Shown: positions 1 through 14,002 of the stretch, one piece after another
How positions within the stretch are numbered: position 1 is the stretch's first letter
How the letters are laid out: every line of letters starts with the position of its first letter
From: a virus
Taxonomy: Duplodnaviria; Heunggongvirae; Uroviricota; Caudoviricetes
Direction: 5' to 3' (one strand)
Virus record (IMG/VR): IMGVR_UViG_3300029828_000052
Span: 1 to 14,002 of that record
Length of the DNA: 14,002 bases
Notes under the pieces: generated by a model
Told to the model about the DNA's origin: nothing
The model's input: the letters and a program-made list of their open reading frames with translations, nothing else
Databases searched by the model: none
Made by a program: the position numbers and the translations under genes

Positions 1-2340
1 CTGGCATCGAAGTCTATGGCTTTCCCCAGCTCAACGATTGTGCGTACATCGCGATCGTTGTAGTAACGCCACGGGCAGGGGATCCCCTGCCGTTCGTATG
101 AACGGCGCAAAATCGTGTTGTCGAAGTTGGCTCCATTCCCCCAGACCTGGACAAAAAATTCACCGGAGTTTTCATCTATAAATTCCCGCAATTGCAGTAG
201 CGCATCATCTAACGGGATTTCATCGGTCAGAATGGCAGATTGCGCCTCGCGTGATTGCTTGAGCCACCATTTAATGGTGTCACGATCAATGACTCCGCCA
301 GTAGTTTCCAGATCGATGGTCTTGCTAAATTCCGGTCCCATATCTCCGGTTTGCGGATCGAAAAATATTGCACCTATTGAGATAATCGGGGCATCAGGAT
401 TTTTTCCCATGGTTTCGAGGTCGATCATTAGATGGTCATACGTCCTGCTGGTGGATGTGATTTCGTGATGACCGTTCACCTTAATTGAGTGATCTGCCGC
501 CTCGCCAGTTTCATTATCGCTGGCGTGGTCCTGAGCGCTGCCAGCATTCTCCTTGAGTGGATGTTCAGCGCCTGCCATTTCCTCCGGATCATTTTCCTGA
601 ACTTCAACCTGATTCTCTTCATCGAATGTTTCCTGGTATGTTGCGTCGCCCATCACCGCGCCACAATCAGGGCAGTTGCCGTCGCCGGTCTGACCGCAGG
701 CGGTGCAGACTTTTTCCGCTTCCTGTTGCGCTACTGGCGCAGGTTGTTTCGTTTCTGGCTCGTTTTGTAACGCATTTGAGCTGTTTTGTTCCTCTTTCTG
801 GTCGTTCTGTTCCGTTTCTTGCTGGTTCTGGTTCACAGAATCGCGGGTTTCAATCCCCTTCACCCATTTCGGATCATTCGGGTCGCTAATCCCTGCAACA
901 AATTCACCGCGAGAGGCCGCAAGCAACTTATCGGCGTCAGGCTGGCTGATATTGGCTGCTTGCATAATTTTGTTTACTTCGTCAGCGGTAACTTTTACCT
1001 GATTAACTGGATCTATCTGTGCCTGAGCATCCAGCGATTGCGTGTCCTGGCGATGTTCAGTTGTATCCGGTTCCATTGTTTCAGCCGTTGCCTGTTCATC
1101 TGCCATTGCGTCAGACGGTTGTGATTTTTCCTCATTATTTTTTTCTTCTTCTGTTTCGCGTTCAGCAGCCAGTTCGCGGTTAACTTCTTCCAGGATATCT
1201 TTTTCCGGTGTATGTCGTGCAGCAGCGAGAGTTTCCTCGGAAGGGTTCTCGTGATCAGTCTCTGTTAAATAGGCGTTGATATACCCCTGAAGACGTCCCG
1301 GGTAATGATAAAACTCAGGGTGTGCGCTCCGGATAAGTGCAAAAATAGCGGCGCGGGAATAATCCAGGATACCCGGGATTGCGCGAAGTGCCGCGGACCA
1401 TTCTTTGAACGGACTTTCTTTCTTCCGGACGATTTCTTTTGCGCGACGATAAATGCTGCCCGGAATTTCATAAATATTAAAATCCATCGGAAGTGTGGCC
1501 GCTGCAATCTCCACATCCAGCGTATCGAAGGTGTGTACTAAATTCGGATTGCGATCGGTTTTGTTCCCTCCACCGGCATTAGCACCGGAAGCCGTGCGGG
1601 TGATGCGTGAAACACGATTTCCTTTCATCCACTCTTTTGTCAGCAGACCGCGATCGGTGTAGTCAGCGCCCAGGTATGCTTCGAAAAAAGCAGTCATCAG
1701 TCCCAGATCTGAATTACCAGGATTAGGGAAAACTTTGTCAGTGTCACGAACCAGTTTGTGGAGATCGCGAATTTCCAGCGGTTCGAGTTGCGCTGCTTTA
1801 TTTGAGATGGCCAGCGCGGTAACGGCGGGAAGTTTTTCATCCTGTGCGTTATGTAATGCGCGTAGTTCGCCCCGCGAAACGTGTGTGATCGGTTTTTCGC
1901 TGCCGTGCTGTGCCAGCCATCGAACAGGCAGAATCTGACCTGAAACCGGCAGGAGCATATTCTCCTCAATCTCAGTCATGTCTTCGCCGTTGACGTTGGT
2001 ATTGTCAGTGCTGGCTGGTTTATCCTGAACAGAGGGCGAGGGCGCGATAAGTACCATTGTGATACCATCTTCCCCGCCTTTTTCGTATCGGTTGCAGAAT
2101 TCGGTATCAAACACGCCTTCCGGAGGAAGGTCATTCACAACGGGTAAATGGACGCGAACAGGTTTTTTAAAATCCTCTTCGTCAAATCCTGCATCGTCCA
2201 TTGCGACAACACCGCGTGATATTGCAAGCGATAGTTTTTTTGCTGTGCGCCAGTAAAAACCGCCTTTAATCCCAAGACGTTTTCTGACTTTGTCATTTTT
2301 GGCTTCGTAATATAGTGCAATTTCTTCTTTATCAGTGCTC
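1..2340 (-). CDS. recE: Exodeoxyribonuclease VIII (RecE-family) protein, 3'-truncated by window edge; Cys4 motif and DnaQ-like DEDD exonuclease motifs near the window edge
   Basis: My own translation from ATG at 2340-2338 runs 780 codons to position 1 with no stop; the ORF track lists no minus-strand ORF in this frame, consistent with an open frame leaving the window. GAGG lies 8 nt upstream and an in-frame stop 8 codons upstream. Translation contains stretches I recognise as RecE-like ([50 protein letters not shown]), then [16 protein letters not shown], then MIDLETMG and VWGNGANFD. Confidence 0.7.
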
Positions 2341-2419
2341 ATTGATAAACCTCATTACAGATTTAAGGGTGAACAAATCCCTGCCATTGCTGGCATATAA
2401 AAATGAAACCGGATATTTA

Positions 2420-2623
2420 TTACGGTGCTGGTTTAAGTCCTGCCGGGATTTCGTTATTGTCCATGTGAATAACTTTATCAACCGGATAACAGTTACCGGG
2501 AATTTTCTGTTCTGCTGCGGCAGCCATGCATTCTTTCATCGAACCGTAAATGTCAATAACCAGGTCAACAGGCTCGCCAGTGTTAAGAAAAACAGTCAGA
2601 GTGAGGGCAACAGCAGTATTCAT
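2420..2623 (-). CDS. Small protein (67 aa), YdfD-like position downstream of dicB
   Basis: Internal ATG (2623-2621) of ORF 2420..2677; ATGA start/stop overlap with dicB gives translational coupling; AGGA upstream. Identity as YdfD is by position only. Confidence 0.5.
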   Translation of the reverse strand: MNTAVALTLTVFLNTGEPVDLVIDIYGSMKECMAAAAEQKIPGNCYPVDKVIHMDNNEIPAGLKPAP

Positions 2624-2808
2624 TGCCAGTATCCTTTTTGCATCAGACGTAAACGGGCCAGCATTGAAACAATGCATATTTTATTTAATAGCTCCCGTTC
2701 TTGTTTTCTCTTGTTAATGGCATCTTCAGTAAATACAGGGTTACTGATAGTGACACCAATTTCAAAACAACCTTCAGACGTATTAACGTTTGGTAATAAC
2801 GTTTTCAT
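2620..2808 (-). CDS. dicB: Cell division inhibitor DicB (62 aa)
   Basis: Internal ATG (2808-2806) of ORF 2620..2904 preceded by AGGA; the 62-aa product MKTLLPNVNTSEGCFEIGVTISNPVFTEDAINKRKQERELLNKICIVSMLARLRLMQKGYWQ matches my recollection of DicB in size and sequence; lies about 180 bp downstream of the DicF-like sRNA as in the Qin dicB operon. Confidence 0.8.
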   Translation of the reverse strand: MKTLLPNVNTSEGCFEIGVTISNPVFTEDAINKRKQERELLNKICIVSMLARLRLMQKGYWQ

Positions 2809-2991
2809 TATCGCGTCCTCAACAATGAATTTTGTGATGCAGTGCCTGGTGCCTCCAGGTGACGTTAACCAGTTAACAATTAACGCCGGATACAGAGAAC
2901 CCACCCATAAGAACCAATACGGAAGTCAACTGGCCTTTTTAACTGTTCCGCGTGCGCTGAGCCGCATTCACCGCATCACAAAATTCACTTT

Positions 2992-3050
2992 AAAAAGGGC
3001 GGACATCAGCCAGCAATGAAAACTGATGCCGCCAAAAGGTAATCAACATG
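2992..3050 (-). ncRNA. dicF: DicF-like small RNA with intrinsic terminator (boundaries approximate)
   Basis: Minus strand reads ...UUGAUUACCUUUUGGCGGCAUCAGUUUUCAUUGCUGGCUGAUGUCCGCCCUUUUU. It shares the UUUGGCGG(U/C)AUCAGUUUU core and the GCCGCCCUUUUU-type terminator with DicF as I recall it, and sits immediately upstream of dicB. Confidence 0.6.
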
Positions 3051-3281
3051 GGTTGTTGCAGCTGATTGCCACAACCGGAAGCGCACGGACGAAGATGCCG
3101 GCGGCACGCAACAGAGGGAGAAATAACTTCGCCGTGCGCTTTCGTGTTGTGCCCTGGCTTTTCAGGGATATATCCTTTCAGTAAACTGTCAGTGCCGGAT
3201 TCTTATCCGTGTCCGGCGCACGACCACACGTGGCAGCGTGTTGGTCTCCATTTTTAACCCAGAACCTCAATGGAGGATAAA

Positions 3282-3491
3282 ATGCCAAACAGACCAATAC
3301 ATCCGCTTATTGAAAAACAGATTGAATGTCTGGTTAATCAACTCAGGCAATCAGGGTTATTAAAAACTCATTCAGAGTTAAGACTCACGGAATCAGCATT
3401 TGACGATAAATTAAATAATGCGCTTTATAATGGCATCATTGATTACAATCGTGGTGCTGGTCGCCGTGGCCCTGCTGGTACTGCTTTGTAA
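3282..3491 (+). CDS. Hypothetical small protein (69 aa), convergent with the 212-aa gene
   Basis: ATG at 3282 with GGAGG 5 nt upstream (the ORF track start at 3270 lies inside that SD). Only ORF in a 440-bp stretch. Stops back-to-back with the opposing gene (TAATTA at 3489-3494). No recognisable family. Confidence 0.4.
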   Translation: MPNRPIHPLIEKQIECLVNQLRQSGLLKTHSELRLTESAFDDKLNNALYNGIIDYNRGAGRRGPAGTAL

Positions 3492-4130
3492 TTACCAGTT
3501 AATCCAGAGCGGATAGTGTTCAGCATAAATATAGCTATACACATCCAGGTTGTATTTGTGGTCTGTCCTTAGCAGGTCGCAAATACACGCCGCAGCTTCC
3601 AGGGAAGCGGCTTTGTTGCTGAATAACCATGTAGCAACATTCCAGCGATTATCTTTATCCCACTCTTTTGCGAGAGCTGACACCACGAAGGAGCCGTTGG
3701 TGTTGCCATCAAATACTTCCGTTTCCAGATTTTTAAGTAATGCCTGGTGAATTTTTGCCAGGTATTCAGTCGGAATTTCGCCACGAATTCGGATAAGGTT
3801 GTCATAAACAAACATGTTTCCCGCATATGGCGATTTTTCTTCCTTGTTTTTTAAACCAGCATCATGAGCAAACTGATCAATTTCTTCTTCCGTTGGTTTT
3901 GTATTGATGTTTTGCGCTGTCGCTTCTGCAATTTTCTTTGCCACATTCTCTGGGTCGTGTTTATTTACAGACGCACAGAAATACAATCCGGTAAACGCAT
4001 CGCGCACATTACGAACCATATTATCGATGGCTTCTTTTTCTACGGTACTCAGGTCAAGAGTCGCCAGTTGGGAACGAACTATATTCGCTGCCGTTTCCTG
4101 GAATTGCATTGGTAAATCTTTAAATTCCAT
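3492..4130 (-). CDS. Hypothetical protein (212 aa), no recognisable family; part of an apparent insertion between the ydfC-like gene and DicF
   Basis: Complete ORF in the track; start lies 22 nt downstream of the ydfC-like stop with a GAGG-type SD; translation looks protein-like, not low-complexity. Confidence 0.75.
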   Translation of the reverse strand: MEFKDLPMQFQETAANIVRSQLATLDLSTVEKEAIDNMVRNVRDAFTGLYFCASVNKHDPENVAKKIAEATAQNINTKPTEEEIDQFAHDAGLKNKEEKSPYAGNMFVYDNLIRIRGEIPTEYLAKIHQALLKNLETEVFDGNTNGSFVVSALAKEWDKDNRWNVATWLFSNKAASLEAAACICDLLRTDHKYNLDVYSYIYAEHYPLWINW

Positions 4131-4152
4131 TATTAACCTCGTTGGTTAGCTA

Positions 4153-4371
4153 TTAACGCGGGTATGTAATCATTCTGGCAATGCTTAATGCCGCTGCTTT
4201 TTCCAGCCTGGTGATATCCTGCTCCAGAGCGGACAGATTTTCAGCCTGCTTAGCCCTGGCTTCATTGGCCCATTTCAGATCCTGCGCTGCATTAATTTTC
4301 TGGCGCATCCACTCATAAAGTTCATCATCGGTATAGTCTGGCGCGATGATGACGGGTTCTCGTTTCTGCAT
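4153..4371 (-). CDS. YdfC-like small protein (72 aa)
   Basis: Complete ORF with GAGGA SD; position and size match ydfC of the dicB operon. Confidence 0.7.
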   Translation of the reverse strand: MQKREPVIIAPDYTDDELYEWMRQKINAAQDLKWANEARAKQAENLSALEQDITRLEKAAALSIARMITYPR

Positions 4372-4401
4372 ACTGAATTCCTCGCGGTGATGTTTCGCTT
4401 A

Positions 4402-4530
4402 TCAGCCGTTATATTTTGCCGAACTGGAAAGCGCCTGTTTAAATTCGTTGAAGCTGAGAGCTTCTTCGCCTTCGGCAAGGCCTTCGAAGTATTCTTCGTA
4501 AGCCTTTTCCATGATTGTGTCGAAATCCAT
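4402..4530 (-). CDS. YdfB/YdaG-like small protein (42 aa)
   Basis: My own translation (below the ORF-track size cutoff): MDFDTIMEKAYEEYFEGLAEGEEALSFNEFKQALSSSAKYNG. ATG sits 1 nt after the upstream gene's stop; AGGTGAG SD. Confidence 0.6.
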   Translation of the reverse strand: MDFDTIMEKAYEEYFEGLAEGEEALSFNEFKQALSSSAKYNG

Positions 4531-4531
4531 A

Positions 4532-4687
4532 TCACTCACCTGAGTTTCTTTCCAGCCAGCGACGCGCGCCAGATTCGGTTTTAAACATTTTGCTTTTGGT
4601 ATACGTCATCGCGGTGAACGTGCCGTCCTGGTTTGGGAACACGCCGCATACCAGAGATTCGTTGTTACCAAGATCGATAGTATCCAT
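4532..4687 (-). CDS. YdfA/YdaF-like small protein (51 aa)
   Basis: Internal ATG (4687-4685) of ORF 4532..4780 with GAGG SD: MDTIDLGNNESLVCGVFPNQDGTFTAMTYTKSKMFKTESGARRWLERNSGE. The 31-codon upstream extension runs through the operator sequence and is not used. Confidence 0.65.
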   Translation of the reverse strand: MDTIDLGNNESLVCGVFPNQDGTFTAMTYTKSKMFKTESGARRWLERNSGE

Positions 4688-4765
4688 ATTGACCTCATTT
4701 CCCCTTAACGCCGGGGTAGCGGAACTGTTTGCTGAGAACACCGTGCGGTGTCTTGATGGGTGGTA

Positions 4766-4877
4766 ATTTAGTTTTCTCATGAATTCTGGTCAAGTATTTT
4801 TAATGAGAAAACTCAACATTTAATGCAAAATAAAGCCAATACATTGAAATGTAAGGCTTTAAAATTTGTGAAGGGGG
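4766..4877. promoter_or_regulatory. Leftward early promoter/operator region (PL/OL-like) with two operator-like palindromes
   Basis: AT-rich intergenic region between repressor stop and first early-left gene. TGAGAAAACTCA at 4804-4815 and imperfect copy TTTAGTTTTCTCAT at 4768-4781, centres about 34 bp apart; same motif as the operator at 5336-5349. Confidence 0.5.
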
Positions 4878-5285
4878 TTACTGATGTTTGTTACGTTTGC
4901 GAGCTTCTAGTAGCTCGGTGAATAGGCGATTAAAATTCTCAACGCGGGCACGGAGTTCGCTGATTTGTGCTTGCTGCTCTGATTTTGGAAGTGCGCGATA
5001 CAATCGCAACATCTCCAACTCATCTTCCGATAAGTCTAAGGCGCTGTTGAGTGCAACTGGTGGATCTGGTGTTTTATCCTCGTCACCAAACAGTATCCAA
5101 GTTGGTGAACATTGCAATACCTCAGCCAGGCGATGCAAATTTTGCCCGCGCGGGGCTGTATGGTCGCTTTCCCATAGTGAAATTGATGAGCCAGATACGC
5201 CAGCAGCTTTGCTTAAATCGTTTTGACTTAAACCAACCTGTTTGCGTCTTTCTCTAATTCGTTGACCTAAAGTTTTCTCGTTCAT
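4878..5285 (-). CDS. dicA: HTH XRE-family prophage repressor, DicA-like (135 aa)
   Basis: Complete ORF; N-terminal HTH (LSQNDLSKAAGVSGSSISLWE); VLQCSPTWILFGDEDK and ARVENFNRLFTELLEARKR match my recollection of DicA; divergent from a cro-like gene. No obvious SD, so possibly leaderless. Confidence 0.9.
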   Translation of the reverse strand: MNEKTLGQRIRERRKQVGLSQNDLSKAAGVSGSSISLWESDHTAPRGQNLHRLAEVLQCSPTWILFGDEDKTPDPPVALNSALDLSEDELEMLRLYRALPKSEQQAQISELRARVENFNRLFTELLEARKRNKHQ

Positions 5286-5362
5286 ATTTAGATATCTTAA
5301 TAACCCTTGACTTGAGATTCCTTGAGTGATTACTATTGAGAAAACTCAACTTTGGAGGGGTG
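5286..5362. promoter_or_regulatory. Divergent promoter/operator region (PR/OR-like)
   Basis: -35 TTGACT (5307-5312), 18-nt spacer, -10 TACTAT (5331-5336); perfect palindrome TTGAGAAAACTCAA (5336-5349) overlapping the -10 and +1; CTTGAG half-sites at 5311-5316 and 5321-5326; GGAGGGG SD at 5354-5360. Confidence 0.6.
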
Positions 5363-5590
5363 ATGTTTAAATCAGACGTAATTAATTTTTATGGGACGAA
5401 AGCCAAAGTAGCGAAAGCTGCTGGTGTTGATCCATCTGCTGTTTCTCAATGGGGGGAATTGGTTCCTGAAGGTCGCGCGATGCGCCTGCAAGAGGCATCC
5501 GGCGGGGAACTTCAGTACGACCCCAAAGTTTATGACGAATATCGTAAGGCAAAGCGGGCGGGGCGGTTGAACAATGAAAATCACCCCTGA
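5363..5590 (+). CDS. dicC: Cro-like regulator, DicC/YdaS family (75 aa)
   Basis: ATG at 5363 sits 3 nt after the GGAGGGG SD; the track start at 5336 is a TTG inside the operator. Small basic protein divergent from the repressor gene. Confidence 0.75.
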   Translation: MFKSDVINFYGTKAKVAKAAGVDPSAVSQWGELVPEGRAMRLQEASGGELQYDPKVYDEYRKAKRAGRLNNENHP

Positions 5591-6125
5591 ACAGGTTTGT
5601 GAGGCTCTGGATGCCTGGGTATGCCGACCAGGAATGACACAGGAGCAGGCGACGATATTAATCACGGAAGCATTCTGGGCTCTGAAAGAACGCCCGAACA
5701 TCGATGTTCAACGCGTCACGTTTAATGATGGCGAGGTTGATCAACGGGCGCTGGGCGTTAACCGGGTGAAGATATTCGAACGCTGGAAAGCTATCGACAC
5801 CAGGGATAAGCGGAAAAAATTCACGGCGCTGATTCCGGCAATTATGGAGGCTATCCGAATTAGTGATTTCAGGTTGTATCGTGAGATCAGTGATGGAAAA
5901 AGCATTACGTACATGATCGCCGGATTAAACAAAGAATATGGCGATGTGGTGGAGTCTGGGCTGCTTTTTGCGGATCCATCTGTTGTGGAACGTGAGACTG
6001 ACGAGCTTATAGAAAAAGCTATTGCTTTCAAGCATGCGTATCGTCAGCAATATCAATATTACTTTGCAGATAAACAAATGTCTGCCAGGGGTTCGTATGA
6101 GTATCGATGCACTACGATGGGCTAA
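5574..6125 (+). CDS. YdaT-like (CII-like) regulatory protein (183 aa)
   Basis: Complete ORF overlapping the cro-like gene by 17 nt; second gene after cro; contains ALIPAIMEAI, resembling what I recall of Rac YdaT. Confidence 0.7.
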   Translation: MKITPEQVCEALDAWVCRPGMTQEQATILITEAFWALKERPNIDVQRVTFNDGEVDQRALGVNRVKIFERWKAIDTRDKRKKFTALIPAIMEAIRISDFRLYREISDGKSITYMIAGLNKEYGDVVESGLLFADPSVVERETDELIEKAIAFKHAYRQQYQYYFADKQMSARGSYEYRCTTMG

Positions 6126-7137
6126 AAAGGTGAAAACCGGCAGTTCATCCAGTAAGTCTGTATTGACCTGGCTTGCTGATATGTGCGGTGCCGATTTGTG
6201 TGCATACCCGTCTGTATCTGCACTGGCAGAAGTAACGGAACTGAACAAAAAGACTGTGCAGGACAGCTTACGACACCTGATGGAGATTGGGTTAATTGTT
6301 GATACCGGTGAGAGAAAAGGCAAAACAAAGCAAATTGTGGTGTACCGACTTATCGGTGTAGAAGAAAGTGTTGCCGAGCCTGAATACACCCAAAAACGGG
6401 AGTCTTTAAAGGTGGGTAAAATTGGTGCTGTTAATAAAAACAGTACCGAAAATGGTTATGTTTCAGCACAAAACAGACCCAAAAACGGAACTCTTAGCTG
6501 CATGGAAAATAACCAAAGACACCCAAATTTTCCATCAAAGACACCCAAAAACGGATCACGGAACCCAAAGGAACCCAAAGATCTAAACCCCACACATAAC
6601 GCACGCGAGAGTGCTCCGACCAGTGAGCAGGAGGTTTTGTCGTTACAGGCAGCCCCCCCTGTATTCCTGGATGGCCTGAGCGAACCCATCGGAAAATTCC
6701 CGATGAGCGATAGCTGGTATCCGTCACGGGATTTTCGACGACGGGCTGCGTTGTGGGGGATGGCTTTGCCGGAGACAGAATTTACACCTGCTGAACTTGC
6801 CGCCTTCCGGGACTACTGGGCAGCGGAGGGTAAAGTTTTCACGCAGGTTCAGTGGGAGCAGAAATTCGCCCGTCACGTAAATCACGTCAGGGCGCAGGCT
6901 AAACCAGTCAGCAAGGGGGTAAACCATGCAGCAGCACCAGGTGGCACCGCATCACGGGCAGTTCAGGAAATTCGGGCAGCACGTGAGCAGTGGGAACGTG
7001 AAAACGGATTTATCAACGACGGAAACTGCCTGGAAGCTGTGGGAACTCATGGGGGAGGTTTATTCGAACCGCTGGACCCAGAAGAACGGGGCCGCACCTT
7101 CGAAGCTCTGGATTGCACAGATTGGCGCGATGACTGA
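6097..7137 (+). CDS. Replication initiation protein, O-like (N-terminal HTH, low-complexity linker, DnaT-like C-terminal region)
   Basis: ATG at 6097 with AGGGG SD (track start 6022 is further upstream). N-terminus MSIDALRWAKK...SVSALAEVTELNKKTVQDSLRHLMEIGLI is HTH-like; linker NRPKNGTLSCMENNQRHPNFPSKTPKNGSRNPKEPK coincides with the iteron-like repeats; C-terminal DSWYPSRDF...FRDYWAAEGKVFTQVQWEQKFARHV. The last ~70 codons overlap the P-like ORF. Confidence 0.75.
   Translation: MSIDALRWAKKVKTGSSSSKSVLTWLADMCGADLCAYPSVSALAEVTELNKKTVQDSLRHLMEIGLIVDTGERKGKTKQIVVYRLIGVEESVAEPEYTQKRESLKVGKIGAVNKNSTENGYVSAQNRPKNGTLSCMENNQRHPNFPSKTPKNGSRNPKEPKDLNPTHNARESAPTSEQEVLSLQAAPPVFLDGLSEPIGKFPMSDSWYPSRDFRRRAALWGMALPETEFTPAELAAFRDYWAAEGKVFTQVQWEQKFARHVNHVRAQAKPVSKGVNHAAAPGGTASRAVQEIRAAREQWERENGFINDGNCLEAVGTHGGGLFEPLDPEERGRTFEALDCTDWRDD
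6475..6580. repeat. Iteron-like direct repeats inside the O-like gene linker (candidate origin)
   Basis: AGACCCAAAAACGGAAC (6475-6491), AGACACCCAAATTTTCC (6517-6533), AGACACCCAAAAACGGATC (6539-6557), tandem GAACCCAAAG x2 (6561-6580); 21-22 bp phasing. Confidence 0.45.
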
Positions 7138-7591
7138 GCAGCAAATCCGGCAGGTCTGCCGCCAGTGCATGGACCGTTGCAGGGCAGGTGAAACATGGCC
7201 TCCGGACCTGGCTGAGTTTGTGGCGCTGATTTCGGAGAGCGGGGCAAATCCATTTGGTCTGACGGTGGATAACGTGATGGAGGAGTACCGACGCTGGCGC
7301 AACGAGTCCTGGCGATACGACGGAAGCGATAAATACCCGTGGTCTCAGCCTGTGCTGTATCACATTTGTCTCGAGATGCGTTCCAAGGGGATTGAGCGCC
7401 AGATGACCGAAGGGGAGTTAAAACGGCTTGCAGAACGGCAACTGGCGAAATGGGCAAAGCATGTTGGTAACGGACTGAGTGTTCCACCCGTCCGTAGGCA
7501 ACTGGCAGCACCCATACGTCCTGCGGGACCAACGCCAATTGAGTTGCTGAAACAGGAATATGAACGCAGGAAAGCGGCAGGTTTTGTTTGA
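6926..7591 (+). CDS. Replication protein P-like helicase loader (221 aa from ATG 6926; alternative starts 7049 or 7130)
   Basis: WPPDLAEFVALI and DKYPWSQPVLYHICLEMR resemble lambda P (GQFVAWC, SYPWKSNAHYWLV) as I recall it. ATG 6926 has a strong SD (AAGGGGG, 6-nt spacing) but overlaps the O-like ORF by 212 nt. Confidence 0.7.
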   Translation: MQQHQVAPHHGQFRKFGQHVSSGNVKTDLSTTETAWKLWELMGEVYSNRWTQKNGAAPSKLWIAQIGAMTEQQIRQVCRQCMDRCRAGETWPPDLAEFVALISESGANPFGLTVDNVMEEYRRWRNESWRYDGSDKYPWSQPVLYHICLEMRSKGIERQMTEGELKRLAERQLAKWAKHVGNGLSVPPVRRQLAAPIRPAGPTPIELLKQEYERRKAAGFV

Positions 7592-7620
7592 GTTGATAAG
7601 TAATTTTACCGGGAGGGTTT

Positions 7621-8016
7621 ATGGCGAAACCTTTTACACCCGAACAGCGGGAAGAGCTGAAGGCACGAATTATCGGATTGGTACGCAAAAATGGACGCAT
7701 GACGATGTCGCAACTGGAGAGAGCGACGGGAGCTGGCTGGCATTCGGTCCGGCGCTGCCTTGTGGATGTACTGGCTTGTGGTGATTTATACATGTCCGGG
7801 GAATACGGTGTTTTTGCATCAGAGCAGGCGTATCGTGAATGGCGTAAGACACCGGAGAAAACAACTGACCAGACACTGATTCGAAAGTTACCAGACGGAG
7901 AAATACGCCGCTACGACAGACACCTGAACATAATCTGTCGCGAGTGCCGGAAGAGTGAGGTTATGCAGCGAGTGCTGGCGTTTTATCAGGGGAAATTTCA
8001 GGAGGTGATGCTGTGA
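7621..8016 (+). CDS. Hypothetical protein (131 aa)
   Basis: Complete ORF; GGGAGGG SD just upstream of ATG; 4-nt overlap with the next gene. Confidence 0.7.
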   Translation: MAKPFTPEQREELKARIIGLVRKNGRMTMSQLERATGAGWHSVRRCLVDVLACGDLYMSGEYGVFASEQAYREWRKTPEKTTDQTLIRKLPDGEIRRYDRHLNIICRECRKSEVMQRVLAFYQGKFQEVML

Positions 8017-8279
8017 GCGAATCAAAATGTCAGGTTAATGGCAATCAGATAGAACCATGTGCGGCACTGGCAAAAGCCCTTGAGCATGATGCTGAATACA
8101 CGATGCGAAAAGGTCTGCTGATATACAAAATCTGGAATGAGAATTTAACTCGCGCCCCTGATTTGGTGATGTTGCGTTCCGGTAAATTTTCTAAATCACC
8201 TATTCGAGTCTCATTTTGCCCGTTCTGTGGTGAAAGTCTGAAAACATGGAAAAAGGAGACAACCAGTGAGCAGGATTGA
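8013..8279 (+). CDS. Hypothetical protein (88 aa), Cys-containing (CPFCG)
   Basis: GTG start at 8013 with AGGAGGT SD 6 nt upstream; GTGA overlap with the upstream gene. Confidence 0.65.
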   Translation: MSESKCQVNGNQIEPCAALAKALEHDAEYTMRKGLLIYKIWNENLTRAPDLVMLRSGKFSKSPIRVSFCPFCGESLKTWKKETTSEQD

Positions 8280-8862
8280 CTATCAGGCACTGCGTGGGGC
8301 GGCAGAAGCAATAAAAATAGCAGCCACACCACAAAAATTGCTGGCATTTCGTATGAAAGTCACACCTCAGGTTGTGCTGGCTCTACTGGATGAACGAGAT
8401 GCATTAAATGAACGCCTAGCCGAACTGGAGGCTGATTTAGCAGGGCTGGCCGAAGACCAACAGAAATCGATTGAGTCAATTAAGCAGGCTGATGAAGCTG
8501 TTAAGTTGGCACACGAGAAGTTTTCGGCGCTTGCGGCGGAGAATGAGCTGGCTCGTAAGGCAGTTCAGGCATTCTGCGATGTTGTTGGCGACAACACCGA
8601 GGTTATCGCTGAGGTGGTTGGGCGAGATAGCGTTCTGGTTATTTTGGAGGACATGAAGGCAACAGGAAATATGCCAGCCACCGATGCTTTTCTGGCTGAA
8701 GTACGGGCGCAGGGCGTGGAGATGCTGGCAAAAAATCATCAGAGTATCGTCAATGCACTTAAGGGAGATTCTTTATTTTCTGATGGTGAATACCGACATG
8801 CAGCTATTGTTTCCGCAGCTGTATATTTCGCTGCAGAGCTTCGCAAAGGAGGCAACCAGTGA
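8266..8862 (+). CDS. ead/Ea22-like family protein (198 aa)
   Basis: GTG start with AGGAG SD; N-terminal IDYQALRGAAEA and LLDERDALNERLAELEA are typical of Ea22-like proteins; paralog of the next gene. Confidence 0.75.
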   Translation: MSRIDYQALRGAAEAIKIAATPQKLLAFRMKVTPQVVLALLDERDALNERLAELEADLAGLAEDQQKSIESIKQADEAVKLAHEKFSALAAENELARKAVQAFCDVVGDNTEVIAEVVGRDSVLVILEDMKATGNMPATDAFLAEVRAQGVEMLAKNHQSIVNALKGDSLFSDGEYRHAAIVSAAVYFAAELRKGGNQ

Positions 8863-9467
8863 GAAAAATTAATTATCAGGCGCTACGTGATGCGGCAGAA
8901 AAGGCAACACAGGGTGAATGGGTCGCATTTATTTCGCCGGGCAAATACGGCACGTACGCCGTGCACACACCAGGAGATAATCATCACGGAGATATTGTCG
9001 ACTGGCCTGGATTCGACGGACAGAAAAACGCAGAGAACAACGCTCGTTATATCGCAGCTTTCAACCCTGAAGTAGTGCAGGCGCTGTTGGATGAACGAGA
9101 AGCCCAAAGCAAACGCATTGCAGAGCTGGAGGCTAATTTCACGGTGCTGGCAGTGGAGAATGTTGGAATAAAGTCTGCAATCCCAGAGCCACGGGATATT
9201 GAGGATGACAATGACAATATGGATGACGTCTCTCTTGCTGAAGACTTCGGATTCAATCATGCAATAGAATGGATGAGGAGACGGATTGAAACTCCAGCCA
9301 CCGACGCTTTCCTGGCGGATGTGCGGGCTGGGGCGTTTAACGACCTTTGCGCGGCGTTTGTCAGGCACGCAAAAGTTGCAGGACTGGATGATGCCGATAC
9401 CGTAACGCTTAAGGAAGTGACAGAAGTATTGTTGCATTGTGCGGAACAGATTCGCGCGCCTGAATAA
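8859..9467 (+). CDS. ead/Ea22-like family protein (202 aa), tandem paralog
   Basis: GTG start in GTGA overlap with the upstream paralog; shares INYQALRDAAEKA, LLDEREAQSKRIAELEA and PATDAFLADVRAG with it. Confidence 0.75.
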   Translation: MRKINYQALRDAAEKATQGEWVAFISPGKYGTYAVHTPGDNHHGDIVDWPGFDGQKNAENNARYIAAFNPEVVQALLDEREAQSKRIAELEANFTVLAVENVGIKSAIPEPRDIEDDNDNMDDVSLAEDFGFNHAIEWMRRRIETPATDAFLADVRAGAFNDLCAAFVRHAKVAGLDDADTVTLKEVTEVLLHCAEQIRAPE

Positions 9468-9562
9468 TTAAATTTAGTGTTGTAAATAAAATTTAATCCT
9501 TAACCGGAGGGATTTCTGCACCCTCAGAACATCAGGAGGCCGCCCGAAAGGGCGGTAATGAA

Positions 9563-9745
9563 ATGCGAAAGTTCAAAATAATTATTGAAACGGGAATAGC
9601 TGGTGGAGATTTTGAAGATGTATTCGAAGTGGATGATGATGCGACACCAGATGAAATAAAGGACGAAGCAAAAGAAATTTTCTTTAACTACTGCAATTAC
9701 TCATATCACGAAATAAAAGACGAGGAGGAAGAACAAAATGGCTGA
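9563..9745 (+). CDS. Small highly acidic protein (60 aa)
   Basis: Complete ORF; very D/E-rich; AGGAGG lies about 30 nt upstream, separated from the ATG by a GCCGCCC-GAAA-GGGCGG hairpin. Confidence 0.55.
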   Translation: MRKFKIIIETGIAGGDFEDVFEVDDDATPDEIKDEAKEIFFNYCNYSYHEIKDEEEEQNG

Positions 9746-9914
9746 TTTTGGTTCAACTAAATATAACGCCAGTTTTGAAGAATGGCATGAACTGTTAATG
9801 GATTATGCAGAGTTACGCGGTGGAAGTGCCGCTGATGCTGAAGCATGGCGTGATGATTATGAAGCAGGAAAAACTCCGGTCGAAGCATATTGTGATGAGT
9901 GGGGCGATGAATGA
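9738..9914 (+). CDS. Small acidic protein (58 aa)
   Basis: My own translation (below track cutoff): MADFGSTKYNASFEEWHELLMDYAELRGGSAADAEAWRDDYEAGKTPVEAYCDEWGDE. ATGGCTGA overlap with the upstream gene; GAGGAGG SD. Confidence 0.5.
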   Translation: MADFGSTKYNASFEEWHELLMDYAELRGGSAADAEAWRDDYEAGKTPVEAYCDEWGDE

Positions 9915-9935
9915 ACCACCACAAGAGGGGGCATA

Positions 9936-10112
9936 ATGAAAATGCGGATGGGAAATTGTTTATTGCCGTATCTGGTGCGGTTTGGGGCGTCGTCATTAAC
10001 AGTTATTCCACATGTCATGATGGTTGACAATATTATCCCGGCACCGAAGCGCCGTACCGGTATTGCAGCGGCACGACGTGCAGCAAAGAAACGCAGGAGA
10101 GCAAAACGATGA
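9936..10112 (+). CDS. Small protein (58 aa) with hydrophobic N-terminus and Arg/Lys-rich C-terminus
   Basis: My own translation: MKMRMGNCLLPYLVRFGASSLTVIPHVMMVDNIIPAPKRRTGIAAARRAAKKRRRAKR. AGAGGGGG SD 5 nt upstream; ATGA overlap with the next ORF. Confidence 0.4.
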   Translation: MKMRMGNCLLPYLVRFGASSLTVIPHVMMVDNIIPAPKRRTGIAAARRAAKKRRRAKR

Positions 10113-10297
10113 AAAACCGTAAAGCAAAAATTCTGTTAGCTCGCAGAAACGGTCCTGGCGTCTGGCAGTGGGTGAGACTCAGCAACCGACGAATGGGGTT
10201 GATGAAATATTACGGGATGATGGATTGTGGTTTTTGCAAAAAGCCCAGCGCGGCGCAAAACCGCTGGAAAAACCACTTGCGCACTAAAGGAGAGTGA
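10109..10297 (+). CDS. Small basic protein (62 aa)
   Basis: Complete ORF; GGAGAG SD; translationally coupled to neighbours on both sides. Confidence 0.5.
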   Translation: MKNRKAKILLARRNGPGVWQWVRLSNRRMGLMKYYGMMDCGFCKKPSAAQNRWKNHLRTKGE

Positions 10298-10298
10298 T

Positions 10299-10814
10299 AT
10301 GGCGTTAACACACCGCGAACTCTGTCAGATTGCGTATAAGTTCCTTAAGCGCAACGGGTTCAAGGTTTGTTTTCATGACCGCTTTATAGCTGTAACCAGT
10401 ACCGGAGAACAGCCAGATGCTATGGGATTCAGAAATTCAGCATCATGCCTGATAGAGGCGAAATGTTCTCGTGCTGACTTGTTGGCAGATAGAAAAAAGC
10501 GTTTTCGTAAAAATCCGTCTCTTGGAATGGGCGACTGGCGATTCTTTATTAGTGAGCCGGGAATTATTTCAGTTGAGGATTTACCACCTGGCTGGGGATT
10601 ACTTCACGTTGTTAACGGAAGAGTACGGAAAGTACATGGGTGGCCCAAGGGGAATTGCTGTTGGGGTAACCCTGAAGATAAACCTTTTATTGGGAATAAG
10701 CAGGTTGAATGCGATTACATGTTATCTGCATTAAGGCGCATGGAGTTGAGAGGGCACCTTAATGAAATATATGACGGCGTAATTGTTAATAAGAAAGAAG
10801 GAAACGCGGCATGA
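10299..10814 (+). CDS. Hypothetical protein (171 aa) with PD-(D/E)XK nuclease-like motif
   Basis: ATG at 10299 with AAGGAG SD 6 nt upstream (the track start at 10227 overlaps the previous gene). GEQPDAMGF followed by CLIEAKCS fits a PD...ExK signature. Confidence 0.65.
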   Translation: MALTHRELCQIAYKFLKRNGFKVCFHDRFIAVTSTGEQPDAMGFRNSASCLIEAKCSRADLLADRKKRFRKNPSLGMGDWRFFISEPGIISVEDLPPGWGLLHVVNGRVRKVHGWPKGNCCWGNPEDKPFIGNKQVECDYMLSALRRMELRGHLNEIYDGVIVNKKEGNAA

Positions 10815-11317
10815 CCACTATTACCAAAGAGCGACTACTGACAATCAAGCAGTGGCGCGAAACATACGGACCTGGTAGCAACGTTATACTGCCAGCAGAA
10901 GAAGCGGAAGAACTGGCACGGATTGCACTGGCATCACTGGAAGCAGAGCCGGTGGTTTACATGTGGGATAGCGAAAGAAAAGATATTGATGCCCCCGGGT
11001 ATTATCGGGCTGAGCATTTAGTGTTCGCTGAGAGTAGTGTTAAGCAATGGGGAGGGCGAGTTGTTCCACTTTACACCGCCCCGCCAGCGACGGTAGTGCC
11101 GGAATTTGAAACATGGTTTAACAGCCAGGAGCCAGGGAGGAGTATATGCAGCACACAGATTCGTCGCTCCCTTCAGGAAATCTCATGGAACGCCTGCTGC
11201 GCCGCTCCCTTCAGGAAATCTCATGGAACGCCTGCTGCGCCGCCATGCTTCAGGGGAAAGGCGATGGTATCCTCACCAATGAGGATACCAAAGGGGACGT
11301 TCAGGTACGGGAATTAA
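10811..11317 (+). CDS. Hypothetical protein, C-terminus frameshifted by a 38-bp tandem duplication (possible pseudogene)
   Basis: ATGA overlap with the upstream gene; protein-like up to the repeat at about 11165, then an aberrant tail (PFRKSHGTPAAPPCFRGKAMVSSPMRIPKGTFRYGN). Confidence 0.55.
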   Translation: MTTITKERLLTIKQWRETYGPGSNVILPAEEAEELARIALASLEAEPVVYMWDSERKDIDAPGYYRAEHLVFAESSVKQWGGRVVPLYTAPPATVVPEFETWFNSQEPGRSICSTQIRRSLQEISWNACCAAPFRKSHGTPAAPPCFRGKAMVSSPMRIPKGTFRYGN

Positions 11318-11442
11318 CAATGCTGATTAAACAACTGGCTAGCCAATTGAGGAAAGCGAAGCCGAACTGCAAATTACCGGAGAAGGCGATGGTCTACCTG
11401 AAGCGAAACGGACTGATAAGCGCGGAGGATATTTTACGATGA
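11146..11442 (+). CDS. ORF carrying the displaced C-terminal part of the upstream gene (98 aa from ATG 11146)
   Basis: ATG at 11146 with GGGAGGAG SD; after the duplication the frame reads a protein-like tail (GILTNEDTKGDVQVRELTMLIKQLASQLRKAK...). Removing one repeat copy fuses it in-frame to 10811. Confidence 0.4.
   Translation: MQHTDSSLPSGNLMERLLRRSLQEISWNACCAAMLQGKGDGILTNEDTKGDVQVRELTMLIKQLASQLRKAKPNCKLPEKAMVYLKRNGLISAEDILR
11165..11243. repeat. Perfect 38-bp tandem direct duplication (2 copies) inside coding sequence
   Basis: GCTCCCTTCAGGAAATCTCATGGAACGCCTGCTGCGCC at 11166-11203 and again at 11204-11241, checked base by base; period-38 identity spans 11165-11243. Confidence 0.95.
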
Positions 11443-11522
11443 CCTGGCCTGAAGCATTCACAACGGTAGGAATTGCGATGGCGGTGGCGCTGGTGGTGTA
11501 TTCGATTTGCCGCTGGGGATAA
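11439..11522 (+). CDS. Putative small hydrophobic peptide (27 aa)
   Basis: My own translation: MTWPEAFTTVGIAMAVALVVYSICRWG. ATGA overlap with the stop of 11146..11442; GGAGG about 10 nt upstream. Speculative. Confidence 0.3.
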   Translation: MTWPEAFTTVGIAMAVALVVYSICRWG

Positions 11523-11674
11523 AAACGGTTTGCGGGAAAAGGAGAGTTAAGTAGAATTGCTGCGGGTGCTTGAGGCTATCTGCCTCAGGCATGAACACCA
11601 AAAGGCAGATAGAGAAAAGCCCCAGTTAACATTACGCGTCCTGCAAGACGCTTAACATTAATCTGAGGCTCCCT

Positions 11675-11887
11675 ATGCATGACAACATCAGGTTAGCCTC
11701 TTACGTGCCGAAAGGCAAGGAGAAGCAGGCTATGAAGCAGCAAAAGGCGATGTTAATCGCCCTGATCGTCATCTGTTTAACCGTCATAGTGACGGCACTG
11801 GTAACGAGGAAAGACCTCTGCGAGGTACGAATCCGAACCGGCCAGACGGAGGTCGCTGTCTTCACAGCTTACGAACCTGAGGAGTAA
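11675..11887 (+). CDS. Mok-like reading frame (in-frame N-terminal extension of hok, 70 aa)
   Basis: Complete 70-aa ORF that contains Hok; this architecture matches the annotated chromosomal mok/hok pairs as I recall them. Confidence 0.5.
   Translation: MHDNIRLASYVPKGKEKQAMKQQKAMLIALIVICLTVIVTALVTRKDLCEVRIRTGQTEVAVFTAYEPEE
11732..11887 (+). CDS. hokD: Hok/Gef-family type I toxin (51 aa), HokD-like
   Basis: MKQQKAMLIALIVICLTVIVTALVTRKDLCEVRIRTGQTEVAVFTAYEPEE: single transmembrane helix and conserved C-terminus typical of Hok; followed by a 3' stem-loop and an intrinsic terminator. Confidence 0.85.
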   Translation: MKQQKAMLIALIVICLTVIVTALVTRKDLCEVRIRTGQTEVAVFTAYEPEE

Positions 11888-11955
11888 GAGACCAGGCGAG
11901 GGAGAAATCCCTCGCCACCTCTGATGTGTCAGGCATCCTCAATGCACCCGCACTT

Positions 11956-11980
11956 AACCCGCTTCGGCGGGTTTATTTTA
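11956..11980 (+). terminator. Rho-independent terminator downstream of hok
   Basis: ACCCGC-TTCG-GCGGGT stem-loop followed by TTATTTTAT. Confidence 0.7.
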
Positions 11981-12345
11981 TCTGTAAATATTTTTATAAA
12001 AATAATGCCCACACACAGCATAAAACAAAAAGTATCACAGATAAAAAAGGAGCGTAATGTGCAGATTTGTTGTTTTCCATATTTACTCACTTTAACATAA
12101 TCAATATTGATATGGTTGTTGTTTTGGTGGTTTCAAACGAGATGTTATGGTGATCTGGTAAAATTGCATAACATTAAAATTTAATTTATCTAATCGCTTT
12201 TAATAATAAGCGTTGTGTTTATCCCAACAATCTGTTGTTTGACTTTTATTCCATTAATGTAGGGGCTTTACACTGGAACCAGTTTATTTATACTTTATAC
12301 GCCAGCCTGAACAACTGGCACCTGCTGCGCCAGCAGAGACAACCG

Positions 12346-12624
12346 ATGGCGCACGATACCAAATTACACAATTCTGATGATTCTGCCGTCTTTGCCAGCA
12401 GGTGCGGACGGCGTTTTCATGCATTCAAATCGGACTGGTTCCAGCATCCACCATGCACTGAAGAGCAGGCTGAATGGATAATTCAGTGTTACCGCAGGCG
12501 CGGATACGAGGTTAAAAAAGCCCTTAGCCTCGACTACCGTCACTGGATAATCTCCGTCAGGCTTCCTTACTCCGAACGCCCACCGCGTCCGTCCCGCACA
12601 TTCCAGCAACGCATCTGGAGGTAA
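12346..12624 (+). CDS. Hypothetical protein (92 aa), Rem-like position between hok and the DUF968 gene
   Basis: ATG at 12346 inside ORF 12235..12624 (track start is a TTG in the AT-rich region); weak SD; stop 1 nt before the next gene's GTG. Confidence 0.5.
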   Translation: MAHDTKLHNSDDSAVFASRCGRRFHAFKSDWFQHPPCTEEQAEWIIQCYRRRGYEVKKALSLDYRHWIISVRLPYSERPPRPSRTFQQRIWR

Positions 12625-12625
12625 C

Positions 12626-13675
12626 GTGCGGGTATTACTTCGACCTGTTCTGGTACCGGAACTCGGGCTGGTGATAGTTAAGCCGGGCCGTGAATCCATG
12701 CCGGTATTCCACAATACCCGGGTACTGGTGGAGCCGGAACCGAAAAGCATGCGTAATCTGCCGTCCGGGGTCGTTCCTGCCGTTCGCCAGCCGCTGGCGG
12801 AGGATAAATCATTACTGCCATTTTTCAGCGACGAACGAGTGATTCGTGCTGCTGGTGGCGCTGGCGCATTGTCTGACTGGTTACTGCGCCATGTTAAATC
12901 CTGCCAGTGGCCACACGGCGATTATCACCATAGTGAAACCGTCATTCACCGTTATGGTACCGGCGCAATGGTGTTGTGCTGGCACTGCGACAACCAGTTG
13001 CGTGACCAGACCTCCGAATCACTTGAGCAACTTGCTCACCAAAACTTGTCAGCATGGATGATTGACGTCATTCGTCACGCAATGAATGGCACACAGGAGC
13101 GGGAATTATCGCTGGCTGAATTATCCTGGTGGGCGGTCCGCAATCAGGTGGCGGACGCGCTACCGGAGGCGGTATTACGTCGTTCGCTGGGGTTGCGTGC
13201 GGAAAAAATCCGCTCAATGTACCGTGAAAGCGACATCGTACCGGGAGAGCAGACCGCCACCAGCATACTGAAACAGCGCACAAAAAATCTTGCGCCGCTG
13301 CCTCACGCCCACCAGCAACAGAACCCACCACAGGAAAAGACGGTGGTCAGCATTGCCGTTGATCCTGAGTCTCCGGAATCTTTCATGAAACGACCTAAAC
13401 GTCGCCGCTGGGTTAACGAGAAATACACACGCTGGGTGAAGACACAGCCGTGTGCGTGTTGTGGTAAGCCAGCCGACGATCCCCATCACCTGATTGGTCA
13501 TGGTCAGGGCGGAATGGGGACAAAATCTCACGATATTTTCACGCTACCGCTGTGTCGGGAGCATCACAACGAGCTTCATGCGGATCCGCTGGCGTTCGAA
13601 GAAAAGCATGGTTCTCAGGTTGATTTAATTTTTCGTTTTCTTGATCACGCCTTTGCAACTGGCGTGCTTGGGTAA
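12626..13675 (+). CDS. DUF968 domain protein, YdfU-like (349 aa), with Cys/His HNH-like motif
   Basis: GTG start with GGAGG SD; C-terminal CACCGKPADDPHHLIGHGQGG...CREHHNELH; sits immediately upstream of rusA as in Qin-type prophages. Confidence 0.85.
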   Translation: MRVLLRPVLVPELGLVIVKPGRESMPVFHNTRVLVEPEPKSMRNLPSGVVPAVRQPLAEDKSLLPFFSDERVIRAAGGAGALSDWLLRHVKSCQWPHGDYHHSETVIHRYGTGAMVLCWHCDNQLRDQTSESLEQLAHQNLSAWMIDVIRHAMNGTQERELSLAELSWWAVRNQVADALPEAVLRRSLGLRAEKIRSMYRESDIVPGEQTATSILKQRTKNLAPLPHAHQQQNPPQEKTVVSIAVDPESPESFMKRPKRRRWVNEKYTRWVKTQPCACCGKPADDPHHLIGHGQGGMGTKSHDIFTLPLCREHHNELHADPLAFEEKHGSQVDLIFRFLDHAFATGVLG

Positions 13676-13687
13676 AAGAGGTGACTG

Positions 13688-14002
13688 ATGCTCATAGATT
13701 TGGTTTTACCTTACCCGCCGACGGTGAACACTTACTGGCGACGCCGTGGCAGCACATATTTTATCTCGGAGGAGGGAAAGCGTTATCGCCGGGCTGTGGT
13801 GCTTATTGTTCGCCAGCAGCGGCTGAAATTAAGCCTGTCCGGAAGGCTGGCGATAAAGGTGATTGCAGAGCCACCGGATAAGCGCCGCCGCGACCTGGAC
13901 AATATCCTGAAGGCACCACTGGATGCGCTGACGCATGCCGGACTACTTATAGACGACGAGCAGTTTGATGAAATCAATATTGTGCGCGGTCAGGTCGTTC
14001 CT
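13688..14002 (+). CDS. rusA: Holliday junction resolvase RusA, 3'-truncated by window edge
   Basis: My own translation from ATG 13688 (AAGAGG SD): MLIDLVLPYPPTVNTYWRRRG...PDKRRRDLDNILKAPLDALTHAG, matching the RusA signature (PDRRRRDLDN..K...DAL); open to the window end. Confidence 0.9.
   Translation, partial: MLIDLVLPYPPTVNTYWRRRGSTYFISEEGKRYRRAVVLIVRQQRLKLSLSGRLAIKVIAEPPDKRRRDLDNILKAPLDALTHAGLLIDDEQFDEINIVRGQVVP

Follow-up and report, generated by a model that had tools for sequence, protein, structure and literature searches.

A RecE-type N-terminal region joined to a DEDDh exonuclease domain in the early-left operon of Qin-type lambdoid prophages

Introduction

RecE of the Rac prophage of Escherichia coli K-12 is a double-strand DNA exonuclease that acts in the 5′-3′ direction through a PD-(D/E)XK domain (DUF3799). 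A review assigns residues 564-866 to the nuclease domain and describes the N-terminal 588-residue part as 'of unknown function' (PMC11611040), and a functional truncated enzyme is named E588 (PMC11257833). In the present study the PD-(D/E)XK domain was taken to extend from about residue 588, or from residue 606, to residue 866. DEDDh exonucleases with a DnaQ fold are represented by DexA of phage T4 and by its E. coli homologue EcD, for which digestion of T4 DNA and protection of cells are reported; among the bacterial homologues of DexA, Escherichia is the genus most often represented (PMC12153337). For lambdoid phages, the passages of a 2025 study that were matched by term (Zheng, Casjens, Davidson, Amundsen and Smith; PMC12315714) place DnaQ-like nucleases in or near early-left operons, often beside int and outside the Rec module, and report such genes near int in a Chi-rich class with no Rec module. 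According to the same passages, 3′-5′ DnaQ-type exonucleases usually inhibit homologous recombination, and RecE relatives without a nuclease domain are termed 'RecE-2'. A fusion of the RecE N-terminal region to a DnaQ-type domain, its joint and its frequency are not described in these passages, and the literature that could be searched on Rv2179c-type domains in prophages, RecE-DEDD, PF16473, PF06630 and ydfE yielded nothing on this architecture.

Here, a 14,002-nt stretch of viral DNA (IMGVR_UViG_3300029828_000052; hereafter the window) was analysed, at the edge of which a minus-strand gene encodes such a fusion, referred to as the RecE-N::DEDDh chimera. Its domain identity, catalytic pentad, fold, joint, genetic context, purifying selection and frequency were determined computationally.

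Results and discussion

The gene and its completion

The gene and the elements upstream of it are located as follows.

3..2342, minus strand: partial coding sequence of the RecE-N::DEDDh exonuclease, read as an ORF, with 780 of 818 codons inside the window
2350..2353, minus strand: GAGG, a Shine-Dalgarno-like sequence read from the sequence and followed by a 7-nt spacer and the ATG
2420..2623, minus strand: ydfD-like gene (DUF1482), upstream of the chimera gene and in the same orientation
2620..2808, minus strand: dicB, cell-division inhibitor, transcribed in the same direction as the chimera gene
2997..3048, minus strand: DicF-like sRNA (Rfam 39.4 bits, below the gathering score of 48; E 2e-6)

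The ORF starts with the ATG at position 2342, two nucleotides from the start at 2340 given by an earlier sequence-only reading, and continues without a stop for 780 codons until it exits the window at position 3, as that reading had noticed. Outside the window, beyond position 1, are the remaining 38 codons and the stop. The full ORF, which had been called for, was provided by an ENA contig (L005) that is 99.99% identical to window positions 1-10342 and in which the gene encodes 818 aa; its product (P0121) matches all 780 visible residues identically. The matches of the encoded protein to Pfam PF16473 and PF06630 and to NCBIfam NF007259, described below, are far beyond chance.

A DEDDh exonuclease domain at the C-terminus

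3..449, minus strand: DEDDh (DnaQ-fold) 3′-5′ exonuclease domain, aa 632-780 of 632-818
405..428, minus strand: Exo I motif MIDLETMG (D641, E643), aa 639-646, read from the sequence
120..146, minus strand: Exo II motif VWGNGANFD (D741), aa 733-741, read from the sequence

The Exo I and Exo II motifs lie where the sequence-only reading had placed them, and the domain to which they were ascribed is confirmed by Pfam PF16473 (Rv2179c-like; aa 637-778, E 2.8e-53, 180.7 bits against a cut-off of 27). The Exo III residues H791 and D796 (H-x4-D) are found just outside the window, in the motif HNALDD of the 38-codon tail seen in L005. In an alignment with T4 DexA and six stand-alone relatives, D641, E643, D741, H791 and D796 are invariant. 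The domain was modelled by AF2 with pLDDT values of roughly 70-96 per 10-residue block, and a Foldseek search with it returned T4 DexA first (1.5e-8), followed by RNase T, oligoribonuclease (Orn) and REXO2, at a probability of 1.00. T4 DexA was also the only clear sequence relative in the PDB (phmmer 2.5e-6; family profile 1.2e-15), and no Rv2179c chain there was matched, whether the search used the sequence by itself (E up to 1) or the family profile (E up to 0.1). Judged from sequence and model, the C-terminal part is a complete DEDDh exonuclease domain with predicted 3′-5′ activity.

The substrate of this domain bears on two alternative explanations. The Pfam family is entitled '3′-5′ exoribonuclease Rv2179c-like', names given by RefSeq likewise speak of an exoribonuclease, and the model strongly resembles the structures of RNase T, Orn and REXO2, so the chimera might be an exoribonuclease or oligonucleotidase that trims or degrades RNA, such as operon transcripts or sRNAs, or short oligonucleotides. 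This is unlikely in view of the PDB matches, the strong one of which is the DNA exonuclease DexA with no Rv2179c chain, and of the remainder of the protein, which is common to the double-strand DNA exonuclease RecE. Moreover, DEDDh enzymes such as RNase T cut DNA too, as the matched structures are DNA complexes, and the fold therefore does not decide the substrate.

The second alternative is a superinfection-exclusion 'HREX' nuclease, which would degrade the 5hmC DNA of T-even phages and spare host DNA. Prophage accessory genes beside int are often defence genes, and the domain is a DexA homologue in which all catalytic residues are kept. The protection of E. coli against T4 by EcD is a precedent for such a role (PMC12153337). 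The chimera agrees with T4 DexA (PDB 8KEL/8KEN) and EcD in its DEDDh fold and in all five catalytic residues, but identity with T4 DexA is only 27%, several DexA loops are missing from the chimera, and neither DexA nor EcD has the 630-aa RecE-type N-terminal extension, which a role of this kind leaves unexplained. The residues described for 5hmC recognition (PMC12153337) are not conserved: DexA W152 corresponds to Y761, and D169 to A775 in a loop where the alignment is less certain. DexA D90, the loss of which was tied to the sparing of host DNA (PMC12153337), is kept as D713. EcD begins with MIDTET and is absent from the best 120 relatives, and a scan of the genome contigs with the 20-mer of the EcD reverse primer gave a single chance match in an Acetatifactor MAG. 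The PADLOC defence search matched the chimera only with a generic CRISPR-associated DEDDh model. Furthermore, the gene ends a repressor-controlled early-left operon, and a weak test of the sequence immediately before it revealed no sigma-70-like promoter; expression in the lysogen from an unrecognised promoter is possible. Altogether, a DexA-like defence function is improbable.

A RecE-type N-terminal region, but not RecE

1143..2342, minus strand: RecE-type N-terminal folded module, aa 1-400, with three confidently predicted segments
1776..2177, minus strand: Pfam PF06630 (Exonuc_VIII), aa 56-189, E 6.4e-27
717..1142, minus strand: mostly disordered, net acidic region, aa 401-542 (20% D+E against 8% K+R)
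660..707, minus strand: Cys4 motif C546-x2-C549-x7-C557-x2-C560, aa 546-561, a zinc-knuckle or zinc-ribbon candidate
450..659, minus strand: acidic disordered linker, aa 562-631, from alignment, AF2 and composition (27% D+E over aa 572-631)

A resemblance to RecE over about 600 N-terminal residues had been proposed from the sequence, and it is borne out by the PF06630 match and by an alignment in which residues 1-617 are homologous to K-12 RecE, with certain blocks at 90-97% identity. For the folded module of aa 1-400, structural relatives were sought in the PDB and BFVD and none were found. The homology includes the disordered region of aa 401-542, where short helices are located at 453-477 and 500-508 and AF2 pLDDT falls below 50 at aa 401-452 and 498-542.

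The Cys4 motif is situated where the sequence-only reading had located it, but it does not mark this protein, since K-12 RecE carries the same motif inside the shared region (C517-x2-C520-x7-C528-x2-C531, CNACGQTGGDNCPDCG). A RecE with the same segment was thus found as regards Cys4 and not as regards the DEDD part. Of 60 long representative homologues, only 7 have the CxxC-x7-CxxC pattern, both nuclease types being among them, and the segment scores 13.4 bits with Pfam DZR, below the cut-off of 27.3, at an AF2 pLDDT of about 67.

Beyond aa 617 the identity with K-12 RecE collapses. The homology stops at ETGEAAD (aa 617, codon at window positions 492-494), corresponding to K-12 D588, and the joint thereby falls within the segment where RecE nuclease fragments begin. 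The recombination joint between the RecE-type part and the DEDDh domain lies inside the disordered linker. The two proteins thus share their N-terminal 617 residues, Cys4 motif and acidic linker included, but the PD-(D/E)XK (DUF3799) 5′-3′ domain of RecE is replaced by a DEDDh 3′-5′ domain, as the differing architecture suspected from the sequence had implied. The domain search suggested at that stage recovered PF16473 and PF06630, and PF12684 (DUF3799), present in K-12 RecE, was absent from the chimera by Pfam search. The RecE equivalog model NF007259 has a cut-off of 1269 bits for the whole protein; K-12 RecE reaches 1830 bits and the chimera 903.8 bits, with only model positions 1-602 of 877 aligned (to chimera residues 1-620). 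An identification as RecE was rejected on the score below this cut-off, the missing PD-(D/E)XK domain and the missing RecT. On the sequence comparison, the term 'RecE-like' fits solely the N-terminal 617 residues, and 'exodeoxyribonuclease VIII', as used in one phage record and some database entries, is a wrong name for the chimera.

Gene context

The gene order is DicF-like RNA, dicB, ydfD, chimera gene, xis and int, at the Qin attachment site. Two further prophages, besides the 99.99% identical contig, show the order dicB-ydfD-chimera-xis-int without recT. The search for a recT-like gene following the chimera, proposed with the sequence-only reading, came out negative: in L001, L005, L006 and L007 no recT is adjacent, and excisionase and integrase genes come directly next. 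As a whole, that reading was accurate in its observations, with motif positions as given and strong Pfam and NCBIfam matches, and in its view that the catalytic domain differs from that of K-12 RecE; the distinctiveness of Cys4 did not hold.

In Rac, recE has the equivalent place of the early-left operon and likewise lies upstream of xis-int. In contrast to recE, the chimera gene has no adjacent recT, ralR or rcbA, and its upstream gene is ydfD instead of racC. The early-left operon, followed through the window and its extension, yielded no homologue of recT, bet, erf or gam. Two of its ORFs, of 212 and 72 aa, were considered as possible unnoticed annealing proteins and rejected; they match only PHROGs of unknown function. 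Six Chi sites are present in the window against 0.47 expected. The prophage appears to be without a Rec module, and the context agrees with that of the lambdoid phages classed as Chi-rich and without a Rec module in PMC12315714.

The chimera might nevertheless be a functional analogue of RecE that makes 5′ instead of 3′ overhangs, partnered by RecA or by a single-strand annealing protein encoded elsewhere. Its gene takes the place of recE in Rac, with kil/dicB-type genes on one side and xis-int on the other, the common N-terminal region improves linear-linear recombination in RecE (PMC11611040), and DnaQ-like nucleases do occur within some lambdoid Rec modules according to the passages of PMC12315714 matched here. 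Such an analogue is nonetheless quite unlikely, given an early-left operon in which no recT, bet, erf or gam homologue was detected and a predicted polarity that is the reverse of that of all phage recombination exonucleases characterised so far. The abundance of Chi in the DNA indicates reliance on RecBCD, and the usual lowering of recombination by 3′-5′ exonucleases, as stated in those passages of PMC12315714, speaks in the same direction.

Relatives, frequency and selection

The architecture is not new: databases already annotate it, and the gene is among the very common ones of E. coli prophages. Identical proteins are already present in public databases; near-identical ones are named 'exonuclease' by RefSeq, and RefSeq names also include '3′-5′ exoribonuclease domain-containing protein'. 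Of 5426 complete E. coli genomes, 4069 (75%) contain the DEDDh module and 1736 the canonical RecE nuclease module; full-length copies of the chimera were found in at least 1271 complete genomes. In a set of 81 representative N-terminal homologues with a length of 450 aa or more, DEDDh is present in 14 and PD-(D/E)XK in 22, and N-terminal similarity does not follow the C-terminal nuclease type, which points to repeated shuffling. A third nuclease type was not recognised: ten long homologues of the RecE N-terminal region with neither DEDDh nor PD-(D/E)XK show no C-terminal Pfam domain. Homologues without a recognisable nuclease tail were thus also found here, alongside the 'RecE-2' proteins.

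Stand-alone prophage DEDDh exonucleases of 180-190 aa (P0039, P0066, P0103; mEpX2, PY54 gp51) are 59-88% identical to the C-terminal domain but lack the RecE-type N-terminal region; the mEpX2 and PhiR55_1 records have the match close to their beginning, at 1.5-3.2 kb. A YdfE-type exonuclease (P0250, 823 aa) is encoded at the same chromosomal locus in the order dicB, ydfD, exonuclease, int, and its C-terminal 388 aa, comprising Cys4, linker and DEDDh, are 90% identical to those of the chimera, but its N-terminal part of about 430 aa is distant from the RecE-type module (23% identity, E 7e-9). K-12 ydfE, in Qin, is an IS2-truncated remnant of this exonuclease type. One direct alignment had let ydfE pass as unrelated, a view that was ruled out, ydfE being the head of a sister chimera. 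The chimera has been overlooked because this equivalent K-12 gene is cut off by IS2.

Truncation of the K-12 relative, the strong mosaicism of the family and the existence of truncated forms and of forms without Exo I (P0049, P0062) could point to a decaying, functionless pseudogene that arose by illegitimate recombination. However, the ORF of 818 aa is intact with its full catalytic pentad, the DEDDh module and full-length copies are as frequent as given above, and dN/dS outside the linker is 0.09-0.18 (DEDDh domain 0.09, N-terminal region 0.14-0.18); over aa 541-617 it is about 1. Purifying selection together with intact catalytic residues argues strongly against loss of function, which we regard as hardly credible.

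Proposed function

The gene is probably best explained overall as encoding an 818-aa RecE-N::DEDDh exonuclease of the early-left operon of Qin-type lambdoid prophages. With regard to activity, substrate, expression timing and role, we infer the following. The protein would be a Mg2+-dependent exonuclease that takes nucleotides off 3′ ends, DNA being the likelier substrate, and it would be produced once the prophage is induced, from a transcript shared with dicF, dicB and ydfD. Its RecE-type N-terminal module would bring it to the same location as RecE. A RecET-type recombinase was rejected, the chimera having no RecT partner, and a role in recombination is not obvious because 3′-5′ DnaQ-type exonucleases usually inhibit it. 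Since Chi sites are abundant in the prophage DNA and no Rec module is apparent, the chimera would most likely process DNA ends or degrade DNA alongside host RecBCD, which is the weakest step of the proposal.

Conclusions

RecE is a workhorse of recombineering, and in E. coli its N-terminal region also occurs in a protein whose nuclease domain has the opposite predicted polarity and which has no RecT partner. This combination, with the DEDDh module more than twice as common in E. coli as the canonical RecE nuclease module, suggests a function of the N-terminal module that does not depend on 5′-3′ resection. We tentatively put forward, as a speculative extension built on the modelled fold, that the N-terminal module of about 400 aa may be a portable adaptor indifferent to nuclease polarity. 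Recombination in the linker could have joined it repeatedly to PD-(D/E)XK, to DEDDh or to no recognisable nuclease. In Chi-rich lambdoid prophages without a Rec module, the DEDDh chimera could then have a dedicated, undescribed role, such as the preparation of DNA ends for RecBCD or the destruction of defence DNA, e.g. retron msDNA.

Gene, full-length protein and domains

The exonuclease gene at the edge of the window was read from the minus strand, and the following features were assigned from sequence reading, the translated open reading frame (ORF) and Pfam searches.

Window 2342 (ATG) to exit at position 3, minus strand: partial coding sequence, 780 stop-free codons
Upstream of the ATG at 2342, minus strand: GAGG with a 7-nt spacer
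aa 56-189, minus strand: PF06630 Exonuc_VIII (E 6.4e-27)
aa 546-561, window 707-660, minus strand: Cys4 segment
aa 637-778, minus strand: PF16473, Rv2179c-like 3'-5' exoribonuclease domain (E 2.8e-53, profile positions 2-147 of 177)
aa 639-646, window 428-405, minus strand: MIDLETMG
aa 733-741, window 146-120, minus strand: VWGNGANFD

The three sequence motifs named in the sequence-only reading, the Cys4 segment among them, were thus all present in the translation, and both halves of the protein were recovered by Pfam. The full ORF was obtained by extension past position 1 on L005, a 449-kb metagenome scaffold from ENA with 99.99% identity to window 1-10342. It encodes a protein of 818 aa (P0121) in which all 780 residues visible in the window are identical; the 38 residues beyond the window, read from L005, are RTAIPFEGERHNALDDARYQAKYVSAIWQKLIPSQADF and include the Exo III motif. 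The PF16473 match is incomplete solely because the window end cuts the gene.

Relation to RecE

Alignment to K-12 RecE revealed homology from the start through ETGEAAD (aa 611-617), whose counterpart ETGEVAD ends at D588 of RecE, and identity past this joint was at noise level. The joint is located within the segment where RecE nuclease fragments start: an active truncated RecE is named E588 (PMC11257833), and a review assigns the nuclease domain to residues 564-866 (PMC11611040). The similarity is a mosaic, with 90-97% identity at aa 197-256 and 550-579 and far stronger divergence at aa 1-106 and 257-400. The Cys4 motif falls within this homologous region and has the K-12 RecE counterpart CNACGQTGGDNCPDCG (C517, C520, C528, C531); it therefore characterises this RecE subgroup rather than the chimera, so that of the two features thought to distinguish the protein only the DEDD motifs hold. 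In an alignment of 60 long representative homologues (A3) the Cys4 motif was found in only 7, which bear either nuclease type.

The protein is not RecE, since only positions 1-602 of the NCBI RecE equivalog model could be aligned (903.8 bits against a cut-off of 1269) and since the C-terminal Pfam domain DUF3799 of K-12 RecE is absent. Three of four tested features of RecE membership fail. The head is common to both proteins, whereas the C-terminus is PD-(D/E)XK-like in K-12 RecE and DEDDh here, and the earlier proposal of a different C-terminal architecture was largely right.

Three well-packed segments were predicted by AlphaFold2 (aa 1-103, 116-250 and 259-400), and a model of aa 1-400 alone had a mean pLDDT of 92.3 and a pTM of 0.64. 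Disordered, net-acidic stretches in the model (aa 401-452, 498-542 and 572-631, the last being the most acidic with 27% D+E and 3% K+R) flank the Cys4 element, which has a pLDDT of about 67. Compared with the copy in phage 640R1, dN/dS was 0.14-0.18 over aa 1-540, which shows purifying selection on the N-terminal region, and 0.09 over the DEDDh domain; the value for the Cys4-plus-linker segment was about 1, from only 16 substitutions.

C-terminal DEDDh domain

The 818-aa homologue of strain EC21Z-048, which differs from P0121 at 7 of the 780 residues compared, was searched against PDB sequences and matched a single molecule, the 3'-5' DNA exonuclease DexA of phage T4 (8KEL; mutant 8KEN), at E 2.5e-6, and a profile of 16 close relatives reached it at 1.2e-15. 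No Rv2179c chain was found in the PDB with the single sequence (E up to 1) or the profile (E up to 0.1). The protein belongs to PF16473. DexA residues D7, E9, D119, H186 and D191 were invariant in an alignment of DexA and six stand-alone relatives and correspond to D641, E643, D741, H791 and D796. The AlphaFold2 model (74 sequences) was of high confidence over aa 632-818, for which the top Foldseek match was DexA (1.5e-8) and the next were RNase T, oligoribonuclease and REXO2. Taken together, the invariant residues, the model and the Foldseek order establish a DEDDh fold for the modelled domain, with a 3'-5' DNA exonuclease as closest characterised relative, and the protein is predicted to act as a DexA-type DEDDh exonuclease. 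The alternative of an RNase or oligonucleotidase, to which the ranks below DexA would correspond, has some support.

Some support also exists for an exclusion nuclease against modified-DNA phages, like DexA and its E. coli homologue EcD (PMC12153337). That 2025 study ties DexA W152 and D169 to 5hmC recognition and describes D90 as a tetramer-interface residue; in the alignment W152 and D169 are replaced by Y761 and A775, whereas D90 is kept as D713.

Distribution and modularity

The RecE-N family is narrow, as a full HMMER scan with aa 1-620 yielded only 264 clusters at E <= 1e-3 among 1.84 billion representative proteins. Eighty-one representatives have 450 aa or more; DEDDh is present in 14 of them, the RecE-type PD-(D/E)XK domain in 22 and neither in 45. 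Ten of these 45 were checked (P0249, P0303, P0308, P0319, P0321, P0322, P0347, P0366, P0376 and P0384; 670-814 aa) and gave no C-terminal Pfam domain; their tails of 280-410 aa resemble neither nuclease. They may represent a third type of C-terminal module, or they may be the 'RecE-2' proteins, lacking a nuclease domain, that Zheng et al. report (PMC12315714).

N-terminal similarity does not track the C-terminal type: homologue P0243 shares 82% identity across aa 1-260, yet carries PD-(D/E)XK, and P0241, at 63% identity, carries DEDDh, so head and nuclease were combined more than once. Stand-alone DEDDh proteins of 180-190 aa (59-88% identical) occur in E. coli, Salmonella and Klebsiella, and matches of the size of the domain were obtained by tblastn in many phage genomes.

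In homologue P0250 (823 aa) the DEDDh domain stands behind a different head: its first 255 aa are 99% identical to the K-12 MG1655 pseudogene ydfE in the Qin prophage (L003, 20079-20843), and over its C-terminal 388 aa, which comprise Cys4, linker and DEDDh, it shares 90% identity with the window protein. K-12 Qin thus once held a sister DEDDh chimera that is now cut at IS2E. In two short E. coli proteins, P0049 and P0062, the YdfE N-terminus is joined straight onto a DEDDh domain without Exo I; they look like deletion derivatives of a YdfE-type chimera and are probably inactive.

Genomic neighbourhood

The following further features were identified in the window.

447-454, 9599-9606, 11489-11496 and 12851-12858, plus strand: Chi sites (GCTGGTGG; motif scan)
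13257-13264 and 13309-13316, minus strand: Chi sites (GCTGGTGG; motif scan)
2997-3048, minus strand: DicF-like sRNA upstream of dicB (Rfam, 39.4 bits against a gathering score of 48, E 2e-6)
3492-4130, minus strand: conserved 212-aa ORF of the early-left operon, only phrog_2151 (PHROGs, unknown function)
4153-4371, minus strand: conserved 72-aa ORF of the early-left operon, only phrog_1744 (PHROGs, unknown function)
8266-8862 and 8859-9467, plus strand: adjacent Ead/Ea22-like genes of 198 and 202 aa (precomputed Pfam matches on L005)
11564-11737, plus strand: sok antitoxin RNA (Rfam RF01794, 118 bits)

On L005 the exonuclease gene is followed by excisionase, tyrosine integrase, ynfP and rspB, where the Qin prophage of K-12 has its attachment site. 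The recT-like gene that was to be looked for 3' of the gene was absent there on L005, with excisionase and integrase in its place, and likewise from behind two other copies, one of 98.9% identity in strain EC21Z-048 and one of 88% identity in phage vB_EcoS-640R1 (integrated beside potC). Upstream on the same strand lie a ydfD-like DUF1482 gene, dicB, the DicF-like RNA, two ORFs of unknown function, DUF1391 and a DicA/cI-type repressor gene, and beyond a divergent promoter region cro, ydaT, an O-like gene and P. No sigma-70-like promoter was detected directly upstream of the exonuclease gene in a promoter scan, and the gene is probably the final one of a repressor-controlled early-left operon ahead of xis-int.

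The DicF-like sRNA is overlooked at the default threshold because it scores below the Rfam gathering score; a weak STnc100 match at 2776-2999 overlaps it. The 212-aa and 72-aa ORFs had no match in Pfam or PADLOC. The Ead/Ea22-like genes sit downstream of the replication genes, and the sok match points to a toxin-antitoxin locus of the hok/sok type within the nin-like region; hokD occupies the corresponding place in the related locus L001.

Function and significance

The protein is under selection, and its DEDDh active site is intact. A long, flexible, acidic linker joins this site to the module also carried by RecE; the operon should be silenced in the lysogen by the DicA-type repressor, and after induction the protein would act as a Mg2+-dependent 3'-5' exonuclease on DNA ends or single-stranded DNA.

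The early-left operon (window and L005 extension) showed no homologue of RecT, Bet, Erf or Gam. A true RecE analogue partnered by an unlinked annealing protein is an alternative with some support. The six Chi sites of the 14-kb window compare with 0.47 expected from shuffles, none of which gave six, and are consistent with lambdoid phages of the 'no Rec module, Chi-rich' class (PMC12315714). For lambdoid phages in general, that paper also reports genes for DnaQ-type nucleases that sit close to int without belonging to a recognisable Rec module. The Chi site at 447-454 falls inside the exonuclease gene, on the linker/DEDDh boundary. Based on the missing annealing and Gam homologues, the Chi excess and the DnaQ-type precedents near int, our best guess, held with low confidence, is that the protein might trim or degrade DNA beside host machinery.

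Public collections already contain this sequence. Near-identical proteins are named 'exonuclease' or '3'-5' exoribonuclease domain-containing protein' in RefSeq and are mislabelled 'exodeoxyribonuclease VIII' in some records, and several PHROGs families cover the protein. A literature search found no paper on the fusion of RecE-N and DEDDh, its joint or assays of the protein. The finding is real, but the protein is ordinary and already catalogued. The remaining interest is that the DEDDh version outnumbers canonical RecE by module counts in E. coli: among 5426 complete genomes the whole gene (at least 80% coverage) occurs in 1271, the DEDDh module in 4069 (8098 loci in all, at most 7 in one genome) and the K-12 RecE nuclease module in 1736. 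Furthermore, the head common to RecE and this protein is predicted to have a fold without known relative.

What the first reader, a model, noticed from the sequence alone, without database searches (positions are those of the whole stretch)
2992..3050. DicF-like sRNA with a conserved core and terminator but a different 5' segment
The minus strand encodes an RNA matching DicF in its central UUUGGCGG-AUCAGUUUU segment and terminator, but the 5' portion (CAUGUUGAUUACC...) and the loop differ from the K-12 DicF I recall. If the divergent parts contribute to target pairing, this variant may have a different target set.
Basis: partly seen in the sequence, partly recalled or inferred. Interest (0 to 1): 0.5.

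Follow-up and report, generated by a model that had tools for sequence, protein, structure and literature searches.

The report
Divergent allele of the DicF RNA
This prophage carries, where the known small RNA DicF normally sits, an undescribed natural allele that keeps DicF's terminator base but replaces every segment DicF uses to recognise its known targets, so it probably does not regulate the same genes.

Summary
Window 2992-3050 (minus strand) encodes a 59-nt RNA: a 17-nt single-stranded 5' segment, a -20.1 kcal/mol terminator hairpin and a U tail. It lies between ydfABC-like genes and dicB in a lambdoid prophage, where dicF lies in E. coli K-12.

It matches Rfam DicF significantly (39.4 bits, E 4.8e-7) but below the curated cut-off of 48; K-12 DicF scores 76.7.

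It belongs to a recurrent allele I call class B, found in roughly 2-4% of 5,426 complete E. coli genomes and 73 IMG/VR contigs. It was unannotated under every listed hit. The same locus also holds classes A (K-12, 73% of genomes), C, D and E. All share only the GGCGG/CCGCC hairpin base and the flanks.

The divergent parts are those that pair with xylR, ftsZ, pykA and manX in K-12. My accessibility-corrected pairing scan recovers all four K-12 sites (-9 to -12.6 kcal/mol). For class B it finds nothing comparable on those targets or on 18 dcw-cluster genes.

Best reading: a dicF allele with lost or changed specificity that still terminates transcription upstream of dicB. Expression, the 5' end and real targets are untested.

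Separately, this window alone lacks about 93 nt of the DicF precursor.

The parts
2992..3050 (-). The 5' end is not known; the Rfam match is 2997-3048.
   Evidence: The same 67-nt stretch is 100% identical in 5 complete E. coli genomes and about 98.5% identical in about 80.
3034..3050 (-). Single-stranded 5' segment CAUGUUGAUUACCUUUU (subtype b1). It replaces the K-12 xylR-pairing segment UUUCUGGUGACG. It ends in a U-rich stretch next to the hairpin.
   Evidence: Unpaired in the minimum-free-energy fold. At least 10 different 5' segments occur with the class-B hairpin, and b1 also occurs with the class-C hairpin.
2998..3033 (-). Intrinsic-terminator hairpin: 5' arm 3033-3021, 9-nt loop 3020-3012 (UUCAUUGCU), 3' arm 3011-2998 with one bulged U. 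The GGCGG/CCGCC base is shared by all allele classes.
   Evidence: -20.1 kcal/mol, against -15.9 for the K-12 hairpin.
2992..2997 (-). CUUUUU tail of the terminator.
   Evidence: Identical in K-12.
2776..2999 (-). Structured leader between the terminator and dicB. It includes a roughly 20-bp helix formed by GUGAAUUUUGUGAUGCGGUG and CACUGCAUCACAAAAUUCAUUG. It gives a weak match to Rfam STnc100.
   Evidence: RF02076 at 29.7 bits (gathering score 47), E 1.5e-4. The fold of 2800-3105 has a z-score of -4.59. 53/55 identical to K-12 over the first 55 nt.
2620..2808 (-). dicB (62 aa), the gene downstream of the RNA on the same strand.
   Evidence: Pfam PF05358 DicB, E 6e-40, full length. Annotated as dicB in related genomes.
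3063..3066 (-). Junction of a deletion of about 93 nt (GGCAAT | CAGCTGCAAC). It removes a three-hairpin element of the DicF precursor that is present in K-12 and in every other class-B locus examined.
   Evidence: The junction sequence is absent from IMG/VR and from metagenome contigs. The best complete-genome match needs two pieces.
4153..4780 (-). Upstream genes of the same operon: ydfC-like (4153-4371), ydfB-like (4402-4539) and ydfA-like DUF1391 (within 4532-4780). A promoter-like site lies at 4793-4765.

Best explanation
This is a natural allele (class B) of dicF, the small RNA and terminator element of the dicB-type early operon of lambdoid prophages.

Shown:
- It occupies the dicF position and strand.
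- It shares with K-12 dicF the U-rich stretch, the GGCGG.AUCAGUUUU core, the CCGCCC-U5 terminator base and the downstream dicB leader.
- It forms a stronger terminator hairpin than K-12 dicF.
- Its 5' segment and its loop plus 3' stem are different sequences.

Inferred:
- As in K-12, the operon transcript that starts upstream of ydfA probably ends at this hairpin. That would limit read-through into dicB.
- Every segment that gives K-12 DicF its specificity is replaced. These are the 5' end for xylR and the loop plus 3' stem for ftsZ, pykA and manX. This RNA should therefore not regulate xylR, pykA or manX, and should not inhibit ftsZ translation by the canonical pairing.
- If it is an active riboregulator, it acts on other, still unknown mRNAs through its free 5' segment or its 9-nt loop.
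For: Identity as a dicF allele:
- Covariance-model match at E 4.8e-7 over the whole model.
- Segment-wise alignment to K-12 dicF.
- Synteny with ydfA/B/C-like genes, a DicA-like repressor, Cro, YdaT and dicB.

It is a recurrent allele rather than a decayed copy:
- 220 of 5,426 complete genomes match most of the 67-nt query. About 102 records are at 90% identity or more.
- 73 IMG/VR contigs carry the class-B hairpin with an almost invariant sequence.

Terminator: -20.1 kcal/mol, z -3.56, U5 tail.

No sigma-70-like site lies directly upstream on the minus strand. The nearest is upstream of the ydfA-like gene. [quoted passage not shown]

Loss of K-12 specificity. The same scan that recovers the K-12 sites finds nothing comparable for class B:
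- xylR: K-12 -12.6 kcal/mol; class B -1.2.
- pykA: K-12 -12.5; class B -4.9, at an unrelated site.
- manX: K-12 -11.8; class B -7.4, at a different site.
- ftsZ, extended pairing: K-12 -8.9 to -10.5; class B above +3.4.

Published genetics assign the K-12 5' end to xylR and the 3' part to ftsZ and pykA (PMC5069750).
Against: - No expression, processing or Hfq-binding data exist for this allele.
- The 5' end is unknown. By alignment, the K-12 RNase E site falls next to the hairpin, so the mature RNA might carry little or no 5' seed.
- No convincing target was found. The best class-B scores on 18 dcw-cluster translation-initiation regions (TIRs), the mRNA stretch around each start codon, are -0.9 to -7.9. 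ftsZ, at -7.3, does not stand out.
- The 5' segment is hypervariable among class-B loci. This fits weak constraint as well as it fits diversification.
- Within class B the hairpin is no better conserved than the adjoining dicB leader.
- A minimal hairpin allele (class D, L333) shows that the locus can keep only a terminator.
- My pairing model is a simplified IntaRNA-like scan, and a whole-transcriptome search could not be run.
Confidence: 0.55

Rival explanations
1. It is only an operon-internal intrinsic terminator or attenuator upstream of dicB. The RNA fragment it leaves has no trans-acting function, and the sequence differences from K-12 are neutral or hitch-hiking variation in a terminator hairpin.
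For: - All allele classes keep a GC-rich hairpin base plus U tail, but share nothing else.
- Class D is a bare 20-nt hairpin.
- No target better than background was found for class B.
- In K-12, transcripts extending beyond dicF were not detected.
Against: - K-12 DicF, which has the same architecture, is a proven Hfq-dependent regulator.
- Identity between classes drops from 53/55 in the flank to 10/18 inside the hairpin. This sharp, cassette-like boundary is not expected from uniform neutral drift.
- The class-B loop AUUGCUGG is constant across loci whose 5' segments differ. Part of that set was retrieved with a pattern that fixes TGCTGGCTGATG.
Confidence: 0.3
2. It is still a cell-division inhibitor. 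It represses ftsZ through residual or alternative pairing: AGUUUUC with GAAACU just upstream of the start codon, the loop UUUCAUUG with ftsZ +10..+19, or the 5' segment UUGAUUACC with ftsZ +32..+40.
For: - The blocks conserved between classes (CAGUUUU and CCGCCC) are two of the three blocks of the K-12 DicF-ftsZ duplex.
- A 9-bp match between the 5' segment and ftsZ +31..+41 scores -7.3 kcal/mol. The loop match scores -3.4.
Against: - The anti-Shine-Dalgarno block ACUCCG is missing.
- The extended duplex is unfavourable for class B (+3.5, against -8.9 to -10.5 for K-12).
- The match between the 5' segment and ftsZ is no better than shuffled segments (p = 0.16). None of 11 other 5' segments beats its shuffles (p 0.18-1.0).
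- ftsZ does not stand out among 18 dcw TIRs.
- The hairpin is more stable, so its 3' arm is less available.
Confidence: 0.12
3. It is a chance resemblance to DicF, or a short protein-coding gene. ATG at 3049-3047 opens a 19-codon frame that ends at TAA in the U tail.
For: - The Rfam score is below the gathering threshold.
- An ATG-to-TAA frame exists in this window.
Against: - The E-value is 4.8e-7, the synteny is exact and the flanks are near-identical to K-12.
- The commonest class-B allele has one U fewer in the loop, which shifts the frame.
- No Shine-Dalgarno sequence precedes the ATG.
Confidence: 0.03

Closest known systems
DicF sRNA of the Qin prophage, E. coli K-12 (Rfam RF00039)
   Same: - Same locus and strand: downstream of ydfABC, upstream of dicB, in a DicA/DicC-type immunity region.
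- Same U-rich stretch plus GGCGG.AUCAGUUUU core (17/18 identical).
- Same CCGCCC-U5 terminator base (11/11).
- Same downstream leader (53/55).
- Same overall architecture: a short 5' tail followed by a single terminator hairpin.
   Different: - The 5' segment is unrelated (6/14), and the spacer to the upstream GCTGCAAC motif is 10 nt shorter.
- The loop plus 3' stem is replaced (10/18).
- The hairpin is more regular and more stable (-20.1 against -15.9 kcal/mol).
- The Rfam score is 39.4 against 76.7 bits.
- Predicted pairing to ftsZ, xylR, pykA and manX is lost.
Other alleles at the same locus found here: classes C, D and E
   Same: - Class C (GGCGGGUAUCCGUUUUGUUUUUCCCAUGAUACCCGCC) carries exactly the window's 5' segment, CAUGUUGAUUACCUUUU, and the same flanks.
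- All classes share the hairpin base and the U tail.
   Different: The hairpin interiors are unrelated. Class C gets no Rfam DicF hit at all. Class D is a minimal hairpin. Class C's loop has a 9-bp anti-Shine-Dalgarno match to ftsZ (-7.8) that class B lacks.
sRNAs derived from mRNA 3' ends or internal terminators and bound by Hfq (general class)
   Same: A terminator hairpin preceded by a U-rich stretch and followed by a U tail. The presumed origin is processing of a longer operon transcript.
   Different: Hfq binding, processing and any seed are untested for this allele.

Membership tests
DicF (Rfam RF00039) | Covariance-model score at or above the curated gathering score (48 bits) | tested here: not met
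   39.4 bits for the window. Other class-B loci score 38.7-45.4. K-12 DicF scores 76.7. The match is nonetheless significant (E 4.8e-7) and covers model positions 1-52.
DicF (Rfam RF00039) | Position between ydfC-like genes and dicB, on the same strand, in a lambdoid prophage early operon | tested here: met
   dicB at 2620-2808 (Pfam E 6e-40). DUF1391/ydfA, an HTH repressor, P22-type Cro and YdaT are also present. Annotated relatives agree.
DicF (Rfam RF00039) | Single Rho-independent terminator hairpin with a GGCGG/CCGCC base and a U tail at the 3' end | tested here: met
   -20.1 kcal/mol, z -3.56, CUUUUU tail. The base pairs are invariant in all 12 allele representatives. The simple terminator scanner misses it because the loop is 9 nt and the stem has a bulge.
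DicF (functional definition: antisense inhibitor of ftsZ translation) | Extended complementarity of the loop and 3' stem to the ftsZ ribosome-binding region (-28..-1) | tested here: not met
   K-12 scores Ehyb -26.5, Etot -8.9 to -10.5. Class B in the same register scores Ehyb -18, Etot about +3.5 to +5. The anti-SD block ACUCCG is absent. This is an in-silico result only.
DicF (functional definition) | 5' end complementary to xylR (+11..+21); 3' part complementary to pykA (-18..+1) and manX (+35..+53) | tested here: not met
   K-12 scores -12.6, -12.5 and -11.8. Class B scores -1.2, -4.9 at another site, and -7.4 at another site.
DicF | Accumulates as an RNA of about 53 nt, made by RNase E (5' end) and termination or RNase III; binds Hfq | not testable with these tools
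   The K-12 facts come from bioRxiv 10.1101/2023.04.14.536235 and PMC5069750. No data exist for class B.
STnc100 (Rfam RF02076), considered for the adjoining dicB leader only | Covariance-model score at or above the gathering score (47 bits) | tested here: not met
   29.7 bits for window 2776-2999. The homologous leaders of K-12 and other loci score 32.5-39.1.

The most novel reading that the evidence does not exclude
The dicF locus may be a cassette-like polymorphism. At least five hairpin interiors (classes A-E) and more than ten 5' segments are recombined between constant flanks. The non-K-12 alleles (B and C, each in a few percent of E. coli genomes, often alongside class A in the same genome) would then be active Hfq-type sRNAs with their own regulons. 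On this reading, prophages diversify sRNA target specificity by swapping seeds on a fixed terminator scaffold, and current annotation misses all of these alleles.
Probability: 0.3. Interest if true: 0.65.

Novelty: new variant of a known kind. Interest (0 to 1): 0.4.

Why it matters
DicF is one of the oldest and best-studied prophage sRNAs. It links prophage induction to cell division (ftsZ), sugar metabolism (xylR, pykA, manX) and, in EHEC, virulence. Published surveys treat it as one sequence. One used copies more than 99% identical (PMC5069750, Fig. 9 legend). Another scored it as 'lost' in strain SE11, which in fact carries this class-B allele (PMC3318445).

If the class-B and class-C alleles are expressed, strains that look DicF-negative, or that carry several 'copies', may hold functionally different regulators. 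Conclusions about DicF dosage in pathogens would then need revisiting.

If they are only terminators, the locus still shows how an sRNA can arise from, or decay to, an operon-internal terminator.

Practically, the Rfam gathering score (48 bits) excludes every non-K-12 class tested here.

Tried and rejected
1. The hypervariable 5' segments of class B might all target ftsZ in different registers. Several looked complementary. None of 12 segments beats 500 shuffles of itself (p 0.16-1.0). Rejected.

2. The class-B loop might be an anti-start-codon for the downstream genes of its own operon. It has 10 bp with the dicB AUG region and 11 bp with the DUF1482 AUG region. The energies are +0.56 kcal/mol (117 of 150 loop shuffles do as well) and -5.2 kcal/mol (12 of 150). 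The window-wide count of complementary runs equals the shuffle expectation (about 100). Rejected.

3. Looking for targets within the prophage window by an energy scan gave only -7 to -9 kcal/mol hits scattered on both strands, apart from the trivial antisense match. Uninformative.

4. Looking for covariation across allele classes found only the 5-bp base to be alignable. It is invariant, so it gives no covariation support.

6. RNAduplex-style global duplexes were misleading because of long, loop-rich pairings. I replaced them with windowed duplexes plus opening energies.

7. Faubladier & Bouché 1994, Melson & Kendall 2019 and Murashko & Lin-Chao 2017 could not be read. I therefore cannot exclude that dicF-related sequence variants were shown there. 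No paper in the searchable library prints the class-B sequence or discusses natural DicF alleles.

8. A small-ORF reading (19 codons) was rejected because the frame is not conserved among class-B alleles.

Full report
**1. The observation**

The minus strand of 2992-3050 reads CAUGUUGAUUACCUUUUGGCGGCAUCAGUUUUCAUUGCUGGCUGAUGUCCGCCCUUUUU.
- A default Rfam scan of the window reports only a sok RNA at 11564-11737.
- At a relaxed threshold, RF00039 (DicF) matches 2997-3048 on the minus strand over the entire model. The score is 39.4 bits, E 4.8e-7, against a gathering score of 48.
- The core pattern occurs once in the window, with 0.01 matches expected by chance.
- The RNA folds into a single hairpin of -20.1 kcal/mol with a z-score of -3.56. 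A 17-nt tail is unpaired on the 5' side and CUUUUU follows on the 3' side.

**2. Comparison with authentic DicF**

I fetched K-12 MG1655 dicF (b1574, 53 nt). It scores 76.7 bits with the same model. Identity to the window allele, by segment:

| Segment | Identical positions |
|---|---|
| 5' segment | 6/14 |
| Core UUUGGCGG.AUCAGUUUU | 17/18 |
| Loop plus 3' half of the stem | 10/18 |
| CCGCCCUUUUU | 11/11 |
| Next 55 nt downstream | 53/55 |

The 5' segment and the loop differ, and so does the 3' arm of the stem. The window also has a spacer 10 nt shorter between the conserved upstream motif GCTGCAAC and the core.

**3. Context**

The RNA sits in a lambdoid prophage early operon, all on the minus strand.
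- A promoter-like site lies at 4793-4765.
- It is followed by a ydfA-like gene (DUF1391), ydfB- and ydfC-like ORFs and an extra 212-aa ORF.
- Then come the RNA, dicB (2620-2808; Pfam DicB, E 6e-40) and a DUF1482 gene.
- An exonuclease gene follows and runs off the window.
- A DicA-like HTH repressor, a P22-type Cro and YdaT lie upstream.
- Annotated relatives show the same order.

This is the K-12 Qin arrangement, dicA-ydfABC-dicF-dicB. The RNA is therefore the positional counterpart of dicF. No sigma-70-like site lies directly upstream of it on the minus strand. This fits the K-12 finding that DicF is processed from the dicBp transcript.

**4. It is a recurrent allele, one of several**

In 5,426 complete E. 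coli genomes:
- The 67-nt class-B query finds 220 genomes with most of the query covered. Five are at 100% identity and about 80 are at 98.5%, which is one U fewer in the loop. No feature is annotated under any of the 40 listed hits.
- The K-12 type is in 3,974 genomes.
- A third type, class C, matches in 204 genomes.
- The B and C queries partly cross-hit because they share the 5' segment. Each class therefore occupies roughly 2-4% of genomes.
- Some genomes carry A and C together, for example NZ_CP025916.1.

In IMG/VR:
- 73 contigs hold the class-B hairpin.
- It is attached to at least ten different 5' segments.
- A sample anchored on dicB rather than on the RNA gave class A 34, class C 28 and class B 9. 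It also gave one minimal hairpin (class D, L333), one locus with an unrelated sequence at that position and 7 loci without the downstream anchor. A further type, class E (L076), came from the first IMG/VR pattern scan.
- Subtype b1, the window's 5' segment, occurs with both the B and the C hairpins.

All classes fold into terminator hairpins of -10 to -21 kcal/mol. They share only the 5-bp GGCGG/CCGCC base, which is invariant.

Rfam scores for the non-K-12 classes:
- Class-B alleles: 38.7-45.4 bits.
- Class E: 37.8 bits.
- Class C: no hit.

Every non-K-12 class tested therefore falls below Rfam's gathering score.

A published survey scored dicF as lost in strain SE11 (PMC3318445). SE11 in fact carries class B between ydfC and dicB.

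**5. What the divergent parts do in K-12, and what is lost here**

Published genetics show two things (PMC5069750):
- The DicF 3' region pairs with the ftsZ ribosome-binding site and with pykA.
- The 5' end pairs with xylR.

I wrote a windowed duplex scan with opening-energy correction, using ViennaRNA duplexfold and unpaired probabilities. Results in kcal/mol:

| Target | K-12 DicF (class A) | Window allele (class B) |
|---|---|---|
| xylR | -12.6 (DicF nt 4-15 with xylR +11..+21) | -1.2 |
| pykA | -12.5 (nt 26-43 with -18..+1) | -4.9, at an unrelated site |
| manX | -11.8 (nt 35-54 with +35..+53) | -7.4, at a new site on the manX Shine-Dalgarno |
| ftsZ, extended three-block duplex | -8.9 to -10.5 (nt 26-53 with -28..-1) | above +3.4 |
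| ftsZ, best short matches | | -3.4 (loop with +10..+19); -7.3 (5' segment with +31..+41) |

- The match between the 5' segment and ftsZ is not better than shuffled segments (p = 0.16). The same holds for eleven other natural 5' segments.
- Across 18 TIRs of the dcw cluster, class B scores -0.9 to -7.9, and ftsZ does not stand out.
- The anti-Shine-Dalgarno block ACUCCG of K-12 DicF is absent from class B.
- The class-B hairpin is 4 kcal/mol more stable, which makes its 3' arm less available.

**6. Mechanism**

Shown:
- Homology and synteny with dicF.
- A strong intrinsic-terminator hairpin.
- Replacement of all the known specificity segments.
- Recurrence as a discrete allele.

Inferred:
- The operon transcript probably ends at this hairpin and so gates dicB. 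In K-12, no transcripts extending beyond dicF were detected.
- The 3' fragment is probably trimmed to a small, Hfq-type RNA.
- That RNA has lost the K-12 regulon.

Whether it has a regulon of its own is open. I could not run a whole-transcriptome search, because only fragments of a host genome could be fetched.

The sharp drop in identity inside the hairpin, between near-identical flanks, and the reuse of one 5' segment with two hairpins argue for cassette-like exchange rather than uniform drift. However, within class B the hairpin is no better conserved than the adjoining leader, and the 5' segment is hypervariable. A purely terminator role therefore remains a serious rival (confidence 0.3).

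The 5' end is unknown:
- The Rfam alignment places it at 3048.
- By alignment to K-12, the RNase E site falls close to the hairpin.
- A GA|UU dinucleotide context at 3043/3042 would fit the RNase E preference as I recall it from the literature. I did not test this here.

**7. Ideas tested and dropped**

- Autoregulatory pairing of the loop with the dicB and DUF1482 start regions.
- Targets within the prophage itself.
- A 19-codon ORF, whose frame is not conserved.

**8. A separate feature of this window**

Relative to K-12 and to every class-B relative examined, the window lacks about 93 nt just upstream of the RNA, at the junction GGCAAT|CAGCTGCAAC near 3063-3066.
- The missing piece is a three-hairpin element inside what in K-12 is the 190-nt RNase III-generated DicF precursor.
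- The junction is absent from IMG/VR and from metagenome contigs.
- No complete E. coli genome matches across it in one piece.
- The flanking sequences CCGUGCGCU and AGCGCACG can pair, and both are retained. They lie near the estimated position of the K-12 RNase III cut. That position is my own estimate from the 190-nt length.
- The window as a whole is a mosaic. The best complete-genome match covers 69% of it at 95% identity.

**9. Verdict**

The finding is real and correctly interpreted. It is a divergent, recurrent and, in every listed genome hit, unannotated allele of dicF, and its known target-recognition segments have been replaced. It is a new variant of a known kind. Interest is moderate, limited by the lack of expression data and of any predicted target.

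Noticed in passing
window 3063-3066 (minus strand); compare L002, L004, L005, L251: The window lacks about 93 nt, a three-hairpin element (CCGCGAAAUGGCGCGG..., GGGG...CCCC, GGGUUGUCA...UGACAACCC). K-12 and all other class-B loci carry it between the putative RNase III stem and DicF. The junction was not found in IMG/VR, in metagenome contigs or in complete E. coli genomes. Rfam has no family for this element.
   Followed up: partly
window 2776-2999 (minus strand): The dicB leader is highly structured (z -4.59 for 2800-3105). It has a roughly 20-bp helix joining the sequence just 3' of the DicF terminator to the sequence just 5' of the dicB Shine-Dalgarno, which makes it an obvious RNase III substrate. 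It matches Rfam STnc100 below threshold (29.7 bits here; 32.5-39.1 in other loci).
   Followed up: partly
window 11564-11737 (+): A sok antisense RNA (RF01794, 118 bits, E 5.8e-27) overlaps the start of a 70-aa ORF at 11675-11887. This indicates a hok/sok-type toxin-antitoxin locus in the prophage.
   Followed up: no
L006 2900-3075 (Actinobacillus phage vB_Apl-pPE4, PP818812.1): This phage record carries two tandem copies of a class-C DicF-like unit (5' segment b1 plus the class-C hairpin). They lie upstream of a gene annotated as kil rather than dicB. The neighbouring genes (DicA, YdaT, exodeoxyribonuclease VIII) look like those of E. coli lambdoid phages.
   Followed up: no
L049 4732-5215 and L076 894-1359: In these IMG/VR contigs, the DicF-like hairpin and the STnc100-like leader are followed by isrK (RF01394, 59.6-63.6 bits) and C4 antisense RNA (RF01695, 76.7-80.3 bits). 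These are above threshold.
   Followed up: no
L401 2366-2379 (K-12 ftsI leader, -48..-35): The K-12 DicF 5' segment (nt 1-13) has a predicted -11.3 kcal/mol interaction upstream of ftsI. This is as strong as its validated targets in the same scan. It does not apply to the window allele.
   Followed up: no
L400 (E. coli SE11, NC_011415.1 1781402-1781467): SE11 was scored as having lost dicF in a 27-genome survey (PMC3318445). It carries the class-B allele between ydfC and dicB, and this record annotates no ncRNA there.
   Followed up: yes
window 3270-3491 (+) and 3492-4130 (-): Two ORFs (73 aa and 212 aa) lie between the ydfC-like gene and the RNA. Neither has a Pfam match. Relatives annotate them as hypothetical proteins, and K-12 Qin lacks them.
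   Followed up: no

Follow-up and report, generated by a model that had tools for sequence, protein, structure and literature searches.

Positions 3223 to 4132 of the viral sequence analyzed here (14,002 nt at full length, referred to as the window) represent one allele of an accessory slot that is polymorphic among lambdoid dicBF-type early-left operons and lies between their ydf genes and the DicF leader. In the window, this slot is filled by two convergent genes encoding proteins of 212 and 69 amino acids (p212 and p69), whereas the Qin prophage of K-12 carries an empty allele. The feature is real and uncharacterized, and our analysis makes it reasonable to treat p212/p69 as a candidate phage-conflict module.

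The minus strand of the window carries, in order, an HTH repressor gene (4878-5285), a ydfA-like gene (Pfam DUF1391, E = 5.5e-28), a ydfB-like gene, a ydfC-like gene (4153..4371; phrog_1744, with DNA identity to Qin), which is the upstream neighbor of the cassette, a DicF-like sRNA with an intrinsic terminator (2997..3048; Rfam RF00039), dicB further down the operon (2620..2808; Pfam DicB, E = 2.2e-39, residues 33-94 of the listed ORF) and a DUF1482/ydfD gene (E = 4e-20). The order ydfA, ydfB, ydfC, dicF, dicB, ydfD proposed in the initial annotation was confirmed by Pfam, Rfam and alignment to Qin. The window thus has the repressor-proximal ydfA/ydfB/ydfC set of a Qin-type dicBF early-left operon and a DicF that follows a structured leader and precedes dicB and ydfD, the sRNA being a divergent variant. 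Its match to RF00039 is full length (39.4 bits, E = 9e-7) and falls below the gathering score of 48; the 5' half is divergent, and alignable Qin sequence begins only at window position 3036.

Local alignment to Qin gave 95.5% identity over ydfABC (window 4133-4758), 78% over the ydfC-dicF intergenic region (3066-3222) and 86% over the 3' part of dicF with dicB and ydfD (2348-3036). The two operons share their backbone, their gene order and a structured leader before the sRNA. They differ in that Qin has approximately 100 nt more between leader and DicF, that the 5' halves of the DicF RNAs are dissimilar, that the repressor of the window is of another immunity type (only a weak 67-nt DNA match to dicA was found), and that Qin has 40 bp where the window has the 910-bp p212/p69 cassette. 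The limits of this indel, to which no strand is assigned, were taken from blastn breakpoints against locus L002, a MAFFT global alignment to Qin having misplaced it. In the window, 1104 bp lie between the ydfC stop and DicF, in agreement with the 1.1 kb noted initially; K-12 MG1655 has 340 bp there, not the roughly 100 bp given in the initial annotation. The presumed 1.1-kb insertion into an otherwise Qin-like operon is therefore replaced by a difference of 910 versus 40 bp between alleles of a polymorphic slot, and the boundaries that the Qin alignment was meant to define have moved to 3223-4132. The base composition of this segment is unremarkable. A transposon-like insertion was considered and rejected, as flanking direct repeats are absent around it.

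The GC-rich spacer next to the cassette had been described as structured and as part of the extra DNA. The former description holds and the latter does not: since 3066-3222 aligns to the Qin intergenic region, the spacer does not belong to the extra DNA and represents conserved leader sequence of the DicF precursor rather than cargo. This leader region (3050..3235, minus strand) lies outside the cassette. Its predicted fold is more stable than that of shuffled controls (z = -3.2), with a stem of about 22 bp that pairs approximately 3066-3090 with 3129-3153 and a second hairpin at 3193-3216. Among 27 aligned versions out of 57 distinct ones, the long stem is mostly invariant and the apex is variable. 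Of 5426 complete E. coli genomes, 3567 contain the leader (query 3060-3225), at a total of 6814 places. In K-12, RNase III cuts the leader region to give a DicF species of 190 nt that is trimmed further by RNase E (PMC10448788).

At the same position, other E. coli prophages carry ORFs of 106, 122, 124, 135 or 186 aa. These slot ORFs share an N-terminal module of about 50-57 aa (beginning MEFKDLP) and diverge afterwards, and in agreement with this, PHROG profiles match residues 1-55/75 of p212 to four further phage families of differing lengths. At the DNA level, homology of other loci to the window is limited to the slot ends, that is, 3982/4018-4140 on one side and the sequence up to 3222 or 3285-3288 on the other. 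DNA of the N-module occurs at 3046 places in 1691 complete E. coli genomes, which corresponds to about 45% of the leader-bearing loci. Given that N-module genes are so widespread at leader-bearing loci, Qin is best described as the empty allele. The flanks are variable as well: the gene upstream of the cassette may be ydfA, ydfB (ydfAB) or ydfC (ydfABC), and the dicB alleles downstream show identities of 55-97%. The earlier proposal of accessory cargo was upheld for this segment, which occupies a variable position in the early-left operon. It had also been stated that a homologous gene of known housekeeping function, routinely present at this site in Qin-type operons, would speak against a new system. 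A homologous gene is indeed routine as regards the N-module, and the pair itself occupies about 750 places in about 600 genomes; the known function did not emerge.

The types of slot were surveyed in 80 IMG/VR loci. The commonest N-module type is that of 124 aa (a cluster that includes length variants of 106 and 109 aa), and the sampled 124-aa members have no partner ORF. The 135-aa type is accompanied by a 77-aa convergent ORF in 18 of 18 cases. Further convergent ORFs, each known from a single example, comprise 105 aa for the 101/122-aa type, an annotated 91 aa for a 106-aa slot gene at another locus, and a zinc ribbon of about 84 aa for a 186-aa slot gene at yet another; coding constraint was tested on p69 only. 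None of the alternative partner ORFs matched Pfam or PADLOC, and neither a secretion or delivery domain nor a recognizable toxin fold was found in the N-module family and its partner ORFs. One copy of the slot is disrupted by an IS1-like transposase gene. In GTDB contigs, sampled at one genome per species, only two loci were detected.

The p212 gene (3492..4130, minus strand) lies on the operon strand, with a GAGG Shine-Dalgarno (SD) motif 6 nt before its ATG. The protein begins with the helical N-module (aa 1-57, nt 3960-4130), which a helical linker joins to an alpha/beta domain at the C-terminus (aa ~99-212, nt 3495-3836). An AF2 model (pLDDT 65.8, pTM 0.46) predicts four helices followed by a b-b-a-b-b-a-b arrangement, which, at the low-to-moderate confidence of this model, would suit a ferredoxin-like sandwich plus one extra strand in the C-domain. 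The N-module and the C-domain are each found without the other in further proteins. When 1.84 billion representative proteins were searched with a profile, only 61 relatives of p212 were returned, most of which share the N-module alone. The residues invariant across all C-domains are P101, M106, Y109, L112, I113, I115, G117, I119, P120, Y123, L131, L135, F140, D141, G142, N145, G146, F148, A166, W168, F170, S171, A175, E178, I183 and W209. The full-length protein (1-212/212) belongs to phrog_2151 (E = 3.1e-114), a family with no annotated function.

The p69 gene (3282..3491, plus strand) is convergent to p212 and has a GGAGG motif at 3272-3276, 5 nt before its ATG at 3282. The stops of the two genes abut (TAA/TTA at 3489-3494) with no intergenic base, so that the initial description of a 212-aa ORF, a 69-aa ORF with a good SD and abutting TAATTA stops was borne out by the sequence; both genes are also annotated by PGAP. 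The p69 protein is phrog_4274 over its full length (1-69/69, E = 1.3e-42), likewise a family with no annotated function. It has a conserved SGLLK core and a GRRGPAGxxL tail at the C-terminus, and no hydrophobic segment was seen in its sequence. The low-confidence AF2 model (pLDDT 59.5 overall, low after residue 56) consists of two helices and a disordered basic tail. A hairpin read from the sequence, CTCCAT(18 nt)ATGGAG at 3246..3275 on the plus strand, includes the SD of p69 and may have a function; upstream of Salmonella p69-like genes, the stem of the SD hairpin is also kept and the loops differ. A consensus scan for a sigma-70 promoter of p69 yielded nothing usable, its sole match overlapping the p69 start codon. 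Both p212 and p69 are under purifying selection: the NG86 dN/dS values were 0.17-0.58 for p212 (dS up to 0.79) and 0.03-0.30 for p69 (restricted to pairs whose dS reached 0.05 or more; dS up to 0.49).

The distribution of the two genes was examined in the 5426 complete E. coli genomes. DNA of p69 was present at 744 places in 597 genomes and that of the C-terminal half of p212 at 751 places in 600 genomes, which means that the pair occurs in about 11% of these genomes (approximately one in nine), often in more than one copy (up to four per genome) and with O157:H7 among the carriers. At 72 of 72 IMG/VR loci, p69 adjoins the p212 C-domain tail to tail, and in 69 of them the gap is 0 nt. The pair remains constant amid mosaic flanks. 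An intact p212 without p69 was seen at three loci (L071, L082 and L085), of which L082 has lost the p69 ORF by deletion and has another convergent ORF, of zinc-ribbon type, in the vicinity; an intact p69 beside a frameshifted p212 was seen at three others (L080, L086 and L088). With exceptions running both ways, no direction of dependence can be derived, and the use of presence and absence as a clue to which partner neutralizes which was rejected. Both families are confined to Escherichia and Salmonella, p69 being found in E. coli, E. albertii and S. enterica. With so narrow a range, part of the conserved synteny could stem from shared descent.

Relatives in Salmonella separate the C-domain from the rest of p212. 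Two proteins, P0175 (286 aa) and P0184 (220 aa), have only the C-domain in common with p212 and differ at the N-terminus; in P0175, an Xre-type HTH_3 domain is inserted before the C-domain. Both are encoded in prophages of the Salmonella enterica type, where the C-domain gene comes after Int, repressor and Cox, in this order, and is itself followed in each case by an ORF of 64-69 aa that is convergent and overlaps it. These ORFs are p69 homologs of 40-50% identity that share SGLLK, F..KL and (G)RRGxPAGxxL. Eight further Cox-type Salmonella loci show the same tail-to-tail arrangement with C-domain partners of 217-307 aa; HTH_3 is present in some of the C-domain proteins with other N-termini. 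At two more, the C-domain is encoded on its own (~126 aa, with 79% identity to residues 96-212 of p212), again in a tail-to-tail arrangement with p69, and a separate N-module gene is nearby. The p69-like gene of Salmonella is in all cases convergent to the C-domain gene and abuts or overlaps it, and the tail-to-tail pair is kept across Cox-type prophages at 33-50% protein identity and in three N-terminal architectures. Since the pairing is maintained behind changing N-termini, the conserved unit is the C-domain plus p69, and p212 and p69 travel together as a unit. We infer that p69 and the p212 C-domain are cognate interacting partners.

The HMM and structure searches proposed for the two proteins were run, and no match in Pfam, defence profiles or Foldseek assigned a function. 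Nothing informative was found for either protein in Pfam, NCBIfam or PADLOC; with phrog_2151 carrying no annotated function either, the initial view that the 212-aa protein has no recognizable family stands. The best PADLOC-DB v2 matches of p212 were restricted to short stretches (E 0.026-0.031), p69 had none, and neither protein qualified for a defence model. Sequence profiles of the PDB gave no match for p212 or p69. With the low-confidence p212 model, Foldseek returned nothing significant in the PDB (best E 0.06), and its best hit in BFVD (E 0.011) was Prp/YsxB-like, the matches of this kind having a TM of 0.21-0.35. A Prp/YsxB-like cysteine protease was dropped as a candidate, because the Salmonella C-domains do not preserve C182, C184 and H205.

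The closest parallel in arrangement is the sieB slot of Rac, in which the order is ydaG-ydaF (DUF1391) on the minus strand, sieB on the plus strand with overlapping stops, and kilS and kilR on the minus strand. An opposite-strand gene is thus placed between a DUF1391 gene and the sRNA kilS with the division inhibitor kilR, and p69 has the same position and orientation, in accordance with the earlier remark that the early-left operon is a site for superinfection exclusion. The stop of sieB overlaps that of the upstream operon gene, and the stop of p69 abuts that of p212. The proteins themselves are dissimilar: p69 has 69 aa versus 162 aa for Rac SieB, and it had no SieB match in Pfam, NCBIfam or PADLOC at E up to 0.1-1. 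In P22, the exclusion factor SieB, its inhibitor Esc and the antisense RNA sas form one module by which the resident phage escapes its own exclusion (PMC12197685). In p212/p69, the putative partner is a separate convergent gene rather than an in-frame product.

Considering this likeness, we tentatively favor the reading that the slot allele encodes a cognate convergent pair expressed in opposite states of the prophage, with a role in prophage conflict comparable to that of SieB/Esc/sas. Under this reading, p212 would be made from the repressor-controlled early operon on derepression, and p69 would be made from the opposite strand in the repressed prophage, as sieB is in Rac. The only nearby terminator-like site lies inside the p212 ORF and none lies between the two genes, so the DicF/DicB operon transcript must run antisense through p69 and any p69 transcript would run antisense into p212. 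Such read-through in both directions would cause mutual interference. At the protein level, p69 and the p212 C-domain would bind each other; one partner would act on phage development or on the host, and the other would neutralize it when the resident phage grows. A role in conflict, whether phage-phage or phage-host, appears the most likely one for p212/p69, speculative as this assignment is.

Several other explanations were weighed against this one. The pair may be a classical toxin-antitoxin (TA) or Abi pair in which p212 is a toxic early protein and p69 a labile, constitutive antidote that buffers leaky or spontaneous derepression. Many labile antitoxins are small and have a disordered basic tail, which p69 resembles, and the two genes are tightly linked. 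In common with type II TA or HTH-regulator pairs of prophages, the unit consists of two genes, one of them small, and an Xre HTH is present in some of the homologs. The dicBF operon, moreover, is toxic and is spontaneously derepressed in a subpopulation (PMC10448788). We nevertheless regard a TA/Abi pair as unlikely: p212 and p69 are convergent with abutting stops rather than operonic and co-transcribed, no known toxin or antitoxin domain or TA family was matched in Pfam or NCBIfam, the Salmonella HTH, which is typical of an antitoxin or regulator, sits on the C-domain protein, and p212 is intact without p69 at three loci. Alternatively, the pair may regulate the prophage switch or the early operon. 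The C-domain would then belong to a regulator and bind a partner or ligand, and p69 would be a small anti-repressor or co-factor that modulates early transcription, the output of DicF/DicB or the establishment of lysogeny. This is in line with the HTH_3 domain before the C-domain of P0175, with the position of the Salmonella C-domain gene directly after cox/apl, where early regulators lie, and with the conserved leader and SD-covering hairpin that precede p69. Against it, Pfam detects no DNA-binding domain in E. coli p212, and in the E. coli and Salmonella contexts p69 is oriented differently with respect to the repressor gene. The slot, furthermore, is empty in Qin and the commonest N-module type has no partner ORF, which makes a core regulatory role unlikely, and we consider a regulatory module in general rather doubtful.

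Since the pairing is conserved and p69 is under coding constraint, the two remaining explanations, independent neighbors or a spurious p69, are unlikely. That p212 and p69 are two unrelated morons, coupled merely by linkage in a small, young cassette, would suit their narrow taxonomic range, the separate loss or breakage of each gene, and the p212-like gene with a different convergent ORF in L082. It is quite improbable in view of a pair that is kept at 33-50% identity in another prophage backbone and in three N-terminal architectures, always tail to tail, and that stays constant between mosaic flanks. The 69-aa ORF could also be a chance antisense ORF, leaving p212 as the only gene; it is short, and the consensus scan detected no promoter. 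This is hardly credible for an ORF with a dN/dS of 0.03-0.30 at dS up to 0.49 and an ideal SD spacing, which is kept with its motifs in E. coli, E. albertii and S. enterica down to 40% identity.

The slot as a whole is also reminiscent of polymorphic toxin-immunity cassettes such as CdiA-CT/CdiI, Rhs and colicin systems, which combine a conserved N-part, swappable C-domains and delivery domains with a co-directional small partner gene. The slot genes likewise have a conserved N-part and interchangeable C-termini, and several types have a small adjoining ORF of their own that may be a cognate partner; they differ in that these ORFs are convergent rather than co-directional and in that the products are small cytoplasmic phage early proteins. 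By extension, proteins with the MEFKDLP N-module and their type-specific convergent ORFs might form an unrecognized polymorphic two-gene class in the early operons of lambdoid and Cox-type prophages, acting as exclusion plus self-immunity or as effector plus neutralizer, with convergent transcription linking one half to lysogeny and the other to lytic growth, and with p212/p69 as the most widespread allele. This generalization is a bold one and on balance improbable.

If the preferred reading of exclusion with self-immunity is correct, p212/p69 would represent a new gene family and a new wiring principle for prophage-mediated phage resistance, in which convergent partners are tied to opposite life-cycle states. 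Expression of DicF and DicB would be affected as well, since the operon transcript must cross the cassette. If the pair is only a host-takeover or regulatory accessory, it would be ordinary prophage dark matter. K-12, which lacks the cassette, provides a clean background for testing. No paper on p212 or p69 was found in a literature search that covered Ybl81, cargo of dicB operons and hotspots in the sieB slot. Although few cryptic-prophage operons have been studied as well as the one that houses the pair, all copies are labelled hypothetical, including the two genes of O157:H7 (WP_000394548.1 and WP_001133037.1). In some sources, the protein bears the name Ybl81.

The 212-aa protein p212, which occupies the polymorphic accessory slot between the ydf genes and the DicF leader, begins with a 57-aa 'MEFKDLP' N-terminal module (window 3960-4130, minus strand) that has no Pfam family. 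At least six unrelated C-termini were found joined to this module, which is also present, at 40% identity, in Xenorhabdus stockiae (L009, 1688-1828). In three copies of p212 (L080, L086, and L088), the reading frame is shifted within or near the A-rich linker, in the KNKKEKS region, at sites corresponding to window about 3830-3860. These frameshifts could be sequencing errors or the result of decay, or they could reflect slippage that parts the N-terminal module from the C-domain. Insertion sequences were found inside or adjoining the slot at two loci: L201 carries an IS1-like transposase gene (2801-3253), and L249 carries an IS110-family transposase gene (4848-5867) between cox and the C-domain gene.

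Downstream of the conserved structured leader, the DicF-like RNA region (window 2997-3065, minus strand) matched its Rfam model below the gathering score. The distance from the leader to the alignable part of DicF is 29 nt in the window versus 133 nt in the K-12 prophage Qin, and part of the region also aligns with the kilR-kilS region of prophage Rac (79%). The 5' half, which is the targeting half, differs from that of K-12 DicF, and the mRNA targets of the window RNA may be different ones. The leader was also found in Salmonella Cox-type prophages. In L166, what follows it is not DicF and dicB but a C4-type antisense RNA (6783-6870, plus strand; RF01695, 74 bits) together with a gene of the 'Derepression' family. 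In L165, where the leader lies at 6085-6270, no sRNA was detected downstream of it. The leader could act as a general platform for RNase III processing of different prophage sRNAs.

The repressor gene in the DicA position (window 4878-5285, minus strand) encodes an HTH_3 protein (E 1e-16). Given that its DNA barely matches dicA (a weak match of 67 nt only), the immunity specificity of the window prophage differs from that of Qin, although the ydfABC genes of the two are near-identical.

On the plus strand, two neighbouring ORFs of about 200 aa each (window 8266-8862 and 8859-9467) have the motifs 'YQALR.AAE' and 'ATDAFLA.VRA' in common and look like paralogs. Further along that strand, a full-length sok antisense RNA (window 11564-11737; RF01794, 118 bits) and a Hok-like 70-aa ORF (window 11675-11887) are, by sequence, a hok/sok type I toxin-antitoxin locus; Qin likewise has such a locus beside relBE.

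What the first reader, a model, noticed from the sequence alone, without database searches (positions are those of the whole stretch)
4766..5362. Three copies of a TTGAG-N4-CTCAA palindrome bracket the repressor gene
A perfect 14-bp palindrome TTGAGAAAACTCAA (5336-5349) overlaps the rightward promoter -10 and start, and two related sites (4804-4815, 4768-4781) sit in the leftward promoter region; additional CTTGAG half-sites lie at 5311-5326. This is a classic OR/OL-type operator layout that would let the DicA-like repressor control both early operons, and its sequence defines the immunity specificity of this prophage.
Basis: seen in the sequence. Interest (0 to 1): 0.4.

Follow-up and report, generated by a model that had tools for sequence, protein, structure and literature searches.

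The report
Prophage repressor operators flanking repressor gene
The repeated TTGAG-N4-CTCAA sites are real and are very probably the binding sites through which this E. coli prophage's DicA-like repressor and its Cro partner control the two early promoters; this is an ordinary P22/lambda-type immunity switch with its own operator sequence.

Summary
TTGAGAAAACTCAA lies at 5336-5349. Close copies lie at 4803-4816 (1 mismatch) and 4767-4780 (2 mismatches, opposite strand). About 0.2 such matches are expected per window.

Two weaker copies of the same 5-4-5 dyad lie at 5312-5325 (fused to the PR -35) and at 5287-5300 (abutting the repressor ATG). That gives three right-hand sites and two left-hand sites flanking the PL -35.

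- **Conservation:** Across 55 distinct haplotypes of this immunity type, the five 14-mers are conserved islands with sharply variable flanks (permutation p = 0.0005).
- **Same repressor type, another genus:** Buttiauxella prophages with about 75% identical repressors keep the same sites in unrelated flanks.
- **Other immunity types:** K-12 DicA, two other E. coli types and P22 have type-specific dyads at the same positions, and these covary with the recognition helices of both repressor and Cro.
- **Relation to P22:** The layout is positionally homologous to P22 immC, with half-site TTGAG instead of TTAAG.

The 14-mer is a 5-bp inverted repeat around an asymmetric AAAA spacer. The second "CTTGAG" is not the conserved unit. 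The third right-hand site was missed.

No binding data exist. This is a new member of a well-known kind, of low interest.

The parts
5336..5349 (.). OR1-like operator TTGAGAAAACTCAA. It overlaps the last base of the PR -10 and the predicted start point.
   Evidence: Only 2 of its 14 columns vary at all (2 and 1 of 55 haplotypes), while 5350-5352 next to it are hypervariable. It is identical in Buttiauxella L093. It occupies the position of K-12 Oc, which DicA binds in vivo (PMC3441716).
5312..5325 (.). OR2-like site TTGAG-ATTC-CTTGA. The left arm is perfect and the right arm is degenerate. It is fused to the PR -35.
   Evidence: It is positionally homologous to P22 TAAAG-ATTC-CTTTA, with the same spacer and the same -35.
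5287..5300 (.). OR3-like site TTTAG-ATAT-CTTAA, abutting the repressor start codon. It contains a candidate -10 (TAAGAT, minus strand, 5299-5294) for the repressor gene.
   Evidence: It is invariant in all 55 haplotypes and identical in Buttiauxella and Citrobacter relatives. It is homologous to the P22 site TTAAG-TCAT-CTTAA next to the c2 ATG.
4803..4816 (.). OL2-like operator ATGAGAAAACTCAA, just upstream of the PL -35.
   Evidence: The right arm is invariant and the flanks are variable. It becomes TTGAGAAAACTCAA in Buttiauxella. It corresponds to P22 TGAAG-AAAA-CTTAA.
4767..4780 (.). OL1-like operator (plus strand TTTAGTTTTCTCAT; minus strand ATGAGAAAACTAAA). It lies between the -35 and -10 of PL and overlaps the -10.
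   Evidence: inverted repeat I1 with OL2. It forms a conserved block 4764-4780 bounded by hypervariable 4758-4763 and 4781-4788.
5307..5336 (+). Predicted rightward early promoter PR: -35 TTGACT at 5307-5312, 18-nt spacer, -10 TACTAT at 5331-5336.
   Evidence: TA..AT of the -10 is kept while 5333-5334 vary among haplotypes. The arrangement matches K-12 dicCp, whose start point was mapped by 5'RACE (PMC3441716).
4765..4793 (-). Predicted leftward early promoter PL (dicBp equivalent): -35 TTGACC at 4793-4788, 17-nt spacer, -10 TAAATT at 4770-4765.
   Evidence: Both hexamers are conserved among haplotypes. GGTCAA sits at the same place in most of the other immunity types compared (B, C, L093, L101) and in P22, and varies to GGCAA or other sequences in D and several divergent loci.
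4878..5285 (-). Repressor gene: 135 aa, DicA-like, HTH_3 domain only, no S24 peptidase domain.
   Evidence: The closest solved structure is the P22 c2 N-terminal domain (E = 2e-15). It is 55% identical to K-12-type DicA.
5363..5590 (+). Cro/DicC-like gene, 75 aa. The N-terminal HTH half is specific to the immunity type; the C-terminal 44 aa are shared by all types.
   Evidence: (P22_Cro, E = 1e-17).
4532..4687 (-). ydfA-like gene (DUF1391), the first gene of the leftward operon.
   Evidence: and the PGAP annotation of 99%-identical DNA.
4827..4861 (-). Terminator-like hairpin with a U-rich tail after the repressor gene, upstream of OL2.
   Evidence: -12.3 kcal/mol, z = -4.45. It is conserved among haplotypes. 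The simple terminator scan did not call it.
4759..5452 (.). The type-specific immunity cassette: DNA not shared with heteroimmune DicA-type prophages. It contains all five sites.
   Evidence: blastn junctions at 4758-4771 and 5449-5453.

Best explanation
The sites are the operators of a P22/DicA-type prophage immunity switch.

**What is inferred to bind.** Dimers of the 135-aa HTH repressor, and of the Cro/DicC-like protein, are inferred to recognise the 14-bp dyad T-T-G-A-G-N4-C-T-C-A-A. In the ten half-sites, A4 and G5 are invariant and T2 is nearly so.

**Right side.**
- The strong site at 5336-5349 covers the end of the -10 and the start point of PR, so a bound repressor blocks transcription of cro and the rightward early genes.
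- The half-consensus site at 5312-5325 is fused to the PR -35.
- The site at 5287-5300 covers the probable -10 and near-leaderless start of the repressor gene, which gives Cro (or excess repressor) a way to shut that gene off.

**Left side.** Two sites 36 bp apart bracket the -35 of PL, and one of them overlaps its -10. Repressor bound there silences the ydfA-ydfB-ydfC operon.

**Specificity.** All the sites, the repressor gene and the HTH half of cro lie in one roughly 690-bp exchangeable cassette, so this operator sequence together with the matching recognition helices defines the immunity type.

**Shown versus inferred.** Shown here: the sites, their non-random clustering, their conservation, their covariation with protein type, and their positional homology to P22 and K-12 operators. 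Inferred: binding itself, which protein prefers which site, cooperativity, and positive autoregulation.
For: - **Presence and clustering:** (3 close copies against 0.2 expected; 5 dyads in 197 nt against 0.14 expected).
- **Promoter overlap:**
- **Phylogenetic footprint:** in 87 loci (55 haplotypes), site columns show 0.34 variant haplotypes per column against 3.46 in other non-coding columns (Mann-Whitney p = 1e-6; permutation p = 0.0005). The site edges are sharp.
- **Cross-genus conservation:** Buttiauxella repressors 75-76% identical keep TTGAGAAAACTCA(A/G) at both OR1 and OL2, in unrelated flanks.
- **Covariation:** at the same positions K-12 DicA type has TTAGT-N4-ACTAA, type C has TTAGG-AAAA-TCTAA, type D has TTAGA-AAAG-TCTAA and P22 has TTAAG-N4-CTTAA. 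The recognition helices are GSSISLWES (this type), HVSVSQWER (K-12), HVTISQWER (C and D, which share both helix and operators) and NVAISQWER (P22). The cross-match matrix is block-diagonal.
- **Cro covaries too:** its HTH half changes with immunity type.
- **Experimental precedent in the family:** K-12 DicA binds Oc, which overlaps the dicC -10, represses dicC and is needed for dicA expression (PMC3441716). DicC ChIP-seq gives peaks on both sides of dicA with a TT(A/C/T)G...C(G/A/T)AA palindrome (PMC11430063).
- **Cassette:** the type-specific DNA is 4759-5452.
Against: - There are no binding or expression data for this immunity type.
- The right arm of the 5312-5325 site (CTTGA) departs from the consensus.
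- In K-12, DicA bound only Oc and not the two other sequence-predicted sites Om and Oa (PMC3441716). The OR2-like and OR3-like sites here may therefore be weak, Cro-specific or not bound at all.
- Conservation of 5287-5300 could be due to the repressor gene's own promoter and translation start rather than to protein binding. Conservation of 5312-5325 could be due to the PR -35.
- Only two sites are visible at PL, not the three of the textbook layout.
- The repressor promoter is not located. Reg-Seq found no active RNA polymerase site for K-12 dicA (PMC7567609).
Confidence: 0.85

Rival explanations
1. Only the three strong copies (5336-5349, 4803-4816, 4767-4780) are operators. The weaker dyads at 5312-5325 and 5287-5300 are not protein-binding sites; they are conserved because they carry the PR -35 and the repressor gene's -10 and start. 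The switch would then be a one-site right operator, as reported for K-12 DicA.
For: K-12 DicA bound Oc but not Om or Oa in vivo (PMC3441716). The right arm of 5312-5325 is degenerate. 5287-5300 contains a TAAGAT -10 candidate 8 nt from the ATG, and all immunity types have a TAnnAT at that distance (by reading the sequence).
Against: In every immunity type the sequence at these two positions follows that type's own half-site: TTAGG in type C, TTAGC/GCTAA in K-12, TAAAG/CTTTA and TTAAG/CTTAA in P22. A promoter element alone would not do this. From my own knowledge (not tested here), the homologous P22 sites are established operators OR2 and OR3. K-12 DicC ChIP covers the whole intergenic region and cannot separate the sites.
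Confidence: 0.3
2. The sites are recognised mainly by the Cro/DicC-like protein, and the repressor binds a different sequence in the same regions.
For: The Cro HTH also covaries with the sites. The only genome-wide binding data in the family are for DicC.
Against: K-12 DicA binds the homologous Oc site, and single-base changes in it abolish binding. No other repeated, conserved, type-specific motif is present in the two regions; an unbiased search for the best shared 14-mer recovers the same site. In P22 and lambda, repressor and Cro share operators (my own knowledge).
Confidence: 0.05
3. The repeats are not operators. They would be host-factor sites, A-tract or UP-like promoter elements, or a chance or duplicated inverted repeat around the PL -35.
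For: The regions are AT-rich (32% GC). The spacers are A-tracts. The two left sites form a 17-nt inverted repeat.
Against: Simulations matched to the AT-rich composition still give 0.009 expected close copies. A host-factor or generic promoter element would stay the same in all prophages of the same host, yet the sequence changes with the phage repressor type while the -35 elements are largely conserved. The flanks vary freely while the 14-mers do not.
Confidence: 0.03

Closest known systems
Phage P22 immC region (c2 repressor, cro, OR1-3 / OL)
   Same: - The repressor N-terminal domain aligns without gaps to the P22 c2 N-terminal domain (residues 1-72, E = 2e-15; PDB 1ADR, 2R1J).
- The intergenic DNA is positionally homologous: a site abutting the repressor ATG, then TTGAC(-35) fused to a site with the same ATTC spacer, then a site at the PR -10/+1.
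- On the left, two sites flank GGTCAA, the upstream one with the same AAAA spacer.
- The 5-4-5 dyad geometry is the same.
- Cro belongs to the P22_Cro family.
   Different: - The half-site is TTGAG here and TTAAG/TAAAG in P22.
- The recognition helix is SGSSISLWE here and SNVAISQWE in P22.
- The repressor is 135 aa with a short helical C-terminal part and no LexA-like S24 self-cleavage domain, against 216 aa for P22 c2.
- No third left-hand site is visible here.
E. coli K-12 Qin prophage DicA/DicC module with operator Oc (TTGTTAGTCATAACTAACAA)
   Same: - Same protein family and size (55% identity).
- Same neighbours: ydfA-ydfB-ydfC to the left, dicC and a ydaT-like gene to the right.
- Nearly identical flanking DNA up to the cassette junctions.
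- The strongest site overlaps the -10 of the cro/dicC promoter. DicA represses dicC and dicBp and is needed for its own expression (PMC3441716, PMC10448788).
   Different: - The operator sequence and register differ. K-12 has TTAG..N6..CTAA, with G 3.5 bp from the dyad centre, inside a 20-bp inverted repeat. This type has TTGAG-N4-CTCAA, with G 2.5 bp from the centre and no symmetry beyond 14 bp.
- The recognition helix is different.
- The K-12 antirepressor Rem has no detectable homologue in this window.
Phage lambda cI/Cro with OR1-3 and OL1-3
   Same: The logic is the same: divergent repressor and cro genes, operators overlapping PR, PL and the repressor promoter, and a bistable switch. This comparison rests on textbook knowledge.
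   Different: There is no sequence relationship of the operators. Lambda has 17-bp sites, three at each operator, and a cI with a C-terminal self-cleavage and cooperativity domain.

Membership tests
Lambdoid/P22-type immunity operators (OR/OL) | Divergently transcribed repressor and cro genes separated by a short region that holds several related dyad-symmetric sites | tested here: met
   Three 5-4-5 dyads lie in the 77-bp region 5286-5362.
Lambdoid/P22-type immunity operators (OR/OL) | A second set of the same sites at the leftward early promoter, on the other side of the repressor gene | tested here: met
   The sites at 4767-4780 and 4803-4816 flank the PL -35.
Lambdoid/P22-type immunity operators (OR/OL) | Sites overlap the -35/-10/start of PR and PL | tested here: met
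   The consensus scan is supported by the conservation pattern of the hexamers. Start points were not measured.
Lambdoid/P22-type immunity operators (OR/OL) | Operator sequence covaries with the repressor/Cro recognition helix among heteroimmune relatives | tested here: met
   The match matrix over 14 loci is block-diagonal. Types C and D, which share a recognition helix, also share operators.
Lambdoid/P22-type immunity operators (OR/OL) | Three sites per operator with cooperative filling | tested here: inconclusive
   There are three positions on the right, homologous to those of P22, but two of them are weak. Only two sites are seen on the left. Cooperativity cannot be tested here.
Lambdoid/P22-type immunity operators (OR/OL) | Specific binding by the cognate repressor and Cro | not testable with these tools
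   This needs EMSA, footprinting or ChIP.
DicA/DicC (Qin-type) immunity module | Repressor of about 135 aa with an N-terminal HTH_3 and the conserved C-terminal LP(E/K)SE...NFN.LF.ELL segment, and no S24 peptidase domain | tested here: met
DicA/DicC (Qin-type) immunity module | DicC/P22_Cro partner followed by a YdaT-like gene, with ydfA-ydfB-ydfC downstream of the repressor | tested here: met
DicA/DicC (Qin-type) immunity module | K-12 operator sequence Oc (TTGTTAGTCATAACTAACAA) | tested here: not met
   There is no match within 3 mismatches. This is a different immunity specificity within the family.
DicA/DicC (Qin-type) immunity module | Rem-type antirepressor in the same prophage | tested here: not met
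   tblastn with K-12 Rem finds nothing in the 14-kb window at E <= 1e-3, and NCBIfam and PHROGs give no function for the neighbouring ORFs. The prophage extends beyond the window, so this does not show absence.
P22 c2 repressor proper | C-terminal LexA-like self-cleavage/oligomerisation domain | tested here: not met
   The protein is 135 aa and Pfam finds HTH families only. P22 c2 is 216 aa.

The most novel reading that the evidence does not exclude
This immunity type may be a natural specificity switch on the P22 c2 scaffold. The operator geometry and promoter layout are kept almost base for base, but half-site position 3 changes from A to G, together with changes at c2 positions 32-34 and 37 (N-V-A..Q to G-S-S..L). 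The repressor also lacks the LexA-like C-terminal domain. If this short repressor still fills three right-hand sites cooperatively and activates a near-leaderless repressor promoter, its small helical C-terminal segment would carry functions that P22 and lambda assign to a much larger domain. The pair would also be a clean model for how HTH repressors evolve new immunity.
Probability: 0.3. Interest if true: 0.35.

Novelty: new member of a known kind. Interest (0 to 1): 0.2.

Why it matters
It gives the operator sequence and site map for an immunity type carried by about 15% of complete E. coli genomes (797 of 5,426) and by functional phages such as mEp460 and HannyBb. That helps to predict which DicA-type prophages are mutually immune. 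It also helps to annotate the promoters that silence the ydfABC/dicB-type toxic operons, and to design reporters or repressor-swap experiments. It does not change the understanding of how such switches work.

Tried and rejected
1. **Two CTTGAG direct repeats at 5311-5326 as the unit.** Rejected: base 5326 varies in 9 of 55 haplotypes, while the 14-mer frame 5312-5325 is kept and matches P22 OR2.
2. **A longer operator** (the 25-nt direct repeat 4796-4820 / 5329-5353). Rejected: bases immediately outside the 14-mers are the most variable in the region, and they differ in Buttiauxella.
3. **The 82-aa ORF starting at ATG 4780 inside OL1.** Rejected as a gene start: the predicted PL start point lies downstream of it, and PGAP annotates ydfA from ATG 4687.
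4. **The ninth-base-perfect GAGAAAACT at 5271-5279 inside the repressor gene as a further operator.** Not adopted: the arms are poor, it lies 19 bp from OR3 rather than on the 24-25 bp spacing, and it is coding sequence.
5. **An RNA element in the strongly conserved PL leader (4700-4757).** The fold is not better than shuffles and there is no Rfam family.
6. **A broader sample of immunity types from IMG/VR with a family alignment.** It returned the same type-A loci again, so covariation rests on 14 loci in about 8 specificity groups.
7. **A Rem antirepressor homologue.** NCBIfam, tblastn and PHROGs all found none.
8. **A first simulation script** timed out and was rewritten.
9. **Literature search.** Searches for DicA/DicC operators and for mEp460 found no description of this operator sequence. 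The library is incomplete, so this is not proof that none exists.
Full report
**What is in the sequence.**

TTGAGAAAACTCAA is at 5336-5349. ATGAGAAAACTCAA is at 4803-4816. The unit is a perfect 5-bp inverted repeat (TTGAG/CTCAA) around an asymmetric AAAA spacer, not a perfect 14-bp palindrome.

Allowing two mismatches in the arms alone adds two more sites: TTGAGATTCCTTGA at 5312-5325 and TTTAGATATCTTAA at 5287-5300. The three right-hand sites start 25 and 24 bp apart. The two left-hand sites start 36 bp apart and form a 17-nt inverted repeat around 4784-4799.

**Is it more than chance?**

Three copies within two mismatches of the 14-mer are seen. A first-order Markov model of the window expects 0.2, and 0 of 300 simulations reach three. 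A model of the local AT-rich non-coding DNA (197 nt, 32% GC) expects 0.009. Five arm-only matches fall in those 197 nt against 0.14 expected (0 of 20,000 simulations). Outside the two intergenic regions the window holds only three-mismatch matches, which lack the invariant AG.

**Gene context.**

| Coordinates (strand) | Product | Evidence |
|---|---|---|
| 4878-5285 (minus) | 135-aa HTH_3 protein | |
| 5363-5590 (plus) | 75-aa P22_Cro-family protein | |
| 5574-6125 (plus) | YdaT-like protein | |
| 4532-4687 (minus) | YdfA (DUF1391) | |

DNA 99% identical in E. coli PEC145 is annotated integrase ... dicB, ydfC, ydfB, ydfA, HTH protein, DicC, YdaT. The repressor is 55% identical to K-12-type DicA. 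Its N-terminal 72 residues align without gaps to the P22 c2 N-terminal domain (E = 2e-15). It has no S24 peptidase domain.

The window is therefore the immunity region of a lambdoid, Qin/mEp460-like E. coli prophage.

**Promoters.**

The consensus scan finds exactly two promoter-like sites in 4400-5700:
- PR: -35 TTGACT at 5307-5312 and -10 TACTAT at 5331-5336.
- PL: -35 TTGACC at 4793-4788 and -10 TAAATT at 4770-4765.

The 5336-5349 site begins on the last base of the PR -10. The 5312-5325 site begins on the last base of the PR -35. At PL, one site occupies the spacer and -10 and the other lies 10 bp upstream of the -35.

Among relatives the PR -10 keeps T-A-x-x-A-T while its two middle bases vary, which is the pattern expected of a real -10.

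**Phylogenetic footprint within this immunity type.**

I collected 87 loci with the same repressor (96-100% protein identity). They came from IMG/VR, E. coli genomes, phage mEp460 and two MAGs, and reduce to 55 distinct haplotypes.

The five 14-mers are conserved islands. Site columns show 0.34 variant haplotypes per column against 3.46 in the remaining non-coding columns (Mann-Whitney p = 1e-6). Random placement of five 14-mers does as well in only 0.05% of trials.

The edges are sharp. 5350-5352, 5333-5334, 4781-4786, 4758-4763, 4795-4797 and 4817-4819 are the most variable positions of the region.

**Conservation across genera.**

Two Buttiauxella prophages have repressors only 75-76% identical, with recognition helix DSSISLWES. 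They keep TTGAGAAAACTCA(A/G) at both the OR1 and OL2 positions, (G/T)TTAGTTTTCTCAA at OL1, and an identical ATTTAGATATCTTAAT next to the repressor ATG. The DNA between these sites is unrelated.

**Covariation among immunity types.**

Other DicA-type prophages share nearly identical DNA up to about 4758-4771 on the left and from about 5449-5453 on the right, the right junction lying inside cro at about codon 30. In between they carry different cassettes.

At the same positions each cassette has its own dyad:

| Immunity type | Dyad at the OR1 position | Repressor recognition helix |
|---|---|---|
| This type (A) | TTGAG-AAAA-CTCAA | GSSISLWES |
| K-12 DicA type (B) | TTAGT-N4-ACTAA, inside the 20-bp Oc | HVSVSQWER |
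| Type C | TTAGG-AAAA-TCTAA | HVTISQWER |
| Type D | TTAGA-AAAG-TCTAA | HVTISQWER |
| P22 | TTAAG-N4-CTT(T/A)A | NVAISQWER |

The positions concerned are: abutting the repressor ATG, fused to the conserved TTGAC(T), at the PR -10/+1, and on both sides of the PL -35 (GGTCAA on the plus strand, or a variant of it such as GGCAA).

Types C and D share the helix and share operators. The Cro HTH half changes in step.

An unbiased search for the best 14-mer shared between the two intergenic regions recovers the same site in type A. The matrix of cross-matches over 14 loci is block-diagonal.

This is what is expected if the sites are read by the phage-encoded proteins. It is the opposite of what a host-factor site or a generic promoter element would show.

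**Relation to P22.**

The P22 immC sequence lines up almost base for base:
- P22: CAT-AGTTAAGTCATCTTAAAT-AAAC-TTGAC-TAAAG-ATTC-CTTTA-GT...TTTAAGTGTTCTTTAA
- Window: CAT-ATTTAGATATCTTAAT-AACCC-TTGAC-TTGAG-ATTC-CTTGA-GT...TTGAGAAAACTCAA

On the left, P22 has TTAAGACTTCTTAA...GGTCAA...TGAAGAAAACTTAA and the window has TTTAGTTTTCTCAT...GGTCAA...ATGAGAAAACTCAA.

The window thus has the P22 geometry, with G 2.5 bp from the dyad centre; the K-12, C and D types have it at 3.5 bp. The main difference from P22 is G instead of A at half-site position 3. That these P22 sequences are the established OR1-3 and OL operators is from my own knowledge (Poteete et al. 1980; the c2-operator structure 2R1J) and was not tested here.

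**How it most likely works.**

By homology with K-12 DicA and P22 c2, repressor dimers on 5336-5349 block PR, and dimers on 4767-4780 and 4803-4816 block PL. This keeps cro, the rightward early genes and the ydfABC-type operon silent.

The family has direct evidence. DicA binds Oc in vivo, and single-base changes abolish that binding. Oc overlaps the -10 of dicCp, mapped by 5'RACE. DicA represses dicC about 700-fold and is required for dicA expression (PMC3441716). DicA represses dicBp and can be relieved by the antirepressor Rem (PMC10448788). DicC ChIP-seq gives its strongest peaks on both sides of dicA, with a TT(A/C/T)G...C(G/A/T)AA palindrome, and DicC represses dicA 48- to 84-fold (PMC11430063).

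The site at 5287-5300 contains TAAGAT (minus strand, 5299-5294) 8 nt from the repressor ATG. Every immunity type, P22 included, has a TAnnAT hexamer at that distance. I therefore infer a near-leaderless repressor transcript whose -10 lies inside this site.

That would explain why this site has CTTAA rather than CTCAA: the consensus would destroy the A at -11. It would also give Cro, or excess repressor, a direct way to shut the gene off. This step is inference only. The repressor promoter has not been located even in K-12.

A hairpin with a U-rich tail at 4827-4861 (minus strand, -12.3 kcal/mol, z = -4.45) probably ends the repressor transcript before PL.

Because the protein lacks a self-cleavage domain, induction is more likely by an antirepressor than by RecA-stimulated cleavage. 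No Rem homologue is present in the window.

**What remains uncertain.**

There are no binding data for this type. The OR2-like and OR3-like sites may be weak or Cro-specific, or they may be conserved for promoter reasons; in K-12, DicA did not bind the corresponding Om and Oa. Only two left-hand sites are visible. Cooperativity, looping and positive autoregulation are untested.

**Prevalence.**

The type-specific cassette is present in 797 of 5,426 complete E. coli genomes, and only 14 of them carry two copies. The conserved flanks occur in 3,859 genomes, up to 8 times each. This is compatible with immunity exclusion between prophages of the same type, but it is not a controlled test.

**Verdict.**

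It is a further immunity specificity within the known P22/DicA family. Searches of the available literature found no description of this particular operator sequence. Interest is low.

Noticed in passing
window 4759-5452 (junctions at about 4758-4771 and 5449-5453): The exchangeable immunity cassette ends inside the cro-like gene. The N-terminal HTH half of Cro is type-specific, while its C-terminal 44 residues (LVPEGRAMRLQEASGGELQYDPKVYDEYRK...) and the overlapping ydaT start are shared by all the DicA-type prophages compared.
   Followed up: partly
window 4700-4757 (minus-strand transcript leader of PL): The roughly 58-nt leader between the predicted PL start and ydfA is almost invariant in 55 haplotypes and is shared by heteroimmune types. 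It is far more conserved than its surroundings. Its predicted fold is not better than shuffles (z = -0.5), and there is no Rfam family. Its function is unknown; it might be a nut/put-like or processing signal.
   Followed up: partly
window 4827-4861, minus strand: A conserved hairpin with a U-rich tail lies directly after the repressor stop codon (-12.3 kcal/mol, z = -4.45). It is probably the repressor-gene terminator, insulating PL. The simple terminator scan did not call it.
   Followed up: partly
window 5271-5279: The operator core GAGAAAACT occurs once more, exactly, inside codons 3-5 of the repressor gene, 19 bp from the OR3-like site. Its flanking arms are poor. It may be chance or a weak extra site.
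   Followed up: no
window 4532-4780, minus strand: The mechanical ORF list extends ydfA by 31 codons to an ATG that lies inside the OL1 site and upstream of the predicted PL start. The annotated start in 99%-identical DNA is ATG 4687.
   Followed up: yes
IMG/VR loci among L011-L092 (intergenic haplotypes): A few haplotypes carry OR1 TTAAGAAAACTCAA together with damaged PR -35/-10 hexamers (for example TTGATC and TGCTTT). This suggests decaying cryptic copies in which switch elements are eroding together.
   Followed up: no
L091, L092, L096 (GTDB genome contigs): MAGs labelled Bacillota bacterium, Veillonella parvula and Collinsella sp. carry DicA-type prophage fragments whose repressors are nearly identical to E. 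coli ones: about 96% to the window's repressor in L091 and L092, and near-identical to K-12-type DicA in L096. This is most likely binning contamination by Enterobacteriaceae contigs.
   Followed up: no
window 11564-11887: A sok antisense RNA (Rfam RF01794, 118 bits) lies at 11564-11737, and an ORF with weak Hok-family similarity (E = 1e-12, below the curated cut-off) lies at 11675-11887.
   Followed up: no
window 12235-12624: In K-12 Qin the antirepressor gene rem lies between hokD and ydfU. At that position this prophage has an unrelated 129-aa ORF (phrog_1212, unknown function), and no Rem homologue is detectable. It could be a type-specific antirepressor, but nothing tested here supports that.
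   Followed up: partly
E. coli genome searches: The type-A cassette is in 797 of 5,426 complete E. coli genomes, with two copies in only 14. The conserved DicA-module flanks occur up to 8 times per genome. This is compatible with same-type exclusion but was not tested against a null model.
   Followed up: partly

What the first reader, a model, noticed from the sequence alone, without database searches (positions are those of the whole stretch)
6434..6600. Iteron-like repeats embedded in the linker of the O-like replication gene (candidate ori)
Direct repeats of AGAC(A)CCCAAA(AACGGA) recur with about 21-22 bp phasing, plus a tandem GAACCCAAAG dimer, exactly where the encoded protein is a low-complexity linker between the N-terminal DNA-binding domain and the DnaT-like C-terminus. 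This mirrors lambda, where the origin iterons lie inside gene O, but the repeat sequence here is different.
Basis: partly seen in the sequence, partly recalled or inferred. Interest (0 to 1): 0.5.

Follow-up and report, generated by a model that had tools for sequence, protein, structure and literature searches.

The report
Prophage replication origin inside initiator gene
The repeats are real and constrained at the DNA level, and are most likely the binding sites of a lambda-style replication origin lying inside the prophage's own initiator gene; the arrangement is familiar, but these particular conserved sequences seem not to have been described before.

Summary
All six ACCCAAA heptamers in the 14-kb window lie on the + strand in 6388-6579. 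Three are exact CCCAAAAACGG 11-mers. A matrix built only from other genera picks four sites here (6382-6402, 6438-6458, 6471-6491, 6537-6557) and nothing else in the window.

They lie in the part of the 346-aa initiator gene (6097-7137) that encodes a disordered linker. This linker joins an N-terminal winged-helix domain (HTH_36) to a DnaT-like ssDNA-binding domain. A lambda-P-like gene follows.

The constraint is on the DNA, not the peptide:
- Across 86 loci from many proteobacterial genera, the motif occurs 175 times just after the N-domain and 11 times elsewhere.
- It occurs in all three codon phases.
- In PKNG peptides the proline codon is always CCC.

The repeats are inherited with the N-domain, not the C-domain. 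An 8.46-kb circular E. coli replicon carries this module as its only visible replication system.

The GGAACCCAAA dimer is a separate element. It is the local form of a family-wide triad of 12-13-mers after the last site.

Verdict: a lambda-style origin inside the initiator gene, and a new member of a known kind. Binding and origin firing are inferred, not shown.

The parts
6097..7137 (+). Replication initiator gene (346 aa): N-terminal winged helix, disordered linker, DnaT-like C-terminal domain
   Evidence: ORF and translation. RefSeq annotation of near-identical records. Pfam DnaT E=4e-17 and a weak HTH_36 hit. PHROG 'replication initiation protein', phrog_1032, E=1e-90.
6097..6366 (+). Coding region of the N-terminal winged-helix domain (aa 1-90), the proposed iteron-binding domain
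   Evidence: AF2 pLDDT 74-89 with H-H-H-H-beta-beta topology. Foldseek matches are generic winged-helix DNA binders. All 72 family members match HTH_36.
6367..6681 (+). Coding region of the disordered linker (aa 91-195), which holds all the repeats
   Evidence: pLDDT about 30 over aa 91-195. GC minimum of 33-40% and strong A>T and C>G skew over 6380-6600.
6382..6402 (+). Iteron 1, GAATACACCCAAAAACGGGAG.
   Evidence: Family matrix score 30.1. Exact 11-mer. Codon phase differs from iterons 3 and 4. Conserved in 9 genera.
6408..6428 (+). Decayed iteron relic, AAAGGTGGGTAAAATTGGTGC
   Evidence: It aligns column for column with AAAGACACCCAAAAACGGTGC of the Edwardsiella and Serratia relatives, but the CCC is lost. 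It does not score with the matrix.
6438..6458 (+). Iteron 2 (weak), AAACAGTACCGAAAATGGTTA
   Evidence: Matrix score 16.5; the next best site outside the cluster scores 5.0. It aligns with ACCGAAAACGG of relatives. Several E. coli variants carry T6453C, which restores CGG.
6471..6491 (+). Iteron 3, AAACAGACCCAAAAACGGAAC (read as R-P-K-N-G)
   Evidence: Matrix score 30.8, the best in the window. Exact 11-mer.
6515..6535 (+). Variant iteron, AAAGACACCCAAATTTTCCAT. The left half is kept and the right half is TTCC instead of CGG.
   Evidence: Exact 14-nt repeat of the left half of iteron 4. The same 'penultimate ...TTCC' variant is present in Enterobacter, Edwardsiella and Acinetobacter relatives.
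6537..6557 (+). Iteron 4, AAAGACACCCAAAAACGGATC. It is the last and best conserved.
   Evidence: Matrix score 26.9. CCCAAAAACGG is invariant in all 9 aligned genera.
6560..6589 (+). Second element: GGAACCCAAA GGAACCCAAA GATCTAAACC. This is the local version of the family-wide triad of 12-13-mers (R)GAAYCTMYCA. It is a candidate unwinding or loading site.
   Evidence: TRF period 10, 2.1 copies, 100% match. It aligns with CGGAATCTACCAAGGAACCATAAAGATCTAAACC of relatives. Family-wide, GAAYCT occurs at 5.9 per kb here against 0.48 per kb elsewhere, usually as 3 copies 12-13 bp apart, in more than one codon phase in 48 loci. One E. coli variant has three copies.
6697..6900 (+). Coding region of the DnaT-like ssDNA-binding domain (aa 201-268)
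   Evidence: Pfam PF17948, 62 bits. Foldseek hits to 6aeq and 4ou6 (DnaT ssDNA-binding domain), 55-57% identity, TM about 0.9.
7130..7591 (+). Lambda-P-family gene, the presumed helicase loader
   Evidence: Pfam Phage_lambda_P E=8e-17. RefSeq 'replication protein P'.
5307..5336 (+). Promoter-like site between the dicA-like repressor and the cro/dicC-like gene. It is the presumed pR equivalent, transcribing through the initiator gene and the repeats.
   Evidence: The only sigma-70-like match in 4800-7800. Gene order dicA(-) / dicC(+) / ydaT-like / initiator / P. Consensus match only.

Best explanation
The repeats are the iteron array of the prophage's replication origin, placed inside the initiator gene as in phage lambda.

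**Proposed mechanism**
1. After derepression, transcription from the promoter upstream of the cro-like gene expresses the initiator and passes through the array.
2. The N-terminal winged-helix domain (aa 1-90) binds the sites of form AAnRnnCCCAAAAACGGnA. These are three strong sites at 6382-6402, 6471-6491 and 6537-6557, one weak site at 6438-6458, and one variant at 6515-6535. All are head-to-tail on one strand. Binding builds a nucleoprotein complex.
3. The duplex opens next to the last site. The 10-mer repeats at 6560-6589 are the most likely place.
4. The flexible linker lets the DnaT-like C-terminal domain hold single-stranded DNA and/or the lambda-P-like protein encoded next door, and P delivers the host DnaB helicase.

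**Shown here**
- The repeats exist and are unique in the window.
- The constraint is on the DNA, independent of reading frame.
- They are inherited together with the N-domain.
- The domain architecture is as described.

**Inferred**
- Binding by the N-domain, the site of unwinding, helicase recruitment, and origin activity itself.
For: **1. Cluster in the window**
- All 6 ACCCAAA copies and all 3 CCCAAAAACGG copies fall in 6388-6579 on one strand.
- A 21-nt matrix built without this window scores 30.8, 30.1, 26.9 and 16.5 here. The best score anywhere else on either strand is 5.0.

**2. Family-wide conservation at one place**
- In 86 loci (80 species genomes, 5 phages and the window), CCCAAAAACGG with at most 1 mismatch occurs 175 times on the coding strand at +200 to +700 from the start codon. 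It occurs 11 times elsewhere.

**3. DNA-level constraint**
- Sites fall in codon phases 119 / 42 / 14 with the same extended consensus but unrelated peptides: NxPKNG, xQKR and PKT(E/G).
- In 65 PKNG sites chosen at the peptide level, the codons are CCC 100% (23% elsewhere), AAA 100% (69%) and AAC 95% (44%).

**4. The N-domain is the only constant partner**
- Upstream and downstream genes and the C-terminal domain differ between family members.
- The E. coli Rac ydaU gene shares the C-terminal half from about 6576 onwards. It has another N-domain and lacks the array.
- Lineages with diverged N-domains carry diverged repeats at the same place.

**5. Anatomy parallels lambda**
- Lambda's four annotated iterons begin at O codon 116, just after its DNA-binding domain, and also occupy three codon phases.
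- A P-family gene follows in both.
- Lambda ori lies in the middle of O and consists of iterons plus an AT-rich tract (PMC7466680).

**6. Fold evidence**
- Winged-helix N-domain, disordered linker, DnaT ssDNA-binding fold.

**7. A natural small replicon**
- NZ_CP148379.1 is an 8,461-bp circular E. coli replicon.
- It consists of the dicA-to-rem prophage segment, with the intact initiator, the same array and P, and no other typed replicon.
- That strain's chromosome is not among the 60 best matches, which extend down to 97.2% identity.
- The circle closes at a 10-nt microhomology.
Against: - There is no experimental evidence of binding or origin activity for any member of this family in the papers I could search.
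- No clearly AT-rich unwinding element flanks the last iteron here. Region 6560-6619 is 53% GC, and the family-wide AT excess is only 4-7%.
- The window has only three strong sites, and their spacing is irregular (89 and 66 bp).
- Its version of the 12-13-mer triad is remodelled and lacks GAAYCT altogether.
- The circular replicon could be an assembly artefact. I could not inspect reads or coverage. The second small circle, NZ_CP148543.1, has the initiator frameshifted at a C7 run.
- Many copies of this prophage are defective. In the best chromosomal match the neighbouring genes are truncated by IS600.
Confidence: 0.78

Rival explanations
1. The repeats are initiator-binding sites, but they serve mainly for autoregulation, copy-number control (handcuffing) or exclusion of related phages. 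The place where the DNA opens and replication starts lies elsewhere.
For: - Iterons in plasmids serve both initiation and control (established knowledge, reviewed in papers listed).
- No strong AT-rich tract adjoins the array in this window.
- Cloned lambda ori iterons cause replicative inhibition of related phages (PMC3349717, listed).
Against: - The array is immediately followed, across the family, by a conserved triad of 12-13-mers. That is the usual layout of an origin.
- No other repeat cluster matching the motif exists in the 14 kb.
- The 8.46-kb circle limits any origin to the dicA-to-rem segment.
- The two roles are not exclusive.
Confidence: 0.1
2. The repeats are recognised by some other DNA-binding protein, such as a host factor or another phage protein (the YdaT-like or Cro-like protein). 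The purpose would be regulation, packaging or partition.
For: - The core is unusually constant across hosts as distant as E. coli, Vibrio and Acinetobacter although the N-domains are only 34-48% identical. A conserved host factor could explain this.
- The GAAYCT triad is even more constant than the iterons.
Against: - The neighbouring genes are not conserved across the family. A YdaT-like gene is annotated upstream only in the E. coli and Klebsiella loci, not in the five phages examined.
- Array sequence changes track N-domain lineage.
- The array is lost when the N-domain is swapped, as in Rac ydaU.
- No DnaA box lies nearby.
Confidence: 0.07
3. The DNA repeats are only the by-product of a repeated peptide motif (PKNG) in a low-complexity linker, or of neutral replication slippage, and have no function as DNA.
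For: - Two thirds of the sites across the family (119 of 175) are in the phase that reads PKNG.
- Many arrays have periods that are multiples of three: 18, 24 and 33 bp.
- The 10-mer varies in copy number in E. coli.
Against: - 56 of 175 sites are in the other two phases. They keep the same extended DNA consensus but encode unrelated peptides.
- Synonymous positions of PKNG codons are fixed (0.23 to the power 65 for proline alone).
- The window itself uses three phases.
- All sites are on one strand and confined to about 300 bp.
Confidence: 0.03

Closest known systems
Phage lambda ori (four iterons plus an AT-rich tract inside gene O, with O and P proteins), and the six-iteron origins of Stx phages 933W and P27
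   Same: - The array lies inside the initiator ORF, starting just after the DNA-binding domain, in a linker-coding stretch with an A-rich top strand.
- The sites sit in different codon phases.
- Centre-to-centre spacing is about 20-33 bp across the family.
- A P-family gene lies directly downstream, and the operon is transcribed from a cro-side promoter.
- The N-domain and its iterons form one recombination module.
- The iteron skeleton is shared: CCC..AAAACG..GG(G).
(PMC7466680)
   Different: - The N-domain is Pfam HTH_36, not Phage_rep_O. hhalign to lambda O gives only 2-6% probability.
- The C-terminal domain is DnaT-like, not the lambda O C-domain.
- The iteron is shorter between CCC and GG (6 nt against 9 nt). 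In this window it is asymmetric rather than a near-perfect palindrome.
- The array is followed by 10-13-mer direct repeats rather than a plainly AT-rich tract.
E. coli Rac prophage ydaU-ydaV replication module (Rac-SA53, KU052037)
   Same: - Same gene order: dicA, dicC, ydaT, initiator, P-like.
- About 90% DNA identity from window position 6577 to the end of the initiator gene and into the P-like gene.
   Different: - The Rac initiator has a different N-terminal part, which does not align with the HTH_36 family. E. coli proteins pairing this C-domain with a DUF1376 N-domain are common.
- Rac lacks the CCCAAAAACGG array, with only a single one-mismatch hit.
- The junction lies right after the GGAACCCAAA dimer.
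Iteron origins of plasmids (Rep_3-type RepA, pi and TrfA with directly repeated iterons and 13-mer unwinding repeats) and the oriC 13-mers
   Same: - Head-to-tail asymmetric direct repeats of about 20 bp on one strand.
- They are followed by a short array of 10-13-mers.
- The layout of plasmid origins is taken from established knowledge and from reviews listed.
   Different: - The initiator has one winged-helix domain and no Rep_3 match.
- There are no DnaA boxes nearby.
- The origin lies inside a coding sequence.
Host primosomal protein DnaT (C-terminal ssDNA-binding domain, PDB 4ou6 and 6aeq)
   Same: The C-terminal domain of the initiator is 55-57% identical to it, with TM about 0.9. Pfam DnaT gives 62 bits.
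   Different: It is not DnaT itself. The NCBIfam equivalog score is 94 against a cut-off of 201. It is fused to an origin-binding domain, and it is a phage protein.

Membership tests
Lambda-type origin embedded in the initiator gene | Three or more direct repeats of about 19-21 bp inside the initiator ORF, just 3' of the DNA-binding-domain coding region | tested here: met
   There are four matrix-positive sites plus one variant at 6382-6557. The first starts at codon 96, after the wing that ends near aa 85.
Lambda-type origin embedded in the initiator gene | Repeats conserved as DNA, independent of the reading frame | tested here: met
   Three codon phases in the window and across the family. 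Synonymous positions are fixed.
Lambda-type origin embedded in the initiator gene | Iterons with dyad symmetry (binding of an initiator dimer) | tested here: inconclusive
   In this window there is only a weak CCC-N6-GG(G/A) dyad. Relatives have clear palindromes, such as GTACCAATATTGGTAC and GTCGGGAAAACCCGAC.
Lambda-type origin embedded in the initiator gene | AT-rich unwinding tract next to the last iteron | tested here: not met
   Region 6560-6619 is 53% GC. The GC minimum (33-40%) lies within the array. Family-wide, the AT excess after the last site is only about 4-6%. A triad of 10-13-mers occupies that position instead.
Lambda-type origin embedded in the initiator gene | P-family helicase loader encoded directly downstream | tested here: met
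   PF06992 E=8e-17 for the ORF ending at 7591. RefSeq 'replication protein P'.
Lambda-type origin embedded in the initiator gene | Initiator binds the iterons and the fragment fires as an origin | not testable with these tools
   Needs EMSA or footprinting and a plasmid replication assay.
Lambda-type origin embedded in the initiator gene | A small circle carrying repressor side, cro, initiator and P replicates on its own (lambda-dv equivalent) | tested here: inconclusive
   NZ_CP148379.1 is an 8,461-bp circular record with exactly this content and no typed replicon. That strain's chromosome is absent from the 60 best matches. Reads and coverage could not be checked.
Lambda O protein family (Pfam PF04492, Phage_rep_O) | N-terminal domain matches the Phage_rep_O profile | tested here: not met
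   No PF04492 hit for the window protein or for any of 72 relatives. hhalign to lambda O gives probability 2-6% over the recognition helix and wing. The only link is that both proteins match phrog_678 and phrog_345.
HTH_36 (PF13730) winged-helix initiators | N-terminal domain matches PF13730 | tested here: met
   The window protein scores 20.8 bits, below the 25-bit cut-off. However, 72 of 72 aligned relatives match, with a best E of 1.7e-16. Precomputed PF13730 is on record for close homologues.
DnaT C-terminal ssDNA-binding domain (PF17948) | Profile match above the cut-off, and the fold | tested here: met
   62.1 bits against a cut-off of 25. Foldseek to 6aeq and 4ou6 gives TM about 0.9 and 55-57% identity. 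It is not the DnaT equivalog: 94 bits against 201.
Plasmid iteron origins (Rep_3 type) | Rep_3 initiator with two winged-helix domains, and DnaA boxes in the origin | tested here: not met
   No Rep_3 hit. There is one winged-helix domain. The nearest DnaA-box-like site is at 7264-7272, and the count is as expected by chance.

The most novel reading that the evidence does not exclude
The pair 'CC-N6-GG iterons plus a triad of (R)GAAYCTMYCA 12-13-mers' is a single, deeply conserved origin cassette. It would be shared by the whole HTH_36 initiator family, which has about 2,200 clusters at 50% identity.

The triad is more constant than the iterons. It is also independent of which C-terminal domain or helicase partner is present.

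On this reading the triad is a previously unrecognised origin element. It could be a sequence-specific single-strand binding or helicase-loading site used by the initiator, or by a host factor common to Beta-, Gamma- and Deltaproteobacteria. Initiators from phages of different genera might then fire each other's origins.
Probability: 0.3. Interest if true: 0.55.

Novelty: new member of a known kind. Interest (0 to 1): 0.36.

Why it matters
- **Locating the origin.** It places the likely origin of a very common E. coli prophage type. Similar sequence occurs in 1,276 of 5,426 complete genomes, including the PPompW prophages that sit next to Stx2a phages.
- **A search pattern.** It gives a simple DNA signature for finding origins in a family of phage initiators with about 2,200 sequence clusters. 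The signature is AAnRnnCCCAAAAACGG repeats followed by GAAYCT 12-13-mers.
- **Annotation.** The five phage records examined annotate no origin or repeat feature there.
- **Evolution.** It shows that the lambda rule, in which the DNA-binding domain and its sites travel as one module, holds for a different initiator family.
- **Experiments.** It offers defined fragments for building dv-type plasmids and for testing cross-specificity between initiators.

It does not change how phage replication is understood.

Tried and rejected
- **Viral contig scan.** The alignment-based scan returned only near-identical E. coli copies. These were useful for polymorphism but not for diversity.
- **First genome scan.** It failed because the alignment had no conserved stretch. 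A four-sequence alignment worked.
- **N-domain protein search.** It returned mostly fragments, so the full-length search was used for the structure alignment.
- **Homology to lambda O.** Profile comparison stayed inconclusive, at 2-6% probability. I therefore do not file the protein as a member of the lambda O family.
- **Solved structures.** None exists for the N-domain (best E 0.029).
- **AT-rich unwinding tract.** I looked for a lambda-like tract after the last iteron. There is none in this window and only a weak family-wide signal.
- **DnaA boxes.** Present only at chance level.
- **Rfam.** The only hit is sok, far downstream, so no RNA reading is supported.
- **Single-strand folding of 6380-6600.** z = -2.65, from two small hairpins that are not conserved in relatives. 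Not pursued.
- **Helical phasing.** The family spacings (24-26, 33 and 17-18 bp) are not multiples of 10.5, so I dropped the idea that the sites lie on one face of the helix.
- **Literature (with readings).** No description of this motif was found. The library lacks most subscription-journal papers, for example the Weigel and Seitz 2006 review.
- **The 15.6-kb circle NZ_CP148543.1.** Rejected as evidence because its initiator is frameshifted.
Full report
**Context**

The window is the early-right region of a lambdoid, Rac-like E. coli prophage, called PPompW in GenBank phage records. Similar sequence occurs in 1,276 of 5,426 complete E. coli genomes.

The gene order around the finding is:
- a dicA-like repressor at 4878-5285 (-)
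- a cro/dicC-like gene ending at 5590 (+)
- a YdaT-like gene at 5574-6125 (+)
- the 346-aa initiator at 6097-7137 (+)
- a lambda-P-family gene at 7130-7591 (+)

The only sigma-70-like site in 4800-7800 lies between the two regulators, at 5307-5336.

**Checking the observation**

- ACCCAAA occurs six times in the 14 kb. All copies are on the + strand, at 6388, 6477, 6521, 6543, 6563 and 6573. The spacing is 89, 44, 22, 20 and 10 bp.
- Three copies are part of exact CCCAAAAACGG 11-mers, at 6389, 6478 and 6544. The 11-mer occurs nowhere else in the window, even with one mismatch.
- CAAAGACACCCAAA is repeated exactly 22 bp apart. GGAACCCAAA is a perfect tandem dimer at 6560-6580.

**The protein**

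- Pfam finds a DnaT domain at aa 201-268 (E=4e-17) and a weak HTH_36 match at aa 36-67.
- An AlphaFold2 model shows three parts:
  - a confident winged-helix domain at aa 1-90
  - no structure at aa 91-195 (pLDDT about 30)
  - a folded domain at aa 196-268
- The folded C-terminal domain superposes on the DnaT ssDNA-binding domain at 55-57% identity and TM about 0.9.
- All the repeats lie in the stretch that encodes the disordered linker. That stretch is also the GC minimum and has a strongly A- and C-rich top strand.

**Peptide repeat or DNA repeat?**

In the window the six heptamers occupy all three codon phases. The three 11-mers are read as T-Q-K-R in one case and P-K-N-G in two.

I then collected relatives of the N-domain: five phages from GenBank and 80 loci from one-genome-per-species bacterial assemblies. 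The phages were Edwardsiella EPP-1, E. coli phiV10, Acinetobacter AP22, Burkholderia Bcep176 and Vibrio H20. The genome loci came from Enterobacterales, Acinetobacter, Marinomonas, Pseudoalteromonas, Vibrio, Desulfovibrionaceae and Beta- and Alphaproteobacteria.

- **Same motif, same place.** The motif is repeated immediately after the N-domain in distant relatives.
- **Counts.** Over the 86 loci, CCCAAAAACGG with at most one mismatch occurs 175 times on the coding strand between +200 and +700 of the start codon. It occurs 11 times anywhere else on either strand. Sixty loci have at least one copy and 43 have at least two.
- **Codon phases.** The sites fall in phases 119 / 42 / 14. In each phase the extended DNA consensus AA-n-R-n-n-CCCAAAAACGG-n-A is kept, while the peptides are unrelated.
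- **Synonymous positions.** To avoid choosing sites by their DNA, I selected 65 distinct PKNG peptides and looked at their codons:
  - proline is CCC in 100%, against 23% in the rest of the same genes
  - lysine is AAA in 100%, against 69%
  - asparagine is AAC in 95%, against 44%

The constraint is on the DNA.

**Which sites count here**

A 21-nt matrix built from the other genera was scanned over both strands of the window. It gives 30.8 (6471-6491), 30.1 (6382-6402), 26.9 (6537-6557) and 16.5 (6438-6458). The next best score is 5.0.

Alignment with nine genera adds two more sites:
- a decayed relic at 6408-6428
- a conserved variant at 6515-6535, whose right half is TTCC instead of CGG

The last site is invariant in all nine genera. 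Among 27 E. coli sequence variants the array is almost unchanged. Several variants carry T6453C, which restores CGG in the weak site.

**Who binds?**

- The only constant partner of the array across the family is the N-domain. The genes upstream and downstream, and the C-terminal domain, all differ. Only 8 of 72 relatives have a DnaT domain.
- The Rac prophage gene ydaU shares the C-terminal half at about 90% DNA identity, starting at about 6576. That is right after the GGAACCCAAA dimer. Rac has a different N-domain and no array.
- E. coli also combines this C-domain with several other N-domains.
- Lineages with diverged N-domains carry diverged, often palindromic, repeats at the same place. 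Examples are GTACCAATATTGGTAC in Acinetobacter, GTCGGGAAAACCCGAC in a betaproteobacterium and CCCCCGAAC...GTTCGGG in Desulfovibrionaceae.

The N-domain and its repeats therefore form one inherited module. This is the pattern known for lambdoid O genes.

**A second element**

In relatives, the last iteron is followed by two or three tandem units of (R)GAAYCTMYCA, 12-13 bp apart.

- GAAYCT occurs at 5.9 per kb in this position against 0.48 per kb elsewhere.
- It is usually present in three copies, and in 48 loci the copies lie in more than one codon phase.
- It is conserved even where the iterons have changed.

Compare CGGAATCTACCAAGGAACCATAAAGATCTAAACC in Enterobacter-type relatives with CGGAACCCAAAGGAACCCAAAGATCTAAACC here. 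One E. coli variant has three copies.

By position, this element corresponds to the AT-rich tract of lambda ori or the 13-mers of oriC and plasmid origins. In this window, however, it is not AT-rich, and the family-wide AT excess is small. Calling it the unwinding or loading site is an inference.

**Comparison with lambda**

- In the lambda record the four annotated iterons start at O codon 116, directly after the DNA-binding domain. They also lie in three codon phases and are followed by an A-rich tract. Their sequence is TCCCTCAAAACGAGGGA and variants.
- The literature describes ori-lambda as iterons plus an AT-rich tract in the middle of O, bound by O to form the O-some (PMC7466680).
- The present sites share the CCC...AAAACG...GG(G) skeleton, but they have six rather than nine bases between the C and G runs.
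- Membership in the lambda O protein family is not supported. There is no Phage_rep_O hit, and hhalign gives 2-6% probability.
- Both proteins do match phrog_678 and phrog_345. In addition, phrog_391 combines this type of N-domain with a lambda-type C-domain.
- The feature therefore works like lambda ori but belongs to another initiator family, HTH_36. That family has about 2,200 clusters at 50% identity.

**A natural test**

PLSDB holds an 8,461-bp circular E. coli record, NZ_CP148379.1.

- It consists exactly of the dicA-to-rem segment of this prophage type, with the intact 346-aa initiator, the same array and P. It has no typed replicon.
- In other strains the same 8.46 kb is a contiguous chromosomal stretch.
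- The chromosome of the strain that carries the circle is not among the 60 best matches to the module, which extend down to 97.2% identity.
- The circle closes at a 10-nt microhomology, GCACGGTGTT.

This looks like a lambda-dv equivalent and would place an origin within that segment. I could not check reads or coverage, so it counts as supporting evidence only. A second circle of 15.6 kb has the initiator frameshifted at a C7 run and was set aside.

**Other checks**

There are no DnaA boxes near the array and no Rfam family in the region. The five phage records examined annotate no origin or repeat feature there. I found no paper describing this motif.

**Verdict**

The repeats are real, constrained as DNA, and tied to the winged-helix domain encoded just upstream. 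The best explanation is the iteron array of a lambda-style origin inside the initiator gene (confidence about 0.78). Binding, unwinding and firing still need to be shown.

It is a new member of a known kind. For a specialist, the deep conservation of the 11-bp core and of the 12-13-mer triad is the only mildly surprising part.

Noticed in passing
window 6560-6589; L088-L167 at about +380 to +520 from the start codon: A second element is conserved across the family right after the last iteron. It consists of 2-3 tandem units of (R)GAAYCTMYCA, 12-13 bp apart. The units lie in different codon phases, and the element is more constant than the iterons. The window carries a remodelled version, GGAACCCAAA x2 plus GATCTAAACC. 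Function unknown; it is a candidate unwinding or loading site.
   Followed up: partly
L170 (NZ_CP148379.1, 1-8461): An 8,461-bp circular E. coli 'plasmid' is made only of the dicA-to-rem prophage segment, with this replication module and no typed replicon. It is closed at the microhomology GCACGGTGTT. It may be a natural dv-like plasmid.
   Followed up: partly
window 6654-6660; L172 (NZ_CP148543.1): There is a run of seven C in the initiator gene. A 15.6-kb circular record carries a frameshift there, which would remove the DnaT-like domain. This may be a real pseudogene or a homopolymer sequencing error.
   Followed up: partly
window 6576-7137 and proteins P0054-P0152: The DnaT-like C-terminal half is a shuffled module. 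In E. coli it is joined to at least four other N-terminal types at 80-90% identity: DUF1376 alone, T5orf172 + MUG113 with or without DUF1376, and proteins named 'phage replisome organizer'. The Rac ydaU product shares the same C-terminal half.
   Followed up: partly
L098-L167, linker-coding region: Iteron variants specific to each lineage occur at the same position, and many are palindromic. Examples are GTACCAATATTGGTAC (Acinetobacter), CCCCCGAAC..GTTCGGG (Desulfovibrionaceae), GTCGGGAAAACCCGAC (a betaproteobacterium) and CCCCCAAAATAGGGGG (Marinomonas).
   Followed up: partly
window 6453 and 6560-6580, in E. coli variants L008-L087: Two polymorphisms occur among 27 sequence variants. T6453C turns the weak site GAAAATGG into GAAAACGG. 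One variant has three instead of two GGAACCCAAA units.
   Followed up: no
window 6502-6510 and 6527-6535: A perfect 9-nt inverted repeat, ATGGAAAAT / ATTTTCCAT, brackets the variant iteron. It accounts for much of the single-strand folding signal (z = -2.65). It is only partly conserved in relatives.
   Followed up: no
window 11165-11243: A perfect tandem duplication of a 38-bp unit (2.1 copies). Because 38 is not a multiple of three, it probably splits one gene into the two overlapping ORFs 10811-11317 and 11146-11442. Neither has a Pfam match.
   Followed up: no
window 744-827: An imperfect 21-bp tandem array of 4 copies with 65% matches (consensus TTGTTCCGTTTCTGGCTCGTT). It lies inside the region annotated in a relative as a frameshifted exonuclease gene on the minus strand.
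   Followed up: no
window 11564-11737: A sok antitoxin RNA (Rfam RF01794, 118 bits) of a hok/sok-type module. Relatives carry hokD in this region.
   Followed up: no

What the first reader, a model, noticed from the sequence alone, without database searches (positions are those of the whole stretch)
6926..7137. 212-nt same-strand overlap between the O-like and P-like reading frames
The P-like frame has its best start (ATG 6926, AAGGGGG SD) 212 nt before the O-like stop (7137). Both frames are open through the overlap. The O-like tail here (GVNHAAAPGGTASRAVQ...DCTDWRDD) looks less protein-like than the P-like frame. Possibilities are a genuine long overlap, a later P start (7049 or 7130), or a frameshift or indel that extended O.
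Basis: seen in the sequence. Interest (0 to 1): 0.4.

Follow-up and report, generated by a model that had tools for sequence, protein, structure and literature searches.

The report
Real 212-base initiator/helicase-loader gene overlap
In this E. coli prophage the gene for the replication initiator and the gene for the helicase loader share 212 bases read in two frames; the arrangement is conserved across enterobacteria, yet reference annotations hide it by starting the loader gene 68 codons too late.

Summary
The O-like ORF (6097-7137) and the P-like ORF (6926-7591) overlap by 212 nt, P one base downstream of O. It is not an indel artefact and not a short overlap with a late P start. Of 114 related loci, 107 keep an overlap of 149-227 nt (mode 212). 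These include nine loci from other genera whose initiator body lacks the window's DnaT-type domain. P's conserved residues begin near codon 35 (nt 7028), upstream of both internal ATGs (7049, 7130). The 221-aa form aligns along nearly the whole length of lambda P. ATG 6926 has a strong Shine-Dalgarno site that is conserved in all 27 species-level loci (mean -9.5 kcal/mol, against -5.2 at 7049; in the window -11.8, -4.2, and -1.5 at 7130). The overlap has two halves. In 6926-7027 the O frame dominates: a conserved helix in O lies over P's disordered N-terminus. In 7028-7134 the P frame dominates (dN/dS 0.13): folded P helices lie over a disordered acidic O tail. The weaker frame still leaves a trace in each half. 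RefSeq starts P at 7130 (153 aa) in the three records checked; 1253 of 5426 complete E. coli genomes hold the junction. Inferred only: the tail docks P. This is a new, well-supported example of a known kind.

The parts
6097..7137 (+). O-like replication initiator gene (346 aa): weak HTH_36 match at the N-terminus, a low-complexity linker with iteron-like repeats, a DnaT-type domain, then a 70-residue tail
   Evidence: ORF. Pfam DnaT domain 62.1 bits (cut-off 25); HTH_36 20.8 bits, below its cut-off. The annotated homologue in PPompW has the same 1041-nt length.
6697..6900 (+). DnaT-type DNA-binding domain of O. This O-only stretch served as the control zone Z0.
   Evidence: Pfam match at residues 201-268. 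AF2 pLDDT about 90. O-frame dN/dS 0.18; O third positions change 6.47 times per site.
6913..6919 (+). Shine-Dalgarno site for P (AAGGGGG), lying in O's disordered linker codons
   Evidence: Duplex energy with the anti-SD is -11.8 kcal/mol, against -4.2 at 7049 and -1.5 at 7130. GGAGG- or GGGGG-type sites sit at the same place in all 27 loci. The linker has pLDDT below 50.
6920..6922 (+). TAA in the P frame, which closes that frame just upstream of ATG 6926
   Evidence: It argues against an O-to-P frameshift fusion upstream of this point.
6926..7591 (+). P-like helicase loader gene, long form (221 aa)
   Evidence: Pfam Phage_lambda_P 61.9 bits. Homologues of 215-223 aa down to about 50% identity cover 92-100% of it. 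Foldseek aligns 219 columns with the near-complete lambda P chain 9oa1_Z.
6926..7137 (+). The 212-nt overlap between O and P
   Evidence: An overlap is conserved in 107 of 114 loci, most often 212 nt.
6926..7027 (+). First half of the overlap (Z1). The O frame dominates: O encodes a conserved helix (TASRAVQEIRAAREQWER, about 6949-7002) while P encodes its disordered N-terminus (residues 1-34).
   Evidence: O-frame dN/dS is 0.42 and P-frame 0.74, against a control of 1.29. O residues T, S, R, A, V, Q, I, A and W are invariant. O four-fold sites have entropy 1.02 here against 1.48 in the O-only zone, p=0.0009. P residues 1-27 have pLDDT below 50. The O helix spans fragment residues 91-108.
7028..7134 (+). 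Second half of the overlap (Z2). The P frame dominates: P encodes the first helices of its folded N-terminal domain (AWKLWELMGEVYSNRWTQKNGAAPSKLWIAQIG) while O encodes a disordered acidic tail (…GGGLFEPLDPEERGRTFEALDCTDWRDD).
   Evidence: P-frame dN/dS is 0.13 and O-frame 1.66, against a control of 2.30. Changes per site are P3 4.94, P1 1.39 and P2 1.47. P four-fold sites have entropy 1.44 here against 1.63 downstream, p=0.039. The O tail is more acidic than the P protein alone predicts in 25 of 25 loci. O pLDDT is below 50.
7049..7051 (+). Internal ATG (P Met42). It is the annotated start of the 177-181-aa database forms and a possible minor start.
   Evidence: Nearly invariant, but the SD energy is only -4.2 kcal/mol in the window and -5.2 on average. 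L023 and L025 have CTG here. It lies inside predicted helix 25-46.
7130..7132 (+). Internal ATG (P Met69). RefSeq/PGAP and the Rac-SA53 and pPE4 phage records use it as the start, giving a 153-aa protein and an 8-nt ATGACTGA overlap.
   Evidence: SD energy is -1.5 kcal/mol. Invariant P residues lie upstream of it.
7135..7137 (+). O stop codon (TGA)
   Evidence: In 17 of 27 species-level overlap loci the stop is at the same place, 55 nt after the first base of P's KNG codon; in the others it lies at +19 to +91.

Best explanation
This is a genuine, conserved out-of-frame overlap of 212 nt between two genes of a Rac-type lambdoid prophage replication module. The genes are the initiator (O-like: HTH plus a DnaT-type domain) and the lambda-P-family helicase loader.

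Shown:
- P is a 221-aa protein that lines up with lambda P along nearly its whole length.
- Its start, ATG 6926, has its own strong and conserved Shine-Dalgarno site inside O's disordered linker.
- O has no in-frame stop before 7135, so ribosomes must translate it that far.
- The overlap divides the work between the frames. In 6926-7027 the O frame holds a conserved amphipathic helix and the P frame holds a disordered N-terminal segment, the counterpart of lambda P's N-terminal 'lasso'. In 7028-7134 the P frame holds the first helices of its folded domain and the O frame holds a disordered acidic tail.
- In each half the weaker frame still limits change at the dominant frame's synonymous sites.
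- The tail and P travel together. The same tail is attached to initiator bodies of at least four different Pfam make-ups (HTH_36+DnaT, lambda-type O, HTH_36/DnaD_N, DUF1376) and to four more with no Pfam match.

Inferred, not shown: the O tail is the element through which the initiator recruits P. Because it is written in the same DNA as P's N-terminus, recombination between mosaic phages cannot separate the docking peptide from its partner. Starting P inside O may also tie P synthesis to O translation.
For: ORFs and coordinates.

P extends upstream of 7049 and 7130:
- Alignment of 27 homologues at 44-80% identity shows conservation from about residue 35, with W50, K53, N54, G55, P58 and W62 invariant.
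- The Pfam model matches from residue 56 at profile position 28.
- Profile position 68 aligns with lambda P residue 81.
- AF2 predicts helix 25-46, spanning Met42, with pLDDT about 83-85.
- Foldseek aligns 219 columns with the near-complete lambda P chain 9oa1_Z at probability 1.00.
- P-frame dN/dS in 7028-7134 is 0.13.
- Orphan P genes with no initiator upstream (L026, L031) still start 16-32 codons upstream of the AWxLW motif.

Start at 6926:
- An ATG lies 43-53 codons upstream of KNG in all 27 loci.
- Mean SD energy is -9.5 kcal/mol, the 1.5th percentile of background, against -5.2 at the Met42 ATG. In the window the values are -11.8, -4.2 and -1.5.
- L023 and L025 have CTG at the Met42 position.
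- O's four-fold sites are more conserved in 6926-7027 than in the O-only zone, p=0.0009.

The O tail is real:
- 107 of 114 loci are intact.
- The tail motif is shared across initiator families.
- The O frame is open in 27 of 27 loci, against about 0.25 expected per locus.
- P's four-fold sites are more conserved inside the overlap, p=0.039. The third base of P codon 47 is G in 21 of 24 loci, which keeps Glu in O's FEPLD.
- Net acidic charge exceeds the simulated mean in 25 of 25 loci.

Tail type follows loader type: K-12 YdaU has a homologous DUF1376 body but is followed by the DnaC-like YdaV without overlap, and it ends in a DnaT-like …VNTVSLPDSAIPPGFRG tail instead.

Context from papers: deleting lambda P residues 9-86 abolishes its function (PMC3640518). 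Lambda P domain I (1-29) is a disordered lasso that the authors speculate engages O (PMC12661323).
Against: - There is no direct evidence of translation from 6926. No ribosome profiling or peptide data were available.
- Met42 is nearly invariant, and NCBI names 177-181-aa forms 'replication protein P' in many genera. A start at 7049, or two isoforms, cannot be ruled out.
- In 7028-7134 the O frame's dN/dS is 1.66, close to the non-coding control of 2.30. The O stop position varies from +19 to +91 nt. The synonymous-site signal there is weak (p=0.039, 15 sites). So the last 35 residues of O may be tolerated read-on rather than functional.
- All the statistical tests use related sequences, so their p-values are optimistic.
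- The docking role of the tail rests on co-occurrence and on analogy with lambda O and P. No interaction was modelled or measured.
Confidence: 0.8

Rival explanations
1. P starts at ATG 7049 (Met42, 180 aa). The overlap is then real but only 89 nt, and the P-frame ORF upstream of 7049 is untranslated.
For: Met42 is nearly invariant. Many database entries of 177-181 aa are named 'replication protein P'. P residues 1-34 are poorly conserved and predicted disordered. Given the O protein, the P frame would stay open over 6926-7027 by chance about 0.69 of the time.
Against: The AWxLWE motif upstream of Met42 is conserved, while the codon third positions in that stretch vary freely (entropy 1.4-1.6), as expected for translated P sequence. 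Met42 sits inside predicted helix 25-46. L023 and L025 have CTG there and no other ATG apart from the upstream one. The SD site is weak (-5.2 against -9.5 kcal/mol). The upstream ATG and its SD are conserved in 27 of 27 loci. O's synonymous sites are constrained in 6926-7027 (p=0.0009). Lambda P has an equivalent N-terminal segment.
Confidence: 0.1
2. This is an ordinary short overlap. P starts at ATG 7130 (153 aa, ATGACTGA, 8 nt), as RefSeq and the Rac-SA53 and pPE4 phage records annotate, and the long P-frame ORF upstream is chance.
For: The RefSeq records checked and two of the three phage records checked annotate it this way. ATGA-type coupled junctions are the usual arrangement, and lambda O/P has a 4-nt one.
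Against: P-frame dN/dS upstream of 7130 is 0.13. Eight invariant or nearly invariant P residues are encoded upstream. The Pfam and lambda P alignments extend upstream. This start would remove three predicted helices and roughly the first half of the counterpart of lambda P domain II. The SD energy is -1.5 kcal/mol.
Confidence: 0.02
3. The overlap is physically real, with P starting at 6926, but the part of O encoded in 7028-7134 has no function. O reads on into P's coding region until it meets a stop, and only the helix in 6926-7027 matters to O.
For: O-frame dN/dS of 1.66 is close to the non-coding control of 2.30. The O stop ranges from +19 to +91 nt after KNG, and three loci (L021, L029, L033) lack the terminal LD..DW.DD segment. 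AF2 gives pLDDT below 50.
Against: The O frame is never cut short before KNG+19 in 27 loci, although each has about a 0.25 chance of staying open to its observed stop. The third base of P codon 47 is G in 21 of 24 loci and that of codon 43 in 18 of 21, which keeps Glu and Gly in O. Net acidity exceeds the simulated mean in 25 of 25 loci. The EP[LVM]D.EE[RW] motif recurs across initiator families.
Confidence: 0.25
4. The O tail results from a sequencing or assembly indel, or a recent frameshift, near 6900-6930 in this particular sequence.
For: None beyond the unusual length of the overlap. Palleja et al. classed every co-directional overlap over 60 bp that they examined as an error (PMC2478687).
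Against: The same frame, tail and stop occur in 107 of 114 loci. The junction DNA is found in 1253 complete E. coli genomes. Related genera down to about 50% P identity have the same arrangement. O residues in the tail helix are invariant.
Confidence: 0.01

Closest known systems
Bacteriophage lambda O-P replication module
   Same: The gene order is the same: initiator, then P-family helicase loader, on the early rightward operon. P here belongs to the same Pfam family and lines up with lambda P along nearly its whole length. Iteron-like repeats lie inside the initiator gene, as ori-lambda lies inside O (not followed up). In lambda, P's N-terminal region is essential (PMC3640518).
   Different: Lambda O and P overlap by only 4 nt; here the overlap is 212 nt. 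The window's initiator is not a Phage_rep_O protein. Lambda O lacks the roughly 55-residue helix-plus-acidic segment; it ends …KLDLTNTDWIYGVDL.
Lambda O' read-through product (Yates et al. 1977, as cited in PMC3640518)
   Same: It is a longer form of the initiator whose C-terminal extension is encoded, in another frame, within the start of P.
   Different: In lambda it arises by read-through of the UGA stop and adds 34 mostly basic residues with no similarity to this tail. Here the extension is the normal, conserved end of the protein.
holD/rimI overlap in enterobacteria, the longest genuine co-directional overlap found by Palleja et al. 2008 (PMC2478687)
   Same: It is a conserved same-strand overlap supported by comparison of orthologues.
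   Different: That overlap is 32-56 bp. This one is 149-227 nt, about four times longer, and lies in a mobile element.
Classic phage overlapping genes (phiX174 A/B/K and D/E; lambda Rz/Rz1) and virus overprinting, in which one frame encodes disorder; cited from my own knowledge
   Same: One stretch of DNA is read in two frames, and a structured segment in one frame pairs with a disordered segment in the other.
   Different: Here the two products are presumed partners in the same pathway. The overlap joins the C-terminus of one protein to the N-terminus of the other rather than embedding a whole small gene.
E. coli DnaT and K-12 Rac YdaU (followed by the DnaC-like YdaV)
   Same: All share a DnaT-type C-terminal domain. 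YdaU's DUF1376 body is homologous to the initiators of L022, L023 and L116, which carry this tail.
   Different: YdaU ends …VNTVSLPDSAIPPGFRG, does not overlap the next gene, and is followed by a different kind of loader.

Membership tests
Lambda P helicase-loader family (Pfam PF06992) | Sequence match to the family model above the curated cut-off | tested here: met
   61.9 bits against a cut-off of 26, residues 56-188 on profile positions 28-161. A profile of homologues hits lambda P chains 8v9t and 8v9s at E=2.6e-6.
Lambda P helicase-loader family (Pfam PF06992) | Full-length architecture lined up with lambda P: N-terminal lasso, domain II, domain III, C-terminal lasso | tested here: met
   The AF2 model of the 221-aa form aligns over 219 columns with 9oa1_Z at probability 1.00, with TM about 0.5 because the domains are flexibly linked. 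Domain limits are from PMC12661323.
Lambda P helicase-loader family (Pfam PF06992) | Binds and loads DnaB, and is recruited by the initiator | not testable with these tools
   Biochemical property; not examined.
Genuine dual-coding same-strand gene overlap | Both reading frames stay open, with the same arrangement, in diverged relatives | tested here: met
   107 of 114 loci, and 27 of 27 species-level loci that have an initiator upstream.
Genuine dual-coding same-strand gene overlap | The downstream gene's start inside the upstream gene is supported by conserved initiation signals | tested here: met
   ATG plus a GGAGG- or GGGGG-type SD in 27 of 27 loci; mean -9.5 kcal/mol, the 1.5th percentile of background.
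Genuine dual-coding same-strand gene overlap | Purifying selection on the P frame within the overlap | tested here: met
   dN/dS is 0.13 in 7028-7134 and 0.74 in 6926-7027, against a control of 1.29. O's four-fold sites are constrained in both halves, p=0.0009 and p=1e-6.
Genuine dual-coding same-strand gene overlap | Purifying selection on the O frame within the overlap | tested here: inconclusive
   Clear in 6926-7027: dN/dS 0.42 and an invariant TASRAVQ.I..A...W. Weak in 7028-7134: dN/dS 1.66 against a control of 2.30; four-fold P3 entropy p=0.039; the frame is kept open; acidic bias in 25 of 25 loci.
Genuine dual-coding same-strand gene overlap | Direct evidence that both products are made (ribosome profiling, peptides) | not testable with these tools
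   No such data were available, and the paper searches found none.
Lambda O initiator family (Pfam PF04492, Phage_rep_O) | Match to the Phage_rep_O N-terminal domain | tested here: not met
   The window's initiator matches only DnaT (62.1 bits) and, below the cut-offs, HTH_36 and RP-C. 'O-like' therefore describes its role, not its family. L019 does have Phage_rep_O together with the same tail.
Annotation or sequencing artefact (error classes of Palleja et al. 2008) | One of the two genes differs markedly in length from its orthologues | tested here: not met
   The O length and stop, and the long P form of 215-223 aa, recur among orthologues.
Programmed frameshift producing an O-P fusion | The downstream frame lacks its own start and is entered from the upstream frame | tested here: not met
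   P has its own SD and ATG, and a TAA closes the P frame at 6920-6922. No unusual RNA structure was found (z=0.54). One metagenomic fusion protein, P0143, is probably an error.

The most novel reading that the evidence does not exclude
The O tail and the N-terminal domain of P may form a self-contained recruitment cassette. On this reading the helix and acidic tail at the end of the initiator are the peptide that docks the P loader. That peptide is written in the same 212 bases as P's own N-terminal region. Any recombination that brings in this P gene then also gives the upstream initiator the matching docking peptide. That would explain how the same tail comes to sit on initiator bodies of at least four different Pfam make-ups plus unclassified ones. 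Overlapping reading frames would here act as a device that keeps an interacting pair together in mosaic phage genomes.
Probability: 0.35. Interest if true: 0.7.

Novelty: new member of a known kind. Interest (0 to 1): 0.5.

Why it matters
1. Annotation. The junction DNA is found in 1253 of 5426 complete E. coli genomes. In the three RefSeq records checked, including O157:H7, the loader is annotated 68 residues short. That removes its N-terminal segment and about half of the domain that, in lambda P, holds the loader pentamer together (PMC12661323). Anyone who clones or models the annotated 153-aa protein would be working with a truncated one. Database entries use at least five different starts, giving 221-223, 177-181, 153 and 140 aa forms.

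2. Gene-finding rules. A survey of 338 genomes found no genuine co-directional overlap longer than 60 bp and proposed flagging all such cases as errors (PMC2478687). This case is well supported by comparative data and is about four times longer than the longest overlap that survey accepted as genuine.

3. Biology. The same tail on unrelated initiators, always overlapping this P subfamily, gives a testable idea of how lambdoid phages keep initiator and loader compatible while exchanging modules. It also points to a specific peptide for studying how the initiator recruits the P-DnaB complex, a step that is still unresolved for lambda itself.

Tried and rejected
- Searching the large protein database with the 81-residue tail alone returned only fragments. 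The exhaustive HMMER search with 85 residues found 26 hits, mostly C-termini of proteins of about 320-360 aa. It carries no annotation, so it added little on architectures.
- Folding the RNA around P's start (6880-6975) showed nothing special: z=0.54, with 138 of 200 shuffles folding at least as well. No evidence was found for a structure that hides the SD site until O is translated.
- The promoter and terminator scan of 6000-7700 found none, so nothing suggests a separate transcript for P.
- The count of third-base T at positions where T would create an O-frame stop (0 of 104 inside the overlap against 29% downstream) is partly circular, because the overlap is defined as ending at the first such stop. 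I rely instead on resampling, four-fold-site entropy and charge.
- I tested whether lambda's O' read-through extension is homologous to this tail. It is not.
- Paper searches for ydaU/ydaV, for O/P overlap, for DnaT-like with replication protein P, and for overprinting in replication modules found no description of this overlap. Subscription-only papers were not searchable.
- A complex prediction of the O tail with P could not be run, because the structure tool takes single chains only.
Full report
**What is in the window.** The region belongs to a Rac-type lambdoid prophage replication module. In order it holds a dicA-like repressor (4878-5285, minus strand), a small Cro/DicC-like ORF, a YdaT-family ORF (5574-6125), the 'O-like' ORF (ATG 6097 to TGA 7137), the 'P-like' ORF (open 6923-7591) and a DUF977 ORF (7621-8016). 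The closest phage records are the E. coli PPompW/Stx2a prophages at 96.5% identity, and Rac-SA53 at 91%. A 501-base query spanning the junction (6800-7300) matches 1253 of 5426 complete E. coli genomes.

**Checking the observation.** The coordinates are right.
- The O frame has no stop before 7135-7137.
- The P frame opens immediately after TAA 6920-6922 and has ATGs at 6926, 7049 and 7130.
- AAGGGGG lies at 6913-6919.
- The overlap from 6926 to 7137 is 212 nt.
- P codons begin one base after O codons, so O's third position is P's second and P's third position is O's first. In this phase almost any base change alters at least one of the two proteins.

**How others annotate it.** Three starts are in use.
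- Rac-SA53, phage pPE4 and RefSeq/PGAP, including O157:H7, start P at the 7130 equivalent. This gives 153 aa and an 8-nt ATGACTGA overlap.
- PPompW records start P later still, giving 140 aa.
- In the large protein collection, homologues are called at 221-223, 177-181, 153 and 140 aa.

The start of this gene is therefore annotated inconsistently.

**Where P really begins.**
- In an alignment of 27 homologues at 44-80% identity, conservation starts at about residue 35 (AWxLWExMGEIYSNRWTxKNGxxPSxLWIAQIG). W50, K53, N54, G55, P58 and W62 are invariant, and all are encoded upstream of 7130.
- The Pfam lambda-P model already matches from residue 56, at profile position 28.
- A profile of the family aligns its position 68 with lambda P residue 81.
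- An AF2 model of the 221-aa form has residues 1-27 disordered and a helix at 25-46 with pLDDT about 83-85. That helix runs through Met42.
- Foldseek aligns 219 columns of the model with the near-complete lambda P chain 9oa1_Z at probability 1.00.
- Two orphan P genes that have no initiator upstream (L026, L031) still begin 16-32 codons before the AWxLW motif.

A start at 7130 is therefore excluded, and 7049 would cut a conserved helix.

**The start codon.** In 27 species-level loci from Escherichia, Salmonella, Citrobacter, Klebsiella, Enterobacter, Pluralibacter, Phytobacter, Kluyvera, Pectobacterium, Rahnella, Buttiauxella, Yersinia and others, there is always an ATG 43-53 codons upstream of the KNG motif.
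- That ATG is preceded by a GGAGG- or GGGGG-type Shine-Dalgarno site at normal spacing. The mean duplex energy is -9.5 kcal/mol, the 1.5th percentile of all codon positions inside the initiator genes.
- The ATG at the Met42 position averages -5.2 kcal/mol, the 15th percentile.
- L023 and L025 have CTG at the Met42 position.
- In the window the energies are -11.8 at 6926, -4.2 at 7049 and -1.5 at 7130.

In the O frame the SD and ATG read as the conserved 'GG.NH' of a linker that AF2 predicts to be disordered.

**Is the O tail real?** O is plainly a gene up to the overlap: dN/dS is 0.18 in its DnaT domain. Because it has no in-frame stop before 7135, the tail is translated whatever its function. 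The tail is not peculiar to this sequence. 107 of 114 loci have an intact overlap of 149-227 nt, and 84 of them have exactly 212 nt. The exceptions are two orphan P genes, one pseudogene, two loci cut by contig ends and two with shorter O ORFs. An indel artefact is excluded.

**Selection in each frame.** I divided the region into four zones:
- Z0: O only, 6697-6919.
- Z1: first half of the overlap, 6926-7027.
- Z2: second half of the overlap, 7028-7134.
- Z3: P only, from 7138.

Parsimony changes per site on 84 unique sequences:

| Zone | O1/P3 | O2/P1 | O3/P2 |
|---|---|---|---|
| Z0 | 2.79 | 2.31 | 6.47 |
| Z1 | 3.21 | 2.44 | 4.06 |
| Z2 | 4.94 | 1.39 | 1.47 |
| Z3 | about 7.7 | about 2 | 1.2 |

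Nei-Gojobori dN/dS on 17 species-level sequences:

| Frame | Z0 | Z1 | Z2 | Z3 |
|---|---|---|---|---|
| O | 0.18 | 0.42 | 1.66 | 2.30 (control) |
| P | 1.29 (control) | 0.74 | 0.13 | 0.09 |

The O frame dominates the first half and the P frame the second. The weaker frame still leaves a mark in each half.
- O's four-fold-degenerate third positions have entropy 1.48 in Z0, 1.02 in Z1 (p=0.0009) and 0.25 in Z2 (p=1e-6).
- P's four-fold third positions have entropy 1.63 downstream and 1.44 inside the overlap (p=0.039). The third base of codon 47 is G in 21 of 24 loci and that of codon 43 in 18 of 21, which keeps Glu and Gly in O's 'GG.LFEPLD'.
- With the P protein fixed and its codons resampled, the O frame stays open to its observed stop only about 25% of the time. 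It is open in 27 of 27 loci.
- The O tail's net acidic charge exceeds the simulated mean in 25 of 25 loci, with 11 below p=0.05.

These sequences are related, so the p-values are optimistic. The signal for O in Z2 is real but weak.

**Order and disorder alternate between the frames.** The AF2 model of O's C-terminal 152 residues shows four parts:
- The DnaT domain is confident, with pLDDT about 90.
- The linker that carries P's SD and ATG is disordered.
- A lone helix over TASRAVQEIRAAREQWER has pLDDT about 61, and its residues are invariant in the alignment.
- The last 44 residues are disordered.

In P the order is reversed: the N-terminus is disordered, then helices begin. Each stretch of DNA therefore encodes structure in one frame and disorder in the other, which is the usual solution in overlapping viral genes.

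**The tail travels with P, not with the initiator.** The protein upstream of this P subfamily varies in family:
- HTH_36 plus DnaT in the window; L024 and L032 likewise carry the DnaT domain.
- A true lambda-type Phage_rep_O in L019.
- HTH_36/DnaD_N in L020.
- DUF1376 in L022 and L023.
- Nothing known to Pfam in L021, L027, L029 and L033.

All of them end in the same module: …GG.NH…ES.A.Q.IRAARE.WER…G..G.NL.EPLD.EE[RW]…LD..D[WR]..D. In E. coli itself the same junction DNA, at 96% identity, follows either a 'DnaT-like' or a 'DUF1376' protein. K-12 Rac YdaU is the converse case. It has a homologous DUF1376 body but is followed, without overlap, by the DnaC-like YdaV, and it ends in a DnaT-like …VNTVSLPDSAIPPGFRG tail. 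This is a small sample, but tail type follows loader type.

**Mechanism.** Shown:
- There are two proteins, 346 and 221 aa, from one transcript region. No promoter or terminator lies inside it.
- P has its own ribosome-binding site inside O.
- No special RNA structure surrounds that site.

Inferred: the tail is the initiator's docking element for P. Several points from lambda fit this. The O and P proteins work together at the origin. Removing P residues 9-86 abolishes its function (PMC3640518). The recent cryo-EM work describes P's N-terminal lasso (residues 1-29) and domain II (about 30-119), and its authors speculate that the lassos engage O (PMC12661323). Writing the docking peptide in the same bases as P's N-terminal region would prevent recombination from separating them. 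I put this reading at about 0.35-0.4.

**Comparison with what is known.**
- Lambda O and P overlap by 4 nt.
- Lambda's O' read-through extension is encoded within P's start in another frame, but it is a 34-residue basic peptide unrelated to this tail (PMC3640518).
- Palleja et al. judged none of 715 co-directional overlaps over 60 bp in 338 genomes to be real. The longest genuine one they found was holD/rimI at 32-56 bp (PMC2478687).
- Overlapping genes are well known in phages, so this is a new member of a known kind rather than a new principle.
- I found no paper that describes this overlap.

**Verdict.**
- An overlap of at least 89 nt is near certain.
- The full 212 nt, with P starting at 6926, has a probability of about 0.8.
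- Whether the last 35 residues of O are functional is still open.
- The practical result is a systematic truncation of P in reference annotations.

Noticed in passing
window 6383-6579: Iteron-like direct repeats lie inside the O-like gene's low-complexity linker: 24-mers of the ACACCCAAAAACGG type at 6383, 6472 and 6538, and CAAAGACACCCAAA at 6514, 6536 and 6566. They are probably the replication origin, as ori-lambda lies inside O.
   Followed up: no
window 6097-6125: The YdaT-family ORF (5574-6125) overlaps the start of the O-like gene (ATG 6097) by 29 nt. The PPompW record annotates the same overlap.
   Followed up: no
P0143 (JGI metagenome protein, 219 aa): A single database protein runs from the O tail straight into the P frame (…EPVDPEERGGTSDMWIAQIGSM…WPPDLAEF…). 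This is either a frameshift error in one contig or a natural fusion.
   Followed up: no
L118 (lambda) 930-986; window 7105-7134: Lambda O ends …KLDLTNTDWIYGVDL and the window's O ends …ALDCTDWRDD. They may share a terminal LD..(T)DW motif. The initiator bodies of L020 and L033 resemble lambda O's C-terminal domain (…SKLRDKW…) by eye, yet carry the long tail.
   Followed up: partly
L119 (E. coli K-12 Rac) 1620-3230: K-12 YdaU has a DUF1376 body and is followed by the DnaC-like YdaV after a 6-nt gap. It ends in a DnaT-like …VNTVSLPDSAIPPGFRG tail rather than the tail seen here. The type of initiator tail appears to follow the type of loader.
   Followed up: partly
L026 2992-3618; L031 2974-3543: Stand-alone P-family genes in Erwinia chromosomes sit next to housekeeping-like genes, with no initiator upstream. 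They are probably prophage remnants. They were useful as examples of P that does not overlap another gene.
   Followed up: partly
L003 (Actinobacillus phage vB_Apl-pPE4): A phage recorded as infecting Actinobacillus pleuropneumoniae carries this E. coli-type O tail and P at 91.8% nucleotide identity. That is unexpectedly close for a host in the Pasteurellaceae.
   Followed up: no

Follow-up and report, generated by a model that had tools for sequence, protein, structure and literature searches.

A recurrent ribosome-binding-site sequence joins tandem Ea22-like genes in a Rac/Qin-type prophage and may serve as a portable gene boundary

The window analysed here, a 14,002-nucleotide stretch of a Caudoviricetes record (IMGVR_UViG_3300029828_000052, positions 1 to 14,002), carries two Ea22-like genes arranged head-to-tail on the plus strand. 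Ea22#1 (8266..8862, 198 aa) and Ea22#2 (8859..9467, 202 aa) both start with GTG and belong to the Ead/Ea22 group: with 37.5 and 112.1 bits respectively, both score above the gathering score of 27 for PF13935 (Pfam Ead_Ea22), and phrog_368 matches each of them end-to-end. Upstream lies a partner ORF (8013..8279, plus strand) of 88 aa, assigned to phrog_4030 and to no Pfam family. The order of the stack is phrog_4030, junction, Ea22#1, junction, Ea22#2, end. The two Ea22-like proteins share 34% identity across 120 aa and their N-terminal architectures are unlike, which bears out the original prediction of tandem, diverged paralogs.

Ea22 proteins have been described as a three-part build with a conserved N-terminal head, a central coiled coil and a variable C-terminal part (PMC10834534). 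Aligned with lambda Ea22, Rac-SA53 Ead and homologs from E. coli, both window proteins show this architecture. Ea22#1 combines a short, lambda Ea22-like head with a putative coiled coil, a PATDAFLAEVRA block, a helical C-terminal part and the tail …AAELRKGGNQ-stop. Ea22#2 displays a full Ead/Ea22 N-terminal domain, a short putative coiled coil, a PATDAFLADVRA block, a helical C-terminal part and the end …CAEQIRAPE-stop. The truncated head of the first is of the lambda type and the full head of the second of the Stx phage type. Invariant in the alignment are I4, Q7-A-L-R10, A12-A-E14 and LDER, while the C-terminal parts are divergent. The window proteins share with lambda Ea22 and P22 Ead the V-S-x-I-[DN]-Y-Q-A-L-R head, the LLDER start of the coiled coil, the variable C-terminal part and the mosaic organisation. 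They depart from lambda Ea22 in their C-terminal parts, which are distinct from the solved lambda CTD, and in their tails, which are RKGGNQ-stop and IRAPE-stop instead of KGE-stop; sequence comparison with the PDB found no relatives of the window proteins with a solved structure. A pro-lysogenic role and tetramer formation have been reported for the lambda homolog, in work covering lambda and Stx phages (PMC7093339, PMC10834534). Judging from family membership, the window proteins would be Ea22-family accessory proteins.

Both genes are preceded on their own strand by cro, cII/YdaT, O, P and DUF977. The original prediction held a location after the replication genes to be unusual, a view that the comparison overturns: Rac/Qin-type prophages normally have the succession DUF977, small ORF, Ea22 downstream of their replication genes, phage Rac-SA53 and many E. 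coli genomes in RefSeq being examples. When the operon side was called by marker proteins (a first set left 46 of 80 loci unclassified, a wider set 71 of 210 stacks), the classified distinct stacks fell on the PR side in about 49 cases and on the PL side in 85. The window genes are on the PR side, in the accessory region of a Rac/Qin-type prophage, and do not follow the lambda arrangement in the PL operon's exo-xis region, which does not define the family. Lambda ea22 itself had been placed in the leftward b-region/PL transcript; it is indeed in the PL operon, but in its exo-xis part and not in the b region proper.

The two genes begin at near-identical 19-nt junctions, as originally described. 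Junction A1, AAAGGAGACAACCAGTGAG (8252..8270, plus strand), contains a Shine-Dalgarno sequence AAGGAG and, after a spacer, the GTG start of Ea22#1 with its next two bases, AG; it is the minor 'A' variant. Junction A2, AAAGGAGGCAACCAGTGAG (8845..8863, plus strand), is the consensus form, in which the K-G-G-N-Q-stop codons of Ea22#1 overlap the Shine-Dalgarno AAGGAGG, the 6-nt spacer and the GTG of Ea22#2. They are identical at 18 of 19 positions, and these two are the only matches to the 19-mer in the window at up to 3 mismatches, compared with 0.01 expected; since none of 200 shuffles reached two matches, a chance origin of the pair is ruled out. The 19-mer, made of the strong Shine-Dalgarno AAGGAGG, the 6-nt spacer CAACCA and GTG-AG, is primarily the ribosome-binding site and translation start of the gene that follows.

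The overlaps differ at the two junctions. A2 is a true GTGA overlap, with the stop of Ea22#1 at 8860-8862 and the Shine-Dalgarno inside the upstream ORF. A1 is a 14-nt out-of-frame overlap, the phrog_4030 ORF ending with TGA at 8277-8279, inside codons 4-5 (I-D) of Ea22#1. Thus, of the GTG start in a GTGA overlap proposed for each gene, the start codon holds for both and the overlap for Ea22#2 only. The phrog_4030 ORF reads A1 as …KKETTSEQD-stop, while Ea22#1 reads A2 as RKGGNQ-stop; with two reading frames in use, conservation of the upstream proteins cannot account for the motif. A2 resembles translationally coupled ATGA/GTGA genes in its Shine-Dalgarno within the last codons of Ea22#1, its 6-nt spacer and its stop-start overlap. 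The arrangement departs from ordinary coupled genes by the out-of-frame overlap of A1, and also because ordinary coupled junctions are not common to unrelated gene pairs. A Shine-Dalgarno- and start-sequestering hairpin, predicted at A2, was rejected as a conserved feature, since sequestration by the tail block exceeds that of shuffled flanks only marginally (0.65 against 0.61 at 55 independent sites, p about 0.04), the sequestration effect running the opposite way in the other-frame site class.

A 56-nt direct repeat, 82% identical between its copies (8252-8307 and 8845-8900), has the 19-mer at its 5′ end, and its similarity breaks off sharply upstream of AAAGGAG. Two further blocks are repeated on the plus strand: the ‘PxVVLALLDERxA…LAELEA’ block (8360..8450 in Ea22#1 and 9061..9151 in Ea22#2, spacing 701 nt, 73% identity), and the ‘PATDAFLAEVRA’ block of Ea22#1 (8674..8708) paired with the ‘PATDAFLADVRA’ block of Ea22#2 (9294..9328, 86% identity). 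Head-to-tail genes linked by four colinear similarity blocks could evoke a recent tandem duplication of one Ea22 gene, the likeness of the junctions being leftover identity. Such an origin is highly improbable, given the divergence of the two proteins (34% over 120 aa, unlike N-terminal architectures), the hundreds of other contexts in which the junction is found, and the existence of closer relatives elsewhere. ETEC1732 has a tandem pair whose first gene matches Ea22#1 at 98.9% DNA identity and whose second gene has a different body; the body of Ea22#2 is also present in STEC711. Recent duplication of the window pair is effectively refuted by this divergence together with these relatives.

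The junction recurs far beyond the window. The exact motif was found in at least 120 IMG/VR contigs, a sample of 120 loci chosen for carrying it and drawn from prophages that remain phylogenetically redundant despite dereplication. Of the 127 occurrences in the IMG/VR matches listed, 105 stand ahead of an Ea22-type N-terminus and 22 ahead of some other gene; the A1 variant accounts for 7 of 122 viral occurrences. When Ea22-like genes were picked by protein homology, the motif was present at up to 2 mismatches in 80 of 114 (70%), and 26 had unrelated upstream sequence, lambda ea22 and BTP1 included. A 70-nt extended junction is present in 1754 of 5426 complete E. coli genomes (about a third), at up to 9 places per genome. 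In the genome_contigs collection, 8 of 11 matches lie in unrelated taxa without an Ea22-type ORF, in agreement with about 9 chance matches estimated in 596 Gb. Some junction variants have indels or an ATG start, and only positions -14 to +5 are shared by every site class. The original prediction was staked on the junction recurring elsewhere next to Ea22-like genes instead of merely recording a whole-gene duplication; both points turned out in its favour.

The junction is also the nearly constant joint of Ea22 stacks. Among 192 distinct stacks, including 61 doubles and 7 triples, all 54 distinct Ea22-to-Ea22 joints have a 4-nt overlap and 53 of them carry the junction at up to 2 mismatches; 19 full-length Ea22 clusters occur at more than one stack position. 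Overall, it links 27 upstream and 21 downstream sequence clusters in 78 combinations. Its partners outside Ea22 include DUF2737, DUF4406, Lar, DUF1627, PAPS_reduct (PAPS-reductase), DUF7739 and phrog_4030, and since non-Ea22 genes also precede or follow it, the junction has no Ea22 specificity. In Rac-SA53 the order is reversed with respect to the window, Ea22 being followed by the junction and then by the phrog_4030 homolog (rac21). With so many partner combinations, unrelated families included, the junction behaves as a portable boundary. Ea22#2 has no junction at its 3′ end: it closes the stack, with intergenic TTAAATTTAG… after it. A relative with a further gene downstream ends …LLHCAEQLRKGGNQ-stop.

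Constraint on these boundaries is visible at the nucleotide level. In the Ea22 tails RKGGNQ-stop (window) and KGE-stop (lambda), synonymous codon variation is absent. The KGGNQ-stop tail is coded AAA GGA GGC AAC CAG TGA in 17 of 17 homology-selected cases. The KGE-stop tail, from a set picked by no motif search, is coded AAA GGA GAG TGA in 74 of 75 contexts, which comprise 13 protein bodies and 25 downstream genes in 49 combinations. The conserved Ea22 tails are the ribosome-binding site of the next gene read as protein. The second tail defines a type B boundary, which closes lambda-type Ea22 genes (…IKGE-stop) and is also present in the window, where ACT AAA GGA GAG TGA T ATG (10283..10301, plus strand) joins a small ORF (10109-10297, …TKGE-stop) to the ORF 10299-10814.

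Several mosaic edges fall at these boundaries. Homology with ETEC1732 and mEp213 begins at 8252-8254, and A1 is the left homology edge for mEp043 too. Endpoints of high-scoring pairs (HSPs) cluster at A2 (11, compared with a 95th percentile of 6) and only marginally at A1, in a sample partly selected for the motif; at the type B boundary of the window they number 16 versus a background 95th percentile of 3, in loci not chosen for the type B motif. The tail block …CTGCAGAGCTTCGC, encoding AELR (8831..8844, plus strand) and kept only among genes ending in the junction, lengthens homology 5′ of A2, and several HSPs begin at 8827-8837. Breakpoints are as frequent in intragenic conserved blocks (about 8445, 8525 and 9080) as at the junction, or more so, and HSP ends also cluster at about 8705-8724 and 9316 (the PATDAFLAEVRA and PATDAFLADVRA blocks). 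The junction therefore has no privileged status. Two examples lie in such blocks: the identity with ETEC1732 stops at 9101, within the 9061..9151 block of Ea22#2, and the single gene of STEC711 is the head of Ea22#1 fused to the body of Ea22#2, with the crossover inside the 91-nt block that the two genes share (8360..8450 and 9061..9151).

The length of exact identity varies among sites. A1 and A2 share an exact run of only 11 nt, A1 being a degenerate variant. A1 shares an exact run of at least 23 nt with 1 of 157 other sites, and A2 with 65 of 157. Across the junction, runs of this length are found in 34-57% of site pairs with different flanks. Such lengths make recombination across the junction feasible, the minimal segment for efficient pairing having been reported as 23-27 bp with Red-beta and 31-34 bp with RecA (PMC3945230).

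We favour, on comparative evidence and with a probability of roughly 0.7, the reading that the junction is a ribosome-binding site and start which would serve as a portable boundary sequence for homologous recombination, combined with translational coupling. The 19-mer is the translation-initiation region of the downstream gene embedded in the last codons of the upstream one, and from this position we propose that the two genes are coupled through the GTGA overlap. With roughly 15 nt of ‘tail’ or 40 nt of Ea22 ‘head’ added, the sequence recurs at numerous gene borders within lambdoid prophage accessory regions and, on this account, could constitute a portable boundary, or linker. Where phages are co-resident or co-infecting, homologous recombination between their copies would then swap flanks and permute gene order, and pairing of a 3′ copy with a 5′ copy would stack Ea22 cassettes. 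Phage Red-beta, Erf or RecT-type annealases, or RecA, are possible agents. The recombination linker for stacking Ea22 cassettes, as first put forward, thus holds in so far as the junction is the joint in 53 of 54 cases, has many partners and has homology breakpoints clustered at it; it is neither specific to Ea22 nor the sole hotspot.

Alternatively, the junction could be only a conserved ribosome-binding site and start, inherited vertically with Ea22-type genes and without any role in recombination, the joints being illegitimate and filtered by selection according to the Hendrix model. Its near-perfect Shine-Dalgarno, optimal spacing and start codon would be expected in this case, as would its position before Ea22-type heads in 105 of the 127 listed occurrences, where the first 40 nt or so are likewise conserved; the motif is moreover absent from many Ea22 genes, and intragenic breakpoints are equally common. 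Yet the spacer CAACCA is invariant, although no role in translation is known for it. At least 9 non-Ea22 families have the motif in front of them, each taking its V-S start from it, and at least 8 are followed by it, in two frames. Neither the 78 partner combinations nor the presence of phrog_4030 on either side in different genomes fits simple vertical inheritance, and repeated joints at one nucleotide are not expected of random illegitimate joining. We thus regard this alternative as unlikely.

A dedicated site-specific system, integron-like with attC sites or relying on a nearby HNH endonuclease, might also insert cassettes at the junction. Boundaries are sharp, at single-nucleotide positions, and HNH/DUF968 genes occur within the same operons. 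As in integron attC cassettes, accessory genes follow each other head-to-tail in one orientation with a recurring short separator. In contrast to them, the window encodes no integrase and the joints overlap coding sequence. No inverted repeat, dyad symmetry or hairpin was detected at any of the three junctions examined, where RNA folding was unremarkable (z-scores 0.45, -1.62 and 0.08), and Rfam returned no known RNA family at the junction. The sole Rfam match was sok, at 11564-11737. No recombinase consistently adjoins the junction, breakpoints also fall in ordinary conserved coding blocks, and variants with indels or an ATG start exist. Insertion by such a system is thus very improbable, and the evidence points to cassette joining by general homologous recombination.

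The modular theory of lambdoid phages invokes boundary (‘linker’) sequences (Susskind & Botstein 1978; Clark et al. 2001 for HK620; summarised in PMC3233612). The junctions resemble these: a short conserved boundary sequence with unrelated genes on either side (78 combinations for type A; 13 x 25 partners in 49 combinations for type B), proposed as a site of homologous recombination, with mosaic edges at gene edges. They differ from lambdoid linkers as summarised there in being precisely defined, as types A and B, in coinciding with a ribosome-binding site and start and with the C-terminal tail of the preceding gene, and in forming the near-universal joint of Ea22 stacks. The motif string had no match in the literature within the reach of our search, which did not extend to Clark et al. 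2001.

An expression signal repeated between accessory genes and doubling as a homology patch has a parallel elsewhere. In T4-type phages, promoter-early stem-loop cassettes flank ORFs in plastic regions and are proposed to mediate modular shuffling. Those cassettes consist of a promoter and a stem-loop, are intergenic and belong to lytic phages, whereas the junction is a ribosome-binding site and start within overlapping coding sequence of temperate ones.

Going further, types A (AAAGGAGGCAACCA-GTGAG) and B (AAAGGAGAGTGA-N-ATG) could be selected ‘universal adaptors’, maintained for promoting the exchange of cassettes between PL and PR accessory regions of co-resident prophages. Each type would provide an incoming gene with a strong ribosome-binding site and a start codon, and type A would in addition end the upstream gene in both other frames (through the TGA of GTGA and the TGA/TAA in the I-D/I-N codons). 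We find this extension doubtful and put it forward tentatively.

Tandem Ea22 pairs and their position are already in public genomes as annotations, and the locus is a well-supported new example of known lambdoid accessory-gene shuffling, not a new kind of system. It bears on the long-standing question of whether phage mosaics arise by homologous recombination at short boundaries or by random illegitimate joining followed by selection, which a sharply defined, abundant and reticulate boundary sequence makes directly testable by phage crosses. It also offers a simple nucleotide-level account of the conserved C-terminal tripeptide of Ea22, listed in the literature without explained significance. 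The design of Ea22 truncations and deletions should consider that the last codons double as the ribosome-binding site of the next gene. If true, the universal adaptors would represent a concrete, widespread and experimentally tractable case of the Susskind-Botstein linker model, and would account for the ‘+GE’ and ‘KGGNQ’ tails conserved at the C-terminus of Ea22 proteins.

The two 19-mers AAAGGAGACAACCAGTGAG (8252-8270, junction A1) and AAAGGAGGCAACCAGTGAG (8845-8863, junction A2) stand where the original prediction placed them, and they are the only two matches at up to three mismatches in the 14-kb window, for which shuffles predict 0.01. Each is followed by a GTG-started ORF, Ea22#1 (8266-8862, 198 aa) and Ea22#2 (8859-9467, 202 aa). 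Both are above the Pfam PF13935 Ead/Ea22-like threshold and match phrog_368 along their whole length; an Ea22-family role would be assigned to them from family membership only. The tandem genes are indeed diverged, with 34% identity over 120 aa. The GTGA overlap postulated at both junctions exists as a true stop/start overlap at the second, but not at the first, where the upstream phrog_4030 ORF (8013-8279) lies in another frame and its stop (8277-8279) is found 11 nt past the GTG of Ea22#1. Recent duplication of one Ea22 gene is refuted.

A 56-nt direct repeat (8252-8307 and 8845-8900, 82% identical) opens with the 19-mer at its left and runs on into the conserved N-terminal codons V-S/R-x-I-D/N-Y-Q-A-L-R, while 5′ of AAAGGAG the two copies are without relation. 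In the 19-mer, here called the type A motif, a 7-nt match to the Shine-Dalgarno (AAGGAGG) stands ahead of the 6-nt spacer CAACCA, and the start GTG with its adjoining AG comes next. Because its reading frame differs between the upstream genes (K-K-E-T-T-S-E-Q-D* at A1 vs R-K-G-G-N-Q* at A2), the likeness of A1 and A2 is not explicable by upstream protein conservation. The best-supported reading of these sequences is that the junction acts as translation-initiation region for the gene after it and sits within the end of the gene before it. That it is instead the target of a site-specific cassette system finds no support: the junction lacks symmetry and matches no RNA family, and there is no recombinase. 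A hairpin sequestering the Shine-Dalgarno (SD) sequence is predicted at A2, but its generality is not convincing. Ea22 head codons 4-5 (ATT GAC or ATT AAT, I-D or I-N; 8275-8279 and 8868-8872) hold TGA or TAA in the +2 frame, and the upstream gene terminates at this stop in 67 of 215 junction sites; together with the TGA of GTGA, upstream genes in either non-Ea22 frame end within 17 nt past the start. Further inside, Ea22#1 and Ea22#2 share three colinear conserved blocks: an ‘ALLDER’ block (8360-8450 and 9061-9151), a second paralog block (8518-8545 and 9135-9162) and a ‘PATDAFLAEVRA’ block (8674-8708 and 9294-9328).

The window comes from a Rac/Qin-type lambdoid prophage, whose immunity, replication and accessory region it represents, and any complete E. 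coli genome covers at most 69% of the window. A minus strand repressor gene (4878-5285) precedes plus strand cro-like (5336-5590), cII/YdaT-like (5574-6125), O-like and P-like replication (6022-7137 and 6926-7591), DUF977 (Ren-like, 7621-8016), phrog_4030 (8013-8279) and the two Ea22 genes (8266-9467), then small nin-type ORFs downstream of 9467, hok/sok (11564-11887) and DUF968/HNH (12626-13675), all on the same strand. The O-like (DnaT-domain) and P-like ORFs (6022-7591) both match phrog_15931 (482 residues; profile positions 163-347 and 280-482); therefore some phages carry a fused initiator/loader protein. In the hok/sok-type toxin-antitoxin, sok RNA (Rfam RF01794, 118 bits) overlaps a mokW/hok-like ORF (11675-11887). 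A stable GAAA-tetraloop hairpin (GCCGCCC-GAAA-GGGCGGT, 9538-9556) separates an AGGAGG Shine-Dalgarno from the ATG of ORF 9563-9745; this segment (9531-9565) is conserved in Rac-SA53 and ETEC1732, its 106-nt intergenic region has a folding z-score of -2.1, and the hairpin could serve functional SD-start spacing or be a processing or terminator-like element. Across 1-3491 the plus strand is T-rich and its long ORFs (115-468, 489-770, 786-1124 and 2315-3019) are without Pfam or PHROG match; genuine genes here are probably small ORFs of the leftward PL operon, and the matching region is annotated as exonuclease and DUF1627 protein in related E. coli prophages.

The placement of Ea22 genes after the replication genes, considered unusual in the original prediction, turned out to be routine in Rac-SA53 (ydaU-ydaV-ydaW-lygF-rac19-ead), STEC711 and ETEC1732 as well as in many further E. 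coli genomes. The lambda ea22 gene belongs to the PL transcript, between xis/ea8.5 and orf61/exo. Marker proteins place 85 distinct stacks on the PL side and 49 on the PR side and leave 71 unclassified; doubles are present in either operon context (28 and 16, respectively). The junction is common to both as well, with an exact copy in the PL operon of the isolated phage mEp213, where a tandem Ea22 pair is annotated.

An exact-pattern scan found the type A motif in at least 120 IMG/VR contigs. Among the matches listed, two contigs have two copies. An Ea22-type N-terminus comes next in 105 of 127 occurrences, other proteins in 22. A one-genome-per-species collection (596 Gb) gave 11 matches, three of which are followed by an Ea22-type ORF (two Escherichia contigs and one Sutterella-labelled MAG contig); the other eight, in unrelated taxa, agree with our estimated chance expectation for 596 Gb. 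Part of the locus sample is motif-selected and prophage collections are redundant; to remove motif-selection bias, 80 loci were fetched by protein homology, using N-terminus and LLDER-block patterns and leaving the junction unused. Among 114 homology-selected Ea22-like genes with a resolved start, 93 start with GTG, 50 carry the exact consensus, 80 carry it at up to two mismatches and 26 have unrelated upstream sequence. Of 5426 complete E. coli genomes, 1754 matched a 70-nt query made of tail, junction and head, at 2554 places in total (maximum nine per genome), and two annotated Ea22-like genes flank the match in 7 of 30 evenly sampled rows.

The distinct complete stacks number 192 (124 single, 61 double and 7 triple). 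Each of the 54 distinct Ea22-to-Ea22 joints overlaps by 4 nt, and 53 match the type A junction at up to two mismatches, 48 of these exactly. Nineteen full-length Ea22 clusters (85% identity) occupy at least two of the states single, first, second and third. The annotation of E. coli ETEC1732 already shows the tandem geometry, with a first gene that is 98.9% identical to Ea22#1. Partners are not restricted to Ea22: they include DUF2737, DUF4406, Lar and DUF1627 upstream, and a PAPS-reductase-domain protein, DUF7739 and phrog_4030 downstream, every non-Ea22 downstream partner beginning with V-S, the motif's GTG-AGY. The 215 junction sites associate 27 upstream with 21 downstream sequence clusters in 78 combinations; 15 upstream clusters join at least two downstream ones, and 13 downstream clusters at least two upstream ones. 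When each combination is represented once, conservation in all site classes is limited to positions -14 to +5; the -30 to -15 ‘tail’ block tracks genes ending …RKGGNQ* and the +6 to +50 block tracks Ea22 heads. Rac-SA53 has phrog_4030 in last position (DUF4406 - junction - Ea22 - junction - phrog_4030), opposite to the window order phrog_4030 - junction - Ea22, and its phrog_4030 homology stops at window position 8249, three bases short of the junction. Pure conservation of a ribosome binding site (RBS) is weakened as an explanation by the invariant spacer and by these reticulate partners.

Putative footprints of recombination are found both at the junctions and inside the genes. The single Ea22 gene of E. 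coli STEC711 (locus L134, 4667-5167) joins the Ea22#1 head to the Ea22#2 body and equals a 701-bp deletion between the window's paralogs; since the STEC711 coordinates matched by window segments 6577-8450 and 9066-9517 overlap, the crossover is placed within the shared 91-nt ‘ALLDER’ block. The second gene of ETEC1732 carries a lambda-like coiled coil and a KGE tail behind the Ea22#2 head. When the window was compared with the fetched loci by BLAST, 11 HSP starts fell at A2 (background 95th percentile 6), and 16 HSP endpoints at junction B, the window copy of a second boundary type, in loci whose selection was independent of it (95th percentile 3); endpoint clustering is equally strong at blocks within the genes (near 8445, 8525 and 9080) and at further gene boundaries. 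The reported minimal length for pairing is 23-27 bp with Red-beta and 31-34 bp with RecA (PMC3945230). Exact runs of at least 23 nt cross the junction in 34-57% of different-flank site pairs; such a run links A2 to 65 of 157 sites and A1 to only one, and the run common to A1 and A2 is just 11 nt.

Two types dominate the 217 distinct Ea22-family 3′ ends: …IKGE* (67), with DNA CGCATCAAAGGAGAGTGA then T-ATG, and …GGNQ* (60), which is the type A junction. Ea22#2 has a third type (9449-9477), …CAEQIRAPE* (ATT CGC GCG CCT GAA TAA) then TTAAATTTAG, with no overlapping gene; this ‘terminal’ end is present in a handful of distinct contexts, and a close relative of its C-terminal domain ends …CAEQLRKGGNQ* where another gene follows. 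KGE tails, selected without motif search, read AAA-GGA-GAG-TGA with no synonymous change in 74 of 75 distinct contexts, with the next start 1 nt past the stop in 71, and assort 13 protein bodies with 25 downstream genes in 49 combinations. The KGGNQ tail DNA is likewise invariant in 17 of 17 homology-selected cases. Since tail DNA is almost invariant despite varied partners, the constraint is on nucleotides (SD and spacing), not on the peptide. The lambda ea22 gene ends AAA GGA GAG TGA, although the sequence ahead of its start is a different one, and lambda-type Ea22 genes end in the same type B junction as the window carries at 10283-10301 (ACT AAA GGA GAG TGA T ATG) between two non-Ea22 genes. 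This copy joins a small ORF (10109-10297, TKGE* end) to ORF 10299-10814 (MALTHRELCQ…, phrog_631/9263), whose family also comes after Ea22 KGE tails in eight other contexts; position 10286 is the commonest single HSP start. All Ea22 proteins were described to end in a ‘+GE’ tripeptide of unknown significance (Dydecka et al. 2020, PMC7093339); a link between tripeptide and RBS is absent from that work and from Goddard et al. 2024. Judging from sequence, Ea22 C-terminal tails are the RBS of the next gene, which accounts for the conserved ‘+GE’.

Because the junction is common to many accessory-gene boundaries, it would, on evidence that is comparative throughout, also serve as a homology patch at which cassettes could be exchanged, permuted and stacked, with Ea22 genes supplying extra internal patches that may give rise to hybrid genes. 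The proposed reading corresponds to the boundary-sequence model of lambdoid phages, for which Susskind & Botstein 1978 and Clark et al. 2001 are credited (PMC3233612), and the mosaic nature of Ea22 has been published (PMC10834534). With Clark et al. 2001 outside the comparison, three points appear to be new in the searchable literature: how the two junction types are exactly defined, that Ea22 stacks use them almost universally, and why the Ea22 tails are conserved. Plasmids of ~90-100 kb (e.g. NZ_CP085058.1, NZ_JBXSEX010000003.1) hold 300 of the 2554 places of the 70-nt junction, some of them between two Ea22-like genes. As these are presumably phage-plasmids, the cassette system would reach beyond integrated lambdoid prophages.

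What the first reader, a model, noticed from the sequence alone, without database searches (positions are those of the whole stretch)
9480..10814. Tightly coupled operon of two acidic and two basic micro-proteins plus a PD-(D/E)XK-motif protein
Five ORFs are chained by start/stop overlaps (ATGGCTGA, ATGA, 1-nt gap, ATGA). The first two are strongly acidic (60 and 58 aa), a composition seen in DNA-mimic anti-restriction proteins. The next two are very basic, and the last (171 aa) carries a PD...ExK nuclease-like signature. Upstream, the AGGAGG at 9527-9532 is separated from the first ATG (9563) by a GCCGCCC-GAAA-GGGCGG hairpin (9534-9552), which could regulate initiation. No family is recognisable to me for any of the five.
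Basis: partly seen in the sequence, partly recalled or inferred. Interest (0 to 1): 0.55.

Follow-up and report, generated by a model that had tools for sequence, protein, structure and literature searches.

The report
Mosaic prophage accessory genes with nuclease
This is an ordinary stretch of shuffled accessory genes in a lambda-like E. coli prophage. Four are small proteins of unknown function and one is a DNA-cutting enzyme distantly related to the bacterial repair nuclease MmcB; they are not a dedicated five-gene system.

Summary
The five ORFs are real and mostly as described. The acidic and basic compositions and the PD...ExK motif check out. ORF2 and ORF3 do not overlap (21-nt gap), and the AGGAGG and hairpin lie 5-7 nt right of the stated positions.

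The block sits in the rightward early operon of a Rac/Qin-like lambdoid prophage, between replication gene P and hok/sok-DUF968, the position of lambda's nin region.

It is a mosaic, not a co-inherited operon. ORF2 follows ORF1 in 79 of 80 related viral loci, ORF3 and ORF4 in none, ORF5 in 2. ORF2, ORF4 and ORF5 each occur without their window neighbours in other phages.

All five ORFs appear to be under purifying selection (ORF3/ORF4 more weakly). Nothing links the acidic proteins to known DNA mimics. The leader hairpin looks like the split ribosome-binding sites of T4 genes 38 and 25, but covariation is not significant.

Low to moderate interest; ORF5 is a new member of a known kind.

The parts
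9468..9562 (+). Intergenic leader between the second Ead/Ea22-like gene and ORF1. A weaker hairpin lies at 9507-9525.
   Evidence: An 81-nt fold gives -24.6 kcal/mol, z = -2.5 against shuffles. No promoter-like or terminator-like site was found here.
9534..9539 (+). Strong Shine-Dalgarno sequence AGGAGG, 23 nt upstream of the ORF1 AUG.
   Evidence: exact position. Invariant or nearly so in 30 leader variants.
9539..9556 (+). 7-bp G+C-rich hairpin with a GAAA loop, lying between the Shine-Dalgarno sequence and the AUG. If it forms, the effective spacing falls from 23 nt to 6 nt. Its 3' arm contains a weak proximal SD-like GGCGGU.
   Evidence: -15.5 kcal/mol here, and a hairpin closing at the same pair in all 30 variants (-15.5 to -5.4). 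Covariation is not significant. Precedent in T4 genes 38 and 25: PMC3014915.
9563..9745 (+). ORF1: 60-aa acidic protein, Pfam DUF7167, phrog_1997. Function unknown.
   Evidence: pN/pS 0.11.
9738..9914 (+). ORF2: 58-aa acidic protein with a predicted three-helix bundle, matching the C-terminal part of phrog_519. It overlaps ORF1 by 8 nt and follows it in 79 of 80 related viral loci.
   Evidence: pN/pS 0.11.
9936..10112 (+). ORF3: 58-aa very basic protein with an arginine-rich C-terminal tail, phrog_13831. It has the narrowest distribution of the five.
   Evidence: The frame is kept with in-frame indels; pN/pS 0.3-0.4 against TL-2011b and phiV10.
10109..10297 (+). ORF4: 62-aa basic protein, phrog_1380. 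Conserved MKNRKAK N-terminus and SAAQNRWKNHLRTKG C-terminus. The CxxC is not conserved, so it is not a zinc finger.
   Evidence: Occurs without ORF5 in Min27, Sasha and HK225.
10299..10814 (+). ORF5: 171-aa PD-(D/E)XK nuclease-fold protein, a phage sister family of MmcB (PF06319).
10416..10463 (+). Codons of the predicted catalytic motif D40 ... E53-x-K55 of ORF5.
   Evidence: Invariant or at least 90% conserved. They sit at the start of strand 2 and on strand 3 of the model. They align with the D..ECK motif of 3dnx.

Best explanation
The segment is part of the rightward early (pR-type) transcription unit of a Rac/Qin-like lambdoid prophage of Enterobacteriaceae. It lies in the variable accessory region that follows replication gene P, the position of lambda's ren/nin genes.

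It is a mosaic of at least four independently exchangeable cassettes: [ORF1 DUF7167 + ORF2], [ORF3], [ORF4] and [ORF5]. These were packed head to tail by recombination. The start/stop overlaps are the usual compact, translationally coupled layout of such regions, not the mark of a dedicated five-part machine.

ORF5 is inferred to be a metal-dependent DNA endonuclease of the PD-(D/E)XK fold, homologous to the MmcB DNA-repair nuclease and more distantly to Hjc-type resolvases. Its most likely job is cutting branched or damaged DNA during phage replication and recombination. The activity and the substrate are inferred, not shown.

ORF1 to ORF4 are real, selected small proteins whose functions remain unknown.

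ORF1 is probably translated from a 'split' ribosome-binding site. The stable hairpin at 9539-9556 would loop out 18 nt and bring AGGAGG to 6 nt from the AUG, as in T4 genes 38 and 25. This is an inference from geometry.
For: Context:
- A cI-like HTH repressor (4878-5285, minus strand), Cro, a YdaT-like protein, a DnaT-domain replication protein, lambda-P-like, DUF977 and two Ead/Ea22-like genes lie upstream. hok/sok and DUF968 lie downstream.
- Related prophages continue with RusA and Q.

Mosaicism:
- Only 1 of 5426 complete E. coli genomes has a place covering at least 80% of the 1335 bp, although 2935 have some part of it.
- In 80 viral loci carrying ORF1, ORF2 follows at +175 nt in 79, ORF3 and ORF4 in 0, and ORF5 in 2.
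- ORF2 occurs alone after gpA in P2-like Salmonella prophages and after Ea22 genes in Enterobacter.
- ORF4 occurs alone in Min27, Sasha and HK225, and as tandem paralogues in TL-2011b and phiV10.
- A recombination joint lies inside ORF4.

ORF5:
- The AlphaFold model has mean pLDDT 83 and alpha-beta-beta-beta-alpha-beta order.
- 3dnx is an MmcB family protein, PF06319.
- The family profile hits 3dnx at E 9e-5.
- hhalign against an MmcB profile gives probability 97.8%, E 7e-13.
- D40, E53 and K55 are conserved.
- The family has 3240 representative clusters and appears in 643 phage records.
- In CBA120 the homologue abuts the DNA primase gene.
- MmcB is described as a PD-(D/E)XK endonuclease protecting Caulobacter from mitomycin C (PMC9578287).

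Coding status: pN/pS 0.06-0.17 for ORF1, 2, 4 and 5, and 0.3-0.6 for diverged ORF3 and ORF4 pairs.

Hairpin.
Against: - No biochemical or genetic data exist for any of the five proteins. The nuclease activity and substrate of ORF5 are inferred from fold and motif only.
- ORF5 itself does not reach any Pfam or NCBIfam threshold.
- ORF4 (two divergent alleles) sits 1 nt upstream of ORF5 in five lambdoid loci. A functional ORF4-ORF5 link in this lineage is therefore not excluded.
- The 80 loci used for co-occurrence are close relatives (95-100% identity in ORF1) and are not independent samples.
- Hairpin covariation is no better than shuffled controls.
- ORF5 is frameshifted in some O157 prophages, so it is dispensable at least in the lysogen.
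Confidence: 0.72

Rival explanations
1. The five genes form one functional system, for example an anti-defence or superinfection-exclusion operon. Acidic inhibitors, basic nucleic-acid binders and a nuclease would act together.
For: Tight physical packing and same-strand overlaps. One E. coli genome (OkiPb01697) carries relatives of all five in the same order, with an IS66 element and an extra gene inserted.
Against: - In 80 loci with ORF1, ORF3 and ORF4 follow in 0 and ORF5 in 2.
- Each cassette occurs alone elsewhere.
- No PADLOC match for any of them.
- Members are individually disrupted in some prophages.
Confidence: 0.05
2. ORF1 and ORF2 are a translationally coupled pair of acidic proteins. 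They would act as a DNA mimic or other protein inhibitor of a host nuclease or defence system, such as restriction or RecBCD.
For: - Net charge -13 of 60 aa and -12 of 58 aa.
- An 8-nt overlap, and linkage in 79 of 80 related loci.
- Strong purifying selection.
- They sit in an accessory region where such genes are typically found (general knowledge).
Against: - No sequence match to any anti-restriction family.
- ORF2 occurs without ORF1 in Salmonella and Enterobacter prophages.
- DUF7167 occurs without ORF2 in Klebsiella and Enterococcus phages.
- Acidic composition is common among small phage proteins.
Confidence: 0.1
3. ORF4 and ORF5 work as a two-part nuclease. The small basic protein would be a DNA-binding or regulatory subunit for the PD-(D/E)XK enzyme.
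For: - A conserved TGA-N-ATG junction with a shared AAGGAGAG Shine-Dalgarno in four lambdoid phages. These include two ORF4 alleles only about 55% identical to each other.
- phrog_9263 (230 positions) covers ORF4 and then ORF5, as if fused in some phages.
Against: - ORF4 homologues occur without ORF5 in Min27/933W-type phages, Sasha, HK225 and phiV10.
- ORF5 homologues occur without ORF4 in many phages.
- The conserved junction lies inside a block of near-identical DNA that begins within ORF4, so it may simply be co-inherited.
Confidence: 0.13
4. The hairpin at 9539-9556 represses ORF1 translation. It would do so by sequestering the proximal SD-like GGCGGU and holding the AUG region in structure, giving conditional expression.
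For: - The 3' arm contains GGCGGU, 6 nt from the AUG.
- Two loci lacking the 5' arm and AGGAGG still carry ORF1 with this element free.
- The hairpin is very stable, -15.5 kcal/mol.
Against: - A consensus AGGAGG abuts the stem, and the stem's closing pair is kept in all 30 variants. This keeps the looped-out spacing at 6 nt. That is the geometry shown to enhance initiation in T4 genes 38 and 25 (PMC3014915).
- The AUG itself is unpaired.
Confidence: 0.3

Closest known systems
MmcB family DNA repair protein (Pfam PF06319; Caulobacter MmcB; structure 3dnx, Ruegeria pomeroyi SPO1766)
   Same: - Same size (about 150-170 aa) and the same single-domain PD-(D/E)XK fold.
- Same active-site block: D ... 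E-C/A-K-S-S-R-x-D-F/L-x-x-D.
   Different: - ORF5 does not reach the Pfam threshold.
- It has an extra GMGDWRF loop and a distinct conserved C-terminal half (W99-G-L-L, K134, E137, R146-R147).
- It is carried by phages and prophages rather than being an SOS-regulated alphaproteobacterial chromosomal gene.
- No link to crosslink repair has been shown.
Archaeal Holliday junction resolvase Hjc (PF01870) and related small PD-(D/E)XK resolvases
   Different: Much weaker similarity than to MmcB. Related prophages already carry RusA as resolvase downstream. Junction cleavage is untested.
Lambda nin region and P22/lambdoid 'ea' accessory regions
   Same: - Same genomic position: after replication genes, before the Q antiterminator.
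- Same style: many small, overlapping, non-essential, mosaic genes.
- The same cassettes also appear in the leftward exo-xis/ea region of Stx phages.
   Different: None of ORF1 to ORF5 matches the named Nin proteins (NinB, NinE, NinG and others) in Pfam.
Split ribosome-binding sites of T4 genes 38 and 25
   Same: A strong Shine-Dalgarno sequence too far from the AUG (23 nt here; 22 and 27 nt in T4), with an intervening hairpin that restores a working distance (6 nt here; 5 and 11 nt in T4).
   Different: Not tested here. Covariation support is lacking. A proximal weak SD lies inside the stem.
DNA-mimic anti-restriction proteins (Ocr, ArdA)
   Same: High density of negative charge.
   Different: No sequence or structural similarity was detected. 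ORF1 and ORF2 are much smaller (58-60 aa). No functional data.

Membership tests
PD-(D/E)XK nuclease superfamily (ORF5) | Core alpha-beta-beta-beta-alpha-beta fold | tested here: met
   [not shown]
PD-(D/E)XK nuclease superfamily (ORF5) | Catalytic D ... (D/E)-x-K on strands 2 and 3 | tested here: met
   D40 is invariant. E53 and K55 are invariant among 23 close relatives and at least 90% conserved among 40 distant ones.
PD-(D/E)XK nuclease superfamily (ORF5) | Metal-dependent phosphodiester cleavage | not testable with these tools
   Needs a biochemical assay.
MmcB-like, Pfam PF06319 (ORF5) | Score above the Pfam gathering threshold | tested here: not met
   No Pfam hit at E <= 0.1 for the window protein. 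10 of 40 distant relatives hit PF06319 only weakly, best E 2.9e-4.
MmcB-like, Pfam PF06319 (ORF5) | Homology detectable by profile and by structure | tested here: met
   [not shown]
MmcB-like, Pfam PF06319 (ORF5) | Role in repair of mitomycin C or crosslink damage, with SOS regulation | not tested
   The gene is phage-borne. No LexA site search or phenotype test was done. The role of MmcB is taken from PMC9578287.
Hjc-type Holliday junction resolvase, PF01870 (ORF5) | Significant family match and junction-specific cleavage | tested here: inconclusive
   [not shown]
DUF7167, Pfam PF23768 (ORF1) | Score above the gathering threshold over the full model | tested here: met
   52.5 bits against a cut-off of 24.4, residues 2-53 on model positions 1-60.
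DNA-mimic anti-restriction proteins (ORF1, ORF2) | Strongly acidic surface | tested here: met
   pI about 4.05, net charge -13 and -12. This is composition only, not surface geometry.
DNA-mimic anti-restriction proteins (ORF1, ORF2) | Sequence or fold similarity to a known mimic (Ocr, ArdA and others) | tested here: not met
   [not shown]
DNA-mimic anti-restriction proteins (ORF1, ORF2) | Inhibition of a DNA-binding enzyme | not testable with these tools
   Needs an experiment.
Dedicated multi-gene system (operon inherited as a unit) | Components co-occur across related elements | tested here: not met
   Only ORF1 and ORF2 are consistently linked, and only among close relatives.
Lambda Nin proteins | Match to NinB, NinE, NinG or other Nin families | tested here: not met
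   No such Pfam hit for ORF1 to ORF5. The positional analogy holds.
Split (hairpin-bridged) ribosome-binding site | Strong Shine-Dalgarno more than 15 nt from the AUG, with an intervening stable stem giving 5-11 nt effective spacing | tested here: met
   23 nt falls to 6 nt; stem -15.5 kcal/mol.
Split (hairpin-bridged) ribosome-binding site | The stem is required for efficient initiation, or is supported by covariation | tested here: inconclusive
   95% of cells are paired, but covariation measures are no better than shuffles. One pair has 2 compensatory and 8 broken cases.

The most novel reading that the evidence does not exclude
ORF1 (DUF7167) and ORF2 are a tightly linked, translationally coupled pair of highly acidic 58-60-aa proteins. 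They might form a complex that inhibits a host nuclease or defence system, which would be a new small anti-defence module. A side lead is that DUF7167 proteins sit directly next to nucleases in unrelated Klebsiella phages, which could point to a nuclease-modulating role.
Probability: 0.1. Interest if true: 0.6.

Novelty: new member of a known kind. Interest (0 to 1): 0.25.

Why it matters
The practical value is in annotation.

- A very large family is currently labelled 'hypothetical protein' and has no Pfam or NCBIfam model. It has about 3,200 representative clusters and appears in 643 phage genomes, from lambdoid prophages to Vibrio phages and Ackermannviridae. It can now be placed as a sister family of the MmcB repair nuclease, with D40, E53 and K55 as the residues to mutate.
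- The block also shows that tight start/stop overlaps in phage accessory regions do not imply a functional unit.
- If ORF5-type nucleases prove to process damaged or branched DNA, that would explain why so many unrelated phages carry one.
- The four small proteins remain open targets. Nothing here marks them as exceptional.

Tried and rejected
- Pfam, NCBIfam and PADLOC scans of ORF2 to ORF5 gave nothing.
- Sequence searches of ORF1, ORF2, ORF4 and ORF5 against solved structures gave only chance-level hits.
- Rfam found nothing in the finding itself, only sok downstream.
- The promoter and terminator scan found no site in the leader. The hairpin has no U tract on either strand, so it is not an intrinsic terminator.
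- ORF4 as a zinc finger (CGFC...H) was rejected because the cysteines are absent in the other ORF4 allele.
- ORF4-ORF5 as one frameshifted gene was rejected for this lineage. Four phages keep the same TGA-N-ATG junction. The PGAP 'frameshifted' label in relatives refers to ORF5 itself. phrog_9263 does suggest that fused or frameshifted versions exist elsewhere; I did not trace them.
- ORF3 as a membrane peptide was rejected by eye. Its conserved N-terminal half contains prolines and charged residues. I did not run a hydrophobicity or TM prediction.
- ORF3's arginine-rich tail binding the upstream GAAA hairpin was rejected, because ORF3 and the leader never co-occur in the 80 loci.
- Fold searches of the ORF2 model were uninformative.
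- The afdb50 fold library was unavailable.
- Literature searches for DUF7167 and for anti-defence genes of lambdoid nin regions found nothing specific.
Full report
**What is in the sequence**

The five + strand ORFs exist at 9563-9745, 9738-9914, 9936-10112, 10109-10297 and 10299-10814.
- ATGGCTGA at 9738-9745
- ATGA at 10109-10112
- a single base between the ORF4 stop and the ORF5 start
- ATGA at 10811-10814 into the next gene

ORF2 and ORF3 are the exception. They are separated by 21 nt that carry their own Shine-Dalgarno sequence, so the chain is not continuous.

The compositions hold. ORF1 and ORF2 have pI about 4.05 and net charges of -13 and -12. ORF3 and ORF4 have pI 12.0 and 11.3.

AGGAGG is at 9534-9539 and the GCCGCCC-GAAA-GGGCGGU hairpin at 9539-9556.

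**Are they genes?**

- Pooled pN/pS is 0.11 for ORF1 (31 variants), 0.11 for ORF2 (41 variants), 0.06 for ORF5 and 0.17 for ORF4.
- Diverged ORF3 and ORF4 homologues in TL-2011b, phiV10, HK225 and Sasha keep the frame through indels of 3 or 6 nt, with pN/pS of 0.3-0.6.
- All five therefore behave as protein-coding genes. ORF3 is the least constrained and least widespread, found in 18 phage records.

**Where it sits**

Upstream of the block:
- a cI-like HTH repressor on the minus strand (4878-5285)
- Cro (5336-5590)
- a YdaT-like protein
- a DnaT-domain replication protein
- a lambda-P-like protein
- DUF977
- two tandem Ead/Ea22-like genes

Downstream are a DUF551-type gene, hok/sok (Rfam sok, 118 bits) and DUF968. 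Related E. coli prophages continue with RusA and antiterminator Q.

The block therefore lies in the rightward early operon in the position of lambda's nin region. The same cassettes also turn up in the leftward exo-xis/ea region of Stx phages such as Min27.

**It is a mosaic, not a unit**

- Parts of the 1335 bp occur in 2935 of 5426 complete E. coli genomes. Only one genome has a place covering at least 80% of it, and there an IS66 element and an extra gene interrupt it.
- In 80 viral contigs that encode ORF1, ORF2 follows at exactly +175 nt in 79. ORF3 and ORF4 follow in none, and ORF5 in two.
- ORF2 relatives stand alone after gpA in P2-like Salmonella prophages and after Ea22-like genes in Enterobacter.
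- ORF4 relatives stand without ORF5 in Min27, Sasha and HK225, and are tandemly duplicated in TL-2011b and phiV10.
- ORF5 relatives stand without ORF4 in an O157:H7 prophage, Klebsiella and Vibrio phages, large virulent phages and CBA120.
- A recombination joint is visible inside ORF4. The two ORF4 alleles are about 55% identical until 'SAAQNRW', after which the DNA is nearly identical through ORF5.

One caveat applies. The 80 loci are close relatives, so the counts are not independent events.

**Families**

- ORF1 is Pfam DUF7167 (52.5 bits against a cut-off of 24.4).
- All five match PHROG families of unknown function.
- NCBIfam and PADLOC give nothing.
- Borderline DUF7167 relatives occur in Klebsiella Guernseyvirinae, overlapping a DUF2800/PDDEXK_1 exonuclease. 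They also occur in Enterococcus Herelleviridae next to a DUF3850/ASCH protein. This is a lead, not a pattern.

**ORF5**

- An alignment of 23 relatives keeps D27, E37, D40, E53 and K55 invariant.
- The AlphaFold model has mean pLDDT 83 and pTM 0.79. It has the canonical alpha-beta-beta-beta-alpha-beta order, with D40 before strand 2 and E53-x-K55 on strand 3.
- 3dnx is an MmcB family DNA repair protein, PF06319.
- A full HMMER scan of 1.84 billion representatives found 3240 clusters at E <= 0.001.
- A profile of 40 distant members hits 3dnx at E 9.3e-5. It aligns to an MmcB profile with 97.8% probability, E 6.9e-13.
- Individual members hit PF06319 or Hjc only weakly, and the window protein hits neither.
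- ORF5 is therefore a sister family of MmcB rather than a member by Pfam's criterion.
- MmcB is described as a PD-(D/E)XK endonuclease that protects Caulobacter against mitomycin C (PMC9578287).
- The family occurs in 643 phage records, including lambdoid, Vibrio, Klebsiella and Ackermannviridae phages. In CBA120 it abuts the DNA primase gene.
- I infer a structure- or damage-directed DNA endonuclease used in phage replication or recombination. Activity and substrate are not shown.
- It is frameshifted in some O157 prophages, so it is dispensable in the lysogen.

**The acidic proteins**

- Nothing beyond composition supports a DNA-mimic role.
- The ORF2 model (pLDDT 80) is a three-helix bundle.
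- In BFVD only uncharacterised phage proteins match.
- The ORF1-ORF2 linkage is real among close relatives but breaks down at greater distance.

**The basic proteins**

- The CxxC of ORF4 is absent in the other allele, so it is not a zinc finger. Its conserved parts are MKNRKAK and SAAQNRWKNHLRTKG.
- ORF3 ends in an arginine-rich tail.
- Nucleic-acid binding is a reasonable guess for both, and no more than a guess.

**The leader**

- The hairpin is stable: -15.5 kcal/mol alone, and z = -2.5 for the 81-nt leader.
- It has no U tract on either strand, so it is not a terminator (none was found by the scan).
- It separates AGGAGG from the AUG by 23 nt. If it is looped out, the spacing becomes 6 nt.
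- T4 genes 38 and 25 use exactly this arrangement (22 to 5 nt and 27 to 11 nt) to enhance initiation (PMC3014915).
- All 30 distinct leader variants keep a hairpin closing at the same pair.
- Covariation is no better than shuffled controls. One pair shows 2 compensatory and 8 broken cases.
- The 3' arm also holds a weak SD-like GGCGGU, so a repressive role is not excluded.

**Verdict**

The 'operon' reading is not. The nuclease call is right and can be made more precise. The block is ordinary lambdoid accessory DNA. The one useful addition is placing a very large unannotated phage family next to MmcB.

Noticed in passing
window 11162-11237 (within ORF6, 10811-11317): A near-perfect 38-nt tandem duplication (the two copies differ at one base) frameshifts the DUF551-type gene that follows ORF5. 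Deleting one copy in silico restores a single 197-aa ORF running to 11442.
   Followed up: yes
window 11564-11887: A hok/sok type I toxin-antitoxin locus. The Rfam sok match is at 11564-11737 (118 bits). The overlapping 70-aa hok/mok-type ORF is at 11675-11887.
   Followed up: partly
window 8266-8862 and 8859-9467: Two tandem Ead/Ea22-like paralogues overlapping by GTGA, immediately upstream of the finding. Ea22-like N-terminal modules are also found fused to ORF5-like domains in Salmonella proteins (P0087, P0092, P0119).
   Followed up: partly
L105 2501-4025; L104 2501-4025; L106 1971-2671: Borderline DUF7167 relatives overlap a DUF2800/PDDEXK_1 exonuclease in Klebsiella Guernseyvirinae recombination modules. 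In Enterococcus Herelleviridae they follow a DUF3850/ASCH protein. This is a possible nuclease association for DUF7167.
   Followed up: partly
L005 3105-3469; L103 1653-2023: The ORF4 family occurs as two tandem, diverged paralogues in phages TL-2011b and phiV10.
   Followed up: partly
[not shown]
   Followed up: partly
window 10052-10109 (ORF3 C-terminus): An arginine-rich tail, RRTGIAAARRAAKKRRRAKR, reminiscent of arginine-rich RNA-binding motifs. No partner RNA was identified. It does not co-occur with the upstream GAAA hairpin in other loci.
   Followed up: no
window 10109-10814 against phrog_9263: A 230-position PHROG profile covers ORF4 (positions 1-61) and then ORF5 (positions 62-230). 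This implies that fused or frameshifted ORF4-ORF5 genes are annotated in some phages. The four phages inspected all keep two separate genes.
   Followed up: partly

Follow-up and report, generated by a model that had tools for sequence, protein, structure and literature searches.

Accessory proteins of the PHROG 660 and Ead/Ea22-like type, such as N15 gp45, ST64B Sb32 and pPE4 gp23, are encoded in the early region of lambdoid phages; no member of the family has a known function, and PHROG 660 itself is annotated as a phage family of unknown function. The PHROG 660 family is strongly modular: its N-terminal modules, which include a DUF551-type version, swap between members and are attached to the C-terminal part via the conserved linkers ASLEAEP and WNACCAAMLQ. 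In distant phages (N15 gp45, ST64B Sb32, ArgO145 gp10 and H19J orf688) conservation is confined to the last ~45 residues. Among close relatives from complete genomes, the gene is mostly situated directly upstream of hok.

Changes in repeat number that alter a reading frame are known from several other settings. Contingency loci, in which simple sequence repeats bring about phase variation, carry many copies of units of 1-9 nt, with the copy number varying within clones. In E. coli, slipped-misalignment and template-switch duplications have been studied with plasmid assays, and direct repeats of less than 200 bp were found to be substrates of RecA-independent template switching, which gives rise to both deletions and expansions (PMC7145654). 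Reading frames can also be altered during translation, and one case is the programmed -1 frameshift of the lambda G/GT genes, in which the heptamer G_GGA_AAG supports ~4% frameshifting, with the 0 frame retained in ~96% of cases (PMC3296357). For E. coli, PMC5009743 characterizes the same heptamer as highly shift-prone. In lambda this site is conserved, lies in register in the wild-type gene and fixes the ratio of G to GT.

The locus considered here lies in a caudoviricete sequence of 14,002 nucleotides (positions 1 to 14,002 of IMG/VR record IMGVR_UViG_3300029828_000052), the whole of which is termed the window below. The window represents the early region of a Rac/Qin-like lambdoid prophage. 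Rightward of the repressor it encodes Cro-like, YdaT-like, DnaT/O-like, lambda-P-like and DUF977 genes, followed by two Ead/Ea22-like genes and several small ORFs, and the order then continues with a 171-aa ORF, an interrupted gene, hok/sok and a DUF968 gene. The principal features of this neighborhood are:

4878-5285, minus strand: cI-like repressor
8266-8862 and 8859-9467: two Ead/Ea22-like genes, after DUF977
10299-10814, plus strand: ORF of 171 aa
10811-11442, plus strand: the whole interrupted gene, a PHROG 660 / Ead-Ea22-type accessory gene
11564-11737, plus strand: full-length match to Rfam sok (RF01794, 118 bits), directly downstream of the interrupted gene
11675-11887: Hok/Gef toxin ORF (hok), adjoining the sok match
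11956-11973: terminator-like hairpin

Like other PHROG 660 / Ead-Ea22-like genes, the interrupted gene thus belongs to the early-right accessory cluster and precedes hok/sok. It is taken to be read in the rightward early transcript, because its start codon and the stop codon of the preceding ORF overlap in ATGA (10811-10814). That upstream 171-aa ORF matches phrog_9263/631 (function unknown) and shows a weak match to a PHROG annotated as 'DNA repair protein' (E 0.0023), with no match in Pfam or NCBIfam; on visual impression, its AMGF and LIEAKCSRADL segments resemble a PD-(D/E)xK-type nuclease motif. At the other end of the window, an imperfect 21-bp tandem repeat (744-827, 4 copies, 65% matches) appears to fall inside a recE-like gene running off the left end, a placement that follows the Exonuc_VIII gene predicted on the minus strand of L010, a homologous 449-kb scaffold.

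The interrupted gene is distinguished by a tandem repeat with a unit of 38 bp, around which two overlapping reading frames are arranged:

10811-11317, plus strand: ORF A, 168 aa; native residues 1-132, then a 36-residue out-of-frame tail, with the stop TAA at 11315-11317
11135-11142, plus strand: Shine-Dalgarno-like GGGAGGAG, 3 nt upstream of the ORF B ATG (11146)
11146-11442, plus strand: ORF B, 98 aa; 20-residue out-of-frame leader (MQHTDSSLPSGNLMERLLRR), then native residues 120-197
11165-11202, plus strand: unit copy 1, CGCTCCCTTCAGGAAATCTCATGGAACGCCTGCTGCGC, encoding R119-SLQEISWNACCA
11203-11240, plus strand: unit copy 2, identical to copy 1
11241-11243, plus strand: CGC microhomology, which equals the start of the unit; with their flanks the endpoints read CGTCGC and CGCCGC

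Tandem Repeats Finder delineates the repeat as 11165-11243, with a period of 38, 2.1 copies, 100% matches, 0 indels and a score of 158. A script comparison showed that 11165-11202 equals 11203-11240 base for base, and that identity at period 38 stretches over 79 bases, namely the two units plus the CGC overhang. The string across the two-copy junction is CCTGCTGCGCCGCTCCCTTCAGG. A search of the window that tolerated up to 3 mismatches detected no further copy of the unit, and two matches to it arose in 0 of 200 shuffles. The perfect 38-bp tandem duplication that the original prediction had proposed from the sequence is therefore confirmed by both methods. Of the coordinates it gave, 11146-11243, the end stands, but 11146 is the ATG of ORF B and the repeat proper begins only at 11165.

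As 38 equals 3x12+2 and is not a multiple of 3, the reading frame of the gene is broken, just as that prediction had reasoned from the length of the unit. Both ORFs lie exactly where it had placed them (10811..11317 and 11146..11442), and the aberrant tail of ORF A indeed comprises 36 residues, only residues 1-132 being native. Deletion of one unit copy by script produces an uninterrupted ORF of 197 aa, in agreement with the gene of roughly 197 aa that had been anticipated; with one copy the gene would measure 594 bp. This repaired ORF is 98-99% identical to intact E. coli proteins of 197 aa (P0017-P0020) recovered in protein searches, and the intact homologues of 197/198 aa match it. ORF B includes the broadly conserved C-terminal module of ~45 aa.

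Profile searches place the repaired protein firmly in PHROG 660, with which it aligns end to end: residues 1-197 of 197 match positions 3-193 of 193 in phrog_660 (E 2.4e-48), and ORF B covers positions 125-193 only. It shares with the PHROG 660 / Ead-Ea22-like proteins the conserved C-terminal module of ~45 aa and the modular, recombining N-termini, and differs from them in that the window gene is split by a duplication and is missed by the Pfam Ead_Ea22 model. Searches with the repaired protein gave no match in Pfam, NCBIfam, PADLOC or PDB profiles. The gathering score of PF13935 (Ead/Ea22-like) was reached by neither the repaired ORF nor ORF A nor ORF B; the same model does match the two upstream genes at 8266-8862 and 8859-9467. 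Overlap with proteins annotated as Ead/Ea22-like, for example ST64B Sb32, extends over the C-terminal ~45 aa only. An AlphaFold2 model built from a 23-sequence alignment had a mean pLDDT of 43 and was unusable.

We also considered candidates for naturally split homologues. The tblastn spans covering N15 gp45/gp45.1 and ST64B Sb32/Sb31 turned out to be overlaps between adjacent genes and not splits, N15 gp45 and ST64B Sb32 each being single proteins. A free-standing C-terminal form of 86 aa (P0004, beginning MCSTQIRRSLQEISWNACC) has been recorded for 90 E. coli and Salmonella contigs; its start corresponds to Ile112, for which the codon in the window is ATA. A further observation concerns phage pPE4 (PP818812.1, L014, 'Actinobacillus phage vB_Apl-pPE4'), positions 2297-2842 of which share ~96% DNA identity with the matching part of the window's gene. 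Its recorded host is Actinobacillus pleuropneumoniae, and it carries an early region of the E. coli lambdoid type, with Ead/Ea22, PHROG 660 and hok genes, so that the host attribution of this record may be questionable.

The original prediction had suggested a comparison with homologous prophages carrying one copy, and in all close relatives examined the unit is indeed present once. Every annotated relative that was fetched (L001-L004, L007-L009, L013 and pPE4 gp23) has the unit once, in a frame that stays open for 158-207 aa; the alternative that homologues universally carry two copies thus finds no support among them. A search of 5,426 complete E. coli genomes with positions 11100-11300 as the query recovered 19 full-length matches, all 19 of which span 163 b against the 201 b of the query, and six truncated matches spanning 118 b against 156 b, likewise 38 b short. 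Hence, the two-copy state occurs in 0 of these 5,426 complete genomes. Exactly one unit is found in each of the contigs encoding intact proteins of the P0017-P0020 type (L018-L026, L032-L034), and copy 2 (or, equivalently, copy 1) is missing from every one-copy relative. Alignment of L018 and L022 with the window, L005 and L010 shows 38 gap columns that coincide exactly with 11165-11202. Furthermore, among the 101 family proteins with the motif EISWNACC in hand, ORF A of the window alone has the frameshifted continuation.

The nearest one-copy prophages come from the E. coli isolates GCA_048121465.1, GCA_048121335.1 and GCA_009729775.1. Over 3.4-10.4 kb, the one-copy isolate prophages L018-L020 share 99.93-99.94% identity with the window, with just 7 SNPs in 10.4 kb, and it is this near-identity that marks the duplication as recent.

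Besides the window, the two units and their junction are found in five contigs:

ERZ27235177 (L005): both units and junction
ERZ920237 (L006), human gut: both units and junction
ERZ28576007 (L010), 449-kb scaffold: both units and junction
ERZ1304610 (L011), seen in 3 samples: both units and junction
ERZ1304089 (L012), seen in 2 samples: both units and junction

The record names of the two-copy contigs vary in style (k119/k127-type, NODE-type, scaffold). The exact product of ORF A is on record on 5-6 metagenome contigs and that of ORF B on 3, and gene finders called ORF B as a gene on 3 ENA contigs. An exact search specific for the junction gave no match in IMG/VR viral contigs or JGI metagenome contigs. 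With a 22-mer common to both states, the matches listed were all chance matches in unrelated GC-rich genomes, such as Massilia.

The two states are accompanied by diagnostic SNPs. Position 10886 is A (Ile26) in all six two-copy sequences (the window, L005, L006, L010, L011 and L012) and G (Val26) in each one-copy sequence of the SNP table. Likewise, the three long two-copy sequences read 4444T/4447G/4448T, where the one-copy sequences have C/A/C. Within the two-copy group there are in addition private SNPs, namely 4278A and 10572A in L010 and 11797G in L005. Downstream of 11978 the window departs from the other two-copy contigs, its DUF968 gene being 89% identical and rem being absent; as judged from window segments 11979-12324 and 12325-13675, the duplication allele is thus found in at least two mosaic prophage backgrounds. 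The common SNPs, the private SNPs and the downstream divergence indicate that the duplication arose once, recently, in a near-clonal prophage lineage, and that the two-copy allele has been stably inherited since, through the accumulation of SNPs and at least one downstream recombination.

Given this pattern, we consider it very probable that the locus records a recent duplication by slippage or template switching that frameshifted an accessory gene, and that the resulting allele is heritable and neither an assembly error nor a demonstrable switch. The event would have been a single 38-bp tandem duplication within a particular sub-lineage of a Rac/Qin-like lambdoid prophage of E. coli. The left boundary of the ancestral unit reads TTCGT|CGCTCC and the right boundary CTGCGC|CGCCAT, and its endpoints share an exact CGC, with CGTCGC and CGCCGC matching at 5/6 positions. 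This endpoint pattern fits microhomology-mediated slippage or template switching; the likely mechanism would involve the CG[T/C]CGC microhomologies flanking the ancestral unit, either through slippage during replication or through RecA-independent template switching from one to the other. Two other origins were examined and set aside: ectopic recombination with a second copy of the linker, as the window is without another copy, and a DNA hairpin as driver of the duplication, as the region shows no unusual single-strand structure (z +1.28).

The window resembles the products of the E. coli plasmid assays in its head-to-tail direct repeat and endpoint microhomology, and also in that the gene has a broken frame and is exactly rebuilt when one copy is lost (PMC7145654). 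It differs from those assays in being a natural event, located in an accessory gene of a prophage and inherited across several hosts or samples. The repeats also differ in size, 38 bp in the window against 101 bp in the assays (PMC7145654), so that reversion would be expected to be rarer here.

As for the consequences, translation from the gene's own start would run from the N-terminal 132 residues into a nonsense tail of 36 residues, and the conserved C-terminal module would drop out. Inactivation, or a strong weakening, of the gene is the most likely outcome, and one that the prophage could tolerate, the gene being accessory. A recent inactivating mutation, one of the three options raised by the original prediction, is the one that fits best, with one-copy prophages so few SNPs away.

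Nevertheless, the two-copy sequence contains signals through which the displaced C-terminal part could still be expressed. The strong Shine-Dalgarno sequence and ATG that had been noted for ORF B are borne out by calculation: pairing of GGGAGGAG to the 16S rRNA tail gives -11.1 kcal/mol, which ranks in the top 3% of plus-strand ATGs in the window, whereas the site of ORF A itself is weaker at -5.7 kcal/mol. On translation of the one-copy sequence, the ATG at 11146 opens an out-of-frame ORF of only 32 codons. Because this Shine-Dalgarno sequence and ATG are invariant among the one-copy genes aligned, they appear to predate the duplication and to be a pre-existing accident, not something that evolved for the split state.

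A further candidate for leaky expression is found beyond the repeat:

11254-11260, plus strand: G_GGA_AAG, a heptamer of the canonical -1 slippery type, in register with the aberrant frame of ORF A
11265-11290, plus strand: perfect 11-bp stem with a 4-nt loop (TGGTATCCTCA-CCAA-TGAGGATACCA), beginning 4 nt past the heptamer

A -1 slip at this heptamer would re-enter the native frame, with a predicted near-full-length product of 210 aa that carries 16 residues in place of MLQ133-135. The RNA from 11261 to 11340 has a predicted folding energy of -20.6 kcal/mol (z -1.85), which is equalled in 12 of 200 shuffles. The chance expectation of a heptamer of the form X_XXA_AAG in the 38 codons concerned is 0.03, for a search that was made post hoc. 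Of the features that define a frameshift cassette, a heptamer of the form X_XXY_YYZ in the incoming frame is present, but homologues do not preserve this arrangement in register: in the one-copy gene, the native frame contains no in-register heptamer, and the register exists solely in the frame made by the duplication. The palindrome at 11265-11290 encodes a clade-specific linker, GILTNEDT, which is absent from divergent relatives, and in the relatives compared the hairpin-encoding segment (DGILTNEDTKGD) is likewise clade-specific.

The likeness to the lambda G/GT frameshift lies in an identical heptamer read by the same host translation machinery, and in that a -1 slip would here too change which C-terminus is made. 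The lambda site serves a wild-type gene, whereas in the window the heptamer is in register in the mutant frame only, and frameshifting, if it occurs, would amount to an accidental, 'compensatory' leak such as PMC5009743 discusses. Taken together, the internal start and the heptamer with its hairpin may make the two-copy allele leaky and not null.

Taken further, these signals lead to the proposal that the locus has undergone a functional gene fission, or at least persists as a leaky allele, with ORF B made from the internal start and/or a 210-aa protein made by a -1 slip of a few per cent of the ribosomes translating ORF A. It would then be a remodelled locus with up to three products: truncated ORF A, a free ORF B module and a minor 210-aa frameshift protein. 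The strength of the ORF B start speaks for this, as does the location of the sole broadly conserved segment of the protein (the last ~45 aa) entirely within ORF B, and the allele has, moreover, persisted and spread. The heptamer, improbable by chance, in register with the aberrant frame and followed by an 11-bp hairpin, adds to the case, given the efficiency of the same sequence in lambda (PMC3296357) and its shift-prone behavior in E. coli (PMC5009743). All these signals, however, pre-exist out of register in the one-copy gene, which implies that they were not selected for such a role; the heptamer emerged from a post hoc search, the segment forming the hairpin is restricted to one clade, and no naturally split homologue was found, the N15 and ST64B proteins being undivided. 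Stimulatory structures are usually spaced ~5-9 nt from the slippery site, and the 4-nt spacer seen here falls below that range. On balance we regard both the functional fission or leaky allele and its three-product form as improbable, and return to a simple frameshifting duplication as the preferred reading.

The original prediction had offered two other options, a slippage-prone switch and an assembly artefact. In a switch, slippage would alternate the locus between one and two copies, and production of the full-length protein would be turned on and off accordingly among the members of a population. RecA-independent deletion could in principle act on perfect adjacent 38-bp repeats, and the frame is exactly restored in the one-copy state; as short direct repeats are known substrates of this process (PMC7145654), rare reversion of the two-copy allele would be expected in principle. 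Rare reversion, however, would not make the locus a device, and copy number follows the linked SNPs without exception across 6 two-copy and at least 6 one-copy sequences. The protein predicted for a revertant (Ile26 with one copy) is absent from ~15 billion proteins, neither a three-copy nor any other state was observed, contigs of the two states never came from the same sample, and the complete E. coli genomes are uniformly free of two-copy alleles. The frame is shifted by a change in repeat number as in contingency loci, but in place of their many copies of short units the window has two copies of a 38-mer, fixed within its lineage; copy number does not vary among near-identical sequences as it does in phase-variable loci. 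A reversible switch is therefore very unlikely. An artefact, in which the source molecule truly has one copy, has in its favor the general ability of assembler errors to create short tandem duplications. Against it stands the identical junction in contigs of at least 5 other samples, all of them tied to the same diagnostic SNPs. The five further contigs, from independent samples and put together by different assemblers, effectively refute this option, and its probability is close to nil. The preferred reading thus remains that of a heritable duplication that frameshifted the gene.

With regard to annotation, the overlapping ORFs at 10811-11442 should be treated as one frameshifted PHROG 660 gene and not as two genes. 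Beyond this the importance of the finding is slight, for a tandem-duplication frameshift in a catalogued phage gene family is an ordinary and already known kind of event. Its value is that of a clean case from nature of a tandem duplication, probably mediated by microhomology, whose origin is traceable on the genealogy of a near-clonal prophage. It also shows that a tandem-duplication frameshift allele is able to persist and spread; the occurrence of the allele in at least 5 independent samples could also reflect neutrality or a mild advantage instead of mere tolerance. If the locus were truly remodelled, persistence across several hosts would reflect a retained or altered function and not neutral decay, and if leaky expression does occur, the locus would serve as a modest example from nature of both compensatory frameshifting and duplication-driven gene fission.
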